From Desulfocapsa sp. (GTDB taxonomy: Bacteria; Desulfobacterota; Desulfobulbia; Desulfobulbales; Desulfocapsaceae), in NCBI GenBank assembly GCA_024763035.1, contig JANTGG010000002.1, forward strand, positions 48,970 through 112,969: a stretch of 64,000 nucleotides of DNA, given 5' to 3'. Below the pieces are notes generated by a model. That model was not told the DNA's origin, did not search any database, and worked only from the letters and a program-made list of their open reading frames with translations. The first letter of the stretch is position 1. Every line of letters starts with the position of its first letter. Position numbers and translations under genes: made by a program. This document shows, piece by piece, positions 1 through 64,000 of this stretch.

Positions 1-90
1 CTTCCCTTGTCCGCCTAAATTGGCTTGAAAAATACAGAAAAGTTCGTACAATACGGGGATGCAGATGACACGTGAGCTGGGGAAAAAATA

Positions 91-1002
91 GTGGCGAAGC
101 GGGAAAACATACAATCCGGTGTTGCCATGATGACCATCAGCGGTTCCCTGATACGTTCCCTTCGTGAGAAGCAGGAACTGACACAGTTGTATCTTGCCAC
201 TGCTGTGGGAGTGACCACCGAGACCATTTCCCGGTGGGAGCGTGCCGAACATCCCACCATAAAAAAAGAAAACGGGTTGAAGCTTGCTGAAGCACTGGGG
301 GTCGATCCCGATGCCCTTACAGCTTTCCCGGAAACGGCATCCCGGGATAAGGTGACAGCTGTCCCTTCATCTCCACCCGAAAAAAAAGACCGCCGCTGGC
401 TGCTTCTCTTCCTGCTCCTGCTTCCGCTCACTCTTCTCTTTTTTTACCTTTCCCCCTCTCCGCAGGTCTCTGCAGATTTTTCCGTTCAACGGATGCTGCC
501 GGAGCATACGGTGGCTGGTCATTCTTTTCCCGTGGTGATAAAAGCGGTTTCGAGTTCCCGCCAGACCAGTTCCCTTATTTTAAAAGAGCAGCTTCCGGCA
601 TCATGTAGCATTTTGCAGACGGTACCTGCCGCAGCCACTGTGGATAATAATTTGCTGAAGTGGGTTGATAAAAATGGTTCGGGTGAGCGTATCTTTGCCT
701 ATCTGGCGACCTGTGATTTTCCGGAAGAGACAGACTCTTTATTTGACGGTGCTCTTCTTATCAGACAGGCAAGCAGGCATGAGTTTCCTGTGAAGGGTCG
801 GGATCGTATCCGTTCGGAGCCGTTTCACTGGGCAGATCGGAATAAAGATAATGTGATCGATGACGAAGAGTTGCTCGGAGTGTATGACGATTACGGTCAG
901 GTGGAGGAATTGCACTTGGATGTTGAATTTATAGAGTCGATCTGGATGGGGTCCGGATATCGTCTGGGGAGTGACGGGGAAACCATAGAGATCATTCCCT
1001 GA
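91..1002 (+). CDS. XRE-family HTH protein with a TM segment and an extracytoplasmic Ig-like domain plus EF-hand-like loop (start may be ATG 127/130)
   Basis: N-terminal HTH (LREKQELTQLYLATAVGVTTETISRWE), hydrophobic stretch WLLLFLLLLPLTLLFFYL, C-terminal DRNKDNVIDDEE loop. Confidence 0.75.
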   Translation: MAKRENIQSGVAMMTISGSLIRSLREKQELTQLYLATAVGVTTETISRWERAEHPTIKKENGLKLAEALGVDPDALTAFPETASRDKVTAVPSSPPEKKDRRWLLLFLLLLPLTLLFFYLSPSPQVSADFSVQRMLPEHTVAGHSFPVVIKAVSSSRQTSSLILKEQLPASCSILQTVPAAATVDNNLLKWVDKNGSGERIFAYLATCDFPEETDSLFDGALLIRQASRHEFPVKGRDRIRSEPFHWADRNKDNVIDDEELLGVYDDYGQVEELHLDVEFIESIWMGSGYRLGSDGETIEIIP

Positions 1003-1004
1003 AG

Positions 1005-1418
1005 GTGAGTTATTACAAAAAACAGATGGGTGATAGAGTGAAATATGTACTATTTCTGCTTGTTTTTGCATGTGTTCTTCAATCCGCTGAAATCCGTGCA
1101 GAAGGTGTGCAGGCACGATACCTGGAAAACGGCGGCAGTGCGACGGTTCTTGAGTTGCTTGTCGAAGATCCGCCGCCAAGCTCTGTAATTGTTATGCAGC
1201 AGATTCCCAGCGGAGTACGGATTCAAAAGGCAGCTCCTGCATATATGAAGTACGATGCACGAAAAGGGCAGGTGAAGTGGCTGTTCAGACGTCCGGCGTC
1301 GGGGGTAAAATTGATCCGGATGCAGTACGAAAAACCCCTTGCCGGCGGCGGGGCAACGGCGGTAATCCGCTGTAAAAGCCCTGTAACCGGAAAGCTTATG
1401 ACGCTCACAGTGCCGTGA
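1005..1418 (+). CDS. Secreted hypothetical protein, paralogous to the extracytoplasmic domain of the upstream gene
   Basis: Signal-peptide-like N-terminus (VKYVLFLLVFACVLQSAEIRA); 2 bp after the upstream stop; shared SS(L/V)I..EQ/QQ(L/I)P...I....P....(L/V)KW pattern. Confidence 0.7.
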   Translation: MSYYKKQMGDRVKYVLFLLVFACVLQSAEIRAEGVQARYLENGGSATVLELLVEDPPPSSVIVMQQIPSGVRIQKAAPAYMKYDARKGQVKWLFRRPASGVKLIRMQYEKPLAGGGATAVIRCKSPVTGKLMTLTVP

Positions 1419-1632
1419 TAGATGCAGCGGGGGCAGCTGTGAAAACAACCGGTATGCTGCTTAAAGCCGAACAGAGTCCCCTTCTCCCTGATTGATACCA
1501 CCCGCATCCTTACTGAAGCTGTTGTCGAGCTGATGCTTTTGCTCTGATTCTTCTCCCCGTTCCATTTTTTTTAAATTATCACCAACGCACTGTATTTATC
1601 TGAGCTTTGCGGTGAACATGTTTTTTGCCTGC

Positions 1633-1691
1633 AAAAGTACATTGACATTTCCGTTTGTTTTGGTGTAGAAAGAAAAAGTACATGGACATTT
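1633..1691 (+). promoter_or_regulatory. lexA promoter (TTGACA-N18-TAGAAA) flanked by two near-identical 18-bp candidate LexA operators
   Basis: AAAAGTACATTGACATTT (1633-1650) and AAAAGTACATGGACATTT (1674-1691), 17/18 identical. The first overlaps TTGACA 1642-1647; the second lies just downstream of TAGAAA 1666-1671. Confidence 0.6.
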
Positions 1692-1708
1692 GTGAAAGAG
1701 GAGAGAGG

Positions 1709-2341
1709 ATGGAACTCACCGGCAGGCAGCAGCTTTTTTTTACATATCTGCAGAAAAAAATAGAGGAGAAGGGGCGATCACCGAGTCTGCGGGAAGCGGC
1801 AGAAGATATCGGAGTGAGCCGCAATGCGGTCGCCCAGCTGATTGGACAACTGGAACGCAAACAGATGATTCAGCGGGAAGGGCGATACAGCCGTTCCATT
1901 CGCATCCTTCCGGAACAGCCGATGGGAAGCAGGCAGCAGGATCGGGTGCGGGAACTTCCCGTGATCGGACAGATCACAGCCGGTCTGCCCATGTATGCCC
2001 AGCAGGAGTGGGACGGCTCAGTTCTTGTGGACAGCACGTTGTTTCCCGGCAGTAATCTGTTTTGCCTGCGTATCAAGGGGGAATCCATGCGGGATGCCGG
2101 GATCATAAACGGAGATCTGGTTGTCTGTGAACCCCGTCAGTATGCGGAAAATGGTGAGATTGTCGTGGTTCTTATACGGGAAGAGGAGGCGACCGTGAAA
2201 CGGTTTTTCCTGGGTGCCGATTATATCGAACTGCGACCGGAGAACAAAGCGTTTGCCCCCGTCCGCTACTCTTTTGCCGATATCCTTGTGCAGGGGAAGA
2301 TTGTCGGCGTGATACGGGATCATATTGCTGATGACAGGTGA
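1709..2341 (+). CDS. lexA: LexA SOS repressor (start ATG 1709 with GAGGAG SD, rather than 1655)
   Basis: Winged-HTH (SPSLREAAEDIGVS), Ala-Gly cleavage site (ITAGLP), catalytic Ser (GESM) and Lys (TVKR). Confidence 0.93.
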   Translation: MELTGRQQLFFTYLQKKIEEKGRSPSLREAAEDIGVSRNAVAQLIGQLERKQMIQREGRYSRSIRILPEQPMGSRQQDRVRELPVIGQITAGLPMYAQQEWDGSVLVDSTLFPGSNLFCLRIKGESMRDAGIINGDLVVCEPRQYAENGEIVVVLIREEEATVKRFFLGADYIELRPENKAFAPVRYSFADILVQGKIVGVIRDHIADDR

Positions 2342-3149
2342 GAGTCGCATAAATAAGCCTGGTTCCCTCTGTCCTGTCCTTATTGGCACCAGCGGCTATT
2401 CCTACACGGAATGGGTGGACAGTGACTTTTATCCTCAGGGGACAAGGGCTCCGGAAATGCTTGCCTTGTATGCCCGCAGGTTTCCCATTGTCGAACTCAA
2501 CTACACCTGGTACCAGATGGTTCGGGCAGAGGCGATCAGCCGGATGATTGCAAAGGCACCGGCAAGTTTTCTCTTTACTGCCAAACTGACCAGGACCCTT
2601 ACCCATGAGCGGGACCGGAACTGGCGGGAAGAACTGCAGAAGTACCGGGAGGGGATCAGACCGCTGCAAAGGCAGCTGGCCGCAATTCTTGTGCAGCTGC
2701 CGCCGGATTTCACCTGGACCACAGCCAACCGCTATTATCTGGCAAGCCTGCTGGACGGGCTGCATGGATTTCCTCTGGCTGTGGAGTTTCGCCATGTTTC
2801 CTGGGCCAGGGATTCGGTATTTGCGGAGCTGGAATCACGAAAAATTACGATGGTCACGGTGGATGCCCCCCCTCTGCCGGGACTGTTTCCCTGTCTCAAT
2901 GTGGTGACCAATCCCGAATTCTTCTTTGTGCGCTTTCATGGTCGCAATAAGCAGGGCTGGGTGTCCGGCAATATGCAGAAGAAGTTTGATTACTGCTACA
3001 GTGATGATGAACTGCACAGATGGAACGAACAGTATCTGCAGAAAATACGTGCGCAGACAGGAAACGGGTTTGTCTTTTTCAATAATCATGTTCGTGCCCA
3101 GGCACCGGAAAATGCACAGCAGCTCCAGAAAATCCTGCAGGAGGGGTGA
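2331..3149 (+). CDS. DUF72 (YecE-like TIM-barrel) protein
   Basis: Motifs IGTSGYSY..W...FYP, VELNYTWY, LVQLPP, AVEFRH.SW, RFHGRN, FFNNH; overlaps the lexA stop. Confidence 0.88.
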   Translation: MTGESRINKPGSLCPVLIGTSGYSYTEWVDSDFYPQGTRAPEMLALYARRFPIVELNYTWYQMVRAEAISRMIAKAPASFLFTAKLTRTLTHERDRNWREELQKYREGIRPLQRQLAAILVQLPPDFTWTTANRYYLASLLDGLHGFPLAVEFRHVSWARDSVFAELESRKITMVTVDAPPLPGLFPCLNVVTNPEFFFVRFHGRNKQGWVSGNMQKKFDYCYSDDELHRWNEQYLQKIRAQTGNGFVFFNNHVRAQAPENAQQLQKILQEG

Positions 3150-3153
3150 GGTG

Positions 3154-4320
3154 ATGCGGGATCGTTCCATTATCCACTTGAATGTCACCGATTTTGCCGT
3201 CGCCGTGGAACGTCTGCAGGACAATTCGCTGCGGGAAAAGGCGGTGATCGTGGCTCCACTGCAGGCTGCCCGCGCCCTTGTGTATGATATGAGTGAGGAG
3301 GCTTATGGTGATGGTGTGCGGAAGGGAATGCGGCTGGATATTGCCATGCGCCGCTGCCGGAAAGCCTGTGTCCTGATGCCCGAAATCAGCCGCTATCGTC
3401 AGGCGATGCAGGCAGTGCTTGGACAGGTCTGTGCCTACACACCTCTTGTGGAGCGGGGGGAGGAGGATGGACATCTTTTTCTCGATGTCACCGGCACCCA
3501 CAGATTATTTGGACCTCCCCAGGATATTGCCTGGCGTCTGCGAAAACAGGTGCTGGCAAACCTTGGTCTTGATCCTGTCTGGAGCCTTGCTTCCAGTAAA
3601 CTGGTTTCCAAGGTGGCATCCCGAATGGCACGTCCCCTTGGGGAATGTATTGTCGGGCATGGAGAAGAGGCGGAATTTCTTGCTCCCCTGTCTCTGTCTC
3701 TGCTGCCGGGAATAAAGCCCGCCGAAAGGCGACTGATGCAGGATTTCAACCTTCGTTCCATTGGAGAGCTTGCGGCTCTCAGTCGTGTTCAGCTGCGGGT
3801 TCCATTCCAAAAACGTGCAGATTTTCTACACGATATCAGCCGAGGCAGAGACAGGTCGCTGGTACTGCCCGAACGAAACGGAACTTCCCGGATCGTTTGT
3901 GAATATCACTTCGATACCGATATCTGTGAGCGACGGGTCTTGACAGATACCCTGACCCCGCTGATCCATGATATCGGTAGAGAGCTGCGTCGGAGAGGAC
4001 ATGTGGGGCAGCGAATCGGTATCAGACTTTTTTACAGTGACGGCAGGAGTGTGGTTCGGCAGGCAAGCTGTCGCGGAGGAAGCGACAACGATTTTCGTCT
4101 GCGGGAGCTGGCACTGGCGGCATTAAACAGGGCGTGGCAGAGGCGGACAAGGATTCGCAGCTGTATTCTTATCTGTGATCGTCTGCTTCCCCGTTCACGG
4201 CAGCAGACGCTTTTTTCCATGCAGAGTAAAAAAGAGGAGCAGCAGGGAAGAATGCTTGCCGCCATGGACACAATCTGCCACCGTTTTGGTAGAAACGCTG
4301 TGCGTCTGGGGACGTCGTAA
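3154..4320 (+). CDS. imuB: ImuB-like, catalytically degenerate Y-family polymerase (start ATG 3154/GTG 3151, not 2926)
   Basis: DinB-like fold with acidic catalytic residues lost (HLNVTDFAVAVE vs HxDMDAFYASVE; EEDGHLFLD vs SIDEAFLD); C-terminal RFGRNAV motif; sits between lexA and dnaE2. Confidence 0.83.
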   Translation: MRDRSIIHLNVTDFAVAVERLQDNSLREKAVIVAPLQAARALVYDMSEEAYGDGVRKGMRLDIAMRRCRKACVLMPEISRYRQAMQAVLGQVCAYTPLVERGEEDGHLFLDVTGTHRLFGPPQDIAWRLRKQVLANLGLDPVWSLASSKLVSKVASRMARPLGECIVGHGEEAEFLAPLSLSLLPGIKPAERRLMQDFNLRSIGELAALSRVQLRVPFQKRADFLHDISRGRDRSLVLPERNGTSRIVCEYHFDTDICERRVLTDTLTPLIHDIGRELRRRGHVGQRIGIRLFYSDGRSVVRQASCRGGSDNDFRLRELALAALNRAWQRRTRIRSCILICDRLLPRSRQQTLFSMQSKKEEQQGRMLAAMDTICHRFGRNAVRLGTS

Positions 4321-4373
4321 GTTCCCCCTCCGCTCTTCTGAACCCTTTTTTCTAATTTTTTCTAATTTTTTCT

Positions 4374-7361
4374 GTGTTTCCTCTAACCACACGTTCCTTC
4401 TATTCATTGATGTGCGGGGCAAGTTCCCCTGATGCACTGTGCAAAAGGGCAAAAGAGCTGGGATATTCAGGCCTCGCTCTCACCGACCGGAACACTCTCT
4501 CCGGGATGTGGGATTTTCTGCATTCCTGCAAACGGCACAGGTTGAAACCTGTTATTGGGGCGGAACTGGTCCATGCGGATCTTGATGCACCACTTGTCTG
4601 CCTGGTAAAGGATGCCGGCGGGTATGCTAATCTATGTAATGTGATCACTGTACTGAAGGACTCCCGGAAAACGCTTAATCTGGAGTATCTGCAAGAATTT
4701 CAGAATGGTTTGATATTTCTTTCTTCTTCTCCCGTGTTTCTGGAGGCTGGCAGAAAGAACGGACTGGATATCGCAGCAGACCTCGGCTGCCGTCCCACTG
4801 CCAAAAGTCGTCTTTTGTACCGCTGGGCAAAAGCCAGTGGTGTTCCAGCCGTTGCCGGCACAGCAGCGGTCATTGCCGGGGAAAACAGCAGACAGCTCTT
4901 TGCTCTTTTGCAGGCAATAGGTAAAAAGACTGTTTTTTCCATGGCAGACAGAAAAAACAGGGAGGATCCGGTTTTTCTGGAGCATCCGTCTGTATACGAA
5001 AAACGATTTTCCGTCTGGCCGGGAGTCACGGCTGCAGCCGATACGCTCGCCGGACGCTGCACTTTCAGCGGACCGGATTCCGGTATCGTTATGCCTCCCT
5101 GGAACAACAGGGGGAACACCGCGTCTGCAGTACTCCGAACCGTTGCCTATGAGGGGGCATGCAGACGCTATGGAACTGATCTTTCTGAAGTTGTGGTGGA
5201 GAGATTGGAATATGAGCTGCAGGTTATCCATGATATGGGCTTTTCCTCGTATTTTCTGGTTGTGCGCGATATCGTGCAACGTGCTCATGCTTCGACATCG
5301 TGTGGTTCTTCACGTATCTGCGGGCGGGGATCCGGGGCGGCATCGCTTGTTGCCTATTGCCTGCAGATAACAAACGTCTGTCCGGTGAAACATAATCTCT
5401 ACTTTGAGCGTTTTCTCAATCCCGGACGCACTGATCCTCCGGATATTGATATCGATTTTGCCTGGGATATGCGTGATGGTGTCCTGGATCAGGTCCTGCA
5501 TGAGCATGGAAAGCATGCGGCGATGGTGTCAACTCTGATACGCTTTGGACCACGGATGGCGATTCGGGAGACGGCAAGAGCCTTCGGGCTGGCATCCGGA
5601 GAAATTGCCAGGGTGAGCAGGCGTCTTTCCGGGCTGCATCTGCGTAAAGGGAAGACCCTTGCGACCGCTGTCCGTGACCTGCCGTCTCTGCAGGGAAGGG
5701 AACTTCCGTCACCCTGGGCGGATGTTATTGATCTCGCTTCACAGCTTATTGGCATCCCTCGCTGTCTGTCCGTGCATCCCGGCGGAGTGGTGATTACTCC
5801 GGATCCTGTTTGTTCCTATGTACCCGTCGAACGTGCCGTCAAAGGTGTTCCCGTTATTCAATGGGACAAGGACGGGGCTGAGGAGGCGGGGCTTGTGAAG
5901 ATAGATCTTCTCGGGAATCGCAGTCTTGGTGTGATTCGGGATGCCATTGAGTCGGTGCGAATAAACGGTACTGCCTTTGATGAAGAGTACTGGAATCCCG
6001 AGGAAGATCCGAAAACCAGAAGAACGGTGGCACAGGGGAAGACCATGGGCTGCTTTTATATAGAAAGCCCCGCCATGCGCCTGCTGCAGCAGAAGGCAGG
6101 TACGGGAGATTTCGAACAGCTTGTGCTGCAGTCTTCCATTATCCGACCCGCCGCCAATGAGTTTGTCCGTGAGTATGTGCGCCGGCTGCACGGCGGCAAA
6201 TGGCAGCATCTGCATCCCAAACTTGCCGAAGTCCTTGATGAAACCTTTGGTCTTATGGTGTACCAGGAAGATGTGTCCCGGGTGGCAGTGGCACTGGCAG
6301 GGTTCAGCCATGTTCGTGCCGACGGTCTGCGGAAGGTGATGTCTAAAAAAGACAAGGTGCTGCGTCTTGAACATTACCGGGATGCGTTTGCTGCGGGCTG
6401 TGCTGCAAATGGGGTGGAGAAAGAGACTGAGGAGAAGTTATGGCAGATGATGATGAGTTTTGACGGCTATTCGTTTTGCAAACCGCATTCTGCATCGTAT
6501 GCCCGGGTTTCTTTTCAGGCAGCGTATCTGAAAACCCATTATCCTGCAGAATTTATGGCGGCGGTTCTCTCCAATCAGGGCGGCTATTATTCCACTTTTG
6601 CCTATGTTTCCGAAGCGAAACGCTTGGGGCTTGTGATTCAACACCCTTGTGTTCAGAGCAGCACCATCCGCTGGCAGGGGAAGGGGATGTGTCTCCGGGT
6701 GGGACTTATGGCGGTGAGAGGGCTGTCCCGGGAACTGATGAAGCGAATTGTTCAGAGCCGTGGTGAAAAACCCTTTACCTGCAGCCTTGATTTCTGGCAG
6801 CGGGTCTTTCCCGCCAGGGATGAGGCGAAGGCTTTAATCGATTCCGGAGCCCTGGATACCATCGCCAAACGGGCAAACAGGACAGTTCTTTTCTGGGAGT
6901 TCAGTCAGGTTCGACACCTTGCGGGAGCACGGAGGAGCAGTCCGCTGTTCCCTGTGCAGCTCCCTGTCCCACCTGCTCTGCGTGATCCTGCAAAAAAAGA
7001 GTTGTTTCGGCGGGAATACCGGGTGCTTGGCTTTCTGTGTGAGAGTCATCCTCTTCTTCTCTGCAACAAACGAATAAAAGGAAGAATCCGGGCGGTTGAC
7101 TGCGCTGGATACGAGGGAAGGTCAGTTTCTTTTGCCGGCTGGCTGCTCAGTGGTAAACTGGTGTCCACTAAAAGTGGAGAAGTGATGGAATTCCTCACCT
7201 TTGAGGACGAAAGCGGTGTTTTGGAAACGACATTCTTCCCTCGGGTGTATCGGAGGTATGCGTCACTGCTGATGCCGGAAGTGCTGTATCTGCTGCAGGG
7301 CACTGTGGAAGTGGAGTATGGGGCTGTGACGCTGACAGTGAAAACGGTACGCCGTCTGTAA
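4374..7361 (+). CDS. dnaE2: Error-prone DNA polymerase III alpha (DnaE2/ImuC)
   Basis: PHP-like N-terminus, GRGSGAAS, PPDIDIDF, HPGG, KIDLLG, FCKPHSASY, C-terminal OB fold; 995 aa; SOS cassette context. Confidence 0.92.
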   Translation: MFPLTTRSFYSLMCGASSPDALCKRAKELGYSGLALTDRNTLSGMWDFLHSCKRHRLKPVIGAELVHADLDAPLVCLVKDAGGYANLCNVITVLKDSRKTLNLEYLQEFQNGLIFLSSSPVFLEAGRKNGLDIAADLGCRPTAKSRLLYRWAKASGVPAVAGTAAVIAGENSRQLFALLQAIGKKTVFSMADRKNREDPVFLEHPSVYEKRFSVWPGVTAAADTLAGRCTFSGPDSGIVMPPWNNRGNTASAVLRTVAYEGACRRYGTDLSEVVVERLEYELQVIHDMGFSSYFLVVRDIVQRAHASTSCGSSRICGRGSGAASLVAYCLQITNVCPVKHNLYFERFLNPGRTDPPDIDIDFAWDMRDGVLDQVLHEHGKHAAMVSTLIRFGPRMAIRETARAFGLASGEIARVSRRLSGLHLRKGKTLATAVRDLPSLQGRELPSPWADVIDLASQLIGIPRCLSVHPGGVVITPDPVCSYVPVERAVKGVPVIQWDKDGAEEAGLVKIDLLGNRSLGVIRDAIESVRINGTAFDEEYWNPEEDPKTRRTVAQGKTMGCFYIESPAMRLLQQKAGTGDFEQLVLQSSIIRPAANEFVREYVRRLHGGKWQHLHPKLAEVLDETFGLMVYQEDVSRVAVALAGFSHVRADGLRKVMSKKDKVLRLEHYRDAFAAGCAANGVEKETEEKLWQMMMSFDGYSFCKPHSASYARVSFQAAYLKTHYPAEFMAAVLSNQGGYYSTFAYVSEAKRLGLVIQHPCVQSSTIRWQGKGMCLRVGLMAVRGLSRELMKRIVQSRGEKPFTCSLDFWQRVFPARDEAKALIDSGALDTIAKRANRTVLFWEFSQVRHLAGARRSSPLFPVQLPVPPALRDPAKKELFRREYRVLGFLCESHPLLLCNKRIKGRIRAVDCAGYEGRSVSFAGWLLSGKLVSTKSGEVMEFLTFEDESGVLETTFFPRVYRRYASLLMPEVLYLLQGTVEVEYGAVTLTVKTVRRL

Positions 7362-7448
7362 AATTATTGCTTAGGGGAGGCTGTAAAAATTGCTTTTTTT
7401 TCTATAAGTTGGCATATTGGGGGCGAGAAACTTTTTGTGATTTGATAG

Positions 7449-7847
7449 TTGTCGTCCATAAACCCGCTGAGAGAAGTTGTGAAACGAATCTTGATAATAG
7501 ATGATGAGAAAGCTGTTCTCCTGATGCTGCGGCAGATATTGGAAATGGCGGGGTATGAAGTCTTCGAGGCCCTGAATGGTCAGGACGGGATGGTTCTCTT
7601 TGATGAGTATGGTTTTGATCTGGTGATAACGGACATGGTCATGCCCGTACAGGACGGTTTGAAGACTATTATGGCAATCACTGAGATGTATCCCCAGCTT
7701 CCAATTATTGCCATTTCCGGTGGTGGTGCTGTTCCCAAGGAACGTTATCTTACAGTGGCAGGCTATCTGGGGCAGGTCCGCACCATGCCAAAACCCGTTG
7801 ACCGCCTGGAACTCCTTGATACCGTGGAAGAATTGCTGAAAGAATAA
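7449..7847 (+). CDS. Single-domain CheY-like response regulator (start may be GTG 7479)
   Basis: ILIIDD, DLVITDMVMPVQDG, IIAISGG, KP. Confidence 0.85.
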   Translation: MSSINPLREVVKRILIIDDEKAVLLMLRQILEMAGYEVFEALNGQDGMVLFDEYGFDLVITDMVMPVQDGLKTIMAITEMYPQLPIIAISGGGAVPKERYLTVAGYLGQVRTMPKPVDRLELLDTVEELLKE

Positions 7848-7850
7848 CGC

Positions 7851-8945
7851 CTATCGTTCGGCAATCATTTTGGGGCGGTTGTTCCCGGCTTTTTCCTCTC
7901 TGCTCAGATCTGTTTTCTTTTTGAATCCATATTCCACCAGATTTTTGATGTCCGACCACATGGTTTCGCTCCCCATGATCGCCACAATGATGGCGTCATT
8001 TCCACGTTTGAATTTCCCCACGTAAGTCTGTCTGGCAGCATTGGTGTAGCCGGTTTTGCCGCCAAGCGTTCCTCTCACCTGCCACAGTGCCTTGTTGTGG
8101 TTGCGGAGGAGTTTGCCGTCGGTGGTTCTAGCCTTCACCCGTTTCATTCTCCTGGAGAAATCCGGATCGCTCATGGTATGGCGAAAGATTGCAGCAAGGT
8201 CGCTGGCAGTGCTTTTCTGCCCTTTGGCGGTGAGTCCTGAGGCTGTTTTACAGATCGTGTTGGTTGCCCCCCACAGTTTGGCACGGTGCGTCATCATTTT
8301 GGCAAAATCTTTTTCATTGCCTGCAATCTTTTCGGCAAGGGCGACACTGGCATCATTGGCAGAGGCGAGGAGGACGGCGTTGATCAGATCGTTTGCCTTG
8401 TAGGTTTTGTGCTGGTCGAGATACACTTTGGAACGGGGCTGGCGGGCTGCTTTTCGGCTGACCGAAACCCGTTCGTCATTGGAAAGTGCTTTGATGGCGA
8501 TCATACCCGTCAGGATTTTGATGGTGGATGCAGGCTGCCGCGGGGCATTGGGGTTTTTGGCGTATAGAGTTTTGCCGGTGGCAGCGTCAGTAATAATGAC
8601 ACTTCGCGAGGAAATCTTTCTCTCCATCCTTCTGGTGGTGGAGGCCGTCACTATGGGTCCGACCCGTTTTTTCGTGTGTGATATGTCGTTGGCTGCTCCG
8701 AGTATTACCAGTGCATGGGCAGCAGAAGGCGCCCGTTTTGTCTGCACCGGTGGAGACTGTTTGGCGGAACTTGCTGTTTTGCCGATCCATTTGCTGTTGG
8801 TGCTGAGAACAGGAAGGGACGTGCTGTGGGCGCCGGTACCGGTGAATACGAGAAAAGAGATAAGGAGCAGTAATAAGGAAGTAAAAGGGTGTTTTGTGAA
8901 CATTAACAGCACAGTGATTGAGTATTCGATTAATGAGCATCTCAT
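7851..8945 (-). CDS. D-alanyl-D-alanine carboxypeptidase (peptidase S11, low-MW PBP)
   Basis: SxxK (ASTIK), SxN (SAN), KTG; N-terminal hydrophobic segment. Confidence 0.88.
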   Translation of the reverse strand: MRCSLIEYSITVLLMFTKHPFTSLLLLLISFLVFTGTGAHSTSLPVLSTNSKWIGKTASSAKQSPPVQTKRAPSAAHALVILGAANDISHTKKRVGPIVTASTTRRMERKISSRSVIITDAATGKTLYAKNPNAPRQPASTIKILTGMIAIKALSNDERVSVSRKAARQPRSKVYLDQHKTYKANDLINAVLLASANDASVALAEKIAGNEKDFAKMMTHRAKLWGATNTICKTASGLTAKGQKSTASDLAAIFRHTMSDPDFSRRMKRVKARTTDGKLLRNHNKALWQVRGTLGGKTGYTNAARQTYVGKFKRGNDAIIVAIMGSETMWSDIKNLVEYGFKKKTDLSREEKAGNNRPKMIAER

Positions 8946-8974
8946 CAGATGAAATGTTACCCTATATACCGTAA

Positions 8975-9003
8975 TTACTAGCTTGTCGCTGTTTTTCTGT
9001 CAA
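8975..9003 (-). promoter_or_regulatory. Possible sigma-70 promoter of the carboxypeptidase gene
   Basis: Minus strand TTGACA-N17-TAGTAA, about 30 nt upstream of the ATG. Confidence 0.4.
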
Positions 9004-9371
9004 GTGAATTCTGTGAAACTCCACCGGCAATGGACACAACCTGAGGAAAGAGTATCATTCCTGTTTGCCGTTTGTCACCGCTATCAGGATATTGTAACCT
9101 TTAAAGACATGATTGTATCCGGACCCGGCATGGGAAGGGTATGAATTGTATGAAATGACAGAAATTGTTCCTTGGGCGTTTCCTGCATGCAGGTTGCGTG
9201 AATACTTACATAAATTTGAACAACACAGTATTTTATCGTCAAATTCTATCAGTCGGCAATCCTGAGTAATTGACCTGATATGCACTATTATGTATTATGC
9301 TCGCAGGTGCATTTTCCTGGATATGTTTTCATCCCCAATGATAATTTAAAAAACACTTATAGAGGTCTTTA

Positions 9372-11072
9372 ATGCCGGACTCTAACGATGTGCGCATGAC
9401 TCTGAACTATATACTTGATACAAGCGTTGAACGATATGCCGATTTGCCCGCCATCGGAATGGCTGCAGAGACTCCACTCACCTACCAGCAGTTTTACGAC
9501 AACATAACAGCCCTTGCCGTACGTCTTGCAGAAGAAGGCCTGGAAAAAGGTGATCGGGTGGCGATTCTTGCCGAAAATTCCCACTGCTGGGGAATGGTTT
9601 ACTTTGCCATTGTCCGTATCGGGGCGGTGGCTGTGCCCATTCTCCCTGATCTTCCCGAGGCGGATGTTCATCATATATTGAATGAAATGGAAGTGCAGGT
9701 TTTGTTTGTTAGCCAGCGCCAGATCGAAAAAATATATGAGCTGAACAAGAAGGAACTGCGGCAGGTGGTGACCCTCGATGATTCTTCCGGGGCAAAAGGG
9801 GTGGTCGATGTCATGCCATTTTCCGATTATCTGGCAGAAGCCATTTCCATGAAGGAGGATCACGAATCTTCCGAAGAACTGTCCTTTCCCGAAGTGGAAG
9901 AGGATGATCTTGCCTCTATCCTCTATACTTCAGGGACATCCGGGTACTCCAAGGCGGTGATGCTAAGCCATAAGAATTTGACCTCAAACGCCTATTCAGC
10001 TGCCAATATGATCAAGTCCCTCAAAAGTGGAGTGGGCTTTCTCTCTGTCCTTCCCATGTCACACACCTATGAATTCACCCTGGGCTTTATCCTGCCGCTG
10101 GTGAAAGGCTGTAAGATTGCCTATGTGGGCAAGGCACCGACACCTGCCATCCTGCAGCGGCTCTGTATACATGAAAAACCAAATGTGATGTTTGCCGTAC
10201 CTCTTATTATGGAGAAGATTTATAAAAAGAGGGTGATGCCGCAGATTGAAAAGAGCCGGTTTCTGTCATTGCTCTGCCGCTGTAACATCGGGCGGCAATT
10301 TGTCTATAAAAAAATCGGAGCAAAGCTCATTGAATTTTTTGGGGGAAACCTGGAACTGATGGGCATCGGTGGAGCGGCACTCAACCCTGATATTGAACAG
10401 TTTCTTCGGGATGCAGGATTCCCTTATGTCATAGGATACGGACTTACAGAATCTTCGCCCATTTTATCGGGTGGCCCGGTTGGTGATCCATCCATTGCTG
10501 TTGGTTCTGCCGGACGGCCTTTCCCGGGGGTGGATATTAAAATTGTTGACCCGGATCCGGAAACCGGAATTGGAGAAATCTGGGGCAGCGGTCCAAATAT
10601 CATGCAGGGATATTACAACGATCCCGATGCTACAGCAGAAGTTCTGGTGGATGGCTGGCTTGCCACCGGAGACCTTGGCTATATTGACGAAATCGGGAAT
10701 CTGCATATCCGTGGTCGTTCAAAGAATGTTATCGTTATGTCCAACGGTGAGAATGTCTATCCCGAGCCCATTGAACATAAGATCAATGTGTACCCCTGGG
10801 TGGTTGAAGCATTGGTTGTGGAAAATAATGGAAAGCTTGACGCCTGGATTTATCCCGATTATGAGCAGATTGATGAAGAAACGTCGGGGAAAGGCAGGGT
10901 TGAGCAGAGAGATTATGTTGATGGCTTGATGAACACCATGCGCATGGAAATAAATGGGCAGCTTCCTCCCGCTTCACGACTGGCAAGAATAGTCGAGCGG
11001 CGGGAGCCTTTCATAAAAACAGCAACTCATAAAATTAAACGTTACCTCTATGGGAGCGGCACTGCTTTGTAG
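9372..11072 (+). CDS. Long-chain fatty-acid--CoA ligase (AMP-binding family)
   Basis: YTSGTSGYSK, GYGLTESSP, TGDLGY, GRSKNVIV, NVYPE. Confidence 0.88.
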   Translation: MPDSNDVRMTLNYILDTSVERYADLPAIGMAAETPLTYQQFYDNITALAVRLAEEGLEKGDRVAILAENSHCWGMVYFAIVRIGAVAVPILPDLPEADVHHILNEMEVQVLFVSQRQIEKIYELNKKELRQVVTLDDSSGAKGVVDVMPFSDYLAEAISMKEDHESSEELSFPEVEEDDLASILYTSGTSGYSKAVMLSHKNLTSNAYSAANMIKSLKSGVGFLSVLPMSHTYEFTLGFILPLVKGCKIAYVGKAPTPAILQRLCIHEKPNVMFAVPLIMEKIYKKRVMPQIEKSRFLSLLCRCNIGRQFVYKKIGAKLIEFFGGNLELMGIGGAALNPDIEQFLRDAGFPYVIGYGLTESSPILSGGPVGDPSIAVGSAGRPFPGVDIKIVDPDPETGIGEIWGSGPNIMQGYYNDPDATAEVLVDGWLATGDLGYIDEIGNLHIRGRSKNVIVMSNGENVYPEPIEHKINVYPWVVEALVVENNGKLDAWIYPDYEQIDEETSGKGRVEQRDYVDGLMNTMRMEINGQLPPASRLARIVERREPFIKTATHKIKRYLYGSGTAL

Positions 11073-11105
11073 GCAGTGTATTCAAAAAAAGGGAGAAAAG
11101 AGAGA

Positions 11106-12335
11106 ATGAAAAAGAAAATTTCTGTAGTTGTGTTGAGTTCTATCCTGATGTCCGGCTCGGCATGGGCGGCGGGATACCGCATCCCTGAGCAGTCCACGGA
11201 TTCCGTCGCCAAGGCGGGGGCCAATGTGGCGTCTTCAACGCGTGCCGACTCCAGTTATTATAATCCTGCCAATATGGCGTGGACGAAAGATTCCTGGCAG
11301 ACAGAGGTGGATCTTTCATATATCTACCTGGCCTCTGTAACGTATACAGACCGGCGAACTCCGCTGTATAACGGTGAGTCACGATCCGAAGAGTTCCTGC
11401 TGCCCACTCTGTTTCTGGTTTCGCCGAATATGAATAATTTCCGTTTCGGTCTTTCTATAACCTCACCCTTTGGTCTTGCAAAACGCTGGGATCAGGTCTA
11501 TCCCAGAAGTTACGCTCAGATTTACAGCCTGAAGGTGCATGATATTAACCCGACCGTGTCCTATCAGATTGGTGATAAATTTTCCGTGGCAGGCGGTGTT
11601 CGCATGCTCTACGGCTCTGCTGAGGTGAGTAACTATGCCGTCAACCGCGATGGGTTGCTGGTAACACGGGCGATGGATGGTGATACCATCGAATGGGGCT
11701 GGAATCTGGCTGCTTCTGTAAAACCCACGGAGGATATGAATATTTCCGTGAGCTACCGTTCCAATGTTGACCTGGATCTTGAGGGTGATGCTGTGATGGG
11801 AACCAATAAGCCCTCCACCTTTGTGCTGTCAACCGGCGGCAGTGTCTCCATTCCCGCCCCGGCAGTTCTTGCTGTGTCATTTGCCTATAGCTTCGACAAG
11901 GTAACCGTTGATCTGACCTGGGACAGAACCTTCTGGTCAGAATATGATAATATCTCCTTTGATTACGACCTTCCCCTTATGCACCCGGTTCTTGAGCAGG
12001 TCTATGGCACGCCCCTGCCTAAAAACTGGGATGACAGTAACGCCTATCGGATCGGCGTCGATTACCGGCTGAATGATGCTGTAACGCTGATGGCAGGTTT
12101 TGCCTATGATGAAACTCCGATTCCGGATGCCACTCTGGGCTTTGAACTGCCCGGCAGCGATGCTTACCTCTATTCCCTTGGCGGTCGTTATAAGCTTAAC
12201 GATACTATGGAGGTTGGTATCAGTTATCTCTATGACTACAAAACAGACCGCTCCGCTGCAAATACAACAGTACAGGGGGAATTCACCGATTCTGCAGCTC
12301 ACCTGCTGACTATTGGCTTTAGTTACGATTTCTAA
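11106..12335 (+). CDS. FadL/OmpP1-family outer-membrane hydrophobic-compound transporter
   Basis: Signal peptide, AGY hatch start, NPANM motif, beta-barrel pattern, C-terminal Phe; follows the acyl-CoA ligase. Confidence 0.88.
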   Translation: MKKKISVVVLSSILMSGSAWAAGYRIPEQSTDSVAKAGANVASSTRADSSYYNPANMAWTKDSWQTEVDLSYIYLASVTYTDRRTPLYNGESRSEEFLLPTLFLVSPNMNNFRFGLSITSPFGLAKRWDQVYPRSYAQIYSLKVHDINPTVSYQIGDKFSVAGGVRMLYGSAEVSNYAVNRDGLLVTRAMDGDTIEWGWNLAASVKPTEDMNISVSYRSNVDLDLEGDAVMGTNKPSTFVLSTGGSVSIPAPAVLAVSFAYSFDKVTVDLTWDRTFWSEYDNISFDYDLPLMHPVLEQVYGTPLPKNWDDSNAYRIGVDYRLNDAVTLMAGFAYDETPIPDATLGFELPGSDAYLYSLGGRYKLNDTMEVGISYLYDYKTDRSAANTTVQGEFTDSAAHLLTIGFSYDF

Positions 12336-12367
12336 GTGTTATCTGATGTGAAGTTGTAGCGGGACGG

Positions 12368-12407
12368 AAAATCCCCTGTCGACGTCTGGTCGGCAGGGGA
12401 TTTTTTT
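12368..12407. terminator. Bidirectional intrinsic terminator between fadL and the convergent M50 gene
   Basis: AAAATCCCCTGTCGAC-gtctg-GTCGGCAGGGGATTTT stem with A and T tracts on either side. Confidence 0.85.
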
Positions 12408-12416
12408 GGGAGATTT

Positions 12417-13058
12417 TCAGATAAGAATGTTCTGGGCAAAGGCGATAACCGGCATGATCATCCTGGAGAGCAGTCCCGAAAAAGCCAGGACGAGGATAAT
12501 AACAAAACCGTATCGCTCAACTGAGGCGTAGGAACGTGCCATGTCCGGCGGCAGGATGCCGGCAAGTATTTTACTGCCGTCAAGGGGAGGGATGGGCAGG
12601 AAATTAAAGATACAGAGTACCAGATTGATCCATACAGACGCCATAAGCACCATATTCAGAGGGACAAGGATGGCCTCGGCAACTGATGAGTAGGGAAGGT
12701 TTTCTGCCAGAAACCAGACAACTTTTACAGCAATGGCACTGAGTACCGCGAGAATAAGGTTCACCACAGGACCGGCAAGGGCAACCCAGAGCATATCTTT
12801 TTGCGGATTCTTGAAATAATTCGGGTTGACCGGAACCGGTTTTGCCCAGCCTATCTTGATGATGAAAAAGGCGATTGTCCCCAGAGGGTCAAGGTGTTTC
12901 AGGGGATTGAGGGTGAGTCTGCCCATGGCTTTGGCAGTGGGGTCGCCCAGGCGGTACGCCACGTAGCCGTGGGCAAATTCATGCACCGTGAGCGCCAGCA
13001 GTATTGCCGGGGCAATCACAATGAATTGAAGAATGTAATCGTTCATGGTTTCCGTCAT
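12417..13058 (-). CDS. Site-2 protease family (M50) membrane metalloprotease
   Basis: HEFAH, GWAKPVPVNP, AGPVVN, NFLPIPPLDG. Confidence 0.9.
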   Translation of the reverse strand: MTETMNDYILQFIVIAPAILLALTVHEFAHGYVAYRLGDPTAKAMGRLTLNPLKHLDPLGTIAFFIIKIGWAKPVPVNPNYFKNPQKDMLWVALAGPVVNLILAVLSAIAVKVVWFLAENLPYSSVAEAILVPLNMVLMASVWINLVLCIFNFLPIPPLDGSKILAGILPPDMARSYASVERYGFVIILVLAFSGLLSRMIMPVIAFAQNILI

Positions 13059-13292
13059 ATCCTGTAAAGGTGATAGTGCAGTTTTGTTGTGTCTGCTGCA
13101 AGGGTAAGCATTGAAAAGGAAGGGGGCAAGGGGGGCTGTTTTTTACTGAATGATTTTGAGGGTGATCTTCCTCGGAGAAAACAGTACCTCTATTTGCAAT
13201 ATTTTAGGTAGATAATGCGGTTTTTTTAATAGAAAATAACCGGTTGGGGACAATGCTGTTAAGGATTGTTACGGCTCAGCCGGGATTTTTCC

Positions 13293-13329
13293 TTGACGAT
13301 AAAAGGAGACGGTATTAAAAATTAATACC
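13293..13329 (+). promoter_or_regulatory. Promoter plus perfect palindromic operator directly before the RHH-znuACB operon
   Basis: TTGACG 13293-13298, 17-nt spacer, AT-rich -10 at 13316; inverted repeat GGTATTAA-aaa-TTAATACC at 13311-13329 abuts ATG 13330. Confidence 0.65.
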
Positions 13330-13635
13330 ATGGAAAAGAAAAAAGAACGGGTCTTCTCATTTAAGGCAGATGGTGATCTCTCCACAGCTCTTGAAAATAC
13401 ACCCAACCGCTCGGAATTTATTCGAAAGGCTCTCCTTGCAGCCCTGGAGCACGAATGTCCGTTGTGCAGGGGGACGGGGGTACTGAGTCTTGAGCAGGGA
13501 AAACATCTTGAGCAGTTTCTCACCCTCCATGCCTTAACCCGATGCGAAGAATGCCAGGCAGTGCATTTTGTCTGTCAGTCCAACGCTGATGACGGAGAAT
13601 CTCATACAAAGGTAAAAGGGGGAGTTCAGAAATGA
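13330..13635 (+). CDS. Ribbon-helix-helix (CopG-like) regulator with C-terminal CxxC...CxxC metal-binding motif
   Basis: VFSFKAD...NRSEFIRKAL RHH pattern; CPLC and CEEC plus HFVC; 4-bp overlap with znuA. Confidence 0.75.
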   Translation: MEKKKERVFSFKADGDLSTALENTPNRSEFIRKALLAALEHECPLCRGTGVLSLEQGKHLEQFLTLHALTRCEECQAVHFVCQSNADDGESHTKVKGGVQK

Positions 13636-14498
13636 GTTGTGTCAAAGTGGTTGTTTTCCTTTGTGTTCTGCTCTGTTTTTTTCCGGCTTTGCTGGTGGCG
13701 TCAGAGTCGGGAAAGGTGGATGTGTTTGTCTCCATTCCTTCACAGAAGTGGTTATGTGAACAGGTGGGTAAAGGTCTGGTCACGGTGCGGATACTGATAG
13801 AGAAAGGGCAGGAACCGCATAGCTTCGAGCCTCGTCCCCGCCAGATACTGGAGTTGTCAAAGTCGTCCATTCTCTTTGGTGCCGGTCTGGTGTTTGAGAA
13901 AGGGCTTATGCAGCGGATGGGGCATAGTTTTCTCAATTTTCGTATCGTTGATACCACAGAGAAAATCCACAGGATCCCCATGCAGGGAGAGAAAAGCGAG
14001 AAAGGCGAGATGGATCCCCATGTCTGGTTGTCACCTGTTAATCTGAAGATTATGGCAGCATCCATGGCAGAAAATCTCGCTGTTGAAGACCCGAAGAATG
14101 CGGAGGTCTACCAGAAGAATATGGCGGAACTCGGTCGGCAGCTGGATGATCTGGATCGTGAGATAACTGAACGCCTTGCCCCATTTCGGGATGCCTCATT
14201 TCTGGTGTTTCATCCGGCATTCGGGTATTTCGCCGACAGGTACCATCTGCATCAGGTTGCGGTGGAGGTTGGAGGACGTTCGCCAACACCCAAAAAACTT
14301 GCCGCTCTTATCGGAAAGGCAAGGAAGGAAAAGATCCGCGTGGTCTTTGTGCAGCCCCAGTTTGACCCCAAAAGTGCCAATGTGGTTGCCAATGCTATTC
14401 ACGGGCAGGTGGTTCCCATGGATCCTCTGGCAGAGAATGCAGCAGAGAGTCTGGACGTGATGGCAGAGAAGATTGCGGAAGGGCTGGGGGGTAAATAG
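13632..14498 (+). CDS. znuA: Zn/Mn ABC transporter substrate-binding protein (ZnuA family)
   Basis: EPHSFEP, DPHVWLSP, FHPAFGYF; signal peptide. Confidence 0.88.
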   Translation: MSCVKVVVFLCVLLCFFPALLVASESGKVDVFVSIPSQKWLCEQVGKGLVTVRILIEKGQEPHSFEPRPRQILELSKSSILFGAGLVFEKGLMQRMGHSFLNFRIVDTTEKIHRIPMQGEKSEKGEMDPHVWLSPVNLKIMAASMAENLAVEDPKNAEVYQKNMAELGRQLDDLDREITERLAPFRDASFLVFHPAFGYFADRYHLHQVAVEVGGRSPTPKKLAALIGKARKEKIRVVFVQPQFDPKSANVVANAIHGQVVPMDPLAENAAESLDVMAEKIAEGLGGK

Positions 14499-15271
14499 TG
14501 CAGCCCATAGGACCTTTCCAGGAGAGTGCTGTTTTCATAAAGAATCTGAACTTTTCTTATGATTCTCGGCTGATTCTCGAAGATGTGAATCTTGATATCT
14601 TTCCCCTGGATTCCATCTGTGTGGTCGGTCCCAATGGTGGCGGCAAGACGACACTGGTCAAGCTTATTCTCGGATTACTGCATCCGGATAGCGGTACGGT
14701 GCAAATCTACGGAGGCAGCCCCGAAGATGCCCGTCTGCGCATGGGCTATGTACCCCAGTATGCCCAGTATGATTCAAGCTTTCCCATTTCTGTGCTGGAA
14801 GTGGTGTCCATGGGATGTTTGGGCAGAAGCTTCACCGGGAGGTACAGCAGGGAAGATCGGGCACAGGCGATGGACTCCCTTGAAGAGACAGGACTTGCTG
14901 ATATTGCAGGGCGTCCCTTTGCCTCAATTTCAGGGGGGCAGCGCCAGCGGGTACTGATCGCCCGGGCACTGGCAGCAAAGGGTGATATTCTTATTCTTGA
15001 TGAACCCACTGCCAATATCGACCATGAGAGTGAAATGCATTTTTTTGAATTGCTCACACGGTTGAATCAGCGCATGATTATCCTGATGGTGACCCATGAT
15101 GTGGGTTTTGCGTCCACCTTTTTTAAACGCATTGCCTGTGTCAATAAGCAGGTGAAGATCCATCCCACAAGTGCACTCACGGGAGATATGATCCGTGAAA
15201 TGTATGGTGGCGACCAGCAGATGATCCGCCATGATCACTGCTGCGGTCCGGAGGGACACACTTATGGGTGA
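14498..15271 (+). CDS. znuC: Zn/Mn ABC transporter ATPase (ZnuC family)
   Basis: GPNGGGKT, ISGGQRQR, LILDEPT, VTHD; His/Cys tail HDHCC. Confidence 0.88.
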   Translation: MQPIGPFQESAVFIKNLNFSYDSRLILEDVNLDIFPLDSICVVGPNGGGKTTLVKLILGLLHPDSGTVQIYGGSPEDARLRMGYVPQYAQYDSSFPISVLEVVSMGCLGRSFTGRYSREDRAQAMDSLEETGLADIAGRPFASISGGQRQRVLIARALAAKGDILILDEPTANIDHESEMHFFELLTRLNQRMIILMVTHDVGFASTFFKRIACVNKQVKIHPTSALTGDMIREMYGGDQQMIRHDHCCGPEGHTYG

Positions 15272-16103
15272 TTTTCTGACGGTCATCCTGGATCCTGACC
15301 TGCCTTTTCTCCGCTATGCTCTGCTCACCGGAATCTTTGCCTCCATTCCCTTTGGAGTTATCGGCACCTTCGTTGTCGTAAGGCGGATCAGTTATATTGC
15401 AGGTGCCATTGCCCACTGTGTGCTCGGTGGCATCGGTTTGGGGCTGTATCTGGAAAAGGGGATGGGGGTCGGCTGGTTTGGTCCGATTCAGGGGGCGGTT
15501 CTCGCAGCACTGCTGGCAGCTTCTGTTCTTGCCGTGGTGAGCCGCCATGCAAAACAGCGTGAAGACAGTGTTATCGGTGCTCTATGGGCGGTGGGGATGG
15601 CGGTGGGGCTGCTCTTTATTGCCAAAACCCCCGGCTATGTAGATCCTATGAGTTACCTCTTCGGAAATATTCTGCTGGTGGGAAAGAATGATCTGCTCTT
15701 TGTATTGGCACTTGATGTGTTGGTGTTCGGGGCGGTGTGGATATTTTATAATAAATTTCTAGCGATCTGTTTTGATGAGGAGTTTGCCCGGCTGCGAGGC
15801 GTCTCAACAGGCTGGTTCTATCTGTTTCTGCTTTGCCTGACTGCCCTCACCATCGTACTTCTGGTGCGGGTGGTGGGAATTGTGATGGTTATAGCCCTTC
15901 TCACTCTACCTGCAGCCGTTGCCGGCAATTTTTCCAGAAATATCTTTCAGATGATGCTGGTGGCGGTACTGTTCTGCGTGTTTTTTGTGGTAACAGGGCT
16001 GGGGCTCAGCTTTTCCCTGGACCTGCCCAGTGGTCCGGTCATTATTCTGGTGGCGGCGGTGGTATATTTGTGCACCATGGTGTTTGAGAGGCTGAGACAT
16101 TAA
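15264..16103 (+). CDS. znuB: Zn/Mn ABC transporter permease (ZnuB family)
   Basis: GAIAHCVLGG, YLFGNILLV, FDEEFARLRG, VGIVMV; multiple TM segments. Confidence 0.88.
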   Translation: MGDFLTVILDPDLPFLRYALLTGIFASIPFGVIGTFVVVRRISYIAGAIAHCVLGGIGLGLYLEKGMGVGWFGPIQGAVLAALLAASVLAVVSRHAKQREDSVIGALWAVGMAVGLLFIAKTPGYVDPMSYLFGNILLVGKNDLLFVLALDVLVFGAVWIFYNKFLAICFDEEFARLRGVSTGWFYLFLLCLTALTIVLLVRVVGIVMVIALLTLPAAVAGNFSRNIFQMMLVAVLFCVFFVVTGLGLSFSLDLPSGPVIILVAAVVYLCTMVFERLRH

Positions 16104-18784
16104 CTGCCTGGTGTGAGTGTGAAATTCTTTGTGATAAAATTCCGTTCATCTTCCCTGTTCTGCACCTTCCCGTCAAGCTTTGCATCCTGCAGGGCTGTGA
16201 GCATCTTTTTGAACTGTTTCCCCGGTACATATCCCATATCTTTCAGGTCTTTTCCGGTAAGAAGAGGATGGACGTTGCCAAGGGTGGTGACGTAGAGAGA
16301 AATAAGCTTTTTGATCTCATTTTTCCTGGCAATAGCCATAAGATAGAGAAGCCCGTCATTTGACAGGGGGCTGAGCAGTCTGCAAAGTGCACTGTTGTTT
16401 TTTGGTTGTCTGCCGTAGAGCTGGTTGGCAATCTCATCTGCTAAAACCTTTTGTTCCAGAAGATCCTTGTGTGTTTTTGGCGGCAGCTGAAAACGCTTGC
16501 AGAAATTGTCGAGTACAGCGGGTTTGGAGCGGCCCATGATGGCAAGAAGATAGATGCGCCAGGGAAAAATTTCCTTTTCTAAAAAGAGCAGGCGGAACCA
16601 GGCGATGGCCCGTTGTGCCTGGGTCAGGTTGTGCATAAAGCGTCGATCCACCTTTAAATGGGGTTTCAGATCCGGCCAGAGAAACTGAAAGAGGTTGAAG
16701 TCTGCCAGCCGTTTGATTGCGGGGAGAGGGTTTTCCTCACAAAAGATCAGTTTCAGCTCGGAGAAAAAGCGGGGGTCATCTCCCTTGTCAAACAGGTTCA
16801 TCTTCACAGCACCCTGAATCAGGCGGGCTGTATGTTTGGCAATTTTAAAATCCATTCGTTTCTCAAAGCGGACAGCCCGGAAAATCCGACTGGGATCTTC
16901 CACAAAACTCAGATTGTGAAGAACCTTGATCTGTCCATCCTTCAGGTCATTCTGACTGTTGAAAAAATCGAGCAGGGTTCCGAATTTCTCCGGATTAAGC
17001 TGCAGTGCCATACCGTTGATGGTAAAATCCCGCCGGTAAAGGTCGAGTTTTATGGATGAGAGTTCAACGGTGGGCAGTGCCGCCGGATATTCGTAATATT
17101 CAAGGCGTGCTGTGGCAACATCTATCTTAAACCCGTCGGGCAGGATGATGTTTGCGGTGAGGAAGCGGTCGTGTGCTTTTACTCTGCCGCCAAGCTTTTG
17201 TACAAGCTTTCCGGCAAAGACAATTCCGTCGCCCTCCACCACAATATCAAGATCCAGATTCTGCTGTTTGAGCAGCAGATCCCGCACGAATCCTCCCACT
17301 GCATAGGCGGTATAGCCTGCTTCTTCCGCAACTTCACCAATGGTCTTTAAGAGAATGACCAGATCCCGGCTCAGGCATTCGCCAATAACCTGCAGCAGGT
17401 TTTTTGTTTTCTTACGTGTCGGCTGATCGTTCTCATGGTGAAGATTACGGGGCAGGTGGGCAGGGTCGTTTATCAGTCTGTTGAGCAGGTCGGTGCGGGT
17501 GATAACCCCTTTTAAGATGTTGTCCTGGACAATTGGTATCAGCCGCTGTTTACGTTCGATGATGAGTTCTTCGATATCTGCCAGGGTGGCACTGAGGGGG
17601 AGAACCTCGATGTCACTTGTCATGTAATCGCTCACTGGAAAAGAGCCGAGGTTGTGGTGGATCGCCTTTTCAATGACCCGTCGCGATATCATGCCAACCA
17701 CCCGGGCTATGGCCGGCAGCTGGGAATTTCCGGGGGCTTTACTGGTAAGAACGGGGAGTGCGGTGATGTTGTAGCGGGTGAGGACATTGTTTGCCTCCAG
17801 GATGGTGGTGTCTTCCGGAATGGAGATGGCCGGCTGGGAGAGCATCTCTTTGGCAATCGCCTGGGGCTCGATATGTTTGTGCAGACTGCGGATCAGATGT
17901 TCCTGTGCCTCAATAAGTGTCATGTCGCGTACGGTTGCGGCAGCGGCAGTGGCATGTCCGCCGCCGTTAAAGTCCCTTGCTATCTGTCCCACGTTTACTT
18001 CCGGAATTCGGGAGCGGGCAATAAGGTAGATCCGTCCCTCCATGCAGACCAGGGCAAAAAGGGTATCCAGGTTCTCCATCACCATAAAGCGTCTGACAAT
18101 CAGGGAAAAATCGTCCTCGTAGTGCTGCAGGGTAAGGGTTGCCACGACATTCCTGATCCCGGAGATTTGATAGCTCTGTGCTGTCTTTGTCAGCGCATGG
18201 AGGAGAAAGACCTGATGGGAGGTGAGGTCCGAGGAGAGAAACTGGGAGATGATTTCCAGTTGTGCTCCTTTTTCCAGAAGCCAGGCAGCAGCCGTCAGAT
18301 CGGCAGGGCGTGTGCTCAGATGGGAAAGGGAGCCGGTGTCTTCATAGATACCAAGGGCGAGAAGCGTTGCTTCATCCTTCGAGACGGGAATTTCCTGCTC
18401 CTGGAATATCCGGCAGAAGAGTGTGGTGGTTGCCCCTGCCTCGATAATAAATTCTTTGTCACCGTTCATGCAGTCAGTGGTGTCGGGGTGGTGGTCGTAA
18501 ATATGAAGTGATAGCCCCGGGTTGTCCAGACATTCGGCAAAGACACCGATACGGCTTTTCTGTCTGGTGTCCACCACGATAAGGGTTGTGACTGTGTCCA
18601 GTTCAATATCTTTTAATCTGACAAAGTTGTATCTGTCCTGCAGTGTGTCGCTGATAAGCTGCCGCAGGTTTTTTTCCTGGGAGCCGGGAAAACACATCAG
18701 TGCATCCGGATAGAGTTTCCGGGCGGCGATCATGGAGGCGAGACCGTCAAAGTCTGCATTCAGGTGGGTGGTGATGACTTGCAT
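16100..18784 (-). CDS. DHH-CBS-fused tRNA nucleotidyltransferase (probably A-adding type)
   Basis: DHH domain (HLNADFDG, DHH, GGGH), two CBS domains, class II NTase core (VGGFVRDLL, DLDIVV, RRDFTIN, EDPSRIFRAVRF). Confidence 0.88.
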   Translation of the reverse strand: MQVITTHLNADFDGLASMIAARKLYPDALMCFPGSQEKNLRQLISDTLQDRYNFVRLKDIELDTVTTLIVVDTRQKSRIGVFAECLDNPGLSLHIYDHHPDTTDCMNGDKEFIIEAGATTTLFCRIFQEQEIPVSKDEATLLALGIYEDTGSLSHLSTRPADLTAAAWLLEKGAQLEIISQFLSSDLTSHQVFLLHALTKTAQSYQISGIRNVVATLTLQHYEDDFSLIVRRFMVMENLDTLFALVCMEGRIYLIARSRIPEVNVGQIARDFNGGGHATAAAATVRDMTLIEAQEHLIRSLHKHIEPQAIAKEMLSQPAISIPEDTTILEANNVLTRYNITALPVLTSKAPGNSQLPAIARVVGMISRRVIEKAIHHNLGSFPVSDYMTSDIEVLPLSATLADIEELIIERKQRLIPIVQDNILKGVITRTDLLNRLINDPAHLPRNLHHENDQPTRKKTKNLLQVIGECLSRDLVILLKTIGEVAEEAGYTAYAVGGFVRDLLLKQQNLDLDIVVEGDGIVFAGKLVQKLGGRVKAHDRFLTANIILPDGFKIDVATARLEYYEYPAALPTVELSSIKLDLYRRDFTINGMALQLNPEKFGTLLDFFNSQNDLKDGQIKVLHNLSFVEDPSRIFRAVRFEKRMDFKIAKHTARLIQGAVKMNLFDKGDDPRFFSELKLIFCEENPLPAIKRLADFNLFQFLWPDLKPHLKVDRRFMHNLTQAQRAIAWFRLLFLEKEIFPWRIYLLAIMGRSKPAVLDNFCKRFQLPPKTHKDLLEQKVLADEIANQLYGRQPKNNSALCRLLSPLSNDGLLYLMAIARKNEIKKLISLYVTTLGNVHPLLTGKDLKDMGYVPGKQFKKMLTALQDAKLDGKVQNREDERNFITKNFTLTPGS

Positions 18785-18879
18785 GGGGGCGTTGCCTTAT
18801 ACCTCAACTCGCAGGGGGATGTTGTGACTGTTGGTTACTTTTAACTATCGACTATCCTTCTTCTTCTGTCAATGCCTGC

Positions 18880-19797
18880 TCAGCCCCGCGGGTGAAATTT
18901 CTTGTGAATGGATTTCAGGCGGTCCCGGTCGATATGGGTATAAATCTGGGTTGTGGTGATATCGGAATGGCCGAGCATAAGCTGTACGGAGCGGAGATCG
19001 GCACCGTGGGTGAGCAGGTGGGTGGCAAAGGAGTGGCGAAGGGTATGGGGGGAGAGTTTGTCGCTGATTCCGGCGGCAGCTGCGGCATCGTTTATGATCT
19101 GCCAGAAGCGCAGACGGGTCATGGCTTTTGCACGATTGCTAACAAACAGGGCGTCGCTGCGTCTGCCCTTCAGGATTAGGGGACGGGCGGATTGCAGATA
19201 ATTTTCAATGGATTCTTTTGCCGGAATTCCAAAGGGTATCAGTCGTTCTTTTTCGCCTTTCCCAAGTACGCGGACAAAACAGGATGTCAGGTTACAGGCG
19301 GTTACCGGCAGGGTGACGAGTTCTGTGACCCGCAGACCTGTGGAGTAAAGAAGCTGCAGCATGCAGTAGTTGCGCACGATGAGGGGACTCTGCAGGGCGG
19401 GAGGGGTGAGCAGTCTGTCCACAACTTCTATCGGCAGTGCCTTTGGCAGGGGCTGCCCGCTTTTGGGGATGGTGATAAAGGCGAGGGGGTTGGTTTCTAT
19501 CTCACCGGCATGGTGGAGAAAGGAAAAAAAACTCTTCAGGGCAGAGAGGCGTCGTCCATTGCTGCGGTGGGAAATATTTCTGCTGAGACAGAATTTGAGA
19601 AATCTGTGGATGCTTGTGTCGGAAACATCCCCGAGACAGGTTATTTTTGCTGAACGCTGGATAAACCTGAGAAAAAAGGCGATGTCGGCATCGTATGCCC
19701 TGATCGTATTTTCCGCAAAGCGTTTCTCGGTGATGAGATAGAAGAGAAAACGTTCTTTGGCGGCACCAAATTCCGGAAGAAGCGGTTTCGTGATGAT
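18880..19797 (-). CDS. xerD: Tyrosine recombinase XerD. The frame is open to 19797 but its first ATG/GTG/TTG is at 19422
   Basis: Catalytic R (GLRVTE), K (GKGEKER), HTLRH, LGH and Y (TQIY) present. Hand translation shows the N-terminal SAM-like domain (FLFYLITEKRFAENTIRAY...RRLSALKSFFSFL) in the same frame. An in-frame TAG lies six codons upstream of ATC 19797. Confidence 0.85.
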   Translation of the reverse strand: MITKPLLPEFGAAKERFLFYLITEKRFAENTIRAYDADIAFFLRFIQRSAKITCLGDVSDTSIHRFLKFCLSRNISHRSNGRRLSALKSFFSFLHHAGEIETNPLAFITIPKSGQPLPKALPIEVVDRLLTPPALQSPLIVRNYCMLQLLYSTGLRVTELVTLPVTACNLTSCFVRVLGKGEKERLIPFGIPAKESIENYLQSARPLILKGRRSDALFVSNRAKAMTRLRFWQIINDAAAAAGISDKLSPHTLRHSFATHLLTHGADLRSVQLMLGHSDITTTQIYTHIDRDRLKSIHKKFHPRG

Positions 19798-19823
19798 GGC
19801 TGCTAAGAAGAGCTATTAAGAGG

Positions 19824-19870
19824 AAAAACGTCTGTTACCTGGTAAAGAAAAAGGAAGCAGCAGACGTTTT
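19824..19870 (-). terminator. Possible terminator/attenuator hairpin between rpsU and xerD
   Basis: AAAACGTCTG...CAGACGTTTT 10-bp stem, 26-nt loop, T tract on the minus strand. Confidence 0.4.
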
Positions 19871-19892
19871 AAAGGGAAGGGCAACTCTTGTC

Positions 19893-20084
19893 TCAGCCGC
19901 GTCTGATGCGGTTGAACTTGCGAAGTTTGCGGCGTGCTTCAGCCTGTTTGCGGCGTTTTTTGACACTTGGCTTTTCATAGTGCTCACGGCGTTTTAACTC
20001 TCTTTTGATTCCATCAATCTGCAGTTTCTTCTTCAGCTGTCTGATGGCATATTCAAGATCTCCACGAACTTCAACTTCTATCAT
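19893..20084 (-). CDS. rpsU: 30S ribosomal protein S21
   Basis: ELKRREHYEKPSVKKRRK. Confidence 0.96.
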   Translation of the reverse strand: MIEVEVRGDLEYAIRQLKKKLQIDGIKRELKRREHYEKPSVKKRRKQAEARRKLRKFNRIRRG

Positions 20085-20264
20085 TTGGGACTCCGTAAGT
20101 ACAAAATATAGTTAAGGAAATAATATGATTAGAAAATCCACCCGGAATTTCTAACGGAATAATCGTAAAAAATAAAAACGGTAATTTTCCTTATATAGAA
20201 AAAAGTCGCCGTTCTGTCAATGGATTATTGTCCATTAAAGGGGGATTGTCGTTTTCCGGGTGGA

Positions 20265-21638
20265 TCAGGGGAGTATTTTACCGGGATTGAGAATGGTGTT
20301 CGGGTCAAAGAGCTTTTTCAGGCTGCGCATGACTGCAATGCTTGTCCTGTCAAGCTCGAGACTGATAAACGCGGATTTTGTGTTTCCCACGCCATGTTCG
20401 CCGGAAATCGTTCCCCCCAGCCGGAGAACTTCTGTAAACAGTGCGCTCTTTGCCTGTTGTATCTTCTCAGACTCACGTTGGTCGCGATTTCGTGTCATTA
20501 TGTTGACATGCAGGTTGCCGTCACCGGCGTGACCGAAAGTGAGGATGATGAGCTGCAGCTTCCCGGCAAGGGACTCACAAAAAAGAACCAGGTCCGGGAT
20601 ACGGGTTCTTGGTACGACCACGTCTTCGCTGCTCTTGTGCGGGTTCAGTTTGAATGCTGCCGGAGATATGGAACGTCGTGCCCGCCAGATGTCCTGGATG
20701 TCCTGCTCGTTTGCCGCCTGCCGCAGGCTGCAGTGGGGTTCCTGTTTGAGCAGTTCCCTGAGCCGCTGTACCTGGTCCATGACATGATCTTTGCTGCCGT
20801 CAATTTCCAGAATAAGCATGGTGCGGATATCTTCTGCCGGCGGCTCCGGCAGAAGTTCTGAAACGACGCTGATGGCAGTCTTGTCCATATACTCCAGGGT
20901 ACAGGGCAGGATATTGTGCTGCAGGATTTTTGCAACCAGTGTTGTGGATTTCTGCAGAGAGGTGGATTGCAGGAGAAAGGTTTCCTTCCATTCCGGCAGG
21001 GGCTGGAGCCGGGTGATGATTTGAGTGATTACGCCAAGCGTTCCTTCCGAGCCGATAAAGAGTCTGGTGAGGTCATAGCCCACAACGCCTTTTTCTGTGC
21101 GGGTGCCAGTGTGCAGGATGTCGCCGTTGGCAAGCACAACTTCAAGCCCGATGATGGAGTCTTTGGTGACACCGTATTTTACCGCAGACGGACCACCTGC
21201 ACATTCGGCCGCGTTTCCGCCAAGGGTGCAGAACTTCAGGCTGGCGGGGTCGGGCGGGTACATGAGCTGCTGTTTCTTCAGTTCGCTCTGAAATTCTCCG
21301 GTGATAACCCCCGGCTGGACCACAGCGATCTGGTTTTCTTTGTCAATTTCAAGGATTCGGTTCAGTCGTGAACAAGCAAGTACCATACCTCCCTGCAGGG
21401 GGACTGCCCCGCCTGTCATGCCGGAACCGGCTCCCCTTGCGGTTACCGGCAGACCGTGCTCGTTTGCAAGTCTCAGGAGGGCAGATACCTGTTCTGTGCA
21501 GTCCGGGAAGACAACAACATCGGGGAGAGCCCTCTGTCTGCTGCCGTCGTAGGAGTAGCAGTGCAGTTCTTCTTTTCCTGTCCTGCAGTGTTTCTGCCCG
21601 ACAATATTGCTGATCTTTTGTAACAGTGTTGAGTCCAT
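20265..21638 (-). CDS. FAD-linked oxidase, GlcD/D-lactate dehydrogenase family
   Basis: RGAGSGMTGG, YPPDPAS, GGNAAECAGG, GSEGTLG, GHAGDGNLH, GEHGVG. Confidence 0.9.
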   Translation of the reverse strand: MDSTLLQKISNIVGQKHCRTGKEELHCYSYDGSRQRALPDVVVFPDCTEQVSALLRLANEHGLPVTARGAGSGMTGGAVPLQGGMVLACSRLNRILEIDKENQIAVVQPGVITGEFQSELKKQQLMYPPDPASLKFCTLGGNAAECAGGPSAVKYGVTKDSIIGLEVVLANGDILHTGTRTEKGVVGYDLTRLFIGSEGTLGVITQIITRLQPLPEWKETFLLQSTSLQKSTTLVAKILQHNILPCTLEYMDKTAISVVSELLPEPPAEDIRTMLILEIDGSKDHVMDQVQRLRELLKQEPHCSLRQAANEQDIQDIWRARRSISPAAFKLNPHKSSEDVVVPRTRIPDLVLFCESLAGKLQLIILTFGHAGDGNLHVNIMTRNRDQRESEKIQQAKSALFTEVLRLGGTISGEHGVGNTKSAFISLELDRTSIAVMRSLKKLFDPNTILNPGKILP

Positions 21639-21849
21639 TGCTGCATCATACTCCTGTGGGAAAAAAAACAGTAGGCAAAAGAGATGGGATATGGATCTTC
21701 GTCTGTGGATGAAGTAGAATGGGAACAGCGGTATCTGGTCGGCATGGAAGTGCTGTTTTCCTGATCAGAGAAGCCCGCCTCCCCGATGCCTGGCGGGCTG
21801 GGCGAAAGAGCAGGGCGGTTAAAGATAATGATTGGAGTTTGAGGATCTA

Positions 21850-22797
21850 ATGGGAAATACGAAAAAAATACGGGTGGCATTGCTTGCCGGAGGGAAATCC
21901 GGAGAACGTGATGTCTCTCTTGCAGGGGCGGCAGGTTTTGAGGCGGCAATTGACCGGGATCGGTTTGAGTTGTCCCGTTATGATCCCAAAACGGATCTTG
22001 AACGACTCGCCGGGGATGTTGAACAGATAGATGTTGCCTTTATCCTTCTCCATGGAATACACGGGGAAGATGGAACGGTACAGGGGTATCTGGATCTCCT
22101 GGGTATCCCGTATCAGGGCTCCGGCGTCCTCGGCAGTGCACTGGCCATGGATAAAAATATGGCAAAGAGCTTATACCAGCTCGAAGGACTGCCCGTTGCC
22201 CGCTGGGAGATGGCACAAGTGGAAGATAAGGAACGTGCGGATCGCCTGCTCGCCATTCTTGAGTTACCGCTGGTAATAAAACCTGTTCGTGAAGGATCCA
22301 GTCTTGGTATGAGCATAGCCCGTGACAAAGAGCAGCTGCTTGACGGTGTCCGCCTTGCGTATGAGCACGATTCGCAGGTGATGGTAGAGGAGTATCTGGA
22401 AGGGCGTGAGATCACCGTCGGGGTGATCGGCAATGACGAGTTGACACCGCTGCCGCTGGTTGAGATTGTTCCCGGTGACGGGTTTGAATTTTTTGATTAT
22501 GAGGCAAAGTACAGAGATGGCGGGGCACGGGAGATCTGCCCCGCAGAGGTGAATGCTGATATTGCCGAAAAAGCTCAGCAATATGCTCTTGCCGCCCATC
22601 GAATCCTGCAGCTGCGGGGATATTCCCGTACAGATATGATTTTGACACCCGCAGGCGACTTGTATCTGCTTGAGACGAACACGATCCCGGGAATGACCCC
22701 CACAAGCCTGCTGCCCCAGGCGGCGGCGGAAGCAGGACTTGGTTTTCAGGCGTTAATCAGCAGGCTGCTTGATCTTGCCCTTGAAAAAACAGTCTGA
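21850..22797 (+). CDS. ddl: D-alanine--D-alanine ligase
   Basis: GGKSGERDVS, LHGIHGEDG, GSSLG, FFDYEAKY, ETNTIPGMT. Confidence 0.95.
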   Translation: MGNTKKIRVALLAGGKSGERDVSLAGAAGFEAAIDRDRFELSRYDPKTDLERLAGDVEQIDVAFILLHGIHGEDGTVQGYLDLLGIPYQGSGVLGSALAMDKNMAKSLYQLEGLPVARWEMAQVEDKERADRLLAILELPLVIKPVREGSSLGMSIARDKEQLLDGVRLAYEHDSQVMVEEYLEGREITVGVIGNDELTPLPLVEIVPGDGFEFFDYEAKYRDGGAREICPAEVNADIAEKAQQYALAAHRILQLRGYSRTDMILTPAGDLYLLETNTIPGMTPTSLLPQAAAEAGLGFQALISRLLDLALEKTV

Positions 22798-23883
22798 TCA
22801 GCGGCTCTCCAGAAAACATTTGATATGATCGCTTCGTGCCGGATGACGCAGACGCTGTAAGGCTTCCTGTTCTATCTGGCGAATGCGTTCCCGGGAAACA
22901 TTAAAGCGTTTTCCAACCTCATCAAGGGTGCATTCCTCTTTTACACCGATTCCAAAACGCATACGGATAACCTGTGCTTCCCGGTCACTGAGGCTGGCGA
23001 GTACGTCGTCGAGCTGTTTGTGAAGGTCTGCTGTTACGGCAATGTCAGCAGGAGAATCCGCCTTTTTATTCTCGATAATGGACATCAGGTTCTGATTGTT
23101 CTCGCCAATGGGCTCGTCCAGAGAAGATGGCTCTCGGGTTGTCTCCATAATGGCAAGCATCTTTTCGTAGGGCATGTATGTTGTTTCGGAGAGTTCTGAA
23201 ATGGTAGGCTTTCTTCCCAGTTCCCGGTGCAGTTCACTGAATGATTTGTTGAAATGGTTGCAGGAGACCAGAAAGTGGGCGGGCAGTTTGATGGTTCTGG
23301 TCTTTTCCGGGATTGCCCGTGTTATTGCCTGTCGTATCCACCAGGAGGCATAAGTTGAAAAGCGTCTGCCTGTGTTGTGGTCAAAGCGGAACACTGCCCG
23401 CATCAGCCCTATACATCCTTCCTGGGTAAGGTCGGCAAGGCTTAATCCCCTGTCTGTATAGCGTTTGGCAATGGAGCAGACCAGGCGAAGATTGGCAGTG
23501 ATAAGGGAATTTTTTGCCGTTTCTATCTCTTCAGCCATCCCTTTAAACTGGATGCAGATCCTACGGGTGGCGTTGTCTTCCGGGAGTTTGCAGCAGATCA
23601 ATTCCATGGTGGACATCATGTAATCCAGCCTGCGTTTGCCGGGTTTCAGTTCTTTGTCTTTTTCCTCCCATTTCTGCAGTGTCTTCTGCAGGGCAAGGAT
23701 CTCGTCGGGTGGAGATTCAATACTGAGCACTCCTCTGGCAATGTACTGGAAATTGTCCCGGATGATTTTGGTGTATTCCAGTTCGTCCTCATGGCTGAGT
23801 AGTCGTGACGACTGCAGCTGCTGTTCGACAAGAGATGGCGGCTGTCTGTCTTCTGTGCTGTCATGGCTGTCTGTCTGTAGCAT
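22798..23883 (-). CDS. RpoD-like (group 2) alternative sigma-70 factor lacking region 1.1
   Basis: ANLRLVCSIAKRY, DLTQEGCIGLMRAV, FSTYASWWIRQAI, TLDEVGKRFNVSRERIRQIE; 361 aa. Confidence 0.9.
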   Translation of the reverse strand: MLQTDSHDSTEDRQPPSLVEQQLQSSRLLSHEDELEYTKIIRDNFQYIARGVLSIESPPDEILALQKTLQKWEEKDKELKPGKRRLDYMMSTMELICCKLPEDNATRRICIQFKGMAEEIETAKNSLITANLRLVCSIAKRYTDRGLSLADLTQEGCIGLMRAVFRFDHNTGRRFSTYASWWIRQAITRAIPEKTRTIKLPAHFLVSCNHFNKSFSELHRELGRKPTISELSETTYMPYEKMLAIMETTREPSSLDEPIGENNQNLMSIIENKKADSPADIAVTADLHKQLDDVLASLSDREAQVIRMRFGIGVKEECTLDEVGKRFNVSRERIRQIEQEALQRLRHPARSDHIKCFLESR

Positions 23884-24144
23884 TGGAACCCTCGGTTTTG
23901 TGGTAATTTTATTCTGGGGGTAATGGTTTTTCAGTAATGCAAAAAGTGAACCAGTATTAATTTTTGTACTTTTAGTGGTGTGATATCAGGCTATTGTGGA
24001 GTGGCGTATTTCGTATGCAGGGGGGGAGGTCACAGGAGAGTCGGAAATTTGACAATCCGGTTTCCGTATTTGGGGGCAGGGGGCAGATTGATGAAGATGG
24101 GATAGGATTGTTTCTATCGTACTGTTTAAAAGGCATTACTTTTC

Positions 24145-24173
24145 TTGACAGATATTTGTGGAGTGTATAGAAC
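24145..24173 (+). promoter_or_regulatory. Possible sigma-70 promoter of the sigma-54 activator gene
   Basis: TTGACA-N17-TAGAAC. Confidence 0.45.
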
Positions 24174-24254
24174 TATAAATAGATGTAAATGATGTTTACG
24201 ATAGGAAAGAAAGTTTCATGGCATATTTCTGCTGAGTAAAAAAAACTGAATATT

Positions 24255-25799
24255 ATGGAACTGCGCAGTCAACTCTCATCCCTCAGGCGTCGTCTTAACC
24301 AGGTTCGCGGAAGCTGGACGACTGAGGACTACAATTCCCTGGTCTGTTTTTATGTGGACCTGCTGCCCAAGCTGATGCATGTGGAGCGGTGCACCATTTT
24401 TCTCAATGAATCCGGCGGTGGTTCTCTGGTCTCCATGTTTGGAACAGCTCTTGAGAGGGGTGTTATCCAGGCACCTCGTGAAGGCAGTATTGTCGGCAGG
24501 GTTCTCGCAGATGGCGACAGTGTTATTGAAAACGATCTGAAAGCGGTTTCCGGGTATCATCAGCAGGCGGATGAACAGACAGGGTTTCATAGTCGCAATA
24601 CCCTCTGTGCTCCCATCAGGAGTGTCGCCAACGGAGCTGTGCTTGGTGTGATCCAGCTTTTGAACAGTAACAAAGCGTCCGGTTTCAGCACAGATGACCA
24701 GGTATATCTCGAAGAGATTGCCGGATACCTCTCCATCTCCATTGAATCCTTTCTGTTAAGTGAGAAGATTGAGGAGATTGTGGAGATTGCCCGGGAGATT
24801 GACACCGAAGTGGCGAAAATTCAGCCCGGCGAGATGCCTCAGGGAGAATTTATTGCAAAAAGTCCGGAGATGCTTGCTGTCCTGAGGATGGTCTGGGTTG
24901 TTCGTAATACCCCGGTTAATGTTTTAATACAGGGCGAGAACGGAACCGGCAAGGAACTCATTGCCAAGATGATTCATGAGCATGGTGAGCGGCACGACAA
25001 GCCCTTTGTACCCGTTAACTGTGCCTGTATTCCCGAAACACTGGTTGAGAGTGAATTTTTTGGTCATGAAAAGGGAGCTTTTACGGGAGCAGGCAAGAGT
25101 CGCCGCGGTCGCTTTGAGGAAGCAAAGGGGGGGACGTTGTTCCTTGACGAAATTGGCGAAATGCCGCTTAGTGTTCAACCAAAATTTCTGCGTGCTGTTC
25201 AGGAGCAGGAGGGAACGCGACTGGGCAGTAATGTTCCTGTTGCCTACGATGTACGTCTTATTTCTGCCACAAACCGCGATCTGCAAAAGGAAATTGATGA
25301 AGGCAATTTTCGCCGGGATCTCTTCTTCCGTCTGTTTTCAGTGGAGATCGAGATCCCTCCCCTGCGCGAACGAAAGGAGGATATCCTGCCCCTTGCCCTC
25401 TCTTTTCGCGAAGAAACCAACCAGAGATTCAGCAAGGCGGTGGGTGAGTTCAGCCCCGAACTGCTGAACCTGTTTGAGGAGTTTCCGTGGCCGGGAAATG
25501 TGCGGCAGCTAATGAAAGAAGTGGAGCGTCTTGTTGCTCTTACCGGTGACGGAATGCAGATGGAAGTGGCAACCTGCTCCCGTGAGCTTCGTACTTTTGC
25601 CGCAAACAATCAGATTGAGAAAGTACGTATGCCGGAAGGTGAGTATGGACTGCCCGAGCAGGTGACAAGCCTTGAAAAACGGTTGATCGTGAAGGCTCTC
25701 ACTGACACAGGGGGAAACAAAACCCAGGCCTCAAAATTACTGCATATTACCCGTCAGGGTCTCCTGAAAAAAATAAAGAGGTATCAGCTTTCTGTTTAA
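24255..25799 (+). CDS. GAF-domain sigma-54-dependent transcriptional activator (Fis-type HTH)
   Basis: [40 protein letters not shown]-terminal HTH. Confidence 0.93.
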
Positions 25800-25851
25800 C
25801 TTTTCAGGACTGTTCTCAATCTTCTTTTTTCAGCAGAAATGTCTGTAATGT

Positions 25852-25912
25852 GGTACTTCCACCCCTCAAGAGGGTACCGAAAAGAGTGCCGATCTACCAT
25901 TTGTTACCGGCG
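25852..25912 (+). repeat. 61-bp structured repeat family B, copy 1
   Basis: Ungapped 45/61 identity (hand count) to 51786-51846; 14 of 16 differences are transitions. Confidence 0.8.
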
Positions 25913-26225
25913 CCAGTCCGTAGAAAGTTTCTGAGACGTAATCCAACAAAGTTGGAGCACTTTGTATCCTTCCCTGAAAGTTCCTTTTTTAAAAGAGTTG
26001 CTTTCGTGCTTCTGTTTCCTATACAATTCTTGTAAAGGAGCTATCTTCTCCTGCCTCATCTAATGAGTGTGCAAAATAGTGCCTTCCTCCTGAAAAGCTG
26101 TAATAAAAAACACGGTGGAACCTTGCAGCTAACGAGCTCAAAAGGAAAAGGGGCAAATTTCATCATCACCTTGCCGGTAGATGGAGCAGCAAGGATACAA
26201 GAAGTAACAGTTCGCGAGGATATCC

Positions 26226-28313
26226 ATGGTTGAACCGAAAAAAAGGTATACGTTGCTCATTGCCGAAGAAGATGCTGTTATCCGTAAAGAGACCAGCTCT
26301 TTTCTTCAATTACAGGGCTATGACACGCTGGAGGCGGGCAGTGGCAGCAAAGCCCTTGAGCTGCTTCGTTCTCACAAACCAGATATTCTTATCACGGATT
26401 TGCGAATGCCCGGACTGGACGATTCCGAGCTGCTGAAAATAACTCTCCAGGAATTTCCTTTGACCCCGGTTATTATTCTTTCCGGTATGGGCACTATGCA
26501 GGATGCCATCGATTTATTACACCTCGGAGCCTTTGATTATATCAGTAAACCGATTCAGGATATGGAGCTCATTCTTCACAGTGTGAAGAAGGGGCTTGAG
26601 CACCTGGAACTCAAGAAAAGAGCACAGAGTCATACCGACGAAATGGAAGCCCTGGTACGGCAACGAACCATGGAACTCCTGCAGCAGAACAAACAGCTCG
26701 AAAAGGAGATGAAAAAACGGCAGGTTCAGGAAACTCTGGTTCTTCATGCCAAACAGGAATGGGAACGGACGGTCGATTCCATGCCAGAGATGATTGCCTT
26801 GGTTGACAATAATCACCACATTGTGCGCATGAATCATTCTATGCAGCAAAAGATAGGAAAGCCCTATGAAGAAATCATAAACAAACCGTGTTTTCACTGG
26901 CTGCATGGTATGCAATGCCCGCACGGGAAATGTCCCCACGTTAAAACCCTGACTGATTTCCGGGAACATACAGAAGAATTTTACGAACCGCACCTCAACT
27001 GTTACGTCGAAGTGACCACTGTCCCCTATAAAGACCCTGACGGTACTTTGATCGGTTCTGTGCATATTGTCAGGGATATATCCGAACGAAAAAATCAACA
27101 GAAAGATTATGAACGACTCTTTGAATCATCCAGAGACGCCATTATCGTTACTGATGAGAGCGGCTTTCTTGACTGTAATCATGCCGCCCTGAAGATGTTT
27201 GGTTATAAAGATAAAGAAGAGTTCCTTACACTTTGCCCTGCTGATGTTTCTCCTGAAATACAGCCCGACGGTACTTTTTCCGCCGAGGCGGCCGAAAAAC
27301 AAATTAGAGAGGCCATTGAAGGGCGCGGAGTTTTCTTTTCCTGGGAACATAAACGCAAAGATGGATCGATTTTTCCGGCAGAGATTCTTCTCAGTCCCTT
27401 TGAGCGTGAAGATAAACTTGTTGTGCAGGGGGTTGTGCGTGATGTAAGTGATCGTCTTCTAGCTGATAAAGATAAAGAAAAACTGCAATCCCAACTGCTA
27501 CATGCCCAGAAACTGGAATCTGTAGGACAACTGGCAGCAGGAATTGCCCATGAAATCAACACACCTGCCCAGTTTATAGGTACAAATATTGATTTTCTTG
27601 ACGAAGCCGTACAAGATTTCATTGAATTCATAACACAACTTAAAAAAATAATGGCAACGGCAACAGCAGAGACGGAACAGGCTATTTGCCATGCCCTTGA
27701 AGAGGCAGACTGGGAGTTTCTTGTCACAGAACTTCCCCAGGCCATAGCTCAATCAAAGGATGGGGTGCAACGGGTGACATCTATTGTCCGGGCCATGAAA
27801 GAATTTTCCCATCCCGGCAGTAAAGAAAAAGTCCTGTACAACCTCAACAACATCATTGAAACCACGGTGACAGTGGCCAGAAATGAGTGGAAATATGTGG
27901 CCGAAGTGAAACTGGATCTTGATGAAGATCTCCCGCAGCTCCCCCTGCTCGTTGATGAAATGGGTCAGGTGGTTCTTAATATGCTGGTTAACGGAGCCCA
28001 TGCCATTGGAGACAAACTTGGTGAAAATCCCCAGGGGGATAAGGGGACAATTACTATCACGACCAGAAATGGGAAAGACCATGTGCTTCTGACCATCAGT
28101 GACACGGGTACAGGTATTCCGGAAGAATCAAGGACACGCATCTTTGATCCGTTTTATACCACTAAGGCTGTAGGAAAAGGTACAGGGCAGGGGCTTGCCA
28201 TTGCCCATGATGTAATCAGTAAACATGAGGGCGCAATCAGAGTGGAGAGTACAGCGGGCAAGGGAACTACCTTTACTATCGCACTGCCTTTCGATAAAAT
28301 TGCAAAAATATAG
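26226..28313 (+). CDS. REC-PAS-PAS histidine kinase
   Basis: N-terminal receiver (ITDLRMP), two PAS domains, AHEINTP, FDPFYTTK, GTGQGL. Confidence 0.92.
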   Translation: MVEPKKRYTLLIAEEDAVIRKETSSFLQLQGYDTLEAGSGSKALELLRSHKPDILITDLRMPGLDDSELLKITLQEFPLTPVIILSGMGTMQDAIDLLHLGAFDYISKPIQDMELILHSVKKGLEHLELKKRAQSHTDEMEALVRQRTMELLQQNKQLEKEMKKRQVQETLVLHAKQEWERTVDSMPEMIALVDNNHHIVRMNHSMQQKIGKPYEEIINKPCFHWLHGMQCPHGKCPHVKTLTDFREHTEEFYEPHLNCYVEVTTVPYKDPDGTLIGSVHIVRDISERKNQQKDYERLFESSRDAIIVTDESGFLDCNHAALKMFGYKDKEEFLTLCPADVSPEIQPDGTFSAEAAEKQIREAIEGRGVFFSWEHKRKDGSIFPAEILLSPFEREDKLVVQGVVRDVSDRLLADKDKEKLQSQLLHAQKLESVGQLAAGIAHEINTPAQFIGTNIDFLDEAVQDFIEFITQLKKIMATATAETEQAICHALEEADWEFLVTELPQAIAQSKDGVQRVTSIVRAMKEFSHPGSKEKVLYNLNNIIETTVTVARNEWKYVAEVKLDLDEDLPQLPLLVDEMGQVVLNMLVNGAHAIGDKLGENPQGDKGTITITTRNGKDHVLLTISDTGTGIPEESRTRIFDPFYTTKAVGKGTGQGLAIAHDVISKHEGAIRVESTAGKGTTFTIALPFDKIAKI

Positions 28314-28513
28314 TTCGTCCTTTTTGTGTTTTGGTGAGAATTAAAAGTGTGCAGGTACAAACTTTCTCGTGATTAACATCAAAGGAAAGCTGTTCTTTGT
28401 TGTGTTTGTAACTGCTTTATATGAGTATGAAAAATATCATAATAGCGTGAGCCGTAACTCGCTGCTCTTGTATTGAATTGGGCTTGACGGTTATGGTACA
28501 GGGAAGGATAGCA

Positions 28514-29797
28514 ATGACACAAGCTGATATAAACCTACTGGAACAGGAACTGGAAAGTGCCCGTCAGGCACTCAATCAGCTCCGGTATCAAAACGAGATG
28601 ATGCTGCGCTGGGTTGAAGGTGCCGTTCTTCTTGTGGATAAAACAGGCACAATCATTCAGGCCAATGAAGTTGCCCTGCGTGCTCTGGGCTGGCAGGAAG
28701 AAGAACTCATCGGGCAAAATTGTCACGAGACCATCCATCATACACTGGAGGATGGCAGTGAGTATCCCTGGGATTTCTGCCCCGTTTTTGCAGCCCTTGA
28801 GGACGGCTCTTCACACCATGTCAGTGGAGACATCTTCTGGTGCAGGGATGGCACAAGTTTTTCTGTTGACTTTATTGCCTGCTCCACCCGCAATGAACAG
28901 AATGAAATCAACGGAGCTGTGCTCACCTTCCGCAATCTCACTGAATTGCGTATGCAGGAGGCCAAACGAATCCACGGCATGAAACTTGAATCCATCGGAG
29001 AACTTTCTGCCGGAATTGCCCACGAAATCAACACGCCCATGCAGTTTGTCGGCACCAACCTTTCCTTTCTCCGTGAAGGATTTGATGATATTCTTGAGCT
29101 CTGCGACCGTTATAAAAAATTTCGAAAGGATGTCGCACAGGAGGAGAAATTTCACTCAATCTGTGAGGAACTTGCTGAATTTGAAGAAGAGATTGACATA
29201 AGCTACATTGAAGAAGAGGTTCCCGCCGCCTTTCAGCAGACCCAGGATGGTGTGGAAAGGGTGGTCAAACTTGTACAGGGGTTGAAAGGATTTGCCCATT
29301 CTGACAGTGAACAGATGAAACAATCAGTGGATGTTAATGATGTTATTAAAAATACATTGGTGGTGAGTCGTAATGAGTATAAGTATGTGGCAGATGTTGA
29401 GACGAACCTTGGTGTGTTACCAAGGATTCTGATTCATCCCGGAGACATTGGTCAGGTCATCCTTAATCTGATCATCAATGGTGCTCATGCCATAGCTGAT
29501 GTGGTTAAGGAAACAGGAGGAAAAGGATCTATTCGTATTGAAAGCAGGCAACAGGATGATGAGATTATTATTACAGTCACCGATACCGGTGGAGGGATAC
29601 CGGATTCTGTCAGGAATCGGATATTTGACCCGTTTTTTACCACCAAGGAGGTTGGTCGCGGATCAGGTCAGGGACTGGCTATTTCCAGATCCATAATCCA
29701 CGAAAAACACCAGGGGACACTGTCTTTTACTTCAACAACGGGACAGGGAACAAGCTTTTCTATTCACCTGCCCATGGAAACGCCTGCCGATAAATAA
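28514..29797 (+). CDS. PAS histidine kinase
   Basis: PAS (CHETIHH), AHEINTP, FDPFFTTK, GSGQGL; SD GGAAGGA before ATG 28514. Confidence 0.9.
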   Translation: MTQADINLLEQELESARQALNQLRYQNEMMLRWVEGAVLLVDKTGTIIQANEVALRALGWQEEELIGQNCHETIHHTLEDGSEYPWDFCPVFAALEDGSSHHVSGDIFWCRDGTSFSVDFIACSTRNEQNEINGAVLTFRNLTELRMQEAKRIHGMKLESIGELSAGIAHEINTPMQFVGTNLSFLREGFDDILELCDRYKKFRKDVAQEEKFHSICEELAEFEEEIDISYIEEEVPAAFQQTQDGVERVVKLVQGLKGFAHSDSEQMKQSVDVNDVIKNTLVVSRNEYKYVADVETNLGVLPRILIHPGDIGQVILNLIINGAHAIADVVKETGGKGSIRIESRQQDDEIIITVTDTGGGIPDSVRNRIFDPFFTTKEVGRGSGQGLAISRSIIHEKHQGTLSFTSTTGQGTSFSIHLPMETPADK

Positions 29798-29868
29798 GTC
29801 GGGCGTTGGTGTTCCTTGCACATGCAGAAAGAAGAGTGGCGTTGAGTAAGTATTGTACAGAATTCGAT

Positions 29869-30780
29869 TCACACCCGGATACAGTAAGCAATGATACGGT
29901 TACGTCCGCTACGTTTGGCCTCGTATAATGCTTTGTCGGATTGTTCAATAAGGGTGTGGGGTGCAAGATCATCAGATGCAGGATTGCAGGTCGCCACACC
30001 CATGCTGACGGTGACCATATCGCTGGCGAGCGAGTCCCTGTGAGGAATACAGTGAGATGCTATTTTCTTTCGGATTTTACCCGCCACATGCATGGCACCA
30101 TCTGGTTTTGTATCAGGAAGGATACAGCATAATTCCTCACCACCATAGCGGGCCACCATATCCATGGGGCGATTCAGCACCTCCTGTACCGCCCTGGCAA
30201 TCTTAATGAGACACTGGTCACCCATTTGATGACCATAGCAGTCGTTATACAGCTTAAAATAATCCACATCGATCATGATAAGTGAGAGGGCGTGCTGTTC
30301 CCTTCGGCAGTTTTTCAGCTGCCGGGAAAGATATCGGTTGAAATAACGCCGGTTGGGGATAGTCAGCAAACCGTCAAGTTTGGCCTCCTGTTTGAGAATA
30401 TTCTCCATTGCCTGTCGGGCAAGGCGATCCTGTCGTGCGATAATGATCTGACCGAGAGCTGTTGTCAGTGGAGAAAGATATTCTATAAGTTTAAAACTAT
30501 ATTCTCTTTTCCCATTGATCAGTCCGATAAGGCCGACTACCCGGGAAGAAACCAGAACCGGGATCCCTAAAAAGGATTCGATCCCAGGGGGACCGGTCGA
30601 TATTTCCGTGTTGTGAGGATCATGGAGAGGATAATTTTTGACAACAGGTGCGTTTGTGAGAATGGCTCTCCCAAACAAATTGTCAAGGTTATGTAATTCC
30701 AGTCCTTTGTCTTTGTCGCCCCTGCATAGGGTGACAGTGTCATCAGCCCAGGACAGGTCATTGAGACCATGAAGCAGCAC
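29869..30780 (-). CDS. GAF-GGDEF diguanylate cyclase; N-terminus appears truncated or frameshifted
   Basis: DVDYFKLYND.YGH..GD, RxxD I-site (RPMD), GGEEL; GAF-like sequence continues in frame to 30840 with no start codon. Confidence 0.82.
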   Translation of the reverse strand: MLLHGLNDLSWADDTVTLCRGDKDKGLELHNLDNLFGRAILTNAPVVKNYPLHDPHNTEISTGPPGIESFLGIPVLVSSRVVGLIGLINGKREYSFKLIEYLSPLTTALGQIIIARQDRLARQAMENILKQEAKLDGLLTIPNRRYFNRYLSRQLKNCRREQHALSLIMIDVDYFKLYNDCYGHQMGDQCLIKIARAVQEVLNRPMDMVARYGGEELCCILPDTKPDGAMHVAGKIRKKIASHCIPHRDSLASDMVTVSMGVATCNPASDDLAPHTLIEQSDKALYEAKRSGRNRIIAYCIRV

Positions 30781-30836
30781 ATACGGTTGCTTTTCAGGAT
30801 CGAGGAGAACATCACCGGTTATCGAAAGGCGACTTT

Positions 30837-32477
30837 TTATTCATTGGTTCCGGCACCCTTGTCTTCCCTCAGAGGAAGGCGGATGGTAAAGGTCGTCCCC
30901 TTGCCCGGCTCACTGTCAACAGTGATGCTGCCGTGATGCTTTATGGTGACCACATCCTGGGCAATGGATAATCCCTGACCAGTGCCATTGCCCACTTCTT
31001 TTGTCGTGAAGAACGGGTCAAAAATACGTTTTCTTACCTCTTCCGGCATACCGCTGCCGCTGTCACTGATACGAATTACCGCAAAATCCTGCTCTGTATC
31101 CGTTGAAAGGGTGATGGTTCCCTTGTCGTCATTTCCACACTGTTTCTGCTGCTCGGCAATGGCATGGGCACCATTGACTATAATATTGAGAAAAACCTGT
31201 CCCATTTCCTCGCTCAGGCAGGGAACCATGGGGAAGTCCCTGGAAAAATCTGTCTCAATTTCAGCCACATATTTCCACTCATTGGCGGAGATAGTGAGGG
31301 TGTTATTGATAATATCATTGAGGTTGGCAGGAGCCATCTCTTTGCTGCCGGGATGTGAGAATTCTTTCATGGCTCGAACAATGGCAGAGACCCGGTTCAC
31401 CCCGTCCCTGGTCTGCTGCAGAGCAGCCGGCACCTCTTCACTGAGGAATTCCCAGTCCGCCTCCTCCATAGCCCTGCGAACAGCACTTACCTGGTCCACA
31501 GTCAGTGCGTTACCTCCCGCCTCCTCGCACTCTTTTTCAACAGTGCTCATCAGGGTGGAAATATCGTCAAAACTTTCGGAAAAGAAATCTATATTGGTGC
31601 CGATATATTGAATCGGGGTATTGATTTCATGGGCCATACCTGCGGCGAGCTGACCCACCGATTCCAGTTTGGATTGCTGCAGCAACTGAGTCTGCATCTG
31701 TTCCCGTTCCTGTTCCATTTCTGTTCTTTTGGTAATGTCCAGAAAATCTTCTACAATACCGACAAGTTCCCCTTCGTTGTTTCTGTATGGTGTTGAAGTA
31801 ATGGTGTAATGACGTTGCTCATTGTCTTGACGGATTTTAATGCAATCTTCCCGAATTGCTTTACCAGTCCGAAAGATTTGCCGAAGTGCACAATCATCGG
31901 ATTGTTCACAGGATTCATTCCTGAAATGAGAAAAACATTTTGACCCAACCAGCTCTTCTGCAGACAAACCGGTCATAGTGCAAAAGGTTGCATTCACCCT
32001 GACAACGGTTCTATCCTGGTCAATTAAGCGCACACCTGTTGAGATAGTGTTCAATATCTGGTCGATCTCACCATGCATTGCATCAAGATCATCCATGGCA
32101 TGCTGTAAATCCAGGGTTCGTTCTGCAACCCGCTGTTCAAGGTGCTGATTCGCCTCCTTCAGTTGATTTTCCTTGTCAAGGATTTCATCGACGGTCTTCC
32201 GGGTCAGGCGGATAACCAGAAAAACAAAAAAAGCACCTCCAAGGAACACCGATCCGGTGATTAATTCCACGGGCAGAGGAATTTTTGACAGCGATACAAC
32301 AATGAACCCGAGGTAACCGATCAGGAAAAAACCCATGAAGCCTGTCAGCACAATCCATCGTTTACGGACAAGATCAGGAAGCCCGATGAGCATCTTCAAG
32401 CTGAGCAGGATGGACGTCAGCATAAAACCGGCGCCGATAAGAATTAATCCGTTGGAAAAAAGAGTGTCTAGAGTCAT
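30837..32477 (-). CDS. Membrane PAS histidine kinase
   Basis: Three N-terminal TM segments, PAS, AHEINTP, FDPFFTTK. Confidence 0.9.
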   Translation of the reverse strand: MTLDTLFSNGLILIGAGFMLTSILLSLKMLIGLPDLVRKRWIVLTGFMGFFLIGYLGFIVVSLSKIPLPVELITGSVFLGGAFFVFLVIRLTRKTVDEILDKENQLKEANQHLEQRVAERTLDLQHAMDDLDAMHGEIDQILNTISTGVRLIDQDRTVVRVNATFCTMTGLSAEELVGSKCFSHFRNESCEQSDDCALRQIFRTGKAIREDCIKIRQDNEQRHYTITSTPYRNNEGELVGIVEDFLDITKRTEMEQEREQMQTQLLQQSKLESVGQLAAGMAHEINTPIQYIGTNIDFFSESFDDISTLMSTVEKECEEAGGNALTVDQVSAVRRAMEEADWEFLSEEVPAALQQTRDGVNRVSAIVRAMKEFSHPGSKEMAPANLNDIINNTLTISANEWKYVAEIETDFSRDFPMVPCLSEEMGQVFLNIIVNGAHAIAEQQKQCGNDDKGTITLSTDTEQDFAVIRISDSGSGMPEEVRKRIFDPFFTTKEVGNGTGQGLSIAQDVVTIKHHGSITVDSEPGKGTTFTIRLPLREDKGAGTNE

Positions 32478-32528
32478 GATGATGAATTTCTTTATTGATT
32501 GTTGGTTAAACAGTATCTCTTGCAGAGC

Positions 32529-34232
32529 TTATGTCTTTTCTGCTTCATTCGTTTCATGTTCCAGGGGTAAAAGGATTGTAAAGGTACTGCCCTTACCAGG
32601 ATGAGAGGTGATATCAATGCTTCCATGATGTTTATTCACCACCACATCCCTGGCAATGGCCAAGCCCTGACCGCTGCCTTTGCCCACCTCCTTGGTGGTG
32701 AAAAAAGGATCAAATATTTTTTCACAGACAGCTGTGCTCATGCCCTTGCCGGTATCAGAGAGTGAAATTTCCAGCTGTTTGTCAAGTAACCGTGTGCGGA
32801 TGGTGATTCTGCCCTTTTCCTCTCCGGAAATTTCCAGCTGATCAGCAATGGCATGGGCAGCATTAACAATCATATTGAGAACGACCTGATTGAGTGCATC
32901 CGGAAAACAGGGGATTCGGGGAAGATCCGGAGCCAGATCCATTTCAAGATCCGCGACATATTTCCATTCGTTTTTCGCCACGGTTACGGTATTTTCAATA
33001 TTGCTGTTGATGTCGCTGAGTTCTGCTTCACCACTCGCCGGTCTGGAAAAAGATTTCATGGCACTGACAATTTTTATAATCCGGCGCAATCCTTCTTTTG
33101 ACTGGGCAAGGGCATCGGGCACTTCTTCGGCAAGGTACTGCCAGTCAAGATCATCCCAGGCTGACTGCAGATCTGTCATGTCTTTTAACTGTTTATCGGA
33201 ATCAGACTCCCCTATAACCGGGGTGAGAGATTCCATAAATCCGGAGAGCTCTTCATATGTTTCTGCAAAAAAGTCTACGTTGGTGAGTACATACTGGGTC
33301 GGAGTGTTGATTTCATGGGCAATGCCTGCGGCGAGCTGCCCTACGGCTTCAAGTTTCTGGGTCTGGGAAAGCTGTTGTTCCATGGCAACCATATCTGTAA
33401 TGTCTCGCAGGGCAATAACTTTGTCAATGGTCTTGATAGATGGAACAGCGGCAGAAGAAAATTCCAGATGCAGAGGCTGCTCTGCAAGTGTGATAAGCAG
33501 TTTGCCCTGAGCATGCTCTGCCAGTGACTCCTTCAGACTGTTTAGAATATGCTCCCTGATTTTGATATTCTCCATCCCGGTACGTTCAGTCCAGTGAGAA
33601 ATCATGCTCGCAAAGAAGTCATTATGTTCCGTATACTGCCCCTCTCCGTCACTGGTGAGCAGAGCAAGGGGAATCACCTGAAAAACATCTTCAATGTATT
33701 CCTTTTGCTGCCTGATCTCTTCCATGGCTTTATGAATACGTTCAACCTGGTCTTCAAGCTGTTTATTTACTGCAAGTTGATGCACATAAAAAATGCTGAT
33801 GATTAGTAAAAGAACGGCAACCAGCATTCCGTATGCGACACCATAAACAGTTGTGTCATTCCATCTGACGAGAAGAGTGCCTATTCTTGAATCATTTTTT
33901 GTAACCGGCACCTTGATGGTTCTTTCAGGAGTCAGTCCAAGCATCTGCAGCCCTCTCTTTACAGTGCTTTTGTCCTGCCGGGTTACCTCTGAAAAAATTT
34001 CGCCGCTGGATTCCAGCACAGTGATGGAAAGATAATGATAACGCTCCAGTATAATATGCAGGTATTCATCCATTAAATGATTATTGAAATTCCATAATGG
34101 GTTTGCGGCAATCCGTGCATGTTCAACAGTATCCTGTTCCACATCCCGTATCAGGCTGTGATGATACATATTGCTGAAAAGAATCAGCGCAAGACAGATA
34201 ATGAGAGAGAAGGTAACGGTGTTACGTTTCAT
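32529..34232 (-). CDS. Membrane sensor histidine kinase (start probably ATG 34232)
   Basis: Two TM segments flanking a periplasmic domain, AHEINTP, FDPFFTTK. Confidence 0.88.
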   Translation of the reverse strand: MKRNTVTFSLIICLALILFSNMYHHSLIRDVEQDTVEHARIAANPLWNFNNHLMDEYLHIILERYHYLSITVLESSGEIFSEVTRQDKSTVKRGLQMLGLTPERTIKVPVTKNDSRIGTLLVRWNDTTVYGVAYGMLVAVLLLIISIFYVHQLAVNKQLEDQVERIHKAMEEIRQQKEYIEDVFQVIPLALLTSDGEGQYTEHNDFFASMISHWTERTGMENIKIREHILNSLKESLAEHAQGKLLITLAEQPLHLEFSSAAVPSIKTIDKVIALRDITDMVAMEQQLSQTQKLEAVGQLAAGIAHEINTPTQYVLTNVDFFAETYEELSGFMESLTPVIGESDSDKQLKDMTDLQSAWDDLDWQYLAEEVPDALAQSKEGLRRIIKIVSAMKSFSRPASGEAELSDINSNIENTVTVAKNEWKYVADLEMDLAPDLPRIPCFPDALNQVVLNMIVNAAHAIADQLEISGEEKGRITIRTRLLDKQLEISLSDTGKGMSTAVCEKIFDPFFTTKEVGKGSGQGLAIARDVVVNKHHGSIDITSHPGKGSTFTILLPLEHETNEAEKT

Positions 34233-35394
34233 CTTTTCCGGAATCCTGTTCTTCGTTGTTAAGACCGGTATGAACCGTAATCGGTTCCACAATACCCACC
34301 TGATTGTTGAAATTATGCAGGGCCTGCAGCACAGACCAGCTGATTTCCTGGCCTGCCGGAAGAATCATTGCCCCGTTTTTAGCAACAATATCTTCTTCGG
34401 CAATCATGCCGACAGTAATCTCGCCAACAGTCAGGGACAATGTGCAGACATGTTTCTGAAAACGGAAATTAGCCAACGCCTTTATAATGTCAGGATTATA
34501 GTCATCACCTTTTCTTCTCAGCTGTTTCATTGCCTGGGAGGAATCCATTCCCTGATGCTGCAGGATATCAAAATCGATGACTGCCTTTAGAATCTGGGCG
34601 CCGGTAAGGACCTCCTCAAATTCAGCAATTGTGTCTTCTTCAGTAAAATGGCTATACTTTTTCTGTTGCCAGCGAATCATTTTTGTTACACTTTCCAGGC
34701 GGGGGATCTGCTCAAGCAGCCGAGCCCCGATCTCCGGATACTTCTCCCACATCTCCTGTTCTGTATCATCAAGGGCAATACCCGCATATTTTTTGTTGAT
34801 AATATCCGTTGGCAGTGAAGTACAGCCTATCTGTGACAGCAGGGAGGCGACTTCAATCTTCCACAGGTCAGTCAGCTCCAGCTGACGGGCAACATCACAG
34901 GCATACTCTTTGATTCGCAGTCCGGCACTGAAGACTGTGGGATTTGCCTGGCTGAGTAATTCTGAGAGGACAGTGACACTTCCTCTAAGTGTTTTCTGCA
35001 GTAATTCTTTTTCTGCGGTGATCAACTTGTATTGCCGCTGTGCAAGGGCGAGGGATGGAACCAGTATGGCGGTGGAGCATGGCTTGGTTAAAAAACGAAA
35101 AATCTGACCGGCATTCACAGCTTCCATGGCTGTTTCCTGATCTGCATTCCCGGTGAGCATGATACGAACGATTTCAGGATACAGCTCCTTGACTCTGGAT
35201 AACAATTCCACACCGTTCATGCCGGGCATACGCATGTCTGAAACAATAACAGCAAATGGCCCTTCTTCCTTAAGGATTTTCAGGGCTTCGTCTCCAGACA
35301 TTGCTGTCTGCATAGAAAAACGTTTCCTCAACTGTCGCTTCATGGATTGAAGGACATTTTCTTCGTCATCGACAAAGAGTATTTTCTCAGTCAT
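34222..35394 (-). CDS. Response regulator with degenerate HD-type output domain (start ATG 35394, not 35652)
   Basis: ILFVDDE, VSDMRMPGMNG, LTKP; HD site reads LLSQIG. Confidence 0.85.
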   Translation of the reverse strand: MTEKILFVDDEENVLQSMKRQLRKRFSMQTAMSGDEALKILKEEGPFAVIVSDMRMPGMNGVELLSRVKELYPEIVRIMLTGNADQETAMEAVNAGQIFRFLTKPCSTAILVPSLALAQRQYKLITAEKELLQKTLRGSVTVLSELLSQANPTVFSAGLRIKEYACDVARQLELTDLWKIEVASLLSQIGCTSLPTDIINKKYAGIALDDTEQEMWEKYPEIGARLLEQIPRLESVTKMIRWQQKKYSHFTEEDTIAEFEEVLTGAQILKAVIDFDILQHQGMDSSQAMKQLRRKGDDYNPDIIKALANFRFQKHVCTLSLTVGEITVGMIAEEDIVAKNGAMILPAGQEISWSVLQALHNFNNQVGIVEPITVHTGLNNEEQDSGKDET

Positions 35395-36607
35395 TGTCTT
35401 CTCCCGGGTTCTGGAGTTTTTTGCACAGCTCAATCCAGGAGTCGACGTGGTCAAGCATGCCGAGCTGCTCAAGAATCGGTTCATTGAGCTGCGGAGCCGC
35501 ACCAATACAGACGTCAGGGTTGAGTTTGTAATAGAGACAGTCTGCAATATGAACAATGACCGGAGGGCAAAAGGAGATATCCGGATATTCCTCCAGCCGA
35601 TGATGGAAAGTAATTGATTCCACAACCACTCCTGGCAGTCCCCAGAGACCAATCAGATATCCGCCTATATCACCATGACAGGCTCCAAAAATATGGTGTT
35701 CGGACTCGTGGAGCAGGCACTGTGCCTCCACGGCCCGGCTTACAGCCTGTTCGTATTCGGTGTCCATTCTGGAAAAAAGCAGTAATTTCCCGACATCGTG
35801 GAGCAAAGCGGCGATAAAAGTGTTGTCGATGGTTTCCTTGTCATCAAGTTCCTGTAAGGCTATTCCCTTGGCAAAGGCTGCAGTGGTCATGGAGTGGGAC
35901 CAGAGAGCATTGACATTGAATACCTTACTGACCGGACTTTTCATCTCGGAAAACACACCGACCCCGAGGACAAGGGCTTTGATGGTGTCCAGACCAAGCA
36001 GATTGACTGCCCGAAAGGGACTCTCAATATGTGTGTACAGACCAAAAAAGGCGGAATTTACCAGCTGCAGCACCTTGGCGCTCATGGCGAGATCCTGCTC
36101 TATAATTTCTGCCACATCACCCAGACCGCTGTCAGGATTTTTAACCACATCCTGGAGCCTGGTATAGGTCTCGGGCAGACTGGGAAGACTGTCCACCTTG
36201 GAGATCAGTTCCTGCAGTCGTTCATCTGCCATGAGATCCTGCAGGGCCGATGCCCGTTCAATCACCTGTTTGAGGACCTCCGGATCTGCTGGTTTGGCAA
36301 GAAACTGATGGACGACTCCCACCGTACGCATAATGGATTCGTCATCAGCCTGACCGGTGAGCATGATACGAACCGCATGGGGATATTGTTCCTGGATTGT
36401 GGTCAGCAGGGCAGCACCGTCCATTCCAGGCATGCGCATGTCAGAGACTACAACATCAATTTTTTCAGAAGCCATAATGTCCAGGGCTTCCAGACCGTTT
36501 TCAGCAAACTGAAAATTCATGGTTTTTCGCATGGAGCGCAGCATTCTTTTTAATCCTGAGAGAATATTGGGCTCATCATCTACAAACAGAATGGTTTTTT
36601 TCCCCAT
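35387..36607 (-). CDS. Response regulator with HDOD domain
   Basis: ILFVDDE, VSDMRMPGMDG; LPSLP, DLAMSAKVLQLVNSAFFG, LLHDVGK, WGLP. Confidence 0.9.
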   Translation of the reverse strand: MGKKTILFVDDEPNILSGLKRMLRSMRKTMNFQFAENGLEALDIMASEKIDVVVSDMRMPGMDGAALLTTIQEQYPHAVRIMLTGQADDESIMRTVGVVHQFLAKPADPEVLKQVIERASALQDLMADERLQELISKVDSLPSLPETYTRLQDVVKNPDSGLGDVAEIIEQDLAMSAKVLQLVNSAFFGLYTHIESPFRAVNLLGLDTIKALVLGVGVFSEMKSPVSKVFNVNALWSHSMTTAAFAKGIALQELDDKETIDNTFIAALLHDVGKLLLFSRMDTEYEQAVSRAVEAQCLLHESEHHIFGACHGDIGGYLIGLWGLPGVVVESITFHHRLEEYPDISFCPPVIVHIADCLYYKLNPDVCIGAAPQLNEPILEQLGMLDHVDSWIELCKKLQNPGEDND

Positions 36608-36879
36608 AAGACATGTCTCCTCACTGTCCGGTGTTACTGTGCCAAAACCCGGGCTGCAGTCTGCAGGTTGGATTCGGGCATTTTAGTGAGCTGATCCCAC
36701 TGTTTCAAATAAATGCCCTGTTGTCGGAAAATTATGTAATTCACATCATGCCGCACTGTCCTTATGATGCTGATGAACAGGAAGCTGTCCGACAATACCC
36801 TGTCGTCCAGACTCTTCTTGTTTTACAGAATTTTATCCTCAGAATATCAACTGGATGCTTGCTGTAAAATTTGAAAACA

Positions 36880-37028
36880 TGATTAGCACTGAAGCTCAGG
36901 TAAATGTAAAATGGAACTGTAGGAGCTCGCCCCTGCGAACGATTTTCCAGGTCTGGCAACACCTTGAATCGCTCGCAGGGGCAAGCTCTTACGTCAAATC
37001 CAGATTAACTGTGCTTTGATGGTAATCA
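36880..37028 (+). mobile_element. MITE-like element family A, copy 1 (full length, with nested GTAG-type REP doublet at 36919-36992)
   Basis: Terminal inverted repeats TGATTAGCA/TGGTAATCA; internal GTAGGAGCTCGCCCCTGCG...CGCAGGGGCAAGCTCTTAC; arms recur at four other intergenic sites. Confidence 0.75.
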
Positions 37029-37365
37029 ATTTTAAAAATGTCTCGATTTTAAACGATATGCCTACTCCTGGACCAGCTCCTGATGGCGTGAAAAGGTTTA
37101 AGATAATCGCTGCCTGGTTTCAGCCTATCAAAATTGAAAGTCCTTATCCAGTCTTCCCTGAAAAAAACATTATGATTTTACTCTGTTTCATTTATGAGCC
37201 AATAATGGTTTTTTCCATGAAAAAATGTACATTCATTTTTTGACTATTTTCGTTCTGTCAGGCATAACTCATAAAAGAGGCAATTATTTTTATTGCTACC
37301 TCAGAAGTACTGATACTAAAGATTTCTTGTGACTTTCTTAAATTTCCTGAACGGAGGAGTGCTGC

Positions 37366-38679
37366 ATGTATATCAAAAAAAAATTATGGAAACTCTCTCT
37401 GACCATTCCGGGAGTGATCCTTTTTGCCGGCTCTGCCTGGGCAACCAACGGTATGAATATGATCGGCTATGGACCTCGTTCTGCTGCCATGGGCGGAGCC
37501 GATGTCGCTGTAACTTCTGATAGTTCTGCGGCTGCCGGGAATCCTGCTGCCATGGGAATCAGCAGTCCCCGCTCTGCCGCTATCGGGCTTTCTGTTCTCG
37601 CCCCCCATCTCAGCCTGTCCGATTCCAGGAATACTACTGATGGTGAGGATCAATTTTTTCCTCTGCCGCAGATGAGTTATGCACAACCCTTCGCTGATGG
37701 TTCCCCGTTGATCCTGGGGTTTAATCTCTATGCCCAGGGGGGAATGGGGGTGGATTTCAGGGATGTTGAGACATTTTCCGGGACCAGTGACTCATTGAGT
37801 TCTCAGGTAAGTTACGTGCGGTTTGCAGGGAGTTGTAACTATCGTGTGACTGACAGTTTGAGTGTGGGACTTACGGCAATGCTGGGGTATGCCGAGATGG
37901 ATTTCAGCCTCTTTCCCAATACTTACTCAGTGGGACGGGATGGTCAGGCGGGAACTGCTGATGATTTTGCCGGGGTGGACGCTTCCAACCTTGCAAATCT
38001 TGGTGTCGCCGGCCGGGTTGGTGTGCAGTATCAGCTCAGTCCCATGGTGCGCCTGGGCATGCAGTATACCAGTGAGGCGACGCTTGATCCCAAAAATGGA
38101 GATCTGACCCTGAACTTTGGGGCCATGCGGGTGGACTATGACGCTGAGGTGGAGGGCTTTACCTGGCCAAGGGAAGTTGAAGCAGGAATAGCCGTTCAGG
38201 CATCCGATAAACTGCTTCTGGCTGCTGATATTAAATGGCTGAACTGGTCATCTGCCATCGACAAGGTTGTGGTGAACGGGACATCTCCAAGCGAGGCTGG
38301 TATGCCATCCAGTCCCAGCCTTTTATTTAATATGAACTGGCAGGATCAGTGGGTTGTTGCTTTAGGCTGCGAGTACCTTGTCAGCACGGCACATACCCTG
38401 CGCATGGGCTATAACTATGGAAAAAATCCGGTGCCCGATGCTAATCTGAGTCCTCTCTTTCCAGCAACGGTGGAGCATCACCTGACAGTGGGCTATTCGT
38501 ATGTCTACAATTCGTACCATTTTGATTTTGCGTATGAACACGGTTTCGGTGAACAGTGGGTCAACAACAGCTACGGACCACCAGTTGATAATAATGGGAT
38601 CGCCAATCCTTTTGGACCGGGGGTGGCGGTGACGCATACCCAGGATGTGTTCCATTTTCAATTGAGTTATCTGTTTTAG
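37366..38679 (+). CDS. FadL/TodX-family outer-membrane channel (second paralog)
   Basis: Signal peptide, TNGMNMIG hatch, NPAAM motif, C-terminal YLF. Confidence 0.85.
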   Translation: MYIKKKLWKLSLTIPGVILFAGSAWATNGMNMIGYGPRSAAMGGADVAVTSDSSAAAGNPAAMGISSPRSAAIGLSVLAPHLSLSDSRNTTDGEDQFFPLPQMSYAQPFADGSPLILGFNLYAQGGMGVDFRDVETFSGTSDSLSSQVSYVRFAGSCNYRVTDSLSVGLTAMLGYAEMDFSLFPNTYSVGRDGQAGTADDFAGVDASNLANLGVAGRVGVQYQLSPMVRLGMQYTSEATLDPKNGDLTLNFGAMRVDYDAEVEGFTWPREVEAGIAVQASDKLLLAADIKWLNWSSAIDKVVVNGTSPSEAGMPSSPSLLFNMNWQDQWVVALGCEYLVSTAHTLRMGYNYGKNPVPDANLSPLFPATVEHHLTVGYSYVYNSYHFDFAYEHGFGEQWVNNSYGPPVDNNGIANPFGPGVAVTHTQDVFHFQLSYLF

Positions 38680-38732
38680 AAAGAGGTGTTGTCTGCCAAT
38701 TTTTTTTTGTCGTCCTGAGATGCCATCGCCGC

Positions 38733-40010
38733 CTAAAACCGTTTTTCAAAGTACGGCTGTAACACCTCTGGAATATTGACTGTTCCGTCTTCCTGCTGAT
38801 AGTTCTCCAGGATGGCAAGGAGTGTTCTTCCCACCGCCAGTCCGGAACCGTTCAGGGTGTGGAGGAGTCTGGACTTTTTTTCTCCTTTAGGGCGATAGCG
38901 GATACCTCCCCGGCGTGCTTGAAAGTCAAGAAAGTTGGAGCAGGATGAAATTTCCCGGTAGGTATCCTGTCCCGGCAGCCAGACCTCAATATCATAGGTC
39001 TTGGTGGACGAAAACCCCAGATCGCCGCTGCAGAGGGTTACCACCCGGTAATGCAGACCAAGGAGCTGCAGAACCTCTTCGGCATCGGCAAGCAGGCTTT
39101 CCAGTTCTTCGGAAGATGTCTCGGGAGTGGTGAATTTCACCAGCTCCACCTTGTCAAACTGATGCTGGCGAATAAGTCCTTTGGTATCACGACCGTAGGA
39201 GCCGGCCTCCGAGCGAAAGCAGGGGGTGTAGGCGGTGTATTTCACCGGCAGATCTTTCTCATCCAGAGTTTCGTCGCGGTAGATGTTTGTTACCGGCACT
39301 TCCGCAGTGGGAATAAGATAGAGATCCCAGTCTTTAATGGCAAAGAGATCTTCTGCAAACTTGGGCAGCTGACCGGTGGCAGTCATGGAGGCGGAGTTTA
39401 CCAGAAATGGCGGCAGTACTTCTTCATAACCGTGCTTCTGGGTGTGCAGATCGAGCATGAAATTGGTGAGTGCCCGTTCCATTTTTGAGGCAAATCCCTT
39501 TAACAGGGCAAAGCGGGCTCCCGAGAGTTTTGCCGCACATTCAAAGTCGAGTATATTCAGATCTTCGCCAACTTCCCAGTGTGGCTTGGGCTGGAAGGGG
39601 AAAACCGGTTTGTTTCCCCATTTCCTAAGCTCTACATTGTCGCAGTCGTCGTTTCCTTTGGGGACGTCATCACTGCAGAGATTGGGAATGGAAAGTACCA
39701 GATCCTGCAGACGACTCTGTATGGCACTGAGTTCCCTGTCCAGATCCTTGATCCGCTCGGATGCCTTGCGCATTTCGGGGATCAGTCCATCCGCTTCTTT
39801 TTTTTCTGCCTCACTGCCCTGTTTCAGTTTGGCAATCTCTTTGGAAGCTGTGTTACGACTGGCTTTTAGAGTCTCAACTTCCTGAAGCAGATTCAAACGT
39901 TTTTGATCCACCTCTGCAAATTCATCGACTTTATCTGTGGCAAGTCCTCTGTGGGCAGTTTTTTCACGAACAAGATCCAGATTCTCTCTGATAAAACGTA
40001 ATTCAAGCAT
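38733..40010 (-). CDS. serS: Seryl-tRNA synthetase
   Basis: [51 protein letters not shown]. Confidence 0.97.
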
Positions 40011-40092
40011 GATAACCTATGGGCTGAAGGGTTGATTAAAGGTATTTGCTGATGTTTAGCATGGCTATTGACTGAAATCAACCTCTATCAAA

Positions 40093-40121
40093 TTGCTTTT
40101 CTAAAACCCATCTGCTATCTT
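40093..40121 (+). promoter_or_regulatory. Possible extended -10 sigma-70 promoter of tatC
   Basis: TTGCTT-N17-TATCTT with TG at the extended -10 position. Confidence 0.4.
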
Positions 40122-40211
40122 ACGCCACGCGATGTTCTGCAATGTGCAGCTCAAAAGACGTCAGCCTGTCAGCTGATACAATAAATACCTGGAGAATCCG
40201 GTTGCCTGCCG

Positions 40212-40907
40212 ATGGATAAATACACCACCCTGGTCATATTTCTCTCTGAACTGAGAAAGTCTGTACGTGCATTGGGAATCACCTTGATTTTTGCCACGGC
40301 GGTTGTCTTTTTTCTTTCTCCCCATCTGCTGCAGGTTGTTCAGGATCATCTGTCCGGTAAACTCTACTTTTTCTCTGTGGCAGGGCCGTTTCTGGCCCAT
40401 GTGAAACTTTCCCTCTTTGCTGCCGTGTATTGCCTGACACCCTGGGTGATGACGGTGCTGTGGCGTGCCATGGGAAAACCATTCGGGATGCAGGGAAGCC
40501 AGCTGTTTTTCTTTGTCCTGTTTACCTGTCTGTTATTTTATGCCGGAACACTGTTCTGTTACTTTATAACCCTTCCCTTTGGCATAAAATTTCTGCTCGG
40601 CTTTGGTTCACAGGATCTGCATCCGGTGATCTCCATCGGGCGTTTTGTAAACTTTGTAACGATCTTTATCCTGGCATTTGGAGTTATTTTTGAACTGCCT
40701 ATATTTATGGTTTTTGTGGCAAAGGTGGGTCTGTTCAGCCGCCGGTTTTTTGAAAAAAACAGACGGTATGCCGTGCTGGTTATTGCCATCCTGTCGGCAG
40801 TGCTGACCCCGACGCCGGATGTTGTGAACATGCTTCTGATGGGTGGACCGTTGTATCTCCTCTACGAGGCGGGGATCGTTATTTTGATGGTGATGCGTAT
40901 TCAGTAG
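40212..40907 (+). CDS. tatC: Twin-arginine translocase subunit TatC
   Basis: LSELRK, FGVIFELP, RRYAVLVIAILSAVLTPTPD, LYEAGI. Confidence 0.93.
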   Translation: MDKYTTLVIFLSELRKSVRALGITLIFATAVVFFLSPHLLQVVQDHLSGKLYFFSVAGPFLAHVKLSLFAAVYCLTPWVMTVLWRAMGKPFGMQGSQLFFFVLFTCLLFYAGTLFCYFITLPFGIKFLLGFGSQDLHPVISIGRFVNFVTIFILAFGVIFELPIFMVFVAKVGLFSRRFFEKNRRYAVLVIAILSAVLTPTPDVVNMLLMGGPLYLLYEAGIVILMVMRIQ

Positions 40908-40957
40908 CAGGTGTCCCGGGAGTTTGGGCGAAAGACCATTCCCGGACAGCCTCCTGG

Positions 40958-41383
40958 CTAGAACTCGTGGAGTTTGTATCCGTTTTCTGTAAGGAGTGCA
41001 GCGGTTACTCCGATGGTGCCGGATACGGCACAGGATGGACTTCGTGCCTTGAGGCAGATGCCGTCGATGGCTTGCAGCTGTGCCAGCTGCAGTACCTGTT
41101 TTGCACCGGATACGAATGCGGAGGTGATATCATCACCTTCTTGCGTGTGAACAAATGCCCTACCCTGCAGCACGTCGTATCCGTCACCGTGAAGGATCTC
41201 TGCGGCGGTTCGTGGGGTGGGCAGTCCTCCGAGCTGTTCCGGACAGAAGGGGATTATGGTGCAGTCCTGCAAAAAATGCAGACAGGCTTTGTCGGTTTTT
41301 ATTTTTCCGTCGTAACGGGTACACAATCCCAGCAGGCAGGCACTGGCAAGAAAAACAGGTTTTACAGATGGTGGCTCAGGCAT
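40958..41383 (-). CDS. DUF523 family protein (2-thiouracil desulfurase-like Fe-S family)
   Basis: SACLLG..TRYDG, CPEQLGGLPTPR, LKARSPSC, GVTAALL. Confidence 0.88.
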   Translation of the reverse strand: MPEPPSVKPVFLASACLLGLCTRYDGKIKTDKACLHFLQDCTIIPFCPEQLGGLPTPRTAAEILHGDGYDVLQGRAFVHTQEGDDITSAFVSGAKQVLQLAQLQAIDGICLKARSPSCAVSGTIGVTAALLTENGYKLHEF

Positions 41384-41444
41384 GGTAGATGATACAATGA
41401 GAGTGAATGGATTGCAGCGGCACATACTTTACCGGTAGAATAGC

Positions 41445-41771
41445 ATGAAACGCAGACCAAAAACAGTCCTTTCGCCAATGCAGCGCAGGCGTTTAGCAAA
41501 GATAATTTCGGCTATTGTGTTTTTTACCCTCTTGTGGATAATTTTTGCACCGGGGTATGGTCTCTATTTTCTCCACAAAAAGAAGAAATATCTTGCAGAA
41601 TTGCAGGCAGAACAGCAGATTCTGATTGAGAACAATAAAAAGCTTGCCGGGGACGTGGAACGTCTGCAGCATGATCAGGCATACCTGGAAAAAATTGCCC
41701 GGGAAGAGCACGGAATGCTAAAAGAGAACGAGATGGTCTTTGATTTTTCCGGGAAAAAGAAAGAGAAATAA
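41445..41771 (+). CDS. ftsB: Septum formation initiator FtsB/DivIC
   Basis: One TM segment, coiled coil, YLEKIAREEHGMLKENE. Confidence 0.85.
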   Translation: MKRRPKTVLSPMQRRRLAKIISAIVFFTLLWIIFAPGYGLYFLHKKKKYLAELQAEQQILIENNKKLAGDVERLQHDQAYLEKIAREEHGMLKENEMVFDFSGKKKEK

Positions 41772-41844
41772 GGGGGAACACAAGGTGTCTCCAGTGCCCC
41801 CCGGAGAGCTGTTTTGAGACCGCACGGGTCTCGTCTGCCTATGC

Positions 41845-42057
41845 TCAGGAAAATCCGGAGCGTGAAGAGCATCCGGATAGAGCTCCTGCCGGAATGGATG
41901 TTCCATGGGTCGGTTGGTGACTGGTGGTGGAGATCATTTTCTTAATATTGGTGCTGCCGCAGTATTTGCATGTCAGCCCTTCGACTGCCGAGGCGATGAG
42001 GACAAGACTCTCGAAGTCTTTTCCGCAACCCTCACAGTGGAATTCGTAAATAGGCAT
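41845..42057 (-). CDS. FmdB-family zinc-ribbon protein
   Basis: MPIYEFHCEGCG...CKYCGS. Confidence 0.88.
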   Translation of the reverse strand: MPIYEFHCEGCGKDFESLVLIASAVEGLTCKYCGSTNIKKMISTTSHQPTHGTSIPAGALSGCSSRSGFS

Positions 42058-42161
42058 GGGGGTACTCCTGTTGTGTAAAGTAGCGTGGTCTTTCCTGTTG
42101 TACCGTTCCGGAGGAATGGTAAAATTCTACGCTTGACCTCCCGAAGATACACTATTCTTCA

Positions 42162-42233
42162 TGATACCCTCTGAAGCTCAGGTAAATGCAAAGTGGAACT
42201 GAAAAAAAATTAACTGTGCTTTCACGGCAATCA
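42162..42233 (+). mobile_element. MITE-like family A, copy 2 (core replaced by an A tract)
   Basis: CTGAAGCTCAGGTAAATGCAAAGTGGAACTG left arm joined to TTAACTGTGCTTT..GGCAATCA right arm. Confidence 0.7.
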
Positions 42234-42333
42234 CGTTACTGTTAGTATTTTGTCTGCAGGTGAATTTGTCAAGCAGCTTTTCTTTTTTTCAGGTATCACA
42301 CTGTGAAAAAAGACCCACGAAAGAGAAGAATAA

Positions 42334-43176
42334 ATGAAAAAGGAAGTTCTGCAGTTTTTACATGATGTCCGCTCTGTCCTGCAGTATCAGCAGGTCAGTT
42401 CTCTTGCGGAGTATCCTGATAGCAGAGAGCTCTCGTCTTTTCTGGCAATCCCCGAAAAAAAAGAAGCGGCTGCCCTGCAAAGGGAGGTTCTCCCGCAGAG
42501 TAGTAGTAACTCTGCGACTGGGCGTGAAAGAAAACATGCCGTAAAACCGGCGGTAAAAGTTTCTCCAAAAGTGAATCCCGGGAGCAAAACTGACCTGGCG
42601 ATTCTTACGGAAATAGCAGGGGAAGTCCGGCATTGCAAAGGCTGTGAGCTTGCCGCCCGGAGAAAATGCAGTGTCTGTGGAACAGGTGTTACAAAAGCTG
42701 TACGTCTTATGCTGATCGGACATTGGCTGACAGAACCGGAAGAAGGTCTCTCTGCCGAAAGCAGATCCGTTTTTGGTGCTCAGGAGGATGCGATGCTTGC
42801 AAAAATGCTGACCGCCATTCACCTTGATCCGGAAGAAGTGCTGGTGACCAACGTAATTAAATGCAGTGTCAGTCGGAACATACAGCCGCAGGCGGCACAT
42901 ATGGATGCCTGTTCCTCCTATCTGCAGCGTCAGATTAAGGCGGCGGCACCGGAAATGATCTGCACCATGGGCATGGTGGCGACCAGAACACTCCTCCAGC
43001 GTTCCCAACCCCTGTCCCGGTTACGTGGCAGATTCTACACCTACACCGATCTTGACGGAAAAGAGATCCCACTCCTGCCCACATTTCATCCCGGCTACCT
43101 GCTCCAGAATCCGGAAATGAAAAAGGCCACCTGGGCAGACCTGCAAGCCCTGGAAAAACGGATCGGCTGCAGATAA
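42334..43176 (+). CDS. Uracil-DNA glycosylase family 4-like protein with altered motif A
   Basis: CxxC plus TNVIKC plus C (Fe-S ligands), HPGYLL; GE(A/G)PG replaced by GHWLT. Confidence 0.82.
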   Translation: MKKEVLQFLHDVRSVLQYQQVSSLAEYPDSRELSSFLAIPEKKEAAALQREVLPQSSSNSATGRERKHAVKPAVKVSPKVNPGSKTDLAILTEIAGEVRHCKGCELAARRKCSVCGTGVTKAVRLMLIGHWLTEPEEGLSAESRSVFGAQEDAMLAKMLTAIHLDPEEVLVTNVIKCSVSRNIQPQAAHMDACSSYLQRQIKAAAPEMICTMGMVATRTLLQRSQPLSRLRGRFYTYTDLDGKEIPLLPTFHPGYLLQNPEMKKATWADLQALEKRIGCR

Positions 43177-43320
43177 AATACCTTTTTTCCTCCAAACACT
43201 GATGAACAACAGGTGAGTCCGGCATAAGTGTACTCACCGGCAAAATCGTAAGGGATGTTTCAGAGTCTTCCCGGATTCAGCAACACGTTATAAACATTTA
43301 CAGGAACGGTCTTCCTGTGC

Positions 43321-43701
43321 TTAATGCAGGGCGATAAGTTCTCTTTGCCCCAGACTTTTCAGAAATGCAGTGACGGCATGTTCCGCCTCCTGCACGGTAA
43401 TATTGTGGCTTTTGGAGAAATTGTAGATGATCTCCTTAACACTTCTTTTTCCGTCAATCTGCTGCCAGACATGGCTCCCGAGTTTGTCGAGCTGCAGTTT
43501 TCTGGTGGGTGAGCCTCCCCTGTTTTTCCCAAATCGTTTGTACAACGCCAAAAAGAATGGGCTCAGCGGCAGTGGGTAGGTGAAGAGGATGCTGCCGTCA
43601 TCCAGCTCCTCCCAGTGAATGGTGTCGTTTCGTTTGGGGACGCATTGCAGTGCCTGGGAGCGGCTGGGGACGGAGTCGGATTTAGAGGGGAATAATGTCA
43701 T
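43321..43701 (-). CDS. PqqD-family (RRE-like) protein
   Basis: LDKLGSHVWQQIDGKRSVKEII...AEHAVTAFLKSLGQRELI winged-helix pattern with an N-terminal beta extension. Confidence 0.8.
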   Translation of the reverse strand: MTLFPSKSDSVPSRSQALQCVPKRNDTIHWEELDDGSILFTYPLPLSPFFLALYKRFGKNRGGSPTRKLQLDKLGSHVWQQIDGKRSVKEIIYNFSKSHNITVQEAEHAVTAFLKSLGQRELIALH

Positions 43702-44548
43702 AGCTGGCAAGAATAGCATGAATTGTTTTTTCGGGAAGCGGTTTTTTATCCTCGAAGAACAGACCGCTCAGGCGGTCTTCCCGCCGGTGGTGGCGGAGGG
43801 TCATCCAGTGAAAAGGCATTTTGCGTTTGAGCCTGATAAGGATCTGCTGGGAAATCGTCGGCTGAGACTGATAGCATACCGAATCGTCTTCATGGATAAC
43901 AGCTGCTGTGTCCACCGGGATATCACCGAGGGTGAGCATAATTTCTGCAAGTGATGCCGTTTGCAGCCGCTCTGCTGCGGGTGCCAGACGACAGACGTAG
44001 AGAGTGGTTCCAGCCCGGGAAAAGCTCAAGCGACTGAGACCTGCGGCAAAGCTGTAGTTGTCGAGAATAAAGTCTGCCGGGATTTGCAGCTGAAAGTCCT
44101 GAATGGCCCAGAGGGTGCAGTCATTTTCCTTCCCCGGATGACATTGCAGGGAACGCAGAAGGTTGTGAGAATCTTTCAAAGATCCGGCAGAGTCTTCAAA
44201 AAAGACGAGGATGCTGGTGTGACATTTCCTGCAGGTAAGGAGTGCTGCCTTTATGATGCTGTGTTTTTTTTCTGTGAGCAGTGAAACACTGTATGATGCT
44301 GTCAGTGCCTTCCAGGAAGAGGGGAGAGTGGTTTGCAGGCTAAGGTCTGATTCCTGCTGCAGGTTGCGCAGGACAGCGGCGTGCCTGTCTTTTGTGTTTG
44401 TATGCCAGCGCAGCTCGAAGACGGGCTGGAAATCCTGTTCAAAGACAAGGTGCCTGTTGCCGGAGACAAAGGTCTCCCAGTTCACAGGGCAGGAAAAGCT
44501 AATCCCGTTCCAGCCCACAGTTCTGCAGGTGGTGGTGCCATCATCCAC
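43682..44548 (-). CDS. Hypothetical protein coupled to the PqqD gene
   Basis: 288-aa ORF 5 bp after the upstream gene and overlapping pqqD by 20 nt; two similar W...F..P..W/F segments. Confidence 0.7.
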   Translation of the reverse strand: MDDGTTTCRTVGWNGISFSCPVNWETFVSGNRHLVFEQDFQPVFELRWHTNTKDRHAAVLRNLQQESDLSLQTTLPSSWKALTASYSVSLLTEKKHSIIKAALLTCRKCHTSILVFFEDSAGSLKDSHNLLRSLQCHPGKENDCTLWAIQDFQLQIPADFILDNYSFAAGLSRLSFSRAGTTLYVCRLAPAAERLQTASLAEIMLTLGDIPVDTAAVIHEDDSVCYQSQPTISQQILIRLKRKMPFHWMTLRHHRREDRLSGLFFEDKKPLPEKTIHAILASYDIIPL

Positions 44549-44553
44549 AACAG

Positions 44554-45138
44554 TTATCTGGGAATAAGAAAATCCCAGTTGTCCTTTTTGACCGGTTTAT
44601 TTTTTGGTCTGCGGGAGCTGCACTGTTCAGTAAAACATTTTTGCTCTGCGACAATACGGTCAGGATAATAGAGTTTGACCATGTTTCCGATATTTTCATT
44701 TGGATTTTTGCTGTTGTGCTGCAGAACCAGACTGACCCGGTTGTTGTTTTTGTCCACGAAGTTCCATTTCCAGATATGGAGGATACCGAAAGAGTCTCCT
44801 TTCCATTCAGTTGGTTTGCCATACTTCTTTTTGAACTTTTTGAGTAGTATTTGAAAATAGTCTTTGTCGGATTTATAATATTTTAATTTGATTTTGATGA
44901 TTTCCCCCGGGAATTTACAGATTCCATAAGAAATGATTCCCTTGTGAAAACCGTTCCAGTCGTAGACGACAACCTCCTTCATGTAATTTGAGTATTCAAT
45001 GTTCGGATAATCCGTGACATCACTGCCAAGAGCAATGCCGCCGACCTCGCTGGGAATTTTCGTTGCGGCATGTCCACTGGTGGAGAAAAAGAGACAAAGG
45101 ACGAAGAAGGTGATCCCTGAAAGAATAGATGATTTCAC
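44554..45138 (-). CDS. Secreted hypothetical protein
   Basis: Signal peptide (MKSSILSGITFFVLCLFFSTSGHA); heads the three-gene unit ending in pqqD. Confidence 0.72.
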   Translation of the reverse strand: MKSSILSGITFFVLCLFFSTSGHAATKIPSEVGGIALGSDVTDYPNIEYSNYMKEVVVYDWNGFHKGIISYGICKFPGEIIKIKLKYYKSDKDYFQILLKKFKKKYGKPTEWKGDSFGILHIWKWNFVDKNNNRVSLVLQHNSKNPNENIGNMVKLYYPDRIVAEQKCFTEQCSSRRPKNKPVKKDNWDFLIPR

Positions 45139-45350
45139 TGGAGTACTCCTGTAATAAGTGAAAGAAAATATATACTATCCATGTATCATGGAATAAAGTT
45201 TCCTTCCAGTGGAAATACATCTTGCAATAGTGTTATAATCCAGCGACAATCTTCTCAGTCCTTTCTCTGTATCTGCCAACCCGTTCTTCTGACGAACATT
45301 CAGCCGCTGAGAAGAAGAGTCTCAGGAGCTGATAATACCTTTTTTTTCTG

Positions 45351-47909
45351 ATGAATAAAAAACAAACAGAAACCAGTGTCCGTGTCACCGAACGTTCCCT
45401 TTTTTACTGGATCCTCCGGCGGCATCGGGGGATGCAGCTGATACTGCTGGTGGTCATTGTTGTCAGTCTGTTTTTTAAGGTGTTTCCCCTGGAGATGCAG
45501 AAACGCATTATCAACCGGGCCATTTATCTGCAGGATATCGACCTGCTCTTCCTGTATTGCGGACTGTATATCGGAGCCGTGACCATTGCCGGGCTATTGA
45601 AGTATGCCATAAATGTGCTGCAGGTTTCCATCGGTCAGAAAATCCTGGTCGAGATGCGTAATGAACTGTACAACCACGTCCTGCAGCTTCCCCTGCAGTT
45701 TTACCGGAAGATGCAGGCAGGGACGGTTATCTCGGCAATGACTGCCGAGCTGAATACCATCGGTTTTTTTCTCGGGGGTGCCATTGCTATTCCTGTGACT
45801 TCCATCCTCACTTTCCTCGTTTTTCTGATTTTTATGATTAATCTCAATCCCTGGCTGGCCCTTCTCAGCACGGGGATTTATCCGGTGGAACTGTTTGTTA
45901 TTCCCTGGCTGCAGAAAAAATATAACAATCTTAATAAAAAACGGGTGCAGACCACTCGGAAAATGTCCAACGTGGTAAATGAGGCGATTACCGGTATTCA
46001 TGAGATTCACGGGAATGCAAGTTATGGACTGGAAGAAAGGAAACTCTCCTCCTTTGTGGATAAGTTGTATGCGTTGATGCGGAGACTGTTTCTGGTGAAA
46101 TACGGGATTAAGTTCGCCAATAATCTCTTCCAGTCTTTCGGGCCGTTTTTTCTCTTTCTGGTGGGCGGGTATATGGCAATTCATGGTCAGTTCACCATCG
46201 GTGCACTTGTTGCCTTTCTTTCCGCCTATGAGAAAATATATGATCCGTGGAAGGAGATGATTGAGTACTACCAGAGCTATCAGGATGCTCAGATTCGATA
46301 TGCACAGATCATGTCTATTTTTGACCTTGATCCCCCCCATCTTCTGCTGCCCGACAATCGTGAGCTGCTCACCCTGCAGGGCAATCTGCAGCTCAATAAT
46401 GTCAGCTTTTCCGTGCCCGGCGGAGTGACTTTGCTGGAAGATATCAACCTTACGGTAAAGGCCAATGAACAGATTGCCCTGGTGGGATATTCGGGGTCCG
46501 GAAAATCCACTCTGGCACTGCTTATAGCTCAGCTCTACGATGCCAGTAAGGGAACTATCAGTATTGACGGCCACGATATCGAGGCAATGAGCAAGGCGGA
46601 TATCGGGAAGAATGTGGCAATGATTGCCCAGCAGCCGTTTATCTTCTCCGGAACGATTTCCGAGAATCTTCTTTACGGGATTAAATCCATCGCCGGGCGG
46701 GTCGAGAGCGTTGAGCGTGCAGAGATTATGGAGGTGGTTCGACAGGTCGGGCTGCAAAATGATATCCTCCGTTTCGGGCTGCAGTCTGTTATTACACCTG
46801 AGAAATGCCGTGCTTTTAAACAAAAATTTCTGCGTATGCGGCAGATAGTCTGTACCACATTGCGGAGTGAGTTTGAAAATGTGATCGAATTTTATGACGC
46901 ACAAAAATATCTGTACTATTCAAATATCAGGGATAATATCGTTTTTGGTGATTCTCTCACCGGTGAGTTTACAATCGAGCACCTTCCTGAGAATAAACCC
47001 TTTCTCAAGCTGCTCCGTGATCTAAGTCTTGAAAAACCTCTGATGACTCTTGGTTATGCCATAGCCACACAGACAGTGGCACTGCTCGCAGATTTTTATG
47101 ACGATGAGTTTTTCTTCCGTCATAATCCCATGGAGATGGTTGAGTACAGAACGTATCAGCAGTTGCTGGAGCGGATGAAGGGACCAGTTCCTGAGGACAG
47201 CGAGGCACGCCGCCTGTTACTGACCCTTGCACTCCGTTTTATTCCAAAAAAACACACCATTGTTTCCTTTCCGTCAGCTCTTGCAGAAAAGATCCTGCTG
47301 GCACGACGCGGCTTTCAGAAACAAATTGTCTTTATCGAGCCGTGTCAGGATCATGGGGAGTTTGCTCTCAAACCCGTCAGTCCGCAGACCGACGAGGAGC
47401 CCACATTTATTCCCTTCTGCCCCAGTGAATATCTATACTCCCGCACTCTTAGGGATAATATCCTCTTTGGTGCAGTAAAGTCAGAGGATATTCTCAATGA
47501 TCATTTCCGTGAACTGGCAGCCAGTGCCTTTGAGGATGAACAGCTGCTGGAAGAAATCATGGAAATTGGTCTGGAGTTTGATGTGGGCAGCAGGGGGGAC
47601 AGGTTGTCCGGCGGGCAGAAACAGAAGCTCGCCATTGCCCGGGCATTCTTAAAAGATGCTCCGATTATTATTCTTGACGAGGCAACTGCGAGTCTTGATA
47701 ATAGCTCGCAGGCACGCATTCAGGGCTTGCTGGAAAGCAAATATAAGGGAAAGAAGACAGTGATTGCTGTCATTCATCGTCTCGATCTGACTCCGGCATA
47801 CGACAGGATCTTTATGATGAAGTCGGGCAGGATTGTTGAACAGGGAAGCTATGACGAGTTAATGGCAAAGAAAGGAGACTTCTATGCACTTGCCAGAACA
47901 GAATCCTGA
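45351..47909 (+). CDS. ABC exporter (TMD plus NBD) with a large insertion inside the NBD
   Basis: Six-TM domain, GYSGSGKS, LSGGQKQKLAIARA, ILDEAT, IHRL; about 300 residues between the Q-loop and the signature motif. Confidence 0.9.
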   Translation: MNKKQTETSVRVTERSLFYWILRRHRGMQLILLVVIVVSLFFKVFPLEMQKRIINRAIYLQDIDLLFLYCGLYIGAVTIAGLLKYAINVLQVSIGQKILVEMRNELYNHVLQLPLQFYRKMQAGTVISAMTAELNTIGFFLGGAIAIPVTSILTFLVFLIFMINLNPWLALLSTGIYPVELFVIPWLQKKYNNLNKKRVQTTRKMSNVVNEAITGIHEIHGNASYGLEERKLSSFVDKLYALMRRLFLVKYGIKFANNLFQSFGPFFLFLVGGYMAIHGQFTIGALVAFLSAYEKIYDPWKEMIEYYQSYQDAQIRYAQIMSIFDLDPPHLLLPDNRELLTLQGNLQLNNVSFSVPGGVTLLEDINLTVKANEQIALVGYSGSGKSTLALLIAQLYDASKGTISIDGHDIEAMSKADIGKNVAMIAQQPFIFSGTISENLLYGIKSIAGRVESVERAEIMEVVRQVGLQNDILRFGLQSVITPEKCRAFKQKFLRMRQIVCTTLRSEFENVIEFYDAQKYLYYSNIRDNIVFGDSLTGEFTIEHLPENKPFLKLLRDLSLEKPLMTLGYAIATQTVALLADFYDDEFFFRHNPMEMVEYRTYQQLLERMKGPVPEDSEARRLLLTLALRFIPKKHTIVSFPSALAEKILLARRGFQKQIVFIEPCQDHGEFALKPVSPQTDEEPTFIPFCPSEYLYSRTLRDNILFGAVKSEDILNDHFRELAASAFEDEQLLEEIMEIGLEFDVGSRGDRLSGGQKQKLAIARAFLKDAPIIILDEATASLDNSSQARIQGLLESKYKGKKTVIAVIHRLDLTPAYDRIFMMKSGRIVEQGSYDELMAKKGDFYALARTES

Positions 47910-47910
47910 A

Positions 47911-48417
47911 ATGGAAGGGATTTCACATCTCACGGATACCCAGGAATTTATTGAGAAACTTGCGGTATTTGCAGGGGCTCCAGAGGGTGTTTCCAGGATG
48001 TTTGCCTATCTTGCCAGGAGAGAAAAATATAGCAAAGGACAGGTGATCCTCGAGCAGGGGAAAGAGTGTGACCGTTGTTTTCTCATTATCTCGGGACAGG
48101 TTGATATCTTTCAGATGCATCATGATCGACGGTTTCATGTGCAGCTGTTAAGCGATGATTCAATCAATTATTTCGGAGAGCTGGCACTGCTTGCTGAGTT
48201 TAACTGGTTTTTCTCGGCAAGGGCGTGGACAGATGTGGTGCTGCTCTCCATCAGCCGGGAGGCATTCAGCAAGGTGCTGGAGCGGTATCCGGAATCGTAT
48301 CAGAAGATGGTGCAGAAAATTATTACCCTTCGTATCCAACGTTTTTCTGCTCAGACCAGCTATCAGCTCGATCATCTTGCCCCGGATGCCTGGCGGGAGG
48401 ATCCGCCGGAGGAATAA
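47911..48417 (+). CDS. Stand-alone cyclic-nucleotide-binding domain protein
   Basis: ILEQGKECDRCFLIISGQV, YFGELALL; starts 1 bp after the ABC stop. Confidence 0.85.
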   Translation: MEGISHLTDTQEFIEKLAVFAGAPEGVSRMFAYLARREKYSKGQVILEQGKECDRCFLIISGQVDIFQMHHDRRFHVQLLSDDSINYFGELALLAEFNWFFSARAWTDVVLLSISREAFSKVLERYPESYQKMVQKIITLRIQRFSAQTSYQLDHLAPDAWREDPPEE

Positions 48418-48460
48418 AAAAAACAGGCAAGCGAAGACTCCGGGAAAATTATCTGTAAGG

Positions 48461-48592
48461 TACTGAGCTATGTTTACTGCAGGAGCTCGCCCCTGCAGGC
48501 GATCCAGGGTGTTGCCAGACCTGGGAAATCGCTCGCCGGGGGGGGACTCCTGCGGTTCTACCTTGCGTGTATCTGTATTTCAGTGCTCAGTA
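48461..48592 (-). mobile_element. MITE-like family A, copy 3 (inverted, diverged, full REP-like core)
   Basis: Core 48478-48552 matches the reverse complement of 36919-36992; has its own terminal inverted repeat TACTGAGC/GCTCAGTA. Confidence 0.7.
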
Positions 48593-48595
48593 GTA

Positions 48596-48928
48596 TTATT
48601 TATGACAGGTCTTGCAGGATTTTCCTTTGGGCACCTTCATCTCTTTATGGCAGGGCCAGCACAGCTTCTTGTGGAAATCATTTCCCGAACCTTTTTTCTT
48701 CACAATATCAACAATAAGTGCACCGCCGCCGGCAGGATCTTTGTGGCATTTGGCACAGTCGACTTTTTCCTGGTGCATGTGATGAGGAAAGATAACGGCT
48801 GATTTTTTTCCTTCAAACTGGAACTTTTCCTTCAGGTTGATGGTTTCCGGTCCTTTCTCCGCTGCATAGAGGGATAGAGGAAGTGCGAGGAGGGCTGCCG
48901 CCGCAATACATTGAATCGTTCTTTTCAT
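48596..48928 (-). CDS. Periplasmic triheme class III cytochrome c (c7/c3-like)
   Basis: Signal peptide; FPHHMH; CAKCH, CWPCH, CKTCH. Confidence 0.9.
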   Translation of the reverse strand: MKRTIQCIAAAALLALPLSLYAAEKGPETINLKEKFQFEGKKSAVIFPHHMHQEKVDCAKCHKDPAGGGALIVDIVKKKGSGNDFHKKLCWPCHKEMKVPKGKSCKTCHK

Positions 48929-49030
48929 TTTCTTCTCCTTTGTCTGTTTCGGTAAACTGCTGACTTGCCAACTTTATCCATGTTGTTTTTATGCTGCATC
49001 TCTCTTGACTGTTACCTGGTCAATAATACA

Positions 49031-49696
49031 TCATGTGAAAAATTGTGCAAATTTATCAGGGGAATCCCTTGGCAGCCGGTAGCTGTTGATGGGAGCGTCC
49101 GTATCCTCATAGCCCAGTGCCATGCCTAAAAGCAGGATGTTGTCCTGCGGGTACCCCAGGACAGATTTAATAATCTCGGGATAGTCGGCAAGGGATGCCT
49201 GCGGGCAGGTGGCAAGTCCCTGTTCCACGGCAGCAAGCATAAACGATTGCAGAAACATGCCGTAATCAAGGAAGGAGCCGGTCTGCATGGTTTTGTCCAT
49301 AAAGAAGAGGAGCATAACCGGTGCATCAAAGGCACGATAATTAGCCGCCCATTGCTGCAGACGACCCTCTTTGTCATTTCGTACAATTCCAAGAACCTTG
49401 TACATCTGTCTGGCACAGTTCAGGCGGTGGGTCTTGTGGGGGTCGACCCATTCGTACGGATAATAGCGATAATCAGCGTTGCCTTCTGTGCCCTTTTCAA
49501 AGGAGGCAATGATCTGATCCTGCAGACGCTGCTTGGTTTTGCCGCTTACCACTGCCACCCGCCATGGCTGCATATTTGTGCCTGAAGGGGCATGGGCTGC
49601 AAGTGTCAGGAGTTTTGTGATGGTGCCAGGATCAACTTCTTTATCCAAAAAAGCACGAACCGATTTTCGCTGTTGCAGGGCGTGAGAGACATTCAT
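49031..49696 (-). CDS. Nitroreductase family protein
   Basis: RKSVRAF, APSGTNMQPW, FDAPV, GLATCPQ. Confidence 0.9.
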   Translation of the reverse strand: MNVSHALQQRKSVRAFLDKEVDPGTITKLLTLAAHAPSGTNMQPWRVAVVSGKTKQRLQDQIIASFEKGTEGNADYRYYPYEWVDPHKTHRLNCARQMYKVLGIVRNDKEGRLQQWAANYRAFDAPVMLLFFMDKTMQTGSFLDYGMFLQSFMLAAVEQGLATCPQASLADYPEIIKSVLGYPQDNILLLGMALGYEDTDAPINSYRLPRDSPDKFAQFFT

Positions 49697-49802
49697 AATT
49701 GATCTGTTGAAGGTGTTGTGTTTTTAGTTGTAAAGGAAAAGCCGGATGGGGCAGTACCCTTCTCTGCTTTTCGGTGGATTTTCATATTTCGTTGCGGCTG
49801 AT

Positions 49803-51761
49803 TCAATATGCCATATGTCCCAGGGATTTCATAATAAGGGCCAGTCCCATGGCAAACATGCCGGTGAGTCCCATACCGCAGGAGAATCCGGCAAGGAGCA
49901 CGGGGGCATACTGTCGCCACATGGGACCGTAGCGTTTGAGGAAAAAATAACGACCGGCAAACGCTCCGATCACTTCCAGGATAAGGCCATGGGGGGTGGA
50001 TTGGCCCAGTCCGCGCACCACTCCGTATATAAGGAGTATGGGCAGTCCGAAAAGACTCAGTATAAAATACATGATAAGTCCAAAACCAAGACCTGAAAAC
50101 ACTGTGGTACCGTTTAATGCCTGGTAGAACATGGAGTTGCCTTCCAGGGTTGAAGTCTGCATCAGCAGGGTGTTCAGGGCCTGCAGGTGCCACAACTCCT
50201 GGGCGTATGGATAGGCGGAAGAGGGGATGGGGGCCAGCCGCCAGATGAACTGGGAAAAGAGCAGACTTGCCACCATAACAATGGGAAAGACCACAATCTC
50301 GGCCTTGATGATTCCCCGAAGAGATGTGCCGGTGAGTTCAATCTGTCGAAACTGAACCGTTGCCTCCCCGTAGTTGTGGATGGGAATGGGAGCGTACCAG
50401 ATCTCAATTCCGTGATAGCCGAAAAAACGTGCTCCGGCAATAAAACTTGCCTCCCGCACCAGGGGCAGGCTGACAAACTGACCGGCGATTCCCTCCATTC
50501 TGGCAGTGATGTAAGAGATTACAGGGGTATAGATGAAACCGTAACCGAGAAAGAATATCCATGGAAAGGAAGGAACAAGCCAGACACAGAGTGCCACATA
50601 GGCAAGCGTGGAAAAAACGTAAATACCGATGGCTATCCAGAAATCAAAATCTCCCCGCCCTTCAGGCGGATGAAACAGATCACGCAGGGTTCCCATATCC
50701 GCCCTGGTGTGACGGTATGAGCGAAACACCGACCAGACTCCGATAACGCCAATGGCGAGCCCCAGTCCGATGCCAAAACTCATATAGAAATCAAAGTTAT
50801 TGGCAAAAACCGTGTCCACTGTTGCCATGCCGGGATGCCAGCGCTGCAGCACACCGTGGGCATAGAGGATGGGGTTCAGGATAATGGTGATGAGAAGACC
50901 GATCAACCCGCCGATAACAGCCCAGAACGGCAGCACCATCCCGATAAAAACAAGCCCGAGATCTAGCTGTATCCCGGTGGCAACGGCAGGCAGGACATCT
51001 TCGGTGTGATTGGTGAGTTCAACCCAGGGGATAGGGATAAGGTGGATTGGTTCATTGAAGATCAGTCCGGAGGCAATGGGCAGAAGTACGTAAATCGAGC
51101 CGAACAGCAGCCCGATGACTCCGCCGATGGAAAACACCCGCCACTTCCAGCTTTTCTTCTTTTCCTCTGTGGATTCGGCAAGTGCCATGGTCCCAAGAGC
51201 CCCAACGGGAGCCATGGGAAAGGGGAGCTTCTCCACATCCGAGGTGATGCGGTAGAGGGCATAGCCCAACCCGAAATGATCAATGCGCTGAATGATCTGG
51301 GAGCCCACAAGGAGGAGGATGGGAATCAGCCAGTCTCGGTGGAAAAATGACCGTTCCACCATGGAAAGCGATTCGGGGGCGGGCGCTACCCAGCTGGGGA
51401 TATATTCGGTCAGTCCAAGCATTCGTGCTGCATCAGACTGAACCAGGTACTGATTCCAGAGCAGCCCGGAAAAGGGGGAGGCAAGGGCTGCACCCGCCAT
51501 ATAGTAGAGCAGGAAAATCTCCTGTTGTTTCAATTCGGAGTGGGCGCGCTTTGCCACTTCCGCAAAGAGGATGATGGTCACCCAGCGGGCGGCGGGGCCT
51601 ATCCCCTGACCGATAACGAGCTGCAGGTACATGGAGCCCGGCATCATCAAAAAGCCGATAAAGACAGCCCCCACCACAGTCTTCCAGTCAAACCCCTCTT
51701 CGAAATGATCAGGAGGTTTTAGAAGGTCTCGATATTCTTTAAGTTCCTTGTCGTCGTACAT
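49803..51761 (-). CDS. OPT-like polytopic membrane protein (putative peptide transporter)
   Basis: About 16 hydrophobic segments; N-terminal GFDWKTVVGAVFIG and EKLPFPMA motifs resembling the OPT family. Confidence 0.72.
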   Translation of the reverse strand: MYDDKELKEYRDLLKPPDHFEEGFDWKTVVGAVFIGFLMMPGSMYLQLVIGQGIGPAARWVTIILFAEVAKRAHSELKQQEIFLLYYMAGAALASPFSGLLWNQYLVQSDAARMLGLTEYIPSWVAPAPESLSMVERSFFHRDWLIPILLLVGSQIIQRIDHFGLGYALYRITSDVEKLPFPMAPVGALGTMALAESTEEKKKSWKWRVFSIGGVIGLLFGSIYVLLPIASGLIFNEPIHLIPIPWVELTNHTEDVLPAVATGIQLDLGLVFIGMVLPFWAVIGGLIGLLITIILNPILYAHGVLQRWHPGMATVDTVFANNFDFYMSFGIGLGLAIGVIGVWSVFRSYRHTRADMGTLRDLFHPPEGRGDFDFWIAIGIYVFSTLAYVALCVWLVPSFPWIFFLGYGFIYTPVISYITARMEGIAGQFVSLPLVREASFIAGARFFGYHGIEIWYAPIPIHNYGEATVQFRQIELTGTSLRGIIKAEIVVFPIVMVASLLFSQFIWRLAPIPSSAYPYAQELWHLQALNTLLMQTSTLEGNSMFYQALNGTTVFSGLGFGLIMYFILSLFGLPILLIYGVVRGLGQSTPHGLILEVIGAFAGRYFFLKRYGPMWRQYAPVLLAGFSCGMGLTGMFAMGLALIMKSLGHMAY

Positions 51762-51785
51762 AGATAAAACAGGTGTCAGGGTTAA

Positions 51786-51846
51786 GGTACTTATACCCCT
51801 CGCGGGGGTACTGAAAAGAGTACCGGCTTGCTATTCATCACCGGTG
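51786..51846 (+). repeat. 61-bp structured repeat family B, copy 2
   Basis: Ungapped match to 25852-25912; 17 bp from a family A copy. Confidence 0.8.
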
Positions 51847-51863
51847 TTATATGTATTCTTTCA

Positions 51864-51955
51864 TGATTACCACTGAAGCTCAGGTACATGCAAAATGGAA
51901 CTGTAGGGCGAGCTCTTACATCCAATCCAGATTACTTGTACTTTGATGGTAGTCA
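51864..51955 (+). mobile_element. MITE-like family A, copy 4 (core collapsed to GTAGGGCGAGCTCTTAC)
   Basis: TGATTACCACTGAAGCTCAGG...CTTTGATGGTAGTCA. Confidence 0.75.
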
Positions 51956-52009
51956 CTTATTCTTTTGTGCATGCAGTTGCATGTGAACTCCCTTTGATCA
52001 ATCAATCGC

Positions 52010-54007
52010 TCAGTTTGGCAGTACCTGATAGCCGGAATCCGTAAACAGACCGACAATTGCCCAGCCGCCGCCCATAAGGAAATCGCCGATGATAAGTCCG
52101 ATAAAGAAAAACTGGATTTTCTTAAAAAGGGACACGCCGCCGTACCGCATGCATAAGGCGTTGCATGCCCAGCCGATAAAAAAACTTATCCAGAGGATAC
52201 GCATGGCAGAACTGTAGGCGGTAAGATAGCCAAGGGGATGAATGGGCCACCAGTAAAAACGGTGGTAGCAGAGCACCAGAACCAGCATGACCACAGCACC
52301 GAGAAGGGCAAAGGCGGTGATCCATCCACCGGCATCCACAGGTGTTGTAATCAGCCTGTTGATATTTTCAAACATTGTCATGACTGTACGGCTGGACCAT
52401 TCAACCTGCAGCTCGCGGATGCCATAACGGTAATAGAGTGTCATCATGGCAAGGATTGAGGCACCGGTACTGATCAGGATGGTAAAGAACAGTCCGGAGA
52501 AAAGAAGCACCCCGGGGCGATGGCCATGCTGCAGTTTTCTGGCATGCTGCAGGGAGGGCATCAGGGATTCCCGAAGATCCACGAAAAGCATTTTTTGAGC
52601 CATACCGCTGAGAACACTGTTTATCCCGGAAAAGAGCTTGCTTCCGCCCATAACAAGTAGTCCGTCCATGGGGGCAGCAGTGAGAGTGAAGTAGGCAAGT
52701 CCACCCTGACAGATAATCCGGGTTGCCACAAGCATAATCATAAAGCCTGCACAGAAGAAGAGAAAGGCTGTGGAGAGGGCCATGCCAAGGGCTGTCGCCC
52801 AGTAGAGCAGCCCGGCAAAGCAGAGTATGCAGCCCCAGAAGGAAATGCGAACGTCAAACCATTCGGTTCTGGCAGAATGGGATTTTGTCAGAAAGAGGGA
52901 TTGTTTCGTGACATTCAAAAGATGTCTGCGTGCAAGCCACAGGAGAAAGAAAAAGAACACCCCGTAGGCACCGAGCATCTGGGTCTCTTCAGGGCGGGCA
53001 AGGGTGGGACCGAAGGTGATGCCAAGTTCTGAGACAGGTATGTTGTACCCAAGGAACCCGAGGAAACCAAAAAAGAAGCCGCCCAGGATAAAAAAGAACC
53101 AGAAACTGAACGAGATCTGTCTGGAGGTGAGAAAGGCAAATCCGATAAAGGCGGGATAGATGTAGATCTTCAGTTTGTGAAAGCCAGCCAGTAACCCGTG
53201 GTTGGGGAAATAAGGACCTGCCAGAATCAGGGTCGGCAATTGGGGGACAGAGGGATAATAAAAATGAAATCCATTCAGCAGATGGAGAAAGACCGGGATC
53301 AGCAGACCGGCGAGGAGAAAGCGGTTGGCAAAAAAACTGCCCACCTGACCTTCGTCCAGTGATTTGCTGAGCATTTCCGGCACACGGAGCAGCGGAAAGC
53401 TGATGCGTTCGTTATGAATCCACTGGCGGGAAAGCAGGTTGATAACAAAGAGCATGAACCCGTAGGAGAGCAGAATAAATGTTCCCCACACGAGTAGCGG
53501 GCTTGTCCATGCCTGCCAGGGGATATTTTGCACAACCTCCAGCCAGCCCATATCCCGTCCGCCATGCAGACCGGTATAGAGCAGGTCAATGGCTGCGTTA
53601 TCTGTGGGAGTGAGGGCTGCAGGCAGGAGTGGATGCAGACTTTCCTGCCACATATTACCAACATTTGCATGCTGGATGGGAATGGTCAGGCTGAGGAGGA
53701 AGGTCCTGGCAAGCCCGGTGTAGGCGATTCCTGAACCGATAACCATCTCAATCCACACTACAAGCAGCTCGCTGCCCGTGAAAAGGGGCAGGGAAGTGCG
53801 GAAAATTTTTTTGCCAAGGGCTGTCAGGATAATAAGCAGGACAAAAATAAAGAAGGGAGCAAGGGGAAAATGTCCGCCGCCAAGGGGGGTTGCCTGCTGG
53901 TAGATATTGTTAAAAGGGGTCAGCAGACAGATGGCAACAGCCAGTATCATTCCTGCGGTAACGGCACGCAGGCGGATAGCTCTCCTTTTTGTGTTCTTTT
54001 CAGCCAT
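52010..54007 (-). CDS. Polytopic membrane protein, probably DUF6785 family, OPT-like (start ATG 54007)
   Basis: RAVTAG N-terminus, QWIHNERISFPL, WWPIHPLGY, FFIGLIIGD motifs recalled for this family; 8-nt overlap with the upstream gene. Confidence 0.65.
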   Translation of the reverse strand: MAEKNTKRRAIRLRAVTAGMILAVAICLLTPFNNIYQQATPLGGGHFPLAPFFIFVLLIILTALGKKIFRTSLPLFTGSELLVVWIEMVIGSGIAYTGLARTFLLSLTIPIQHANVGNMWQESLHPLLPAALTPTDNAAIDLLYTGLHGGRDMGWLEVVQNIPWQAWTSPLLVWGTFILLSYGFMLFVINLLSRQWIHNERISFPLLRVPEMLSKSLDEGQVGSFFANRFLLAGLLIPVFLHLLNGFHFYYPSVPQLPTLILAGPYFPNHGLLAGFHKLKIYIYPAFIGFAFLTSRQISFSFWFFFILGGFFFGFLGFLGYNIPVSELGITFGPTLARPEETQMLGAYGVFFFFLLWLARRHLLNVTKQSLFLTKSHSARTEWFDVRISFWGCILCFAGLLYWATALGMALSTAFLFFCAGFMIMLVATRIICQGGLAYFTLTAAPMDGLLVMGGSKLFSGINSVLSGMAQKMLFVDLRESLMPSLQHARKLQHGHRPGVLLFSGLFFTILISTGASILAMMTLYYRYGIRELQVEWSSRTVMTMFENINRLITTPVDAGGWITAFALLGAVVMLVLVLCYHRFYWWPIHPLGYLTAYSSAMRILWISFFIGWACNALCMRYGGVSLFKKIQFFFIGLIIGDFLMGGGWAIVGLFTDSGYQVLPN

Positions 54008-57000
54008 GTGTACTTTCTCCCGTACCTGCTGCCTGCCTGCTTTTTTCCGTGAACTCCAGGAAGTGTTTGCCATAGTATGTGTGGCTGGCAGCATCAGTGG
54101 AACGCCAGACCAGCAGCTGTTTGCGTATTTCATGGAGAAAAGAGGTGGCGATTCGTTTCCAGATCTGTTCTTCACCGGAGCGGCGTTCCATGCTGATCTT
54201 TATTTCCAGATAGGAAGAGTCCTCCCGTGCCGGACAGAACTGGATGTCAACCCGCTGCATGATGCCGAAGTCAAAGGGGGCGAGCCAGACATTTGCCCGG
54301 AAATAGGTACAGTGGATTTCGTGGGGTTTATCACTGGCATTGATGACATCCCGCATCTCATCGATATTGCAGCAGCTCGAAACAATTTCCACGGGACCTG
54401 TGGAAAAAAGACCGTGGGAGACATCCTGATGGGAGGAAAAATAGTTGTAGATAAAACCGCAGATGGAGTTGTGTTCGCTGTATTTCATAAAAAACGGAAG
54501 GGTAACAGTGATACGGTTATTAATCACCGGCGGCAGGCTGAATGATGCATTCACATCGGGAATGGCTATGCGGGCGGCAACACGTGAGGGATAAACAACA
54601 GAGAGAAGGACAACAGCAATAACAAGAATCATGGCGGCAACACCTGCCATGGAGGAGTAGTTCACTGTGAGTCCTGCCCAGAGGGGCGTGTCTGCAAAGA
54701 GCGAGGCGGATACCTGCGCCAACAGGTATCCGAGAACCACCGAGATTACAGCCAGAGCCAGCGCTTCAGCCACAAAGAGAAAGGAAACATGGGAGGGGGC
54801 AAGTCCCACGGAGGTATAAATGGCAATCTCATTTTTTCGTTCGTAGACGGAACTGATCATGGTGTTGAGAACGATGAGGATGGAGATAAACAGCGGAATG
54901 AGAATATTGGGGACACCGCTGTACTGCATGGATTCATTCTGGTTGTAGAGGTAGACCCCGTCTTTCTCACCGGCAAAGATGGCAGTGGAAAACCGGTCTG
55001 TCATACGTTCAGCAGTTTTGCTGATGGGTGTTTCGGCATTTGGCAGGACGGCAAGGTTCTTAAGTTTTCCTCCCAGGGTAAGGAGGGTGGAGGCGGGAAT
55101 AATTCCAACCCGGGAAGCCGGGATATGGTGATAGCGGCTCTGGAAGGAGCGGACATCATCCCCTGATTCCATGGCATCCTTTTCCACTTCGGTGATGTCC
55201 CCTGCTGATTCGTCGGGGAAGGTCACGGGGGTAAGCGGTTCGCCGTCAAGATCCAGAGTCTGGTCAAAGTCTGTTCCCTTAAAAGTACCGACCACTGTGA
55301 AGGGGCACCCCCATATCTGTACGCTTGCCGAACCATCCGTTGCTATACTAAGAGCATTTACCATATCTTCACTGAGAATGATTGCCGCCCGGTCGTTTTT
55401 ATTGAACCAGCGTCCGCCCGTGAGCAGTTTGTCCAGCCCGGTGACCTGTGCTTCGGCGGGGGAGAGCCCGATCAGTCCCTGCAGCTCGGCATGTTTCCTG
55501 CCATTTTGCAAAGAGATGTGGACTGTCTGTGCCGGATTTTTTGCTTCCAGCCAGATGCGTGGTGCCACGCTGCCGGCATTTTGAAAGCCGTCAGCAAGTC
55601 CGTCCACTGCCTCCACCGGCAGGCTTCGCCAGTCCACCTGTTTTAAGAGCAGTCCCAGGTAGGGAGAGTGTTCCTGGAAGAACAGTTTGTTCTGTCTGGT
55701 CCCGGATTTTACCGTGGTAAAACTCATAATGGTAAAGGTAAGGATAATAAGGGTCAGACATGTGAGAATGGTGCGCATCCTTCGCCGCCGCAGGTTGGAG
55801 ACCCCGAGGAAGAATGCTGCTGTAAAGGCCTTCCAGTGACTGATCTCTGCCGGTCGTTTATGACTGGCACGCCGCTGCAGGAGGATCATCTCTTCTTCGA
55901 AACGAAAGAAGATGATAAGACTCACCATCAGCGAGAGACCCAGGATGAAAAAGGCGAGGATCACCACCGTTGGACTGTACGCCAGGCGGAATGCCGGATG
56001 AACCTGATAGATCACGGTTATCAGCAGAAAGAGGATGGTGGAAAATCCCACAATACGTTTGTAGATATTGGCGAAATTGAAGAGAAAACGTTCCATGCAG
56101 AAGGCAAACGGCACAAAGAGGGCAATGTAGAACAGTACCCCGAAGAGCACATCCTTCTGGGTCTTTTCCACTTGCACATACACACGGTTGGCAAGGGCAA
56201 GGGACTCTGAGGAAAAGCTGGAAAACCGGGCGTAATCAAGGTTTTTGAGGCTGTCTCCGGCATTGAGTAATGCCGTGATACCGCGTTCTTCAAGGTTGTT
56301 GATCTTGGCATCAAAAATGCCGTGGTTCTCCAGATTCTGTATCCGGGGAGCAAGCAGTGTCCAGATGTCGCGGGCCGCCTGATAGACCGTGTTGGGTATT
56401 GTCTGGTATTTGTCCACGGAGTAGCCGAGTCCCATTGGGTTTTTTTCCGTGCCGTTGGTGAGTATCATCTTCCGGTTGAGCACATTATCGGAGAGGGTGG
56501 CTTTCAGCCAGGTTCCCGGTTCGGTATAGATGGATGCCATGGTGGAATCACGGGTATCTATGCGGCTGTACCAGTAGTGCTGCGGCGGAGCATCCCGTCG
56601 TCCGTCGAAGAGCTTGAGCTTGGTGAGATAGTTGAAATTACGGGGTTCAAGCAGACCGAAGATTGTGGTTTGCCGGCAGCTGAAGAGGATCAGATCCGTT
56701 TTAACCAGCCGTTTTTTTATCTTCACCCGATAGTGTTTTTTGCCAGTTTCTTTTTTGTCTATTGCCCAGATGACCTGCCCTGTTTTCTCGTCAAACCGGT
56801 AGCCTTCAATAATCAGCTTATCGAGTACATGCTTTTTGTCGGCAATCCCCTTGATCCGAAAGATGCCGGAAGAGTTGACGGTTGTATGGTATTTCTGCAT
56901 GCCCTGATAGGCAAGGAGGACGGTCTTGGCAGCGGGGTAATCGGCAAAGAGCTCACCCTGCAGGAGCAGGTTTGCACGTCCACGGATGGTGGAAAAACCG

Positions 57001-58841
57001 TTTCGCGGTTTCTTGCCGGTGTGCAGGGGCGCGGTGCCGGCAAGGGTCTCAATCATATCTCCCACAAGAAGAGCCTGCTCTTCCAGACTCTTCCAGTTGA
57101 TATGCTTTGGAATATCCCAGGGGGTACCCCATAATGCCCGGGCATCTCCGGTGGTGACCAGACTGATGCCGACATAGCCGGCAAGGGATGCCACTTCTCC
57201 GCCCAGCGGAGGTTTGTCAAGAAACCAGGAGTCCCAGGAACGCATGTGGCTGGAGTGCAGAGTGTCGTGATAGGGGGTCGTGCTGCTGCTTGCGGCAACA
57301 GTTTCTTCAAGAAGATCGGCAATGGGGGAGAAGATACCTGTGCGATTCACCTGCATCTTCAGGTTGTATAAAAATCCCTGGTGAAAAGCCCCTATTCCAT
57401 TGCCATGACTGGAGAGATGGAGGGAAACCATGGCAGCAATGTCATAGCCTTCAACCAGTTCCCGAAAGGCATAGGCACTCTTCAGGTTCTTGAGATGTGT
57501 TTTGAGTTCTTTTTTTCGGCGTTTATTGGTCTTTATGGAAGCGGGAACAGCAGCCAGAAAGAGTTTGTGCTCATCGTCGCCCAGATCGTGAAAGCTGCTT
57601 CGCCAGCCCATCCTTTTGTAGAGCAACCGTGTTCTGGAGAGTTCATTAATATTTTTTTTCCTTTCTTCGCTCTTGTCGCTAGCCATTCGCAGAGTGTTGA
57701 GTCTGCGGGAGATATCATCCACGGAGAGTTTGATATAGTCGCTCATTGCCTCGCTGAGTACCGAGTCCCTTTCCATATCTTCGGTGAGGGGCCAGCTGAG
57801 CGATTCCAGAACGGCAAGATTGGCACTGGTTTGTTTCAGATCTTTTTTCAGCTGTTTTTTCTGTTTTTTTAAATATTTTGATTTGGAGTTGATGGACCAG
57901 ATAAGATCTCGCATTCCGGCAAGGGATTCATTGTGACCACTTGTGGCAACGAAGAGCACCGATTTCTTTGGTGGATTTTTTCTCAGTCTGTCAATGGTCT
58001 GCAGCAGGGTGGCAATGGAGGCAGCTTCATCGGCGCCGGGTGCTTTGCCGGAAACAAAGGAGGAACTGTCGTAAAACGCCTCTATGACCAGTAGCTGTCT
58101 GGCAAGTTCCGGATCTGTGCCGGGAATAACAGTGTAAATATTTTCTGCGGTGATTTCCTGCCACTGAACCCGGCTGTTGATATTTACTTTTTCTGCAAGT
58201 AGACCGGGCGTGTCGGGAAGAGTTATTGGCAGAGTGGAGAGAAATTGTTGTAATCCCTGCTTTTCCATCCAGAAGCAGGGGAGCTGGATGGGAGTGAGCT
58301 CCTCTTTTTCCTGGAACATATATTTTGAATGTACATCCTGGGTGTTCAGGTAGATAATCGCCTTAACACCCAGTGCCGCCAGCTGCTGCCACCGTTGTCC
58401 GGAATCAAAATCCAACACCACCACAGCTCCGGAAAGGGGCAGTCCCTGCAGGTCTGACCAGGTGCCTGATTTTACGTAGTAGAGTGGGCCGCTCAAGGCA
58501 CCATCTGTTGTTTCCGGGGTAATGGCATTATAGAAAAGGGTGTTGAGTGCAAGTGTTTTCCCATCTATCTGCAGGTTGGCGTCTTTCACCTTGCGTACAG
58601 TCAGGGCAAAACGGTAGGTTTCAGGGGTGAGTCCCATCTGCTGCAGCTGCGCTTTGATAAAAGCCGCACTTTCCCTGCTTCCTTCACTGCTGCCTGTTCT
58701 TTCGGAGAAACTGCTGAAGGTTTCTATCTGCTGTCGCAGGGACAGGGAGGGGACAGCTGCTGTTTTGGCAGAGACAGGGTAAAGAAAGAGAGCTGCAAGA
58801 AAAAACAGCAGTCCGGTTCTGTGGAGAGAAGAGGAAGACAT
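54000..58841 (-). CDS. 1613-aa fusion: M28-peptidase-like/PA domain, TM bundle and MacB/FtsX permease
   Basis: Signal peptide; EAFYDS...PGADE and FVATSGH M28-like motifs; NLRRRRMRTILT (MacB TM1); SVYERKNEIAIYTSVG (FtsX). Confidence 0.8.
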   Translation of the reverse strand: MSSSSLHRTGLLFFLAALFLYPVSAKTAAVPSLSLRQQIETFSSFSERTGSSEGSRESAAFIKAQLQQMGLTPETYRFALTVRKVKDANLQIDGKTLALNTLFYNAITPETTDGALSGPLYYVKSGTWSDLQGLPLSGAVVVLDFDSGQRWQQLAALGVKAIIYLNTQDVHSKYMFQEKEELTPIQLPCFWMEKQGLQQFLSTLPITLPDTPGLLAEKVNINSRVQWQEITAENIYTVIPGTDPELARQLLVIEAFYDSSSFVSGKAPGADEAASIATLLQTIDRLRKNPPKKSVLFVATSGHNESLAGMRDLIWSINSKSKYLKKQKKQLKKDLKQTSANLAVLESLSWPLTEDMERDSVLSEAMSDYIKLSVDDISRRLNTLRMASDKSEERKKNINELSRTRLLYKRMGWRSSFHDLGDDEHKLFLAAVPASIKTNKRRKKELKTHLKNLKSAYAFRELVEGYDIAAMVSLHLSSHGNGIGAFHQGFLYNLKMQVNRTGIFSPIADLLEETVAASSSTTPYHDTLHSSHMRSWDSWFLDKPPLGGEVASLAGYVGISLVTTGDARALWGTPWDIPKHINWKSLEEQALLVGDMIETLAGTAPLHTGKKPRNGFSTIRGRANLLLQGELFADYPAAKTVLLAYQGMQKYHTTVNSSGIFRIKGIADKKHVLDKLIIEGYRFDEKTGQVIWAIDKKETGKKHYRVKIKKRLVKTDLILFSCRQTTIFGLLEPRNFNYLTKLKLFDGRRDAPPQHYWYSRIDTRDSTMASIYTEPGTWLKATLSDNVLNRKMILTNGTEKNPMGLGYSVDKYQTIPNTVYQAARDIWTLLAPRIQNLENHGIFDAKINNLEERGITALLNAGDSLKNLDYARFSSFSSESLALANRVYVQVEKTQKDVLFGVLFYIALFVPFAFCMERFLFNFANIYKRIVGFSTILFLLITVIYQVHPAFRLAYSPTVVILAFFILGLSLMVSLIIFFRFEEEMILLQRRASHKRPAEISHWKAFTAAFFLGVSNLRRRRMRTILTCLTLIILTFTIMSFTTVKSGTRQNKLFFQEHSPYLGLLLKQVDWRSLPVEAVDGLADGFQNAGSVAPRIWLEAKNPAQTVHISLQNGRKHAELQGLIGLSPAEAQVTGLDKLLTGGRWFNKNDRAAIILSEDMVNALSIATDGSASVQIWGCPFTVVGTFKGTDFDQTLDLDGEPLTPVTFPDESAGDITEVEKDAMESGDDVRSFQSRYHHIPASRVGIIPASTLLTLGGKLKNLAVLPNAETPISKTAERMTDRFSTAIFAGEKDGVYLYNQNESMQYSGVPNILIPLFISILIVLNTMISSVYERKNEIAIYTSVGLAPSHVSFLFVAEALALAVISVVLGYLLAQVSASLFADTPLWAGLTVNYSSMAGVAAMILVIAVVLLSVVYPSRVAARIAIPDVNASFSLPPVINNRITVTLPFFMKYSEHNSICGFIYNYFSSHQDVSHGLFSTGPVEIVSSCCNIDEMRDVINASDKPHEIHCTYFRANVWLAPFDFGIMQRVDIQFCPAREDSSYLEIKISMERRSGEEQIWKRIATSFLHEIRKQLLVWRSTDAASHTYYGKHFLEFTEKSRQAAGTGESTHG

Positions 58842-58867
58842 GGTGCGTTACAGTGTCTGCAGGCAGA

Positions 58868-59596
58868 TCAGCTGTTCATCCCTCCCGTATGAATTTCCAG
58901 TTCGTCCCGTTCCTGAATCTTCTCCACCTTTCCGTCCCGAATCCAGATAACCTGATCCGAGACGTTCAGCATTTTGAAATCATGGGTGGCTGAAATAACC
59001 GTTACCCCCTGGTTTGCACTCATCTCTTTTAAGAGAGAAATGACCTCTTCACCGGTTGCCAGGTCGAGGTTGCCGGTGGGTTCATCGGCAAGGATGATGG
59101 CGGGACTGTTTGCAAGGGCACGTGCCACGGCAACCCGCTGCTGCTGACCGCCGGAGAGCTCAGACGGCTTGTGGTTATGACGCCCTTCCAGCCCCACCTG
59201 CCTGAGCAGTTTCATGCCGCGTTCAGTGGAGGCTTCTCCCGGCATGCCGCCAAAGGTCATGGGCAGGGTGACGTTTTCCAGGGCTGTCATCACAGGAATC
59301 AGGTTGAATGTCTGAAAGATATAGCCGATCTTTCGGCAGCGAAGCCAGGCGAGTTCGTATGCGTCGAGTTGAGCAATATCCACTTCATCAATAAAGACCT
59401 TCCCCGCAGTTGGTTTGTCCAGTCCTCCTATCATGTTGAAGATAGTGGATTTTCCTGATCCAGATGGACCCATGATTGAGACATATTTACCGGTTTCAAT
59501 GCTGAGGTCGATCCCTTTCAGGACCTTGACCACGATTTTCCCGAGATCAAAATCTTTTGTGACATCGGTTACCCGAACGATATTTTTTACACTCAT
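58868..59596 (-). CDS. LolD/MacB-type ABC ATPase
   Basis: GPSGSGKST, LSGGQQQRVAVARAL, LADEPTGNLD, ATHD. Confidence 0.93.
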   Translation of the reverse strand: MSVKNIVRVTDVTKDFDLGKIVVKVLKGIDLSIETGKYVSIMGPSGSGKSTIFNMIGGLDKPTAGKVFIDEVDIAQLDAYELAWLRCRKIGYIFQTFNLIPVMTALENVTLPMTFGGMPGEASTERGMKLLRQVGLEGRHNHKPSELSGGQQQRVAVARALANSPAIILADEPTGNLDLATGEEVISLLKEMSANQGVTVISATHDFKMLNVSDQVIWIRDGKVEKIQERDELEIHTGGMNS

Positions 59597-59631
59597 ATAC
59601 TGAGGTCCTTCACCACCGCTTTGGAGATGGG

Positions 59632-60282
59632 CTACTGTTCTACACGCATTGCCTCAACGGGCTGCATCCGGGAGGCTATTATCGCCGGATACAAAACCCC
59701 AATGAGGCTGAGACTGATTCCAATAAGTACGGATGTTGCCATGGAGAGAACAAAAGACTGATAGGGAGGGGTGGCAAATGCCTCACTTCCGAAACGAAAC
59801 CAGGCAGTGAGAACGGCAAACAGACCCCCGCCCAGAGCACCAATGACTGCCCCGGCAAAACCCTGCATGGCAGCTTCCATGACAAAGATACGAACGATAA
59901 AGCGGTCAAGTGCCCCCAGACATTTCATGGTGCCGATTTCCCGGAAGCGTTCGCTGACGGACATCAGCTGGGCATTAATAATGCCCACGATGCAGACCAG
60001 CATGGAGAGGGTGAGAATCCACCGCTGTTTGGGAGATGATGCGAGACTGGTATCTCCGGGGAGCACGTCATAGCCGCAGCGGATAAGGGTCTGGCACGTG
60101 GTGTTGTCACCGCTTGCAAGCATTCCATCTGCGATATTGATGCTGATTTGGGAAAATGCCAGAAAGGAAACGGCGAGAACCAGGGTTACAGTGGTGACGA
60201 TGGAGCGAAAGAAGCGGGCACGGATTGATTTGTAGGCAATCTCCACGGATTTGCTCCAGGGCAGCACGATAAGGCGGCTCAT
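59632..60282 (-). CDS. Minimal FtsX/MacB-type ABC permease with almost no periplasmic domain
   Basis: SIRARFFRSIVT (TM1), a loop of about 40 aa, SVSERFREIGTMKCLGA. Confidence 0.85.
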   Translation of the reverse strand: MSRLIVLPWSKSVEIAYKSIRARFFRSIVTTVTLVLAVSFLAFSQISINIADGMLASGDNTTCQTLIRCGYDVLPGDTSLASSPKQRWILTLSMLVCIVGIINAQLMSVSERFREIGTMKCLGALDRFIVRIFVMEAAMQGFAGAVIGALGGGLFAVLTAWFRFGSEAFATPPYQSFVLSMATSVLIGISLSLIGVLYPAIIASRMQPVEAMRVEQ

Positions 60283-60324
60283 ACTGTAAATCCTTTTCGG
60301 GTCATCGTAGTGTTTTTTTTGTTT

Positions 60325-62520
60325 TCAGGATGAGGGTTTTGCTGCCAGCTGGTCTTTAATCACCTGGTACATGGTTTCCGGATGCAGGGGTTTGCTGATA
60401 TAGTCATCCATGCCGGCATCAAGGCATTTTTGCCGATCACCCTGTATGGCATGGGCGGTCATGGCAATAATGGGGATATGGCCGCCTGTCAGTTTTTCGT
60501 GATCCCGAATGGCTTTGGTTGCCTGGTAGCCGTCCAGTTCAGGCATCTGTATGTCCATCAGTATAGCATCAAATGATTCTTTTTTGAAGCATTCAACTGC
60601 TTCACGTCCATTGGCAGCAGAAACAATGGTGATCCCCTTTTTTTCCAGGAGTGCTTTGGCAAGCAGCAGGTTGACAGTTTCATCTTCAGCAAGCAGAATA
60701 ACCGCATCCTGAAACGGCGATCGCCGGTTGGATACTATTTCTTTTGTCTGTTTCATTGCTACACTGTCTTGCTCCGGGAGCTTGAAATGGCTGATAAACC
60801 AGAACGTCGTTCCTTTGTTTTTCTCACTGATAAGATGCAGCTTTCCACCCATCAGCCGGCAGAGTTGGCTGGAAATCGTAAGTCCCAGTCCTGTTCCGCC
60901 GTATTTTCGTGTGTGTGAGGTGTCCGCCTGGGTAAATGATTCAAAAACACGATCCTGTTCCTCTCTGGCAATTCCTATGCCGGTATCTTTTACTGCAAAG
61001 TAGAGGGTACAATGACCGTCCTGTATTTCCTCCAGGTGGATTATGAGGGAAACCGATCCGACCTGAGTAAATTTTAAGCCATTATTAACAAGATTTGTTA
61101 ATATCTGCATCAGACGTGTGGGGTCTCCGATAAGTTTTTCGGGAATATCGGGAGCAAGGTAGCTGCGTAACTCCACCTTCTGGCTGTCTGCCTGGGGAGC
61201 CATTAGAAAAAAGAGTTCGTTTATTTTTTCCTCAAGGGAAAAAGGAATGGCTTCGAGCTGCAGCTTGCCCGCTTCGATTTTGGAAAAATCGAGTATACTG
61301 TTGATCACGTCAAGCAGTCTGGTGGTTGAACTGTCGACTATCTGCAGCTGTTGCCGCTGTTCCCGGGAAAGCTCACTGTTTAACAAAAGGTTCGTCATCC
61401 CCATAATACCGTTCATGGGAGTGCGGATCTCATGGCTCATGTTTGCCAGAAAATCACCCTTCGCCTTGTTGGCACTTTCCGCCTCATCCCTTGCCTGGAT
61501 AAGAGACTTTTCCGTATTTTTACGCTGTTCGATCTCCTTTACCATTTTTGCTGTGAGCTGTCTTTCTGTGTTTTTTGAGATAAAATTTATGGTCAGCAGA
61601 TAACCAAGGACGATGGAAAGAAACAGGACGGTGAGAACAGTCGGATAGACAGGCTGCTTTTTTTCAAGGGTGTATACATGCCAGCCGGGAAGATCAATCG
61701 GGGTCACTGCAACTCTGTAGGAAGTGTTGTCGAGCTGCACGTCATCTTCTGTGAGGTCAAAAGGGAGATCGGATAGCGGTTCGTTTCCAAACTGTCTGGA
61801 TTGTATGAGTTTCTCCTTTTCCCGGGCGGGCAGAGGTCTGCCTGCATGAAAGAGCCACTGGTCGTATCCATTGGAAGTGGCGAAGACAATATCCGTATCA
61901 GAGAGCAGAAAGGAGATCCTGGGAGTATTATCGGTGAGTATGGCGGAGAGCTGTTCCATTCCCGATTTAATGACCACCACACCCACGACTGTTTCCTGAT
62001 TGTCGCGTATGGGAGAGCTGAAATAGAGTCCGCGTTTATTGGTGGTTACTCCAAGGGCAGCGTAACAGTAACTGTGCCCTGCCATGGCGTTGCTAAAGTA
62101 GGGGCGGAAGCGGTAGTTGTTTCCCTGCAGTATGATGTCGTCGCTGGTGCTGGAGGCTGTTACCAGTCCTTCTTTATTCATCACATAGACAAAGGCTGCA
62201 GCAAGGATATCTCTTACAGCAGCTAACTCAGCGAGCAGTGCTTTTCCCGGCGCAGGTTCTTTCTGGAGGGCACTGCTGAGGATTTCAGGTCGTCTGCCCA
62301 GTTTCCGGGTGGCATTGGTGAACTGTTTTGTCAGAAGGGAATTGATATGGTCGGCGGTTGTTGCGGAGTGGCGGATATTATTTTTGATACTGTATATCTT
62401 TTGTCCCTGGAGGACAATGAGGAGCATAACCATAAAAACCAGCAGACAGTTGAGAAACAGGAAGAGGAGCTTCTTTCTCAGGGCATCATGGGTAGCGGCA
62501 ATTCGAACTGGGTTTGTCAT
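60325..62520 (-). CDS. Hybrid histidine kinase (DctB-like Cache, HisKA, HATPase, REC)
   Basis: [10 protein letters not shown] Cache motif, [30 protein letters not shown]. Confidence 0.92.
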
Positions 62521-62647
62521 ACCATGGTGATGAGCAGATTTTTCCGGTGCCGGAGTGAGCTGAATGATTGTCTCGGTGGATCATCTCCTGCAAGCATATC
62601 GTGTTCCCTGTGGACTTGTCAATGAATACGATTCCCAGTTTTTAATG

Positions 62648-62680
62648 AAAAAAAAGGGAAGACCTGTCAAGGTCTTCCCT
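62648..62680 (-). terminator. Intrinsic terminator after the tatA genes
   Basis: AGGGAAGACC-N6-GGTCTTCCCT followed by a T tract on the minus strand. Confidence 0.85.
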
Positions 62681-62724
62681 GATATAAAAAGGCAATGGGG
62701 ATGATAGTGTTTTCCGGTCTGTGT

Positions 62725-62979
62725 TTATTTTAAAATCTTACTGATATTACCGATGTTTTTCACTGTGTCGATCTTGTCTTTTACTGCAGAGACCTCTTTG
62801 ACTCCCGGTACATCGTCAATGATGCTCTTTCCGCTCTCTTCAATATCACCCATCCCTTTTTTAAAGGAAGAGATCGCCTTACCAAGACCGGAGCCCAGTT
62901 CGGGGAGTTTTTTACCGCCGAAGACAAGTACGGCAATGCCCAGGATTACGATAAGTTCCGGTGTTCCAAGTCCAAACAT
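62725..62979 (-). CDS. tatA: TatA/E family subunit, copy 2
   Basis: MFGLGTPELIVIL...VFGGKKLPELGSGLGKAISSFKKG. Confidence 0.9.
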   Translation of the reverse strand: MFGLGTPELIVILGIAVLVFGGKKLPELGSGLGKAISSFKKGMGDIEESGKSIIDDVPGVKEVSAVKDKIDTVKNIGNISKILK

Positions 62980-63024
62980 GGGTGGTTCTCCTGTTGAGGG
63001 AAAAGGCTGCCTGAATGGGGACGA

Positions 63025-63210
63025 TCAGGTGGCAGAATCGTCTTTCGATTCGTCGTCGATAGATTTTGTCTCTTCTTTTTTGGTAGCATCTTTGAAATTT
63101 TTGATCCCCTTTCCAATTCCTGACCCAATTTCAGGCAGTTTGCCTGCTCCGAAAATAATAACAATGATGACCAGAATAACTATCAGCTCCGGCATACCAA
63201 GTCCAAACAT
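63025..63210 (-). CDS. tatA: TatA/E family subunit, copy 1
   Basis: [13 protein letters not shown]...[24 protein letters not shown]. Confidence 0.93.
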
Positions 63211-63245
63211 AGCAATCCTCTATATAAAAATGGAATAATAAAACG

Positions 63246-63338
63246 CGATTTCCATTAAAGCACAGGTAAGCTGGATCTGATGCAGGGCTGATCTCCTGCG
63301 GTTCCATTTCGCATTTACCTGAGCTTCAATGGTAATCA
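63246..63338 (-). mobile_element. MITE-like family A, copy 5 (inverted; single-hairpin core)
   Basis: Reverse complement TGATTACCATTGAAGCTCAGGTAAATGCGAAATGGAACC-GCAGGagatcagcCCTGC-...CTGTGCTTTAATGGAAATCG. Confidence 0.75.
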
Positions 63339-63484
63339 TGTAATAAAAATACAGTTACAACCTGCAAACGACCAATATCGACACTGAACGACAAGCCGGC
63401 AGCAGCTCTCTGCAGATAATTCCCTGTGAATGAAACAGGAACGTATCCGTAAACAAATAAATGTAGAGCAGTCGGCATGGAATG

Positions 63485-64000
63485 TCAATCTTTTCCATAT
63501 CGGGAGATCGTTTGAGCAATGCTTCGCATTGTATCAAGGATCTCTGCCTCGTCCAGGGTGAGCAGTGTACGATTTTCCATAAGCAGTTGTCCGTTCACAA
63601 CAGAGTGCAGCACATCAGCCCCGCGGGCGGCATAGACCAGATGGGAAGGGATGTTGTAGAGGGGGGTGAGGTGGGGCTGGTTCATGTCAAGTACAATGAG
63701 ATCCGCCTTTTTGCCAACAGCAAGTGTACCGCAGGTCTTGTCTGCCAGAAGTGCTTCTGCTCCGCCAAGGGTGGCTGCCGAAAGGGTCTGCTCAGCGGTC
63801 ATGGCAGTGGGATCCATGCGGGCCGCTTTATGTACTTTGGCGACGGTGTTCATCTCGCCGAACATATCCACATCGTTATTGGAGGCGGCACCGTCTGTAC
63901 CGATTGACACCAAAACGCCGGCATTGAGCATTTTTACCACCGGTGCAGTGCCGGATGCGAGTTTCATGTTGGATTCCTGACAGTGGGAGACTTTGACCTT
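63485..64000 (-). CDS. Amidohydrolase, MTA/SAH-deaminase-like (5' part lies beyond the window)
   Basis: VSHCQESNMKLASG, GTDGAASNND, GKKAD; frame open to the window edge. Confidence 0.85.
   Translation of the reverse strand, partial: KVKVSHCQESNMKLASGTAPVVKMLNAGVLVSIGTDGAASNNDVDMFGEMNTVAKVHKAARMDPTAMTAEQTLSAATLGGAEALLADKTCGTLAVGKKADLIVLDMNQPHLTPLYNIPSHLVYAARGADVLHSVVNGQLLMENRTLLTLDEAEILDTMRSIAQTISRYGKD

Follow-up and report, generated by a model that had tools for sequence, protein, structure and literature searches.

A conserved bacterial inner-membrane gene system combining a proposed type VII ABC motor, a peptidase-like permease head and OPT-like polytopic proteins

Results

The locus analysed here lies in a 64,000-nucleotide stretch of Desulfocapsa sp. 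DNA (the window, whose positions are used throughout) and comprises five co-directional open reading frames whose coordinates, spacing and domain content agree, by ORF mapping and Pfam/NCBIfam searches, with those given in the first-pass annotation. The genes are separated in turn by gaps of 35 bp and 26 bp, an 8-nt overlap and a 248-bp gap, and a sixth co-directional gene lies immediately upstream:

60325-62520, minus strand: dCache hybrid histidine kinase (Pfam), 42 bp upstream of the mini-FtsX gene
59632-60282, minus strand: mini-FtsX permease, 216 aa (PF02687, 67 bits, 1.5e-18)
58868-59596, minus strand: MacB/LolD/FtsE-type ABC ATPase, 242 aa (PF00005, 3.9e-34)
54000-58841, minus strand: giant permease, 1613 aa (Pfam, hydropathy, profile comparison)
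52010-54007, minus strand: polytopic DUF6785/DUF6784 protein, 665 aa with its ATG start at 54007 (PF20581, 537 bits, 4.9e-161; PF20580, 8.1e-36)
51762-52009, minus strand: intergenic gap, 248 bp, between the DUF6785/DUF6784 and P5 genes
49803-51761, minus strand: P5, 652 aa, a divergent OPT-superfamily permease via intermediates

Pfam, NCBIfam and PDB profile matches likewise bear out the earlier placement of both permeases and the ATPase among MacB/Lol/FtsX (type VII) proteins. In a hydropathy scan the mini-FtsX shows five hydrophobic windows that overlap; we interpret them as four TM segments, the first two joined by a short periplasmic loop (~45 aa). Its counterparts in the Firestonebacteria and Armatimonadota clusters share 40-41% identity with it. 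All ATPase motifs are intact: Walker A reads GPSGSGKST and the signature LSGGQQQR, Walker B (ILADEPTGNLD) includes the catalytic Glu, and the H-loop is preserved as well. Its closest models are LolD, MacB and FtsE, under whose NCBIfam equivalog cut-offs it stays (229 vs 307.75 for LolD). It shares 67-69% identity with the cluster ATPases of three other phyla, and identity among cluster ATPases across phyla is 67-73%, as expected of a dedicated orthologue. Since an additional 297-aa FtsX is encoded in the same genome, along with two permeases (429-435 aa) that contain FtsX domains, the system is no replacement for housekeeping systems.

The surroundings of these genes are less constant. Repeats had been reported in the 248-bp gap, and those that we find there, 8-nt direct and imperfect inverted, do not rise above chance, and folding reveals no significant structure (fold z-score 0.01); the corresponding gap ranges from 8 to >400 bp in relatives, its length not being conserved. 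The histidine kinase adjoins the cluster in close Desulfocapsa relatives only, a DUF2334 gene standing upstream of mini-FtsX instead in other Desulfobacterota, and it is lineage-specific context outside the core.

The giant permease is 46-78% identical across 80 Desulfobacterota loci; against giants from three other phyla the identity is 29-31% over ~1150 aa. From N to C terminus it is laid out as a signal peptide, a PA/M28-like head, a middle periplasmic region, three TM helices, a MacB-type FtsX module and a C-terminal domain, with the following positions:

57042-58724, minus strand: PA + M28-like periplasmic head, ~aa 40-600 (cross-phylum profile matches)
57432-57884, minus strand: Lys-rich predicted helical/coiled-coil insertion in the head, ~aa 320-470
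55902-56159, minus strand: three extra TM helices preceding the FtsX module, ~aa 895-980 (hydropathy, alignment)
54564-55784, minus strand: MacB-type FtsX module, ~aa 1020-1426 (PF02687 at aa 1315-1425)
54003-54563, minus strand: cytoplasmic C-terminal domain, ~aa 1427-1613 (invariant columns)

The large subunit is peptidase-like, as the first-pass annotation had it, and no canonical peptidase: Peptidase_M28 matches aa 234-315 in part (profile positions 1-78 of 193, 29.2 bits vs a cut-off of 21.3), and the cross-phylum head profile matches PA-containing M28 aminopeptidases (2ek8, 2.4e-18; YwaD, 1.5e-12) and the transferrin-receptor apical domain (1e-5); there is also a weak Nicastrin hint. Of the Vibrio aminopeptidase ligands the head retains solely Asp117, as D271, the remainder being substituted (His97 by F256, Glu151 by H303, Glu152 by N304, Asp179 by H475, His256 by G572), and the canonical di-zinc ligands are gone in all four phyla examined. 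On these alignments the head has a PA/M28 fold without the di-zinc site. The earlier idea that ATP drives a periplasmic peptidase does not withstand this degeneracy of the M28 metal site, and we therefore prefer the wording that ATP moves a head which derives from a peptidase and has a binding or regulatory role. New conserved His residues (H303, and H475 and H479 in Desulfobacterota) mean that a re-wired site may exist. In Poribacteria the head contains LysM domains (38 bits vs a cut-off of 20.9).

The three extra TM helices are the giant's most conserved stretch across phyla and carry the near-invariant block EKTQKDVLFGVLFYIALFVPFAFCMERFLF...HPAF..YSP.VVILAFFI.GLSL.V.LIIFFRFEEEM, within which lie both of the cross-phylum alignment patterns used for our metagenome scan. 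The FtsX module that follows consists of TM1, a ~270-aa periplasmic domain and TM2-4; its profile matches MacB (5gko, 7e-13), YtrF, LolF and LolC in the PDB, and MacB_PCD exceeds its cut-off in the Firestonebacteria orthologue. The C-terminal domain has no match in Pfam or the PDB, and its motifs HQDVSHG.FSTG, WLAPFDFGI.Q and RKQLL.WR form columns that are invariant within Desulfobacterota and across phyla.

P5 is the best conserved protein of the set (82-94% identity across two orders) and has no family match of its own in Pfam or NCBIfam, even at E<=10. A homologue search returned 998 representatives at E<=1e-3; homologues at ~30% identity match PF03169 (OPT), one of them full-length at 2.7e-15, some P5 records are named 'peptide transporter' or 'OPT family oligopeptide transporter' by NCBI, and some homologues carry PDZ or beta-propeller insertions in one loop. 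The AF2 model of P5 reaches a pLDDT of 31. That of the DUF6785 protein is mediocre (pTM 0.66, pLDDT 62), and its top and only credible Foldseek match is barley YS1 (7wsr; probability 1.00, TM 0.40/0.44, E 6.6e-3), the runners-up having probabilities <=0.12; hhalign aligns this protein with the P5/OPT profile over 585 columns (probability 98.8%, E 8.9e-17). The OPT-like character claimed for the pair at first pass thus stands, transitively and for P5 not directly, and on these profile and model comparisons P5 and DUF6785/6784 are distant OPT-superfamily paralogues.

The five-gene extent originally proposed proved incomplete, as conserved partner genes lie ~5 kb downstream on the same strand:

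44554-45138, minus strand: exported 194-aa protein upstream of p288 (N-terminal hydrophobic segment)
43682-44548, minus strand: p288, a Cys/His protein of 288 aa (homology to the post-P5 gene of other phyla)
43321-43719, minus strand: PqqD-like (RRE-fold) protein, 132 aa (PF05402, 35 bits vs a cut-off of 23.4)

p288 has an invariant CxxC...[C/D]H motif, faintly resembles the eL43 zinc ribbon (E 0.0086), shows neither a TM segment nor a signal peptide in the hydropathy scan, and is homologous to the gene right after P5 in Poribacteria, Firestonebacteria and Armatimonadota. It occurs in five of nine system-positive Desulfobacterota genomes, directly after P5 in three of the five, and in 0 of 142 negative ones. 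The PqqD-like protein scores under all of the NCBIfam equivalog cut-offs for PqqD; its homologues include the PqqD genes in the clusters of three other phyla (E 1e-20 to 3e-12). Like p288 it is cytoplasmic, export signals being absent from its hydropathy scan. Both proteins are conserved members of the system. We count at least seven parts in this conserved inner-membrane system, of which the five genes form the larger half; the parts are mini-FtsX, the MacB/LolD-type ATPase, the giant, P5, DUF6785/6784, p288 and the PqqD-like protein. Membership of the 194-aa protein, for which no Pfam or NCBIfam family was found, is uncertain because it is present in 32 related loci and lies next to p288/PqqD in Desulfobacterota only.

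The order mini, ATPase, giant, DUF6785, P5 is kept in 80 of 80 related loci, as far as contigs reach. Among 151 evenly sampled Desulfobacterota genomes, the giant head, P5 and DUF6785 were found in the identical nine, which span six families (nominal chance of coincidence, 1e-14); the parts of the system are inherited and lost together. Linkage outlasts gene-order shuffling in at least five phyla, with genes overlapping by 4-26 nt: Firestonebacteria have DUF6785, giant, P5, p285, PqqD, mini, ATPase; Armatimonadota have giant, P5, p262, PqqD, mini, ATPase; and Poribacteria have giant, P5, p314, PqqD, ATPase. Across these three phyla and many metagenome contigs, the commonest compact order is giant, P5, p285, PqqD, mini-FtsX, ATPase, with or without DUF6785. 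The first-pass annotation named a failure of the genes to co-occur in other genomes as grounds for refutation; the neighbourhood survey finds them together across genomes far beyond this Desulfocapsa genome and does not refute it.

Some loci are reduced. DUF6785 and mini-FtsX are dispensable in some lineages, and because the mini-FtsX gene is absent from Poribacteria clusters the proposed LolC/LolE-like heterodimer of mini and giant permeases is not obligatory. Of 37 metagenome loci in which at least 6.5 kb of sequence follows the giant, P5 adjoins the giant in 29; the order giant, P5, PqqD, mini, ATPase appears in 15 (14 of them also with p285), a giant-P5 pair without nearby ATPase, mini-FtsX, p285 or PqqD in 11, and the giant alone in seven, so that some systems may lack ATP coupling or else have their genes scattered. 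P5-family genes without a nearby giant also occur, as at a Latescibacteria locus. In the Desulfocapsa window, too, the system genes are partly scattered.

Discussion

Our literature search found no earlier description of this membrane machine of several bacterial phyla, in keeping with the first-pass statement that no characterised system of such a composition is known. With moderate confidence, we propose a type VII ABC mechanotransducer to which an EnvC-like pseudo-peptidase head is fused and which cooperates with OPT-fold carriers; its ligand would be peptide-like and possibly derived from the cell wall. Two ATPase copies, together with the mini and giant permeases, would form a type VII motor that has no transmembrane substrate path and that converts ATP hydrolysis into movement of periplasmic parts, as in FtsEX, LolCDE, MacB and YbbAP. 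The moved part would be fused in cis, as the pseudo-peptidase head and its helical insertion, in an arrangement resembling the coiled-coil-plus-(pseudo)hydrolase FtsEX partners EnvC, PcsB, CwlO and RipC, and this head could capture, present or gate a peptide-like ligand without M28-type cutting. The OPT-fold proteins would provide the transmembrane path, as a P5/DUF6785 heterodimer or a P5 homodimer comparable to barley YS1, a homodimeric, proton-coupled elevator carrier (PMC9691689), and may dock on the giant at its three additional, almost invariant TM helices. At the cytoplasmic face, p288 and the PqqD-like protein may take part in ligand handling or motor regulation.

As to direction, import of a periplasmic, possibly peptidoglycan-derived, peptide is slightly favoured by analogy, since import is the function of every OPT member characterised so far (PMC3061005). 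A Candida OPT member is reported to take up peptidoglycan fragments (PMC12284242). LysM in the Poribacteria head, PDZ and beta-propeller domains in P5 homologues, the RRE fold and the Candida precedent are hints of a peptide, protein or cell-wall ligand; for a ligand that is possibly peptidoglycan, the basis is LysM in one lineage and analogy. A cytoplasmic RRE-like partner fits peptide export as well as import.

One alternative, in our judgement rather unlikely, is that the system exports or matures a cytoplasmic peptide in a RiPP-like or signalling-peptide pathway. In that case a ribosomal peptide would be recognised by the PqqD-like RRE protein and p288 and carried outward by the OPT-fold proteins; on the periplasmic side, the ABC motor and its peptidase-like head would take over processing, release or transfer of the peptide. 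To our knowledge PqqD/RRE domains bind cytoplasmic precursor peptides in all characterised cases, and the NCBIfam models matched by our PqqD-like protein are all peptide chaperones; neither it nor p288 has export signals. Type VII ABC exporters are also known, including MacB, DevCA and PvdRT (PMC5985334). However, the clusters lack a conserved precursor gene, radical-SAM enzyme, cyclodehydratase, lasso protease or other tailoring enzyme, the small Poribacteria ORF between giant and P5 encodes a 2-TM protein and no precursor, nothing linked to them encodes an outer-membrane duct or adaptor, 82-94% identity of P5 across orders is unlike natural-product genes, and the characterised OPT members all import (PMC3061005).

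We consider it quite unlikely that a LolCDE/YbbAP-like motor extracts a lipid, lipoprotein or glycolipid from the inner membrane, the OPT-fold proteins being its flippase-like partners that act on an intermediate which is lipid-linked and possibly glycosylated. The closest permease and ATPase models do include LolCE/LolD, LolF and DevA, and YbbAP-TesA is reported as a type VII ABC with a hydrolase extracting hydrophobic compounds (PMC12646458), but separate 429-435-aa FtsX-domain permeases could cover LolCE-type functions here. One P5 homologue of 48% identity adjoins a LolA-like TP_0789-family gene, yet no LolA/LolB-like gene is conserved with the giant. Glycosyltransferases (GT28-like, GT4, GT2) and a DUF2334 gene flank ~36-42 Desulfobacterota loci and one metagenome locus, a linkage limited to one phylum's synteny and absent in the window and in other phyla, and the PA/M28, LysM, PDZ and RRE features favour peptides over lipids. 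That the ABC system and the OPT-type importers are independent and mere neighbours, for instance peptide-uptake genes beside an unrelated efflux- or division-like ABC, is very improbable: P5-family genes without a nearby giant (the Latescibacteria locus, others) and giants without a nearby P5 in 7 of 37 metagenome loci would suit it, but the presence and absence of giant, P5 and DUF6785 coincide perfectly in 151 genomes, linkage persists in at least five phyla despite shuffling, there are gene overlaps of 4-26 nt, and ATPase identity across phyla (67-73%) is that of a dedicated orthologue.

The proposed mechanotransducer can be compared with several known systems. FtsEX with EnvC, PcsB, CwlO or RipC is a mechanotransducer controlling cell-wall hydrolases, and the LytM domain of EnvC is catalytically dead. 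Shared with FtsEX are an FtsX-fold permease, an FtsE/MacB-type ATPase and an extracytoplasmic partner with a helical/coiled-coil element and a (pseudo)peptidase domain, one head lineage here having LysM. In contrast to FtsEX, the partner is fused to the permease rather than separate, the head is PA/M28-derived rather than LytM, CHAP or NlpC/P60, the permease subunits are two and unequal, OPT-fold permeases, the PqqD-like protein and p288 are fixed partners, and the proteins fall below the FtsX and FtsE equivalog cut-offs in a genome with its own 297-aa FtsX. LolCDE likewise has two different FtsX-type permeases with one ATPase type, and supplies the best NCBIfam matches of mini-FtsX and the ATPase, with LolC and LolF among the PDB matches, but these scores lie far under the equivalog cut-offs (50.6 vs 362 bits; 229 vs 307.75), the mini subunit is nearly without a periplasmic domain, and LolA/LolB are not linked. 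E. coli YbbAP-TesA (PMC12646458) is a MacB-type motor physically dedicated to a hydrolase-fold periplasmic partner; here the partner is instead fused, of M28 fold and without a canonical catalytic site, and OPT-fold and cytoplasmic partners are added.

P5 and DUF6785/6784 are full-length distant homologues or fold relatives of the OPT/Yellow-Stripe-like carriers (TC 2.A.67, PF03169; HvYS1), with ~650 aa, many TM segments and a two-paralogue set that fits dimeric YS1 (PDB 7wsr), whereas neither reaches PF03169 directly. The OPT carriers known to us are lone proton symporters without an ABC motor. No bacterial member of the family has been characterised (PMC3061005). The transferrin receptor and nicastrin resemble the head in combining a PA and an M28-like fold with loss of the metal ligands. 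In those two proteins the fold serves binding, not hydrolysis; the head described here differs from them in being bacterial, in its fusion to an ABC permease and in its new conserved His residues.

Gene layout of the cluster

Five minus-strand genes of the window encode two FtsX-type permeases, an ABC ATPase and two polytopic proteins, reproducing exactly the five co-directional ORFs of the first-pass annotation together with their spacing (gaps of 35, 26 and 248 bp, and an 8-nt overlap of gene 4, which encodes the DUF6785 protein, with the preceding stop). On the same strand, about 5 kb downstream of the gene for P5, the second polytopic protein, lie the genes for a Cys/His protein (p288) and a PqqD-like protein; a nitroreductase gene and a divergent ABC-exporter/cNMP gene pair stand in between.

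Genes of the cluster in the window
59632-60282, minus strand: mini-FtsX, 216-aa permease with an FtsX domain (PF02687)
58868-59596, minus strand: ATPase, 242 aa, MacB/LolD/FtsE-like ABC ATPase with intact motifs
54000-58841, minus strand: giant, 1613-aa permease with FtsX (PF02687) at aa 1315-1425 and a partial Peptidase_M28 at aa 234-315
52010-54007 (ATG at 54007), minus strand: DUF6785 protein, 665 aa, DUF6785 plus DUF6784
49803-51761, minus strand: P5, 652 aa, without a Pfam or NCBIfam family
43682-44548, minus strand: p288, 288 aa, homologous to cluster genes in other phyla
43321-43719, minus strand: PqqD-like protein (PF05402)

The repeats previously placed in the 248-bp gap did not hold up, as they are short and imperfect, nothing rises above chance and the fold z-score is 0.01; a precursor peptide was sought in the same gap and no significant fold or repeat was found. 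Among the 80 homologous loci compared (see below), the length of this gap varies, the downstream nitroreductase is without conservation, and the upstream hybrid histidine kinase occurs only in close Desulfocapsa relatives. This dCache hybrid histidine kinase replaces a glycosyltransferase/DUF2334 set: in most relatives (L004:2256-8454 and about 35-42 other Desulfobacterota loci) GT28-like and GT4 glycosyltransferases, a His_Phos_1 phosphatase and a DUF2334 gene lie upstream of mini-FtsX, with the DUF2334 gene on the same strand at a median distance of 270 bp. The gene pair between P5 and p288/PqqD (window 45351-48417, plus strand; an 852-aa ABC exporter, then a cNMP-binding protein) is conserved too, as about 33-36 related Desulfobacterota loci have it downstream of their cluster. 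Just upstream of the kinase gene, the minus strand shows at 62593-62680 a strong hairpin of the terminator type (11 pairs plus a T-run) and, after it, a promoter-like site (10/12), an arrangement compatible with a transcription unit that would begin at the kinase and continue into the cluster. Consensus promoter and terminator scans within the cluster were uninformative, and the sequencing runs holding the locus are vent-metagenome DNA only.

Conservation and co-inheritance

Scanning species-representative genomes with the giant yielded 80 loci in Desulfocapsaceae, other Desulfobulbales, Desulfobacterales and Desulfatiglandales, and in all 80 the order mini-FtsX, ATPase, giant, DUF6785, P5 is kept as far as the contig extends. 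The co-occurrence of the five genes in other genomes, on which the first-pass annotation depended, was further supported by an even draw of 151 genomes from the phylum, in which the giant's periplasmic half, P5 and DUF6785 (above cut-off) are present in an identical set of nine genomes spread over six families; the nominal probability of this coincidence, 1e-14, comes from a statistic that ignores relatedness and is inflated by kinship. DUF6785 was absent from all 14 control model genomes. Two genomes of the phylum have all parts of the system in dispersed form: in G109 (C25 and C31) P5 is on another contig than the giant and DUF6785, and in G143 (C1:122416-143651) about 14 kb separate the giant from DUF6785-P5. 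A p288 homologue directly follows P5 in other Desulfobacterota families, and the p288/PqqD pair is found within a few kb in about 35 of the related loci.

Amino acid identity of cluster components over the 80 loci
P5: 80-94% (82-94% for full-length matches); length constant at 652-653 aa
ATPase: 73-93%
DUF6785 protein: 51-79%
Giant: 46-78%

P5 is thus the most highly conserved component, and its strong conservation (82-94% between orders, about 45-50% between phyla) suggests an important physiological role. The P5 family comprises 998 cluster representatives at E<=1e-3, and the genomic contexts of P5 homologues at 40-50% identity led to compact clusters in other phyla. In Firestonebacteria the order is DUF6785, giant (M28/PA/MacB_PCD/FtsX), P5, a 285-aa protein (p285), PqqD, mini-FtsX and ATPase, with overlapping genes; in Armatimonadota it is giant, P5, a 262-aa protein, PqqD, mini-FtsX and ATPase; and in Poribacteria it is giant (2333-2471 aa), P5, a 314-aa protein, PqqD and ATPase, with P5 duplicated in one locus as two paralogues that are 78% identical. 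All of these components are homologous to genes of the window, including p288 and the PqqD-like protein, and by this homology both are members of a system that extends beyond the five genes. The ATPase is followed by a PilZ-domain gene in a Firestonebacteria cluster (L089:11126-11548) and by a Peptidase_M16_C gene in an Armatimonadota cluster (L087:14969-15958).

Of 600 candidate metagenome stretches, 443 were confirmed as relatives with a profile of the giant built across phyla, and 37 of these loci, which carry no taxonomy, extend at least 6.5 kb downstream of the giant. P5 adjoins the giant in 29 of the 37. The order giant, P5, PqqD, mini-FtsX, ATPase is found in 15, with a p285 homologue present as well in 14 of them, and the ATPase is linked to mini-FtsX in 15/15 of these complete clusters. 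DUF6785 is present in 5/37, giant-P5 stands alone locally in 11/37, and the giant is without other parts nearby in 7/37. Where the other parts are missing, giant-P5 is followed by unrelated housekeeping or restriction-modification genes, which therefore give no hint of function. That the linkage outlives the shuffling of gene order between phyla argues for a single functional unit; a reading in which the ABC and OPT genes are merely adjacent is disfavoured.

The predicted ABC motor

Both permeases carry the PF02687 FtsX domain (67.4 bits in mini-FtsX and 44.5 bits in the giant; Pfam cut-off 25.5), the giant profile matches MacB (5gko, 7e-13), YtrF, LolF and LolC in the PDB, and the MacB/LolD/FtsE-type ATPase has intact Walker A, Walker B, signature and H-loop motifs. 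On these sequence features the system appears to belong to the type VII ABC (MacB/FtsX) superfamily, in agreement with the MacB/LolC/LolE-type identity first proposed. From N- to C-terminus, the giant consists of a signal peptide, a PA/M28-like head, a further periplasmic region, three extra TM helices that form the most conserved block between phyla, a MacB-type FtsX module, and a conserved cytoplasmic domain of about 190 aa without a recognised relative. An insert of about 270 aa separates TM1 and TM2 of its FtsX module; the window's giant gives no PF12704 (MacB_PCD) match, and the Firestonebacteria orthologue scores 32.1 bits (cut-off 27). In mini-FtsX only about 45 aa lie between TM1 and TM2. 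With approximate boundaries for the C-terminal domain of the giant, no signal of homology to p288 was obtained.

The possibility that the cluster is simply the LolCDE or FtsEX of this genome was rejected, since the window's proteins miss the equivalog cut-offs of both LolCDE (TIGR02212, 50.6 vs 362.45 bits; TIGR02211, 229.1 vs 307.75) and FtsEX (TIGR00439, 26 vs 255 bits; TIGR02673, 204.9 vs 264.85), and separate FtsX-domain genes lie elsewhere in the genome (one of 297 aa, and two permeases of 429-435 aa).

The peptidase-like head

The description of the giant's periplasmic module as an M28-like peptidase stands for the fold and fails for the catalytic ligands. Peptidase_M28 (PF04389) matches aa 234-315 of the giant over profile positions 1-78 of 193 (29.2 bits; cut-off 21.3), and a cross-phylum profile matches, over aa 32-336, two aminopeptidases with a PA domain, 2ek8 (2.4e-18) and YwaD (1.5e-12); it also matches the transferrin-receptor apical domain. 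The PA domain of the Firestonebacteria orthologue scores at the cut-off. An inserted Lys-rich helical segment, about 150 aa long, splits the M28 fold, and the Poribacteria head has added LysM domains (38 bits; cut-off 20.9). The M28 site comprises the co-catalytic zinc ligands His-Asp-Glu-Asp-His and a general-base Glu, and only the Asp117 equivalent is kept in the window.

Metal-site positions of Vibrio aminopeptidase and their equivalents in the head (window and Desulfobacterota; other phyla)
His97: F256; Y
Asp117: D271, kept; D or E
Glu151: H303; H
Glu152: N304; F
Asp179: H475; D, kept (C-terminal half, placed by eye, no HMM match)
His256: G572; D (C-terminal half, placed by eye, no HMM match)

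With these positions substituted, the canonical di-zinc site is missing throughout the family; a re-wired metal site using the conserved substitute His residues is possible.

Two deep paralogues of the OPT superfamily

P5 has no assigned family in Pfam or NCBIfam, and PF03169 (OPT) has no match in P5 or the DUF6785 protein, nor in 31 related genomes. The OPT-likeness first ascribed to both polytopic proteins therefore lacks a direct PF03169 match, but superfamily homology is recovered through intermediates, since P5 homologues at about 30% identity (28-33%; E about 1e-50 to P5) do match PF03169, one of them over the whole profile (2.7e-15). With an AF2 model of the DUF6785 protein (pLDDT 62, pTM 0.66), Foldseek returned barley Yellow Stripe 1 (HvYS1) as the sole credible match (probability 1.00, TM 0.40/0.44; all others <=0.12). 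Multi-phylum profiles of P5 and DUF6785 align over 585 columns (98.8% probability, E 8.9e-17), a homology that surfaced only at this depth, as shallow profiles gave nothing or a weak C-terminal match. Searches of PDB sequences with the P5 and DUF6785 profiles found no matches, and the AF2 model of P5 from a 14-sequence alignment was unusable (pLDDT 31) because the alignment was too shallow and P5 too conserved among the input loci. Taken together, the PF03169 intermediates, the fold match and the profile alignment indicate that P5 and DUF6785/DUF6784 are deep paralogues inside the OPT superfamily and outside PF03169. HvYS1 works as a homodimer, in the manner of a proton-coupled elevator carrier (PMC9691689); by analogy, P5 and DUF6785 may reasonably be expected to form a heterodimer, and P5 to pair with itself where DUF6785 is missing.

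Four P5-family representatives (P0126, P0128, P0130 and P0144; 860-1083 aa) carry a WD40/Reg_prop beta-propeller or a PDZ domain inserted in the loop at about aa 545 of the window's P5, a hint that this loop may engage protein or peptide ligands. At L082:2192-4781, and also at L083 and L084, a P5 homologue of 48% identity lies right behind a TP_0789-like (LolA-like) gene, with no giant nearby.

Cytoplasmic partners

Both p288 and the PqqD-like protein lack TM segments and export signals. The p288 protein has an invariant CxxC...[C/D]H motif and a weak likeness to the eL43 zinc ribbon. The PqqD-like protein matches PF05402 (35 bits vs 23.4) and misses all NCBIfam PqqD equivalog cut-offs, and no precursor peptide or tailoring enzyme is conserved beside its gene in any cluster examined; it is thus a PqqD-fold protein outside a RiPP context. 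A conserved ORF of 55-58 aa between giant and P5 in Poribacteria (L085:9809-9985, L090:7245-7412) was rejected as a precursor peptide, since it encodes a two-TM protein.

A proposed mechanism and its alternatives

We infer a single mechanism in which mini-FtsX, the giant and the ATPase would together make up a type VII ABC motor; its action would be to move periplasmic parts, with nothing pumped across the membrane. The moved part would be fused to the giant as a helical element plus pseudo-peptidase head, with the FtsEX partners EnvC, PcsB, CwlO and RipC as analogues; the OPT-fold carriers would supply a membrane path for a peptide-like ligand, and the PqqD-like protein and p288 would work at the cytoplasmic face. 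Import is slightly favoured as the direction because known OPT members set a precedent for it, the LysM and PDZ domains hint at it, and an OPT member of a fungus is reported to take up peptidoglycan fragments (PMC12284242). As of 2011, no bacterial OPT member had been characterised biochemically (PMC3061005).

A live rival to import is that the system exports a peptide from the cytoplasm. A lipid or lipoprotein system, for which the LolA-like gene beside a P5 homologue and the glycosyltransferase synteny both speak, is a weaker one. The most far-reaching form of the import reading, which we regard as rather improbable, is a new class of composite transporter, in which the type VII ABC motor would be permanently wired to OPT-fold elevator carriers, with the three extra TM helices of the giant as the connection. 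As ATP drives the head to move, peptides of the periplasm (e.g. stem peptides of peptidoglycan, or the C- or N-termini of proteins) would be fed into the carrier, and the RRE-fold and zinc-ribbon proteins would receive them in the cytoplasm; if true, this would amount to a retro-translocation or recycling pathway without a characterised precedent.

Type VII ABC systems are few, and MacAB, LolCDE, FtsEX, BceAB, HrtBA and YbbAP each revealed a distinct envelope process. We know of no characterised system in which OPT-fold carriers are fixed partners together with a catalytically dead peptidase head and an RRE-fold protein unconnected with a RiPP pathway. Full-text literature searches found nothing on DUF6785, DUF6784 or their Pfam accessions and no paper joining FtsX, M28, PqqD and OPT, in keeping with the initial impression that no system of this composition had been characterised. 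Conserved in at least five phyla and in 443 confirmed metagenome stretches, the system would give a first functional context for bacterial OPT-superfamily proteins, for DUF6785/DUF6784 and for a non-biosynthetic RRE. Its holders in culture include the non-pathogenic Desulfotalea psychrophila, Desulfopila aestuarii and Desulfosediminicola flagellatus, and the question is therefore open to testing.
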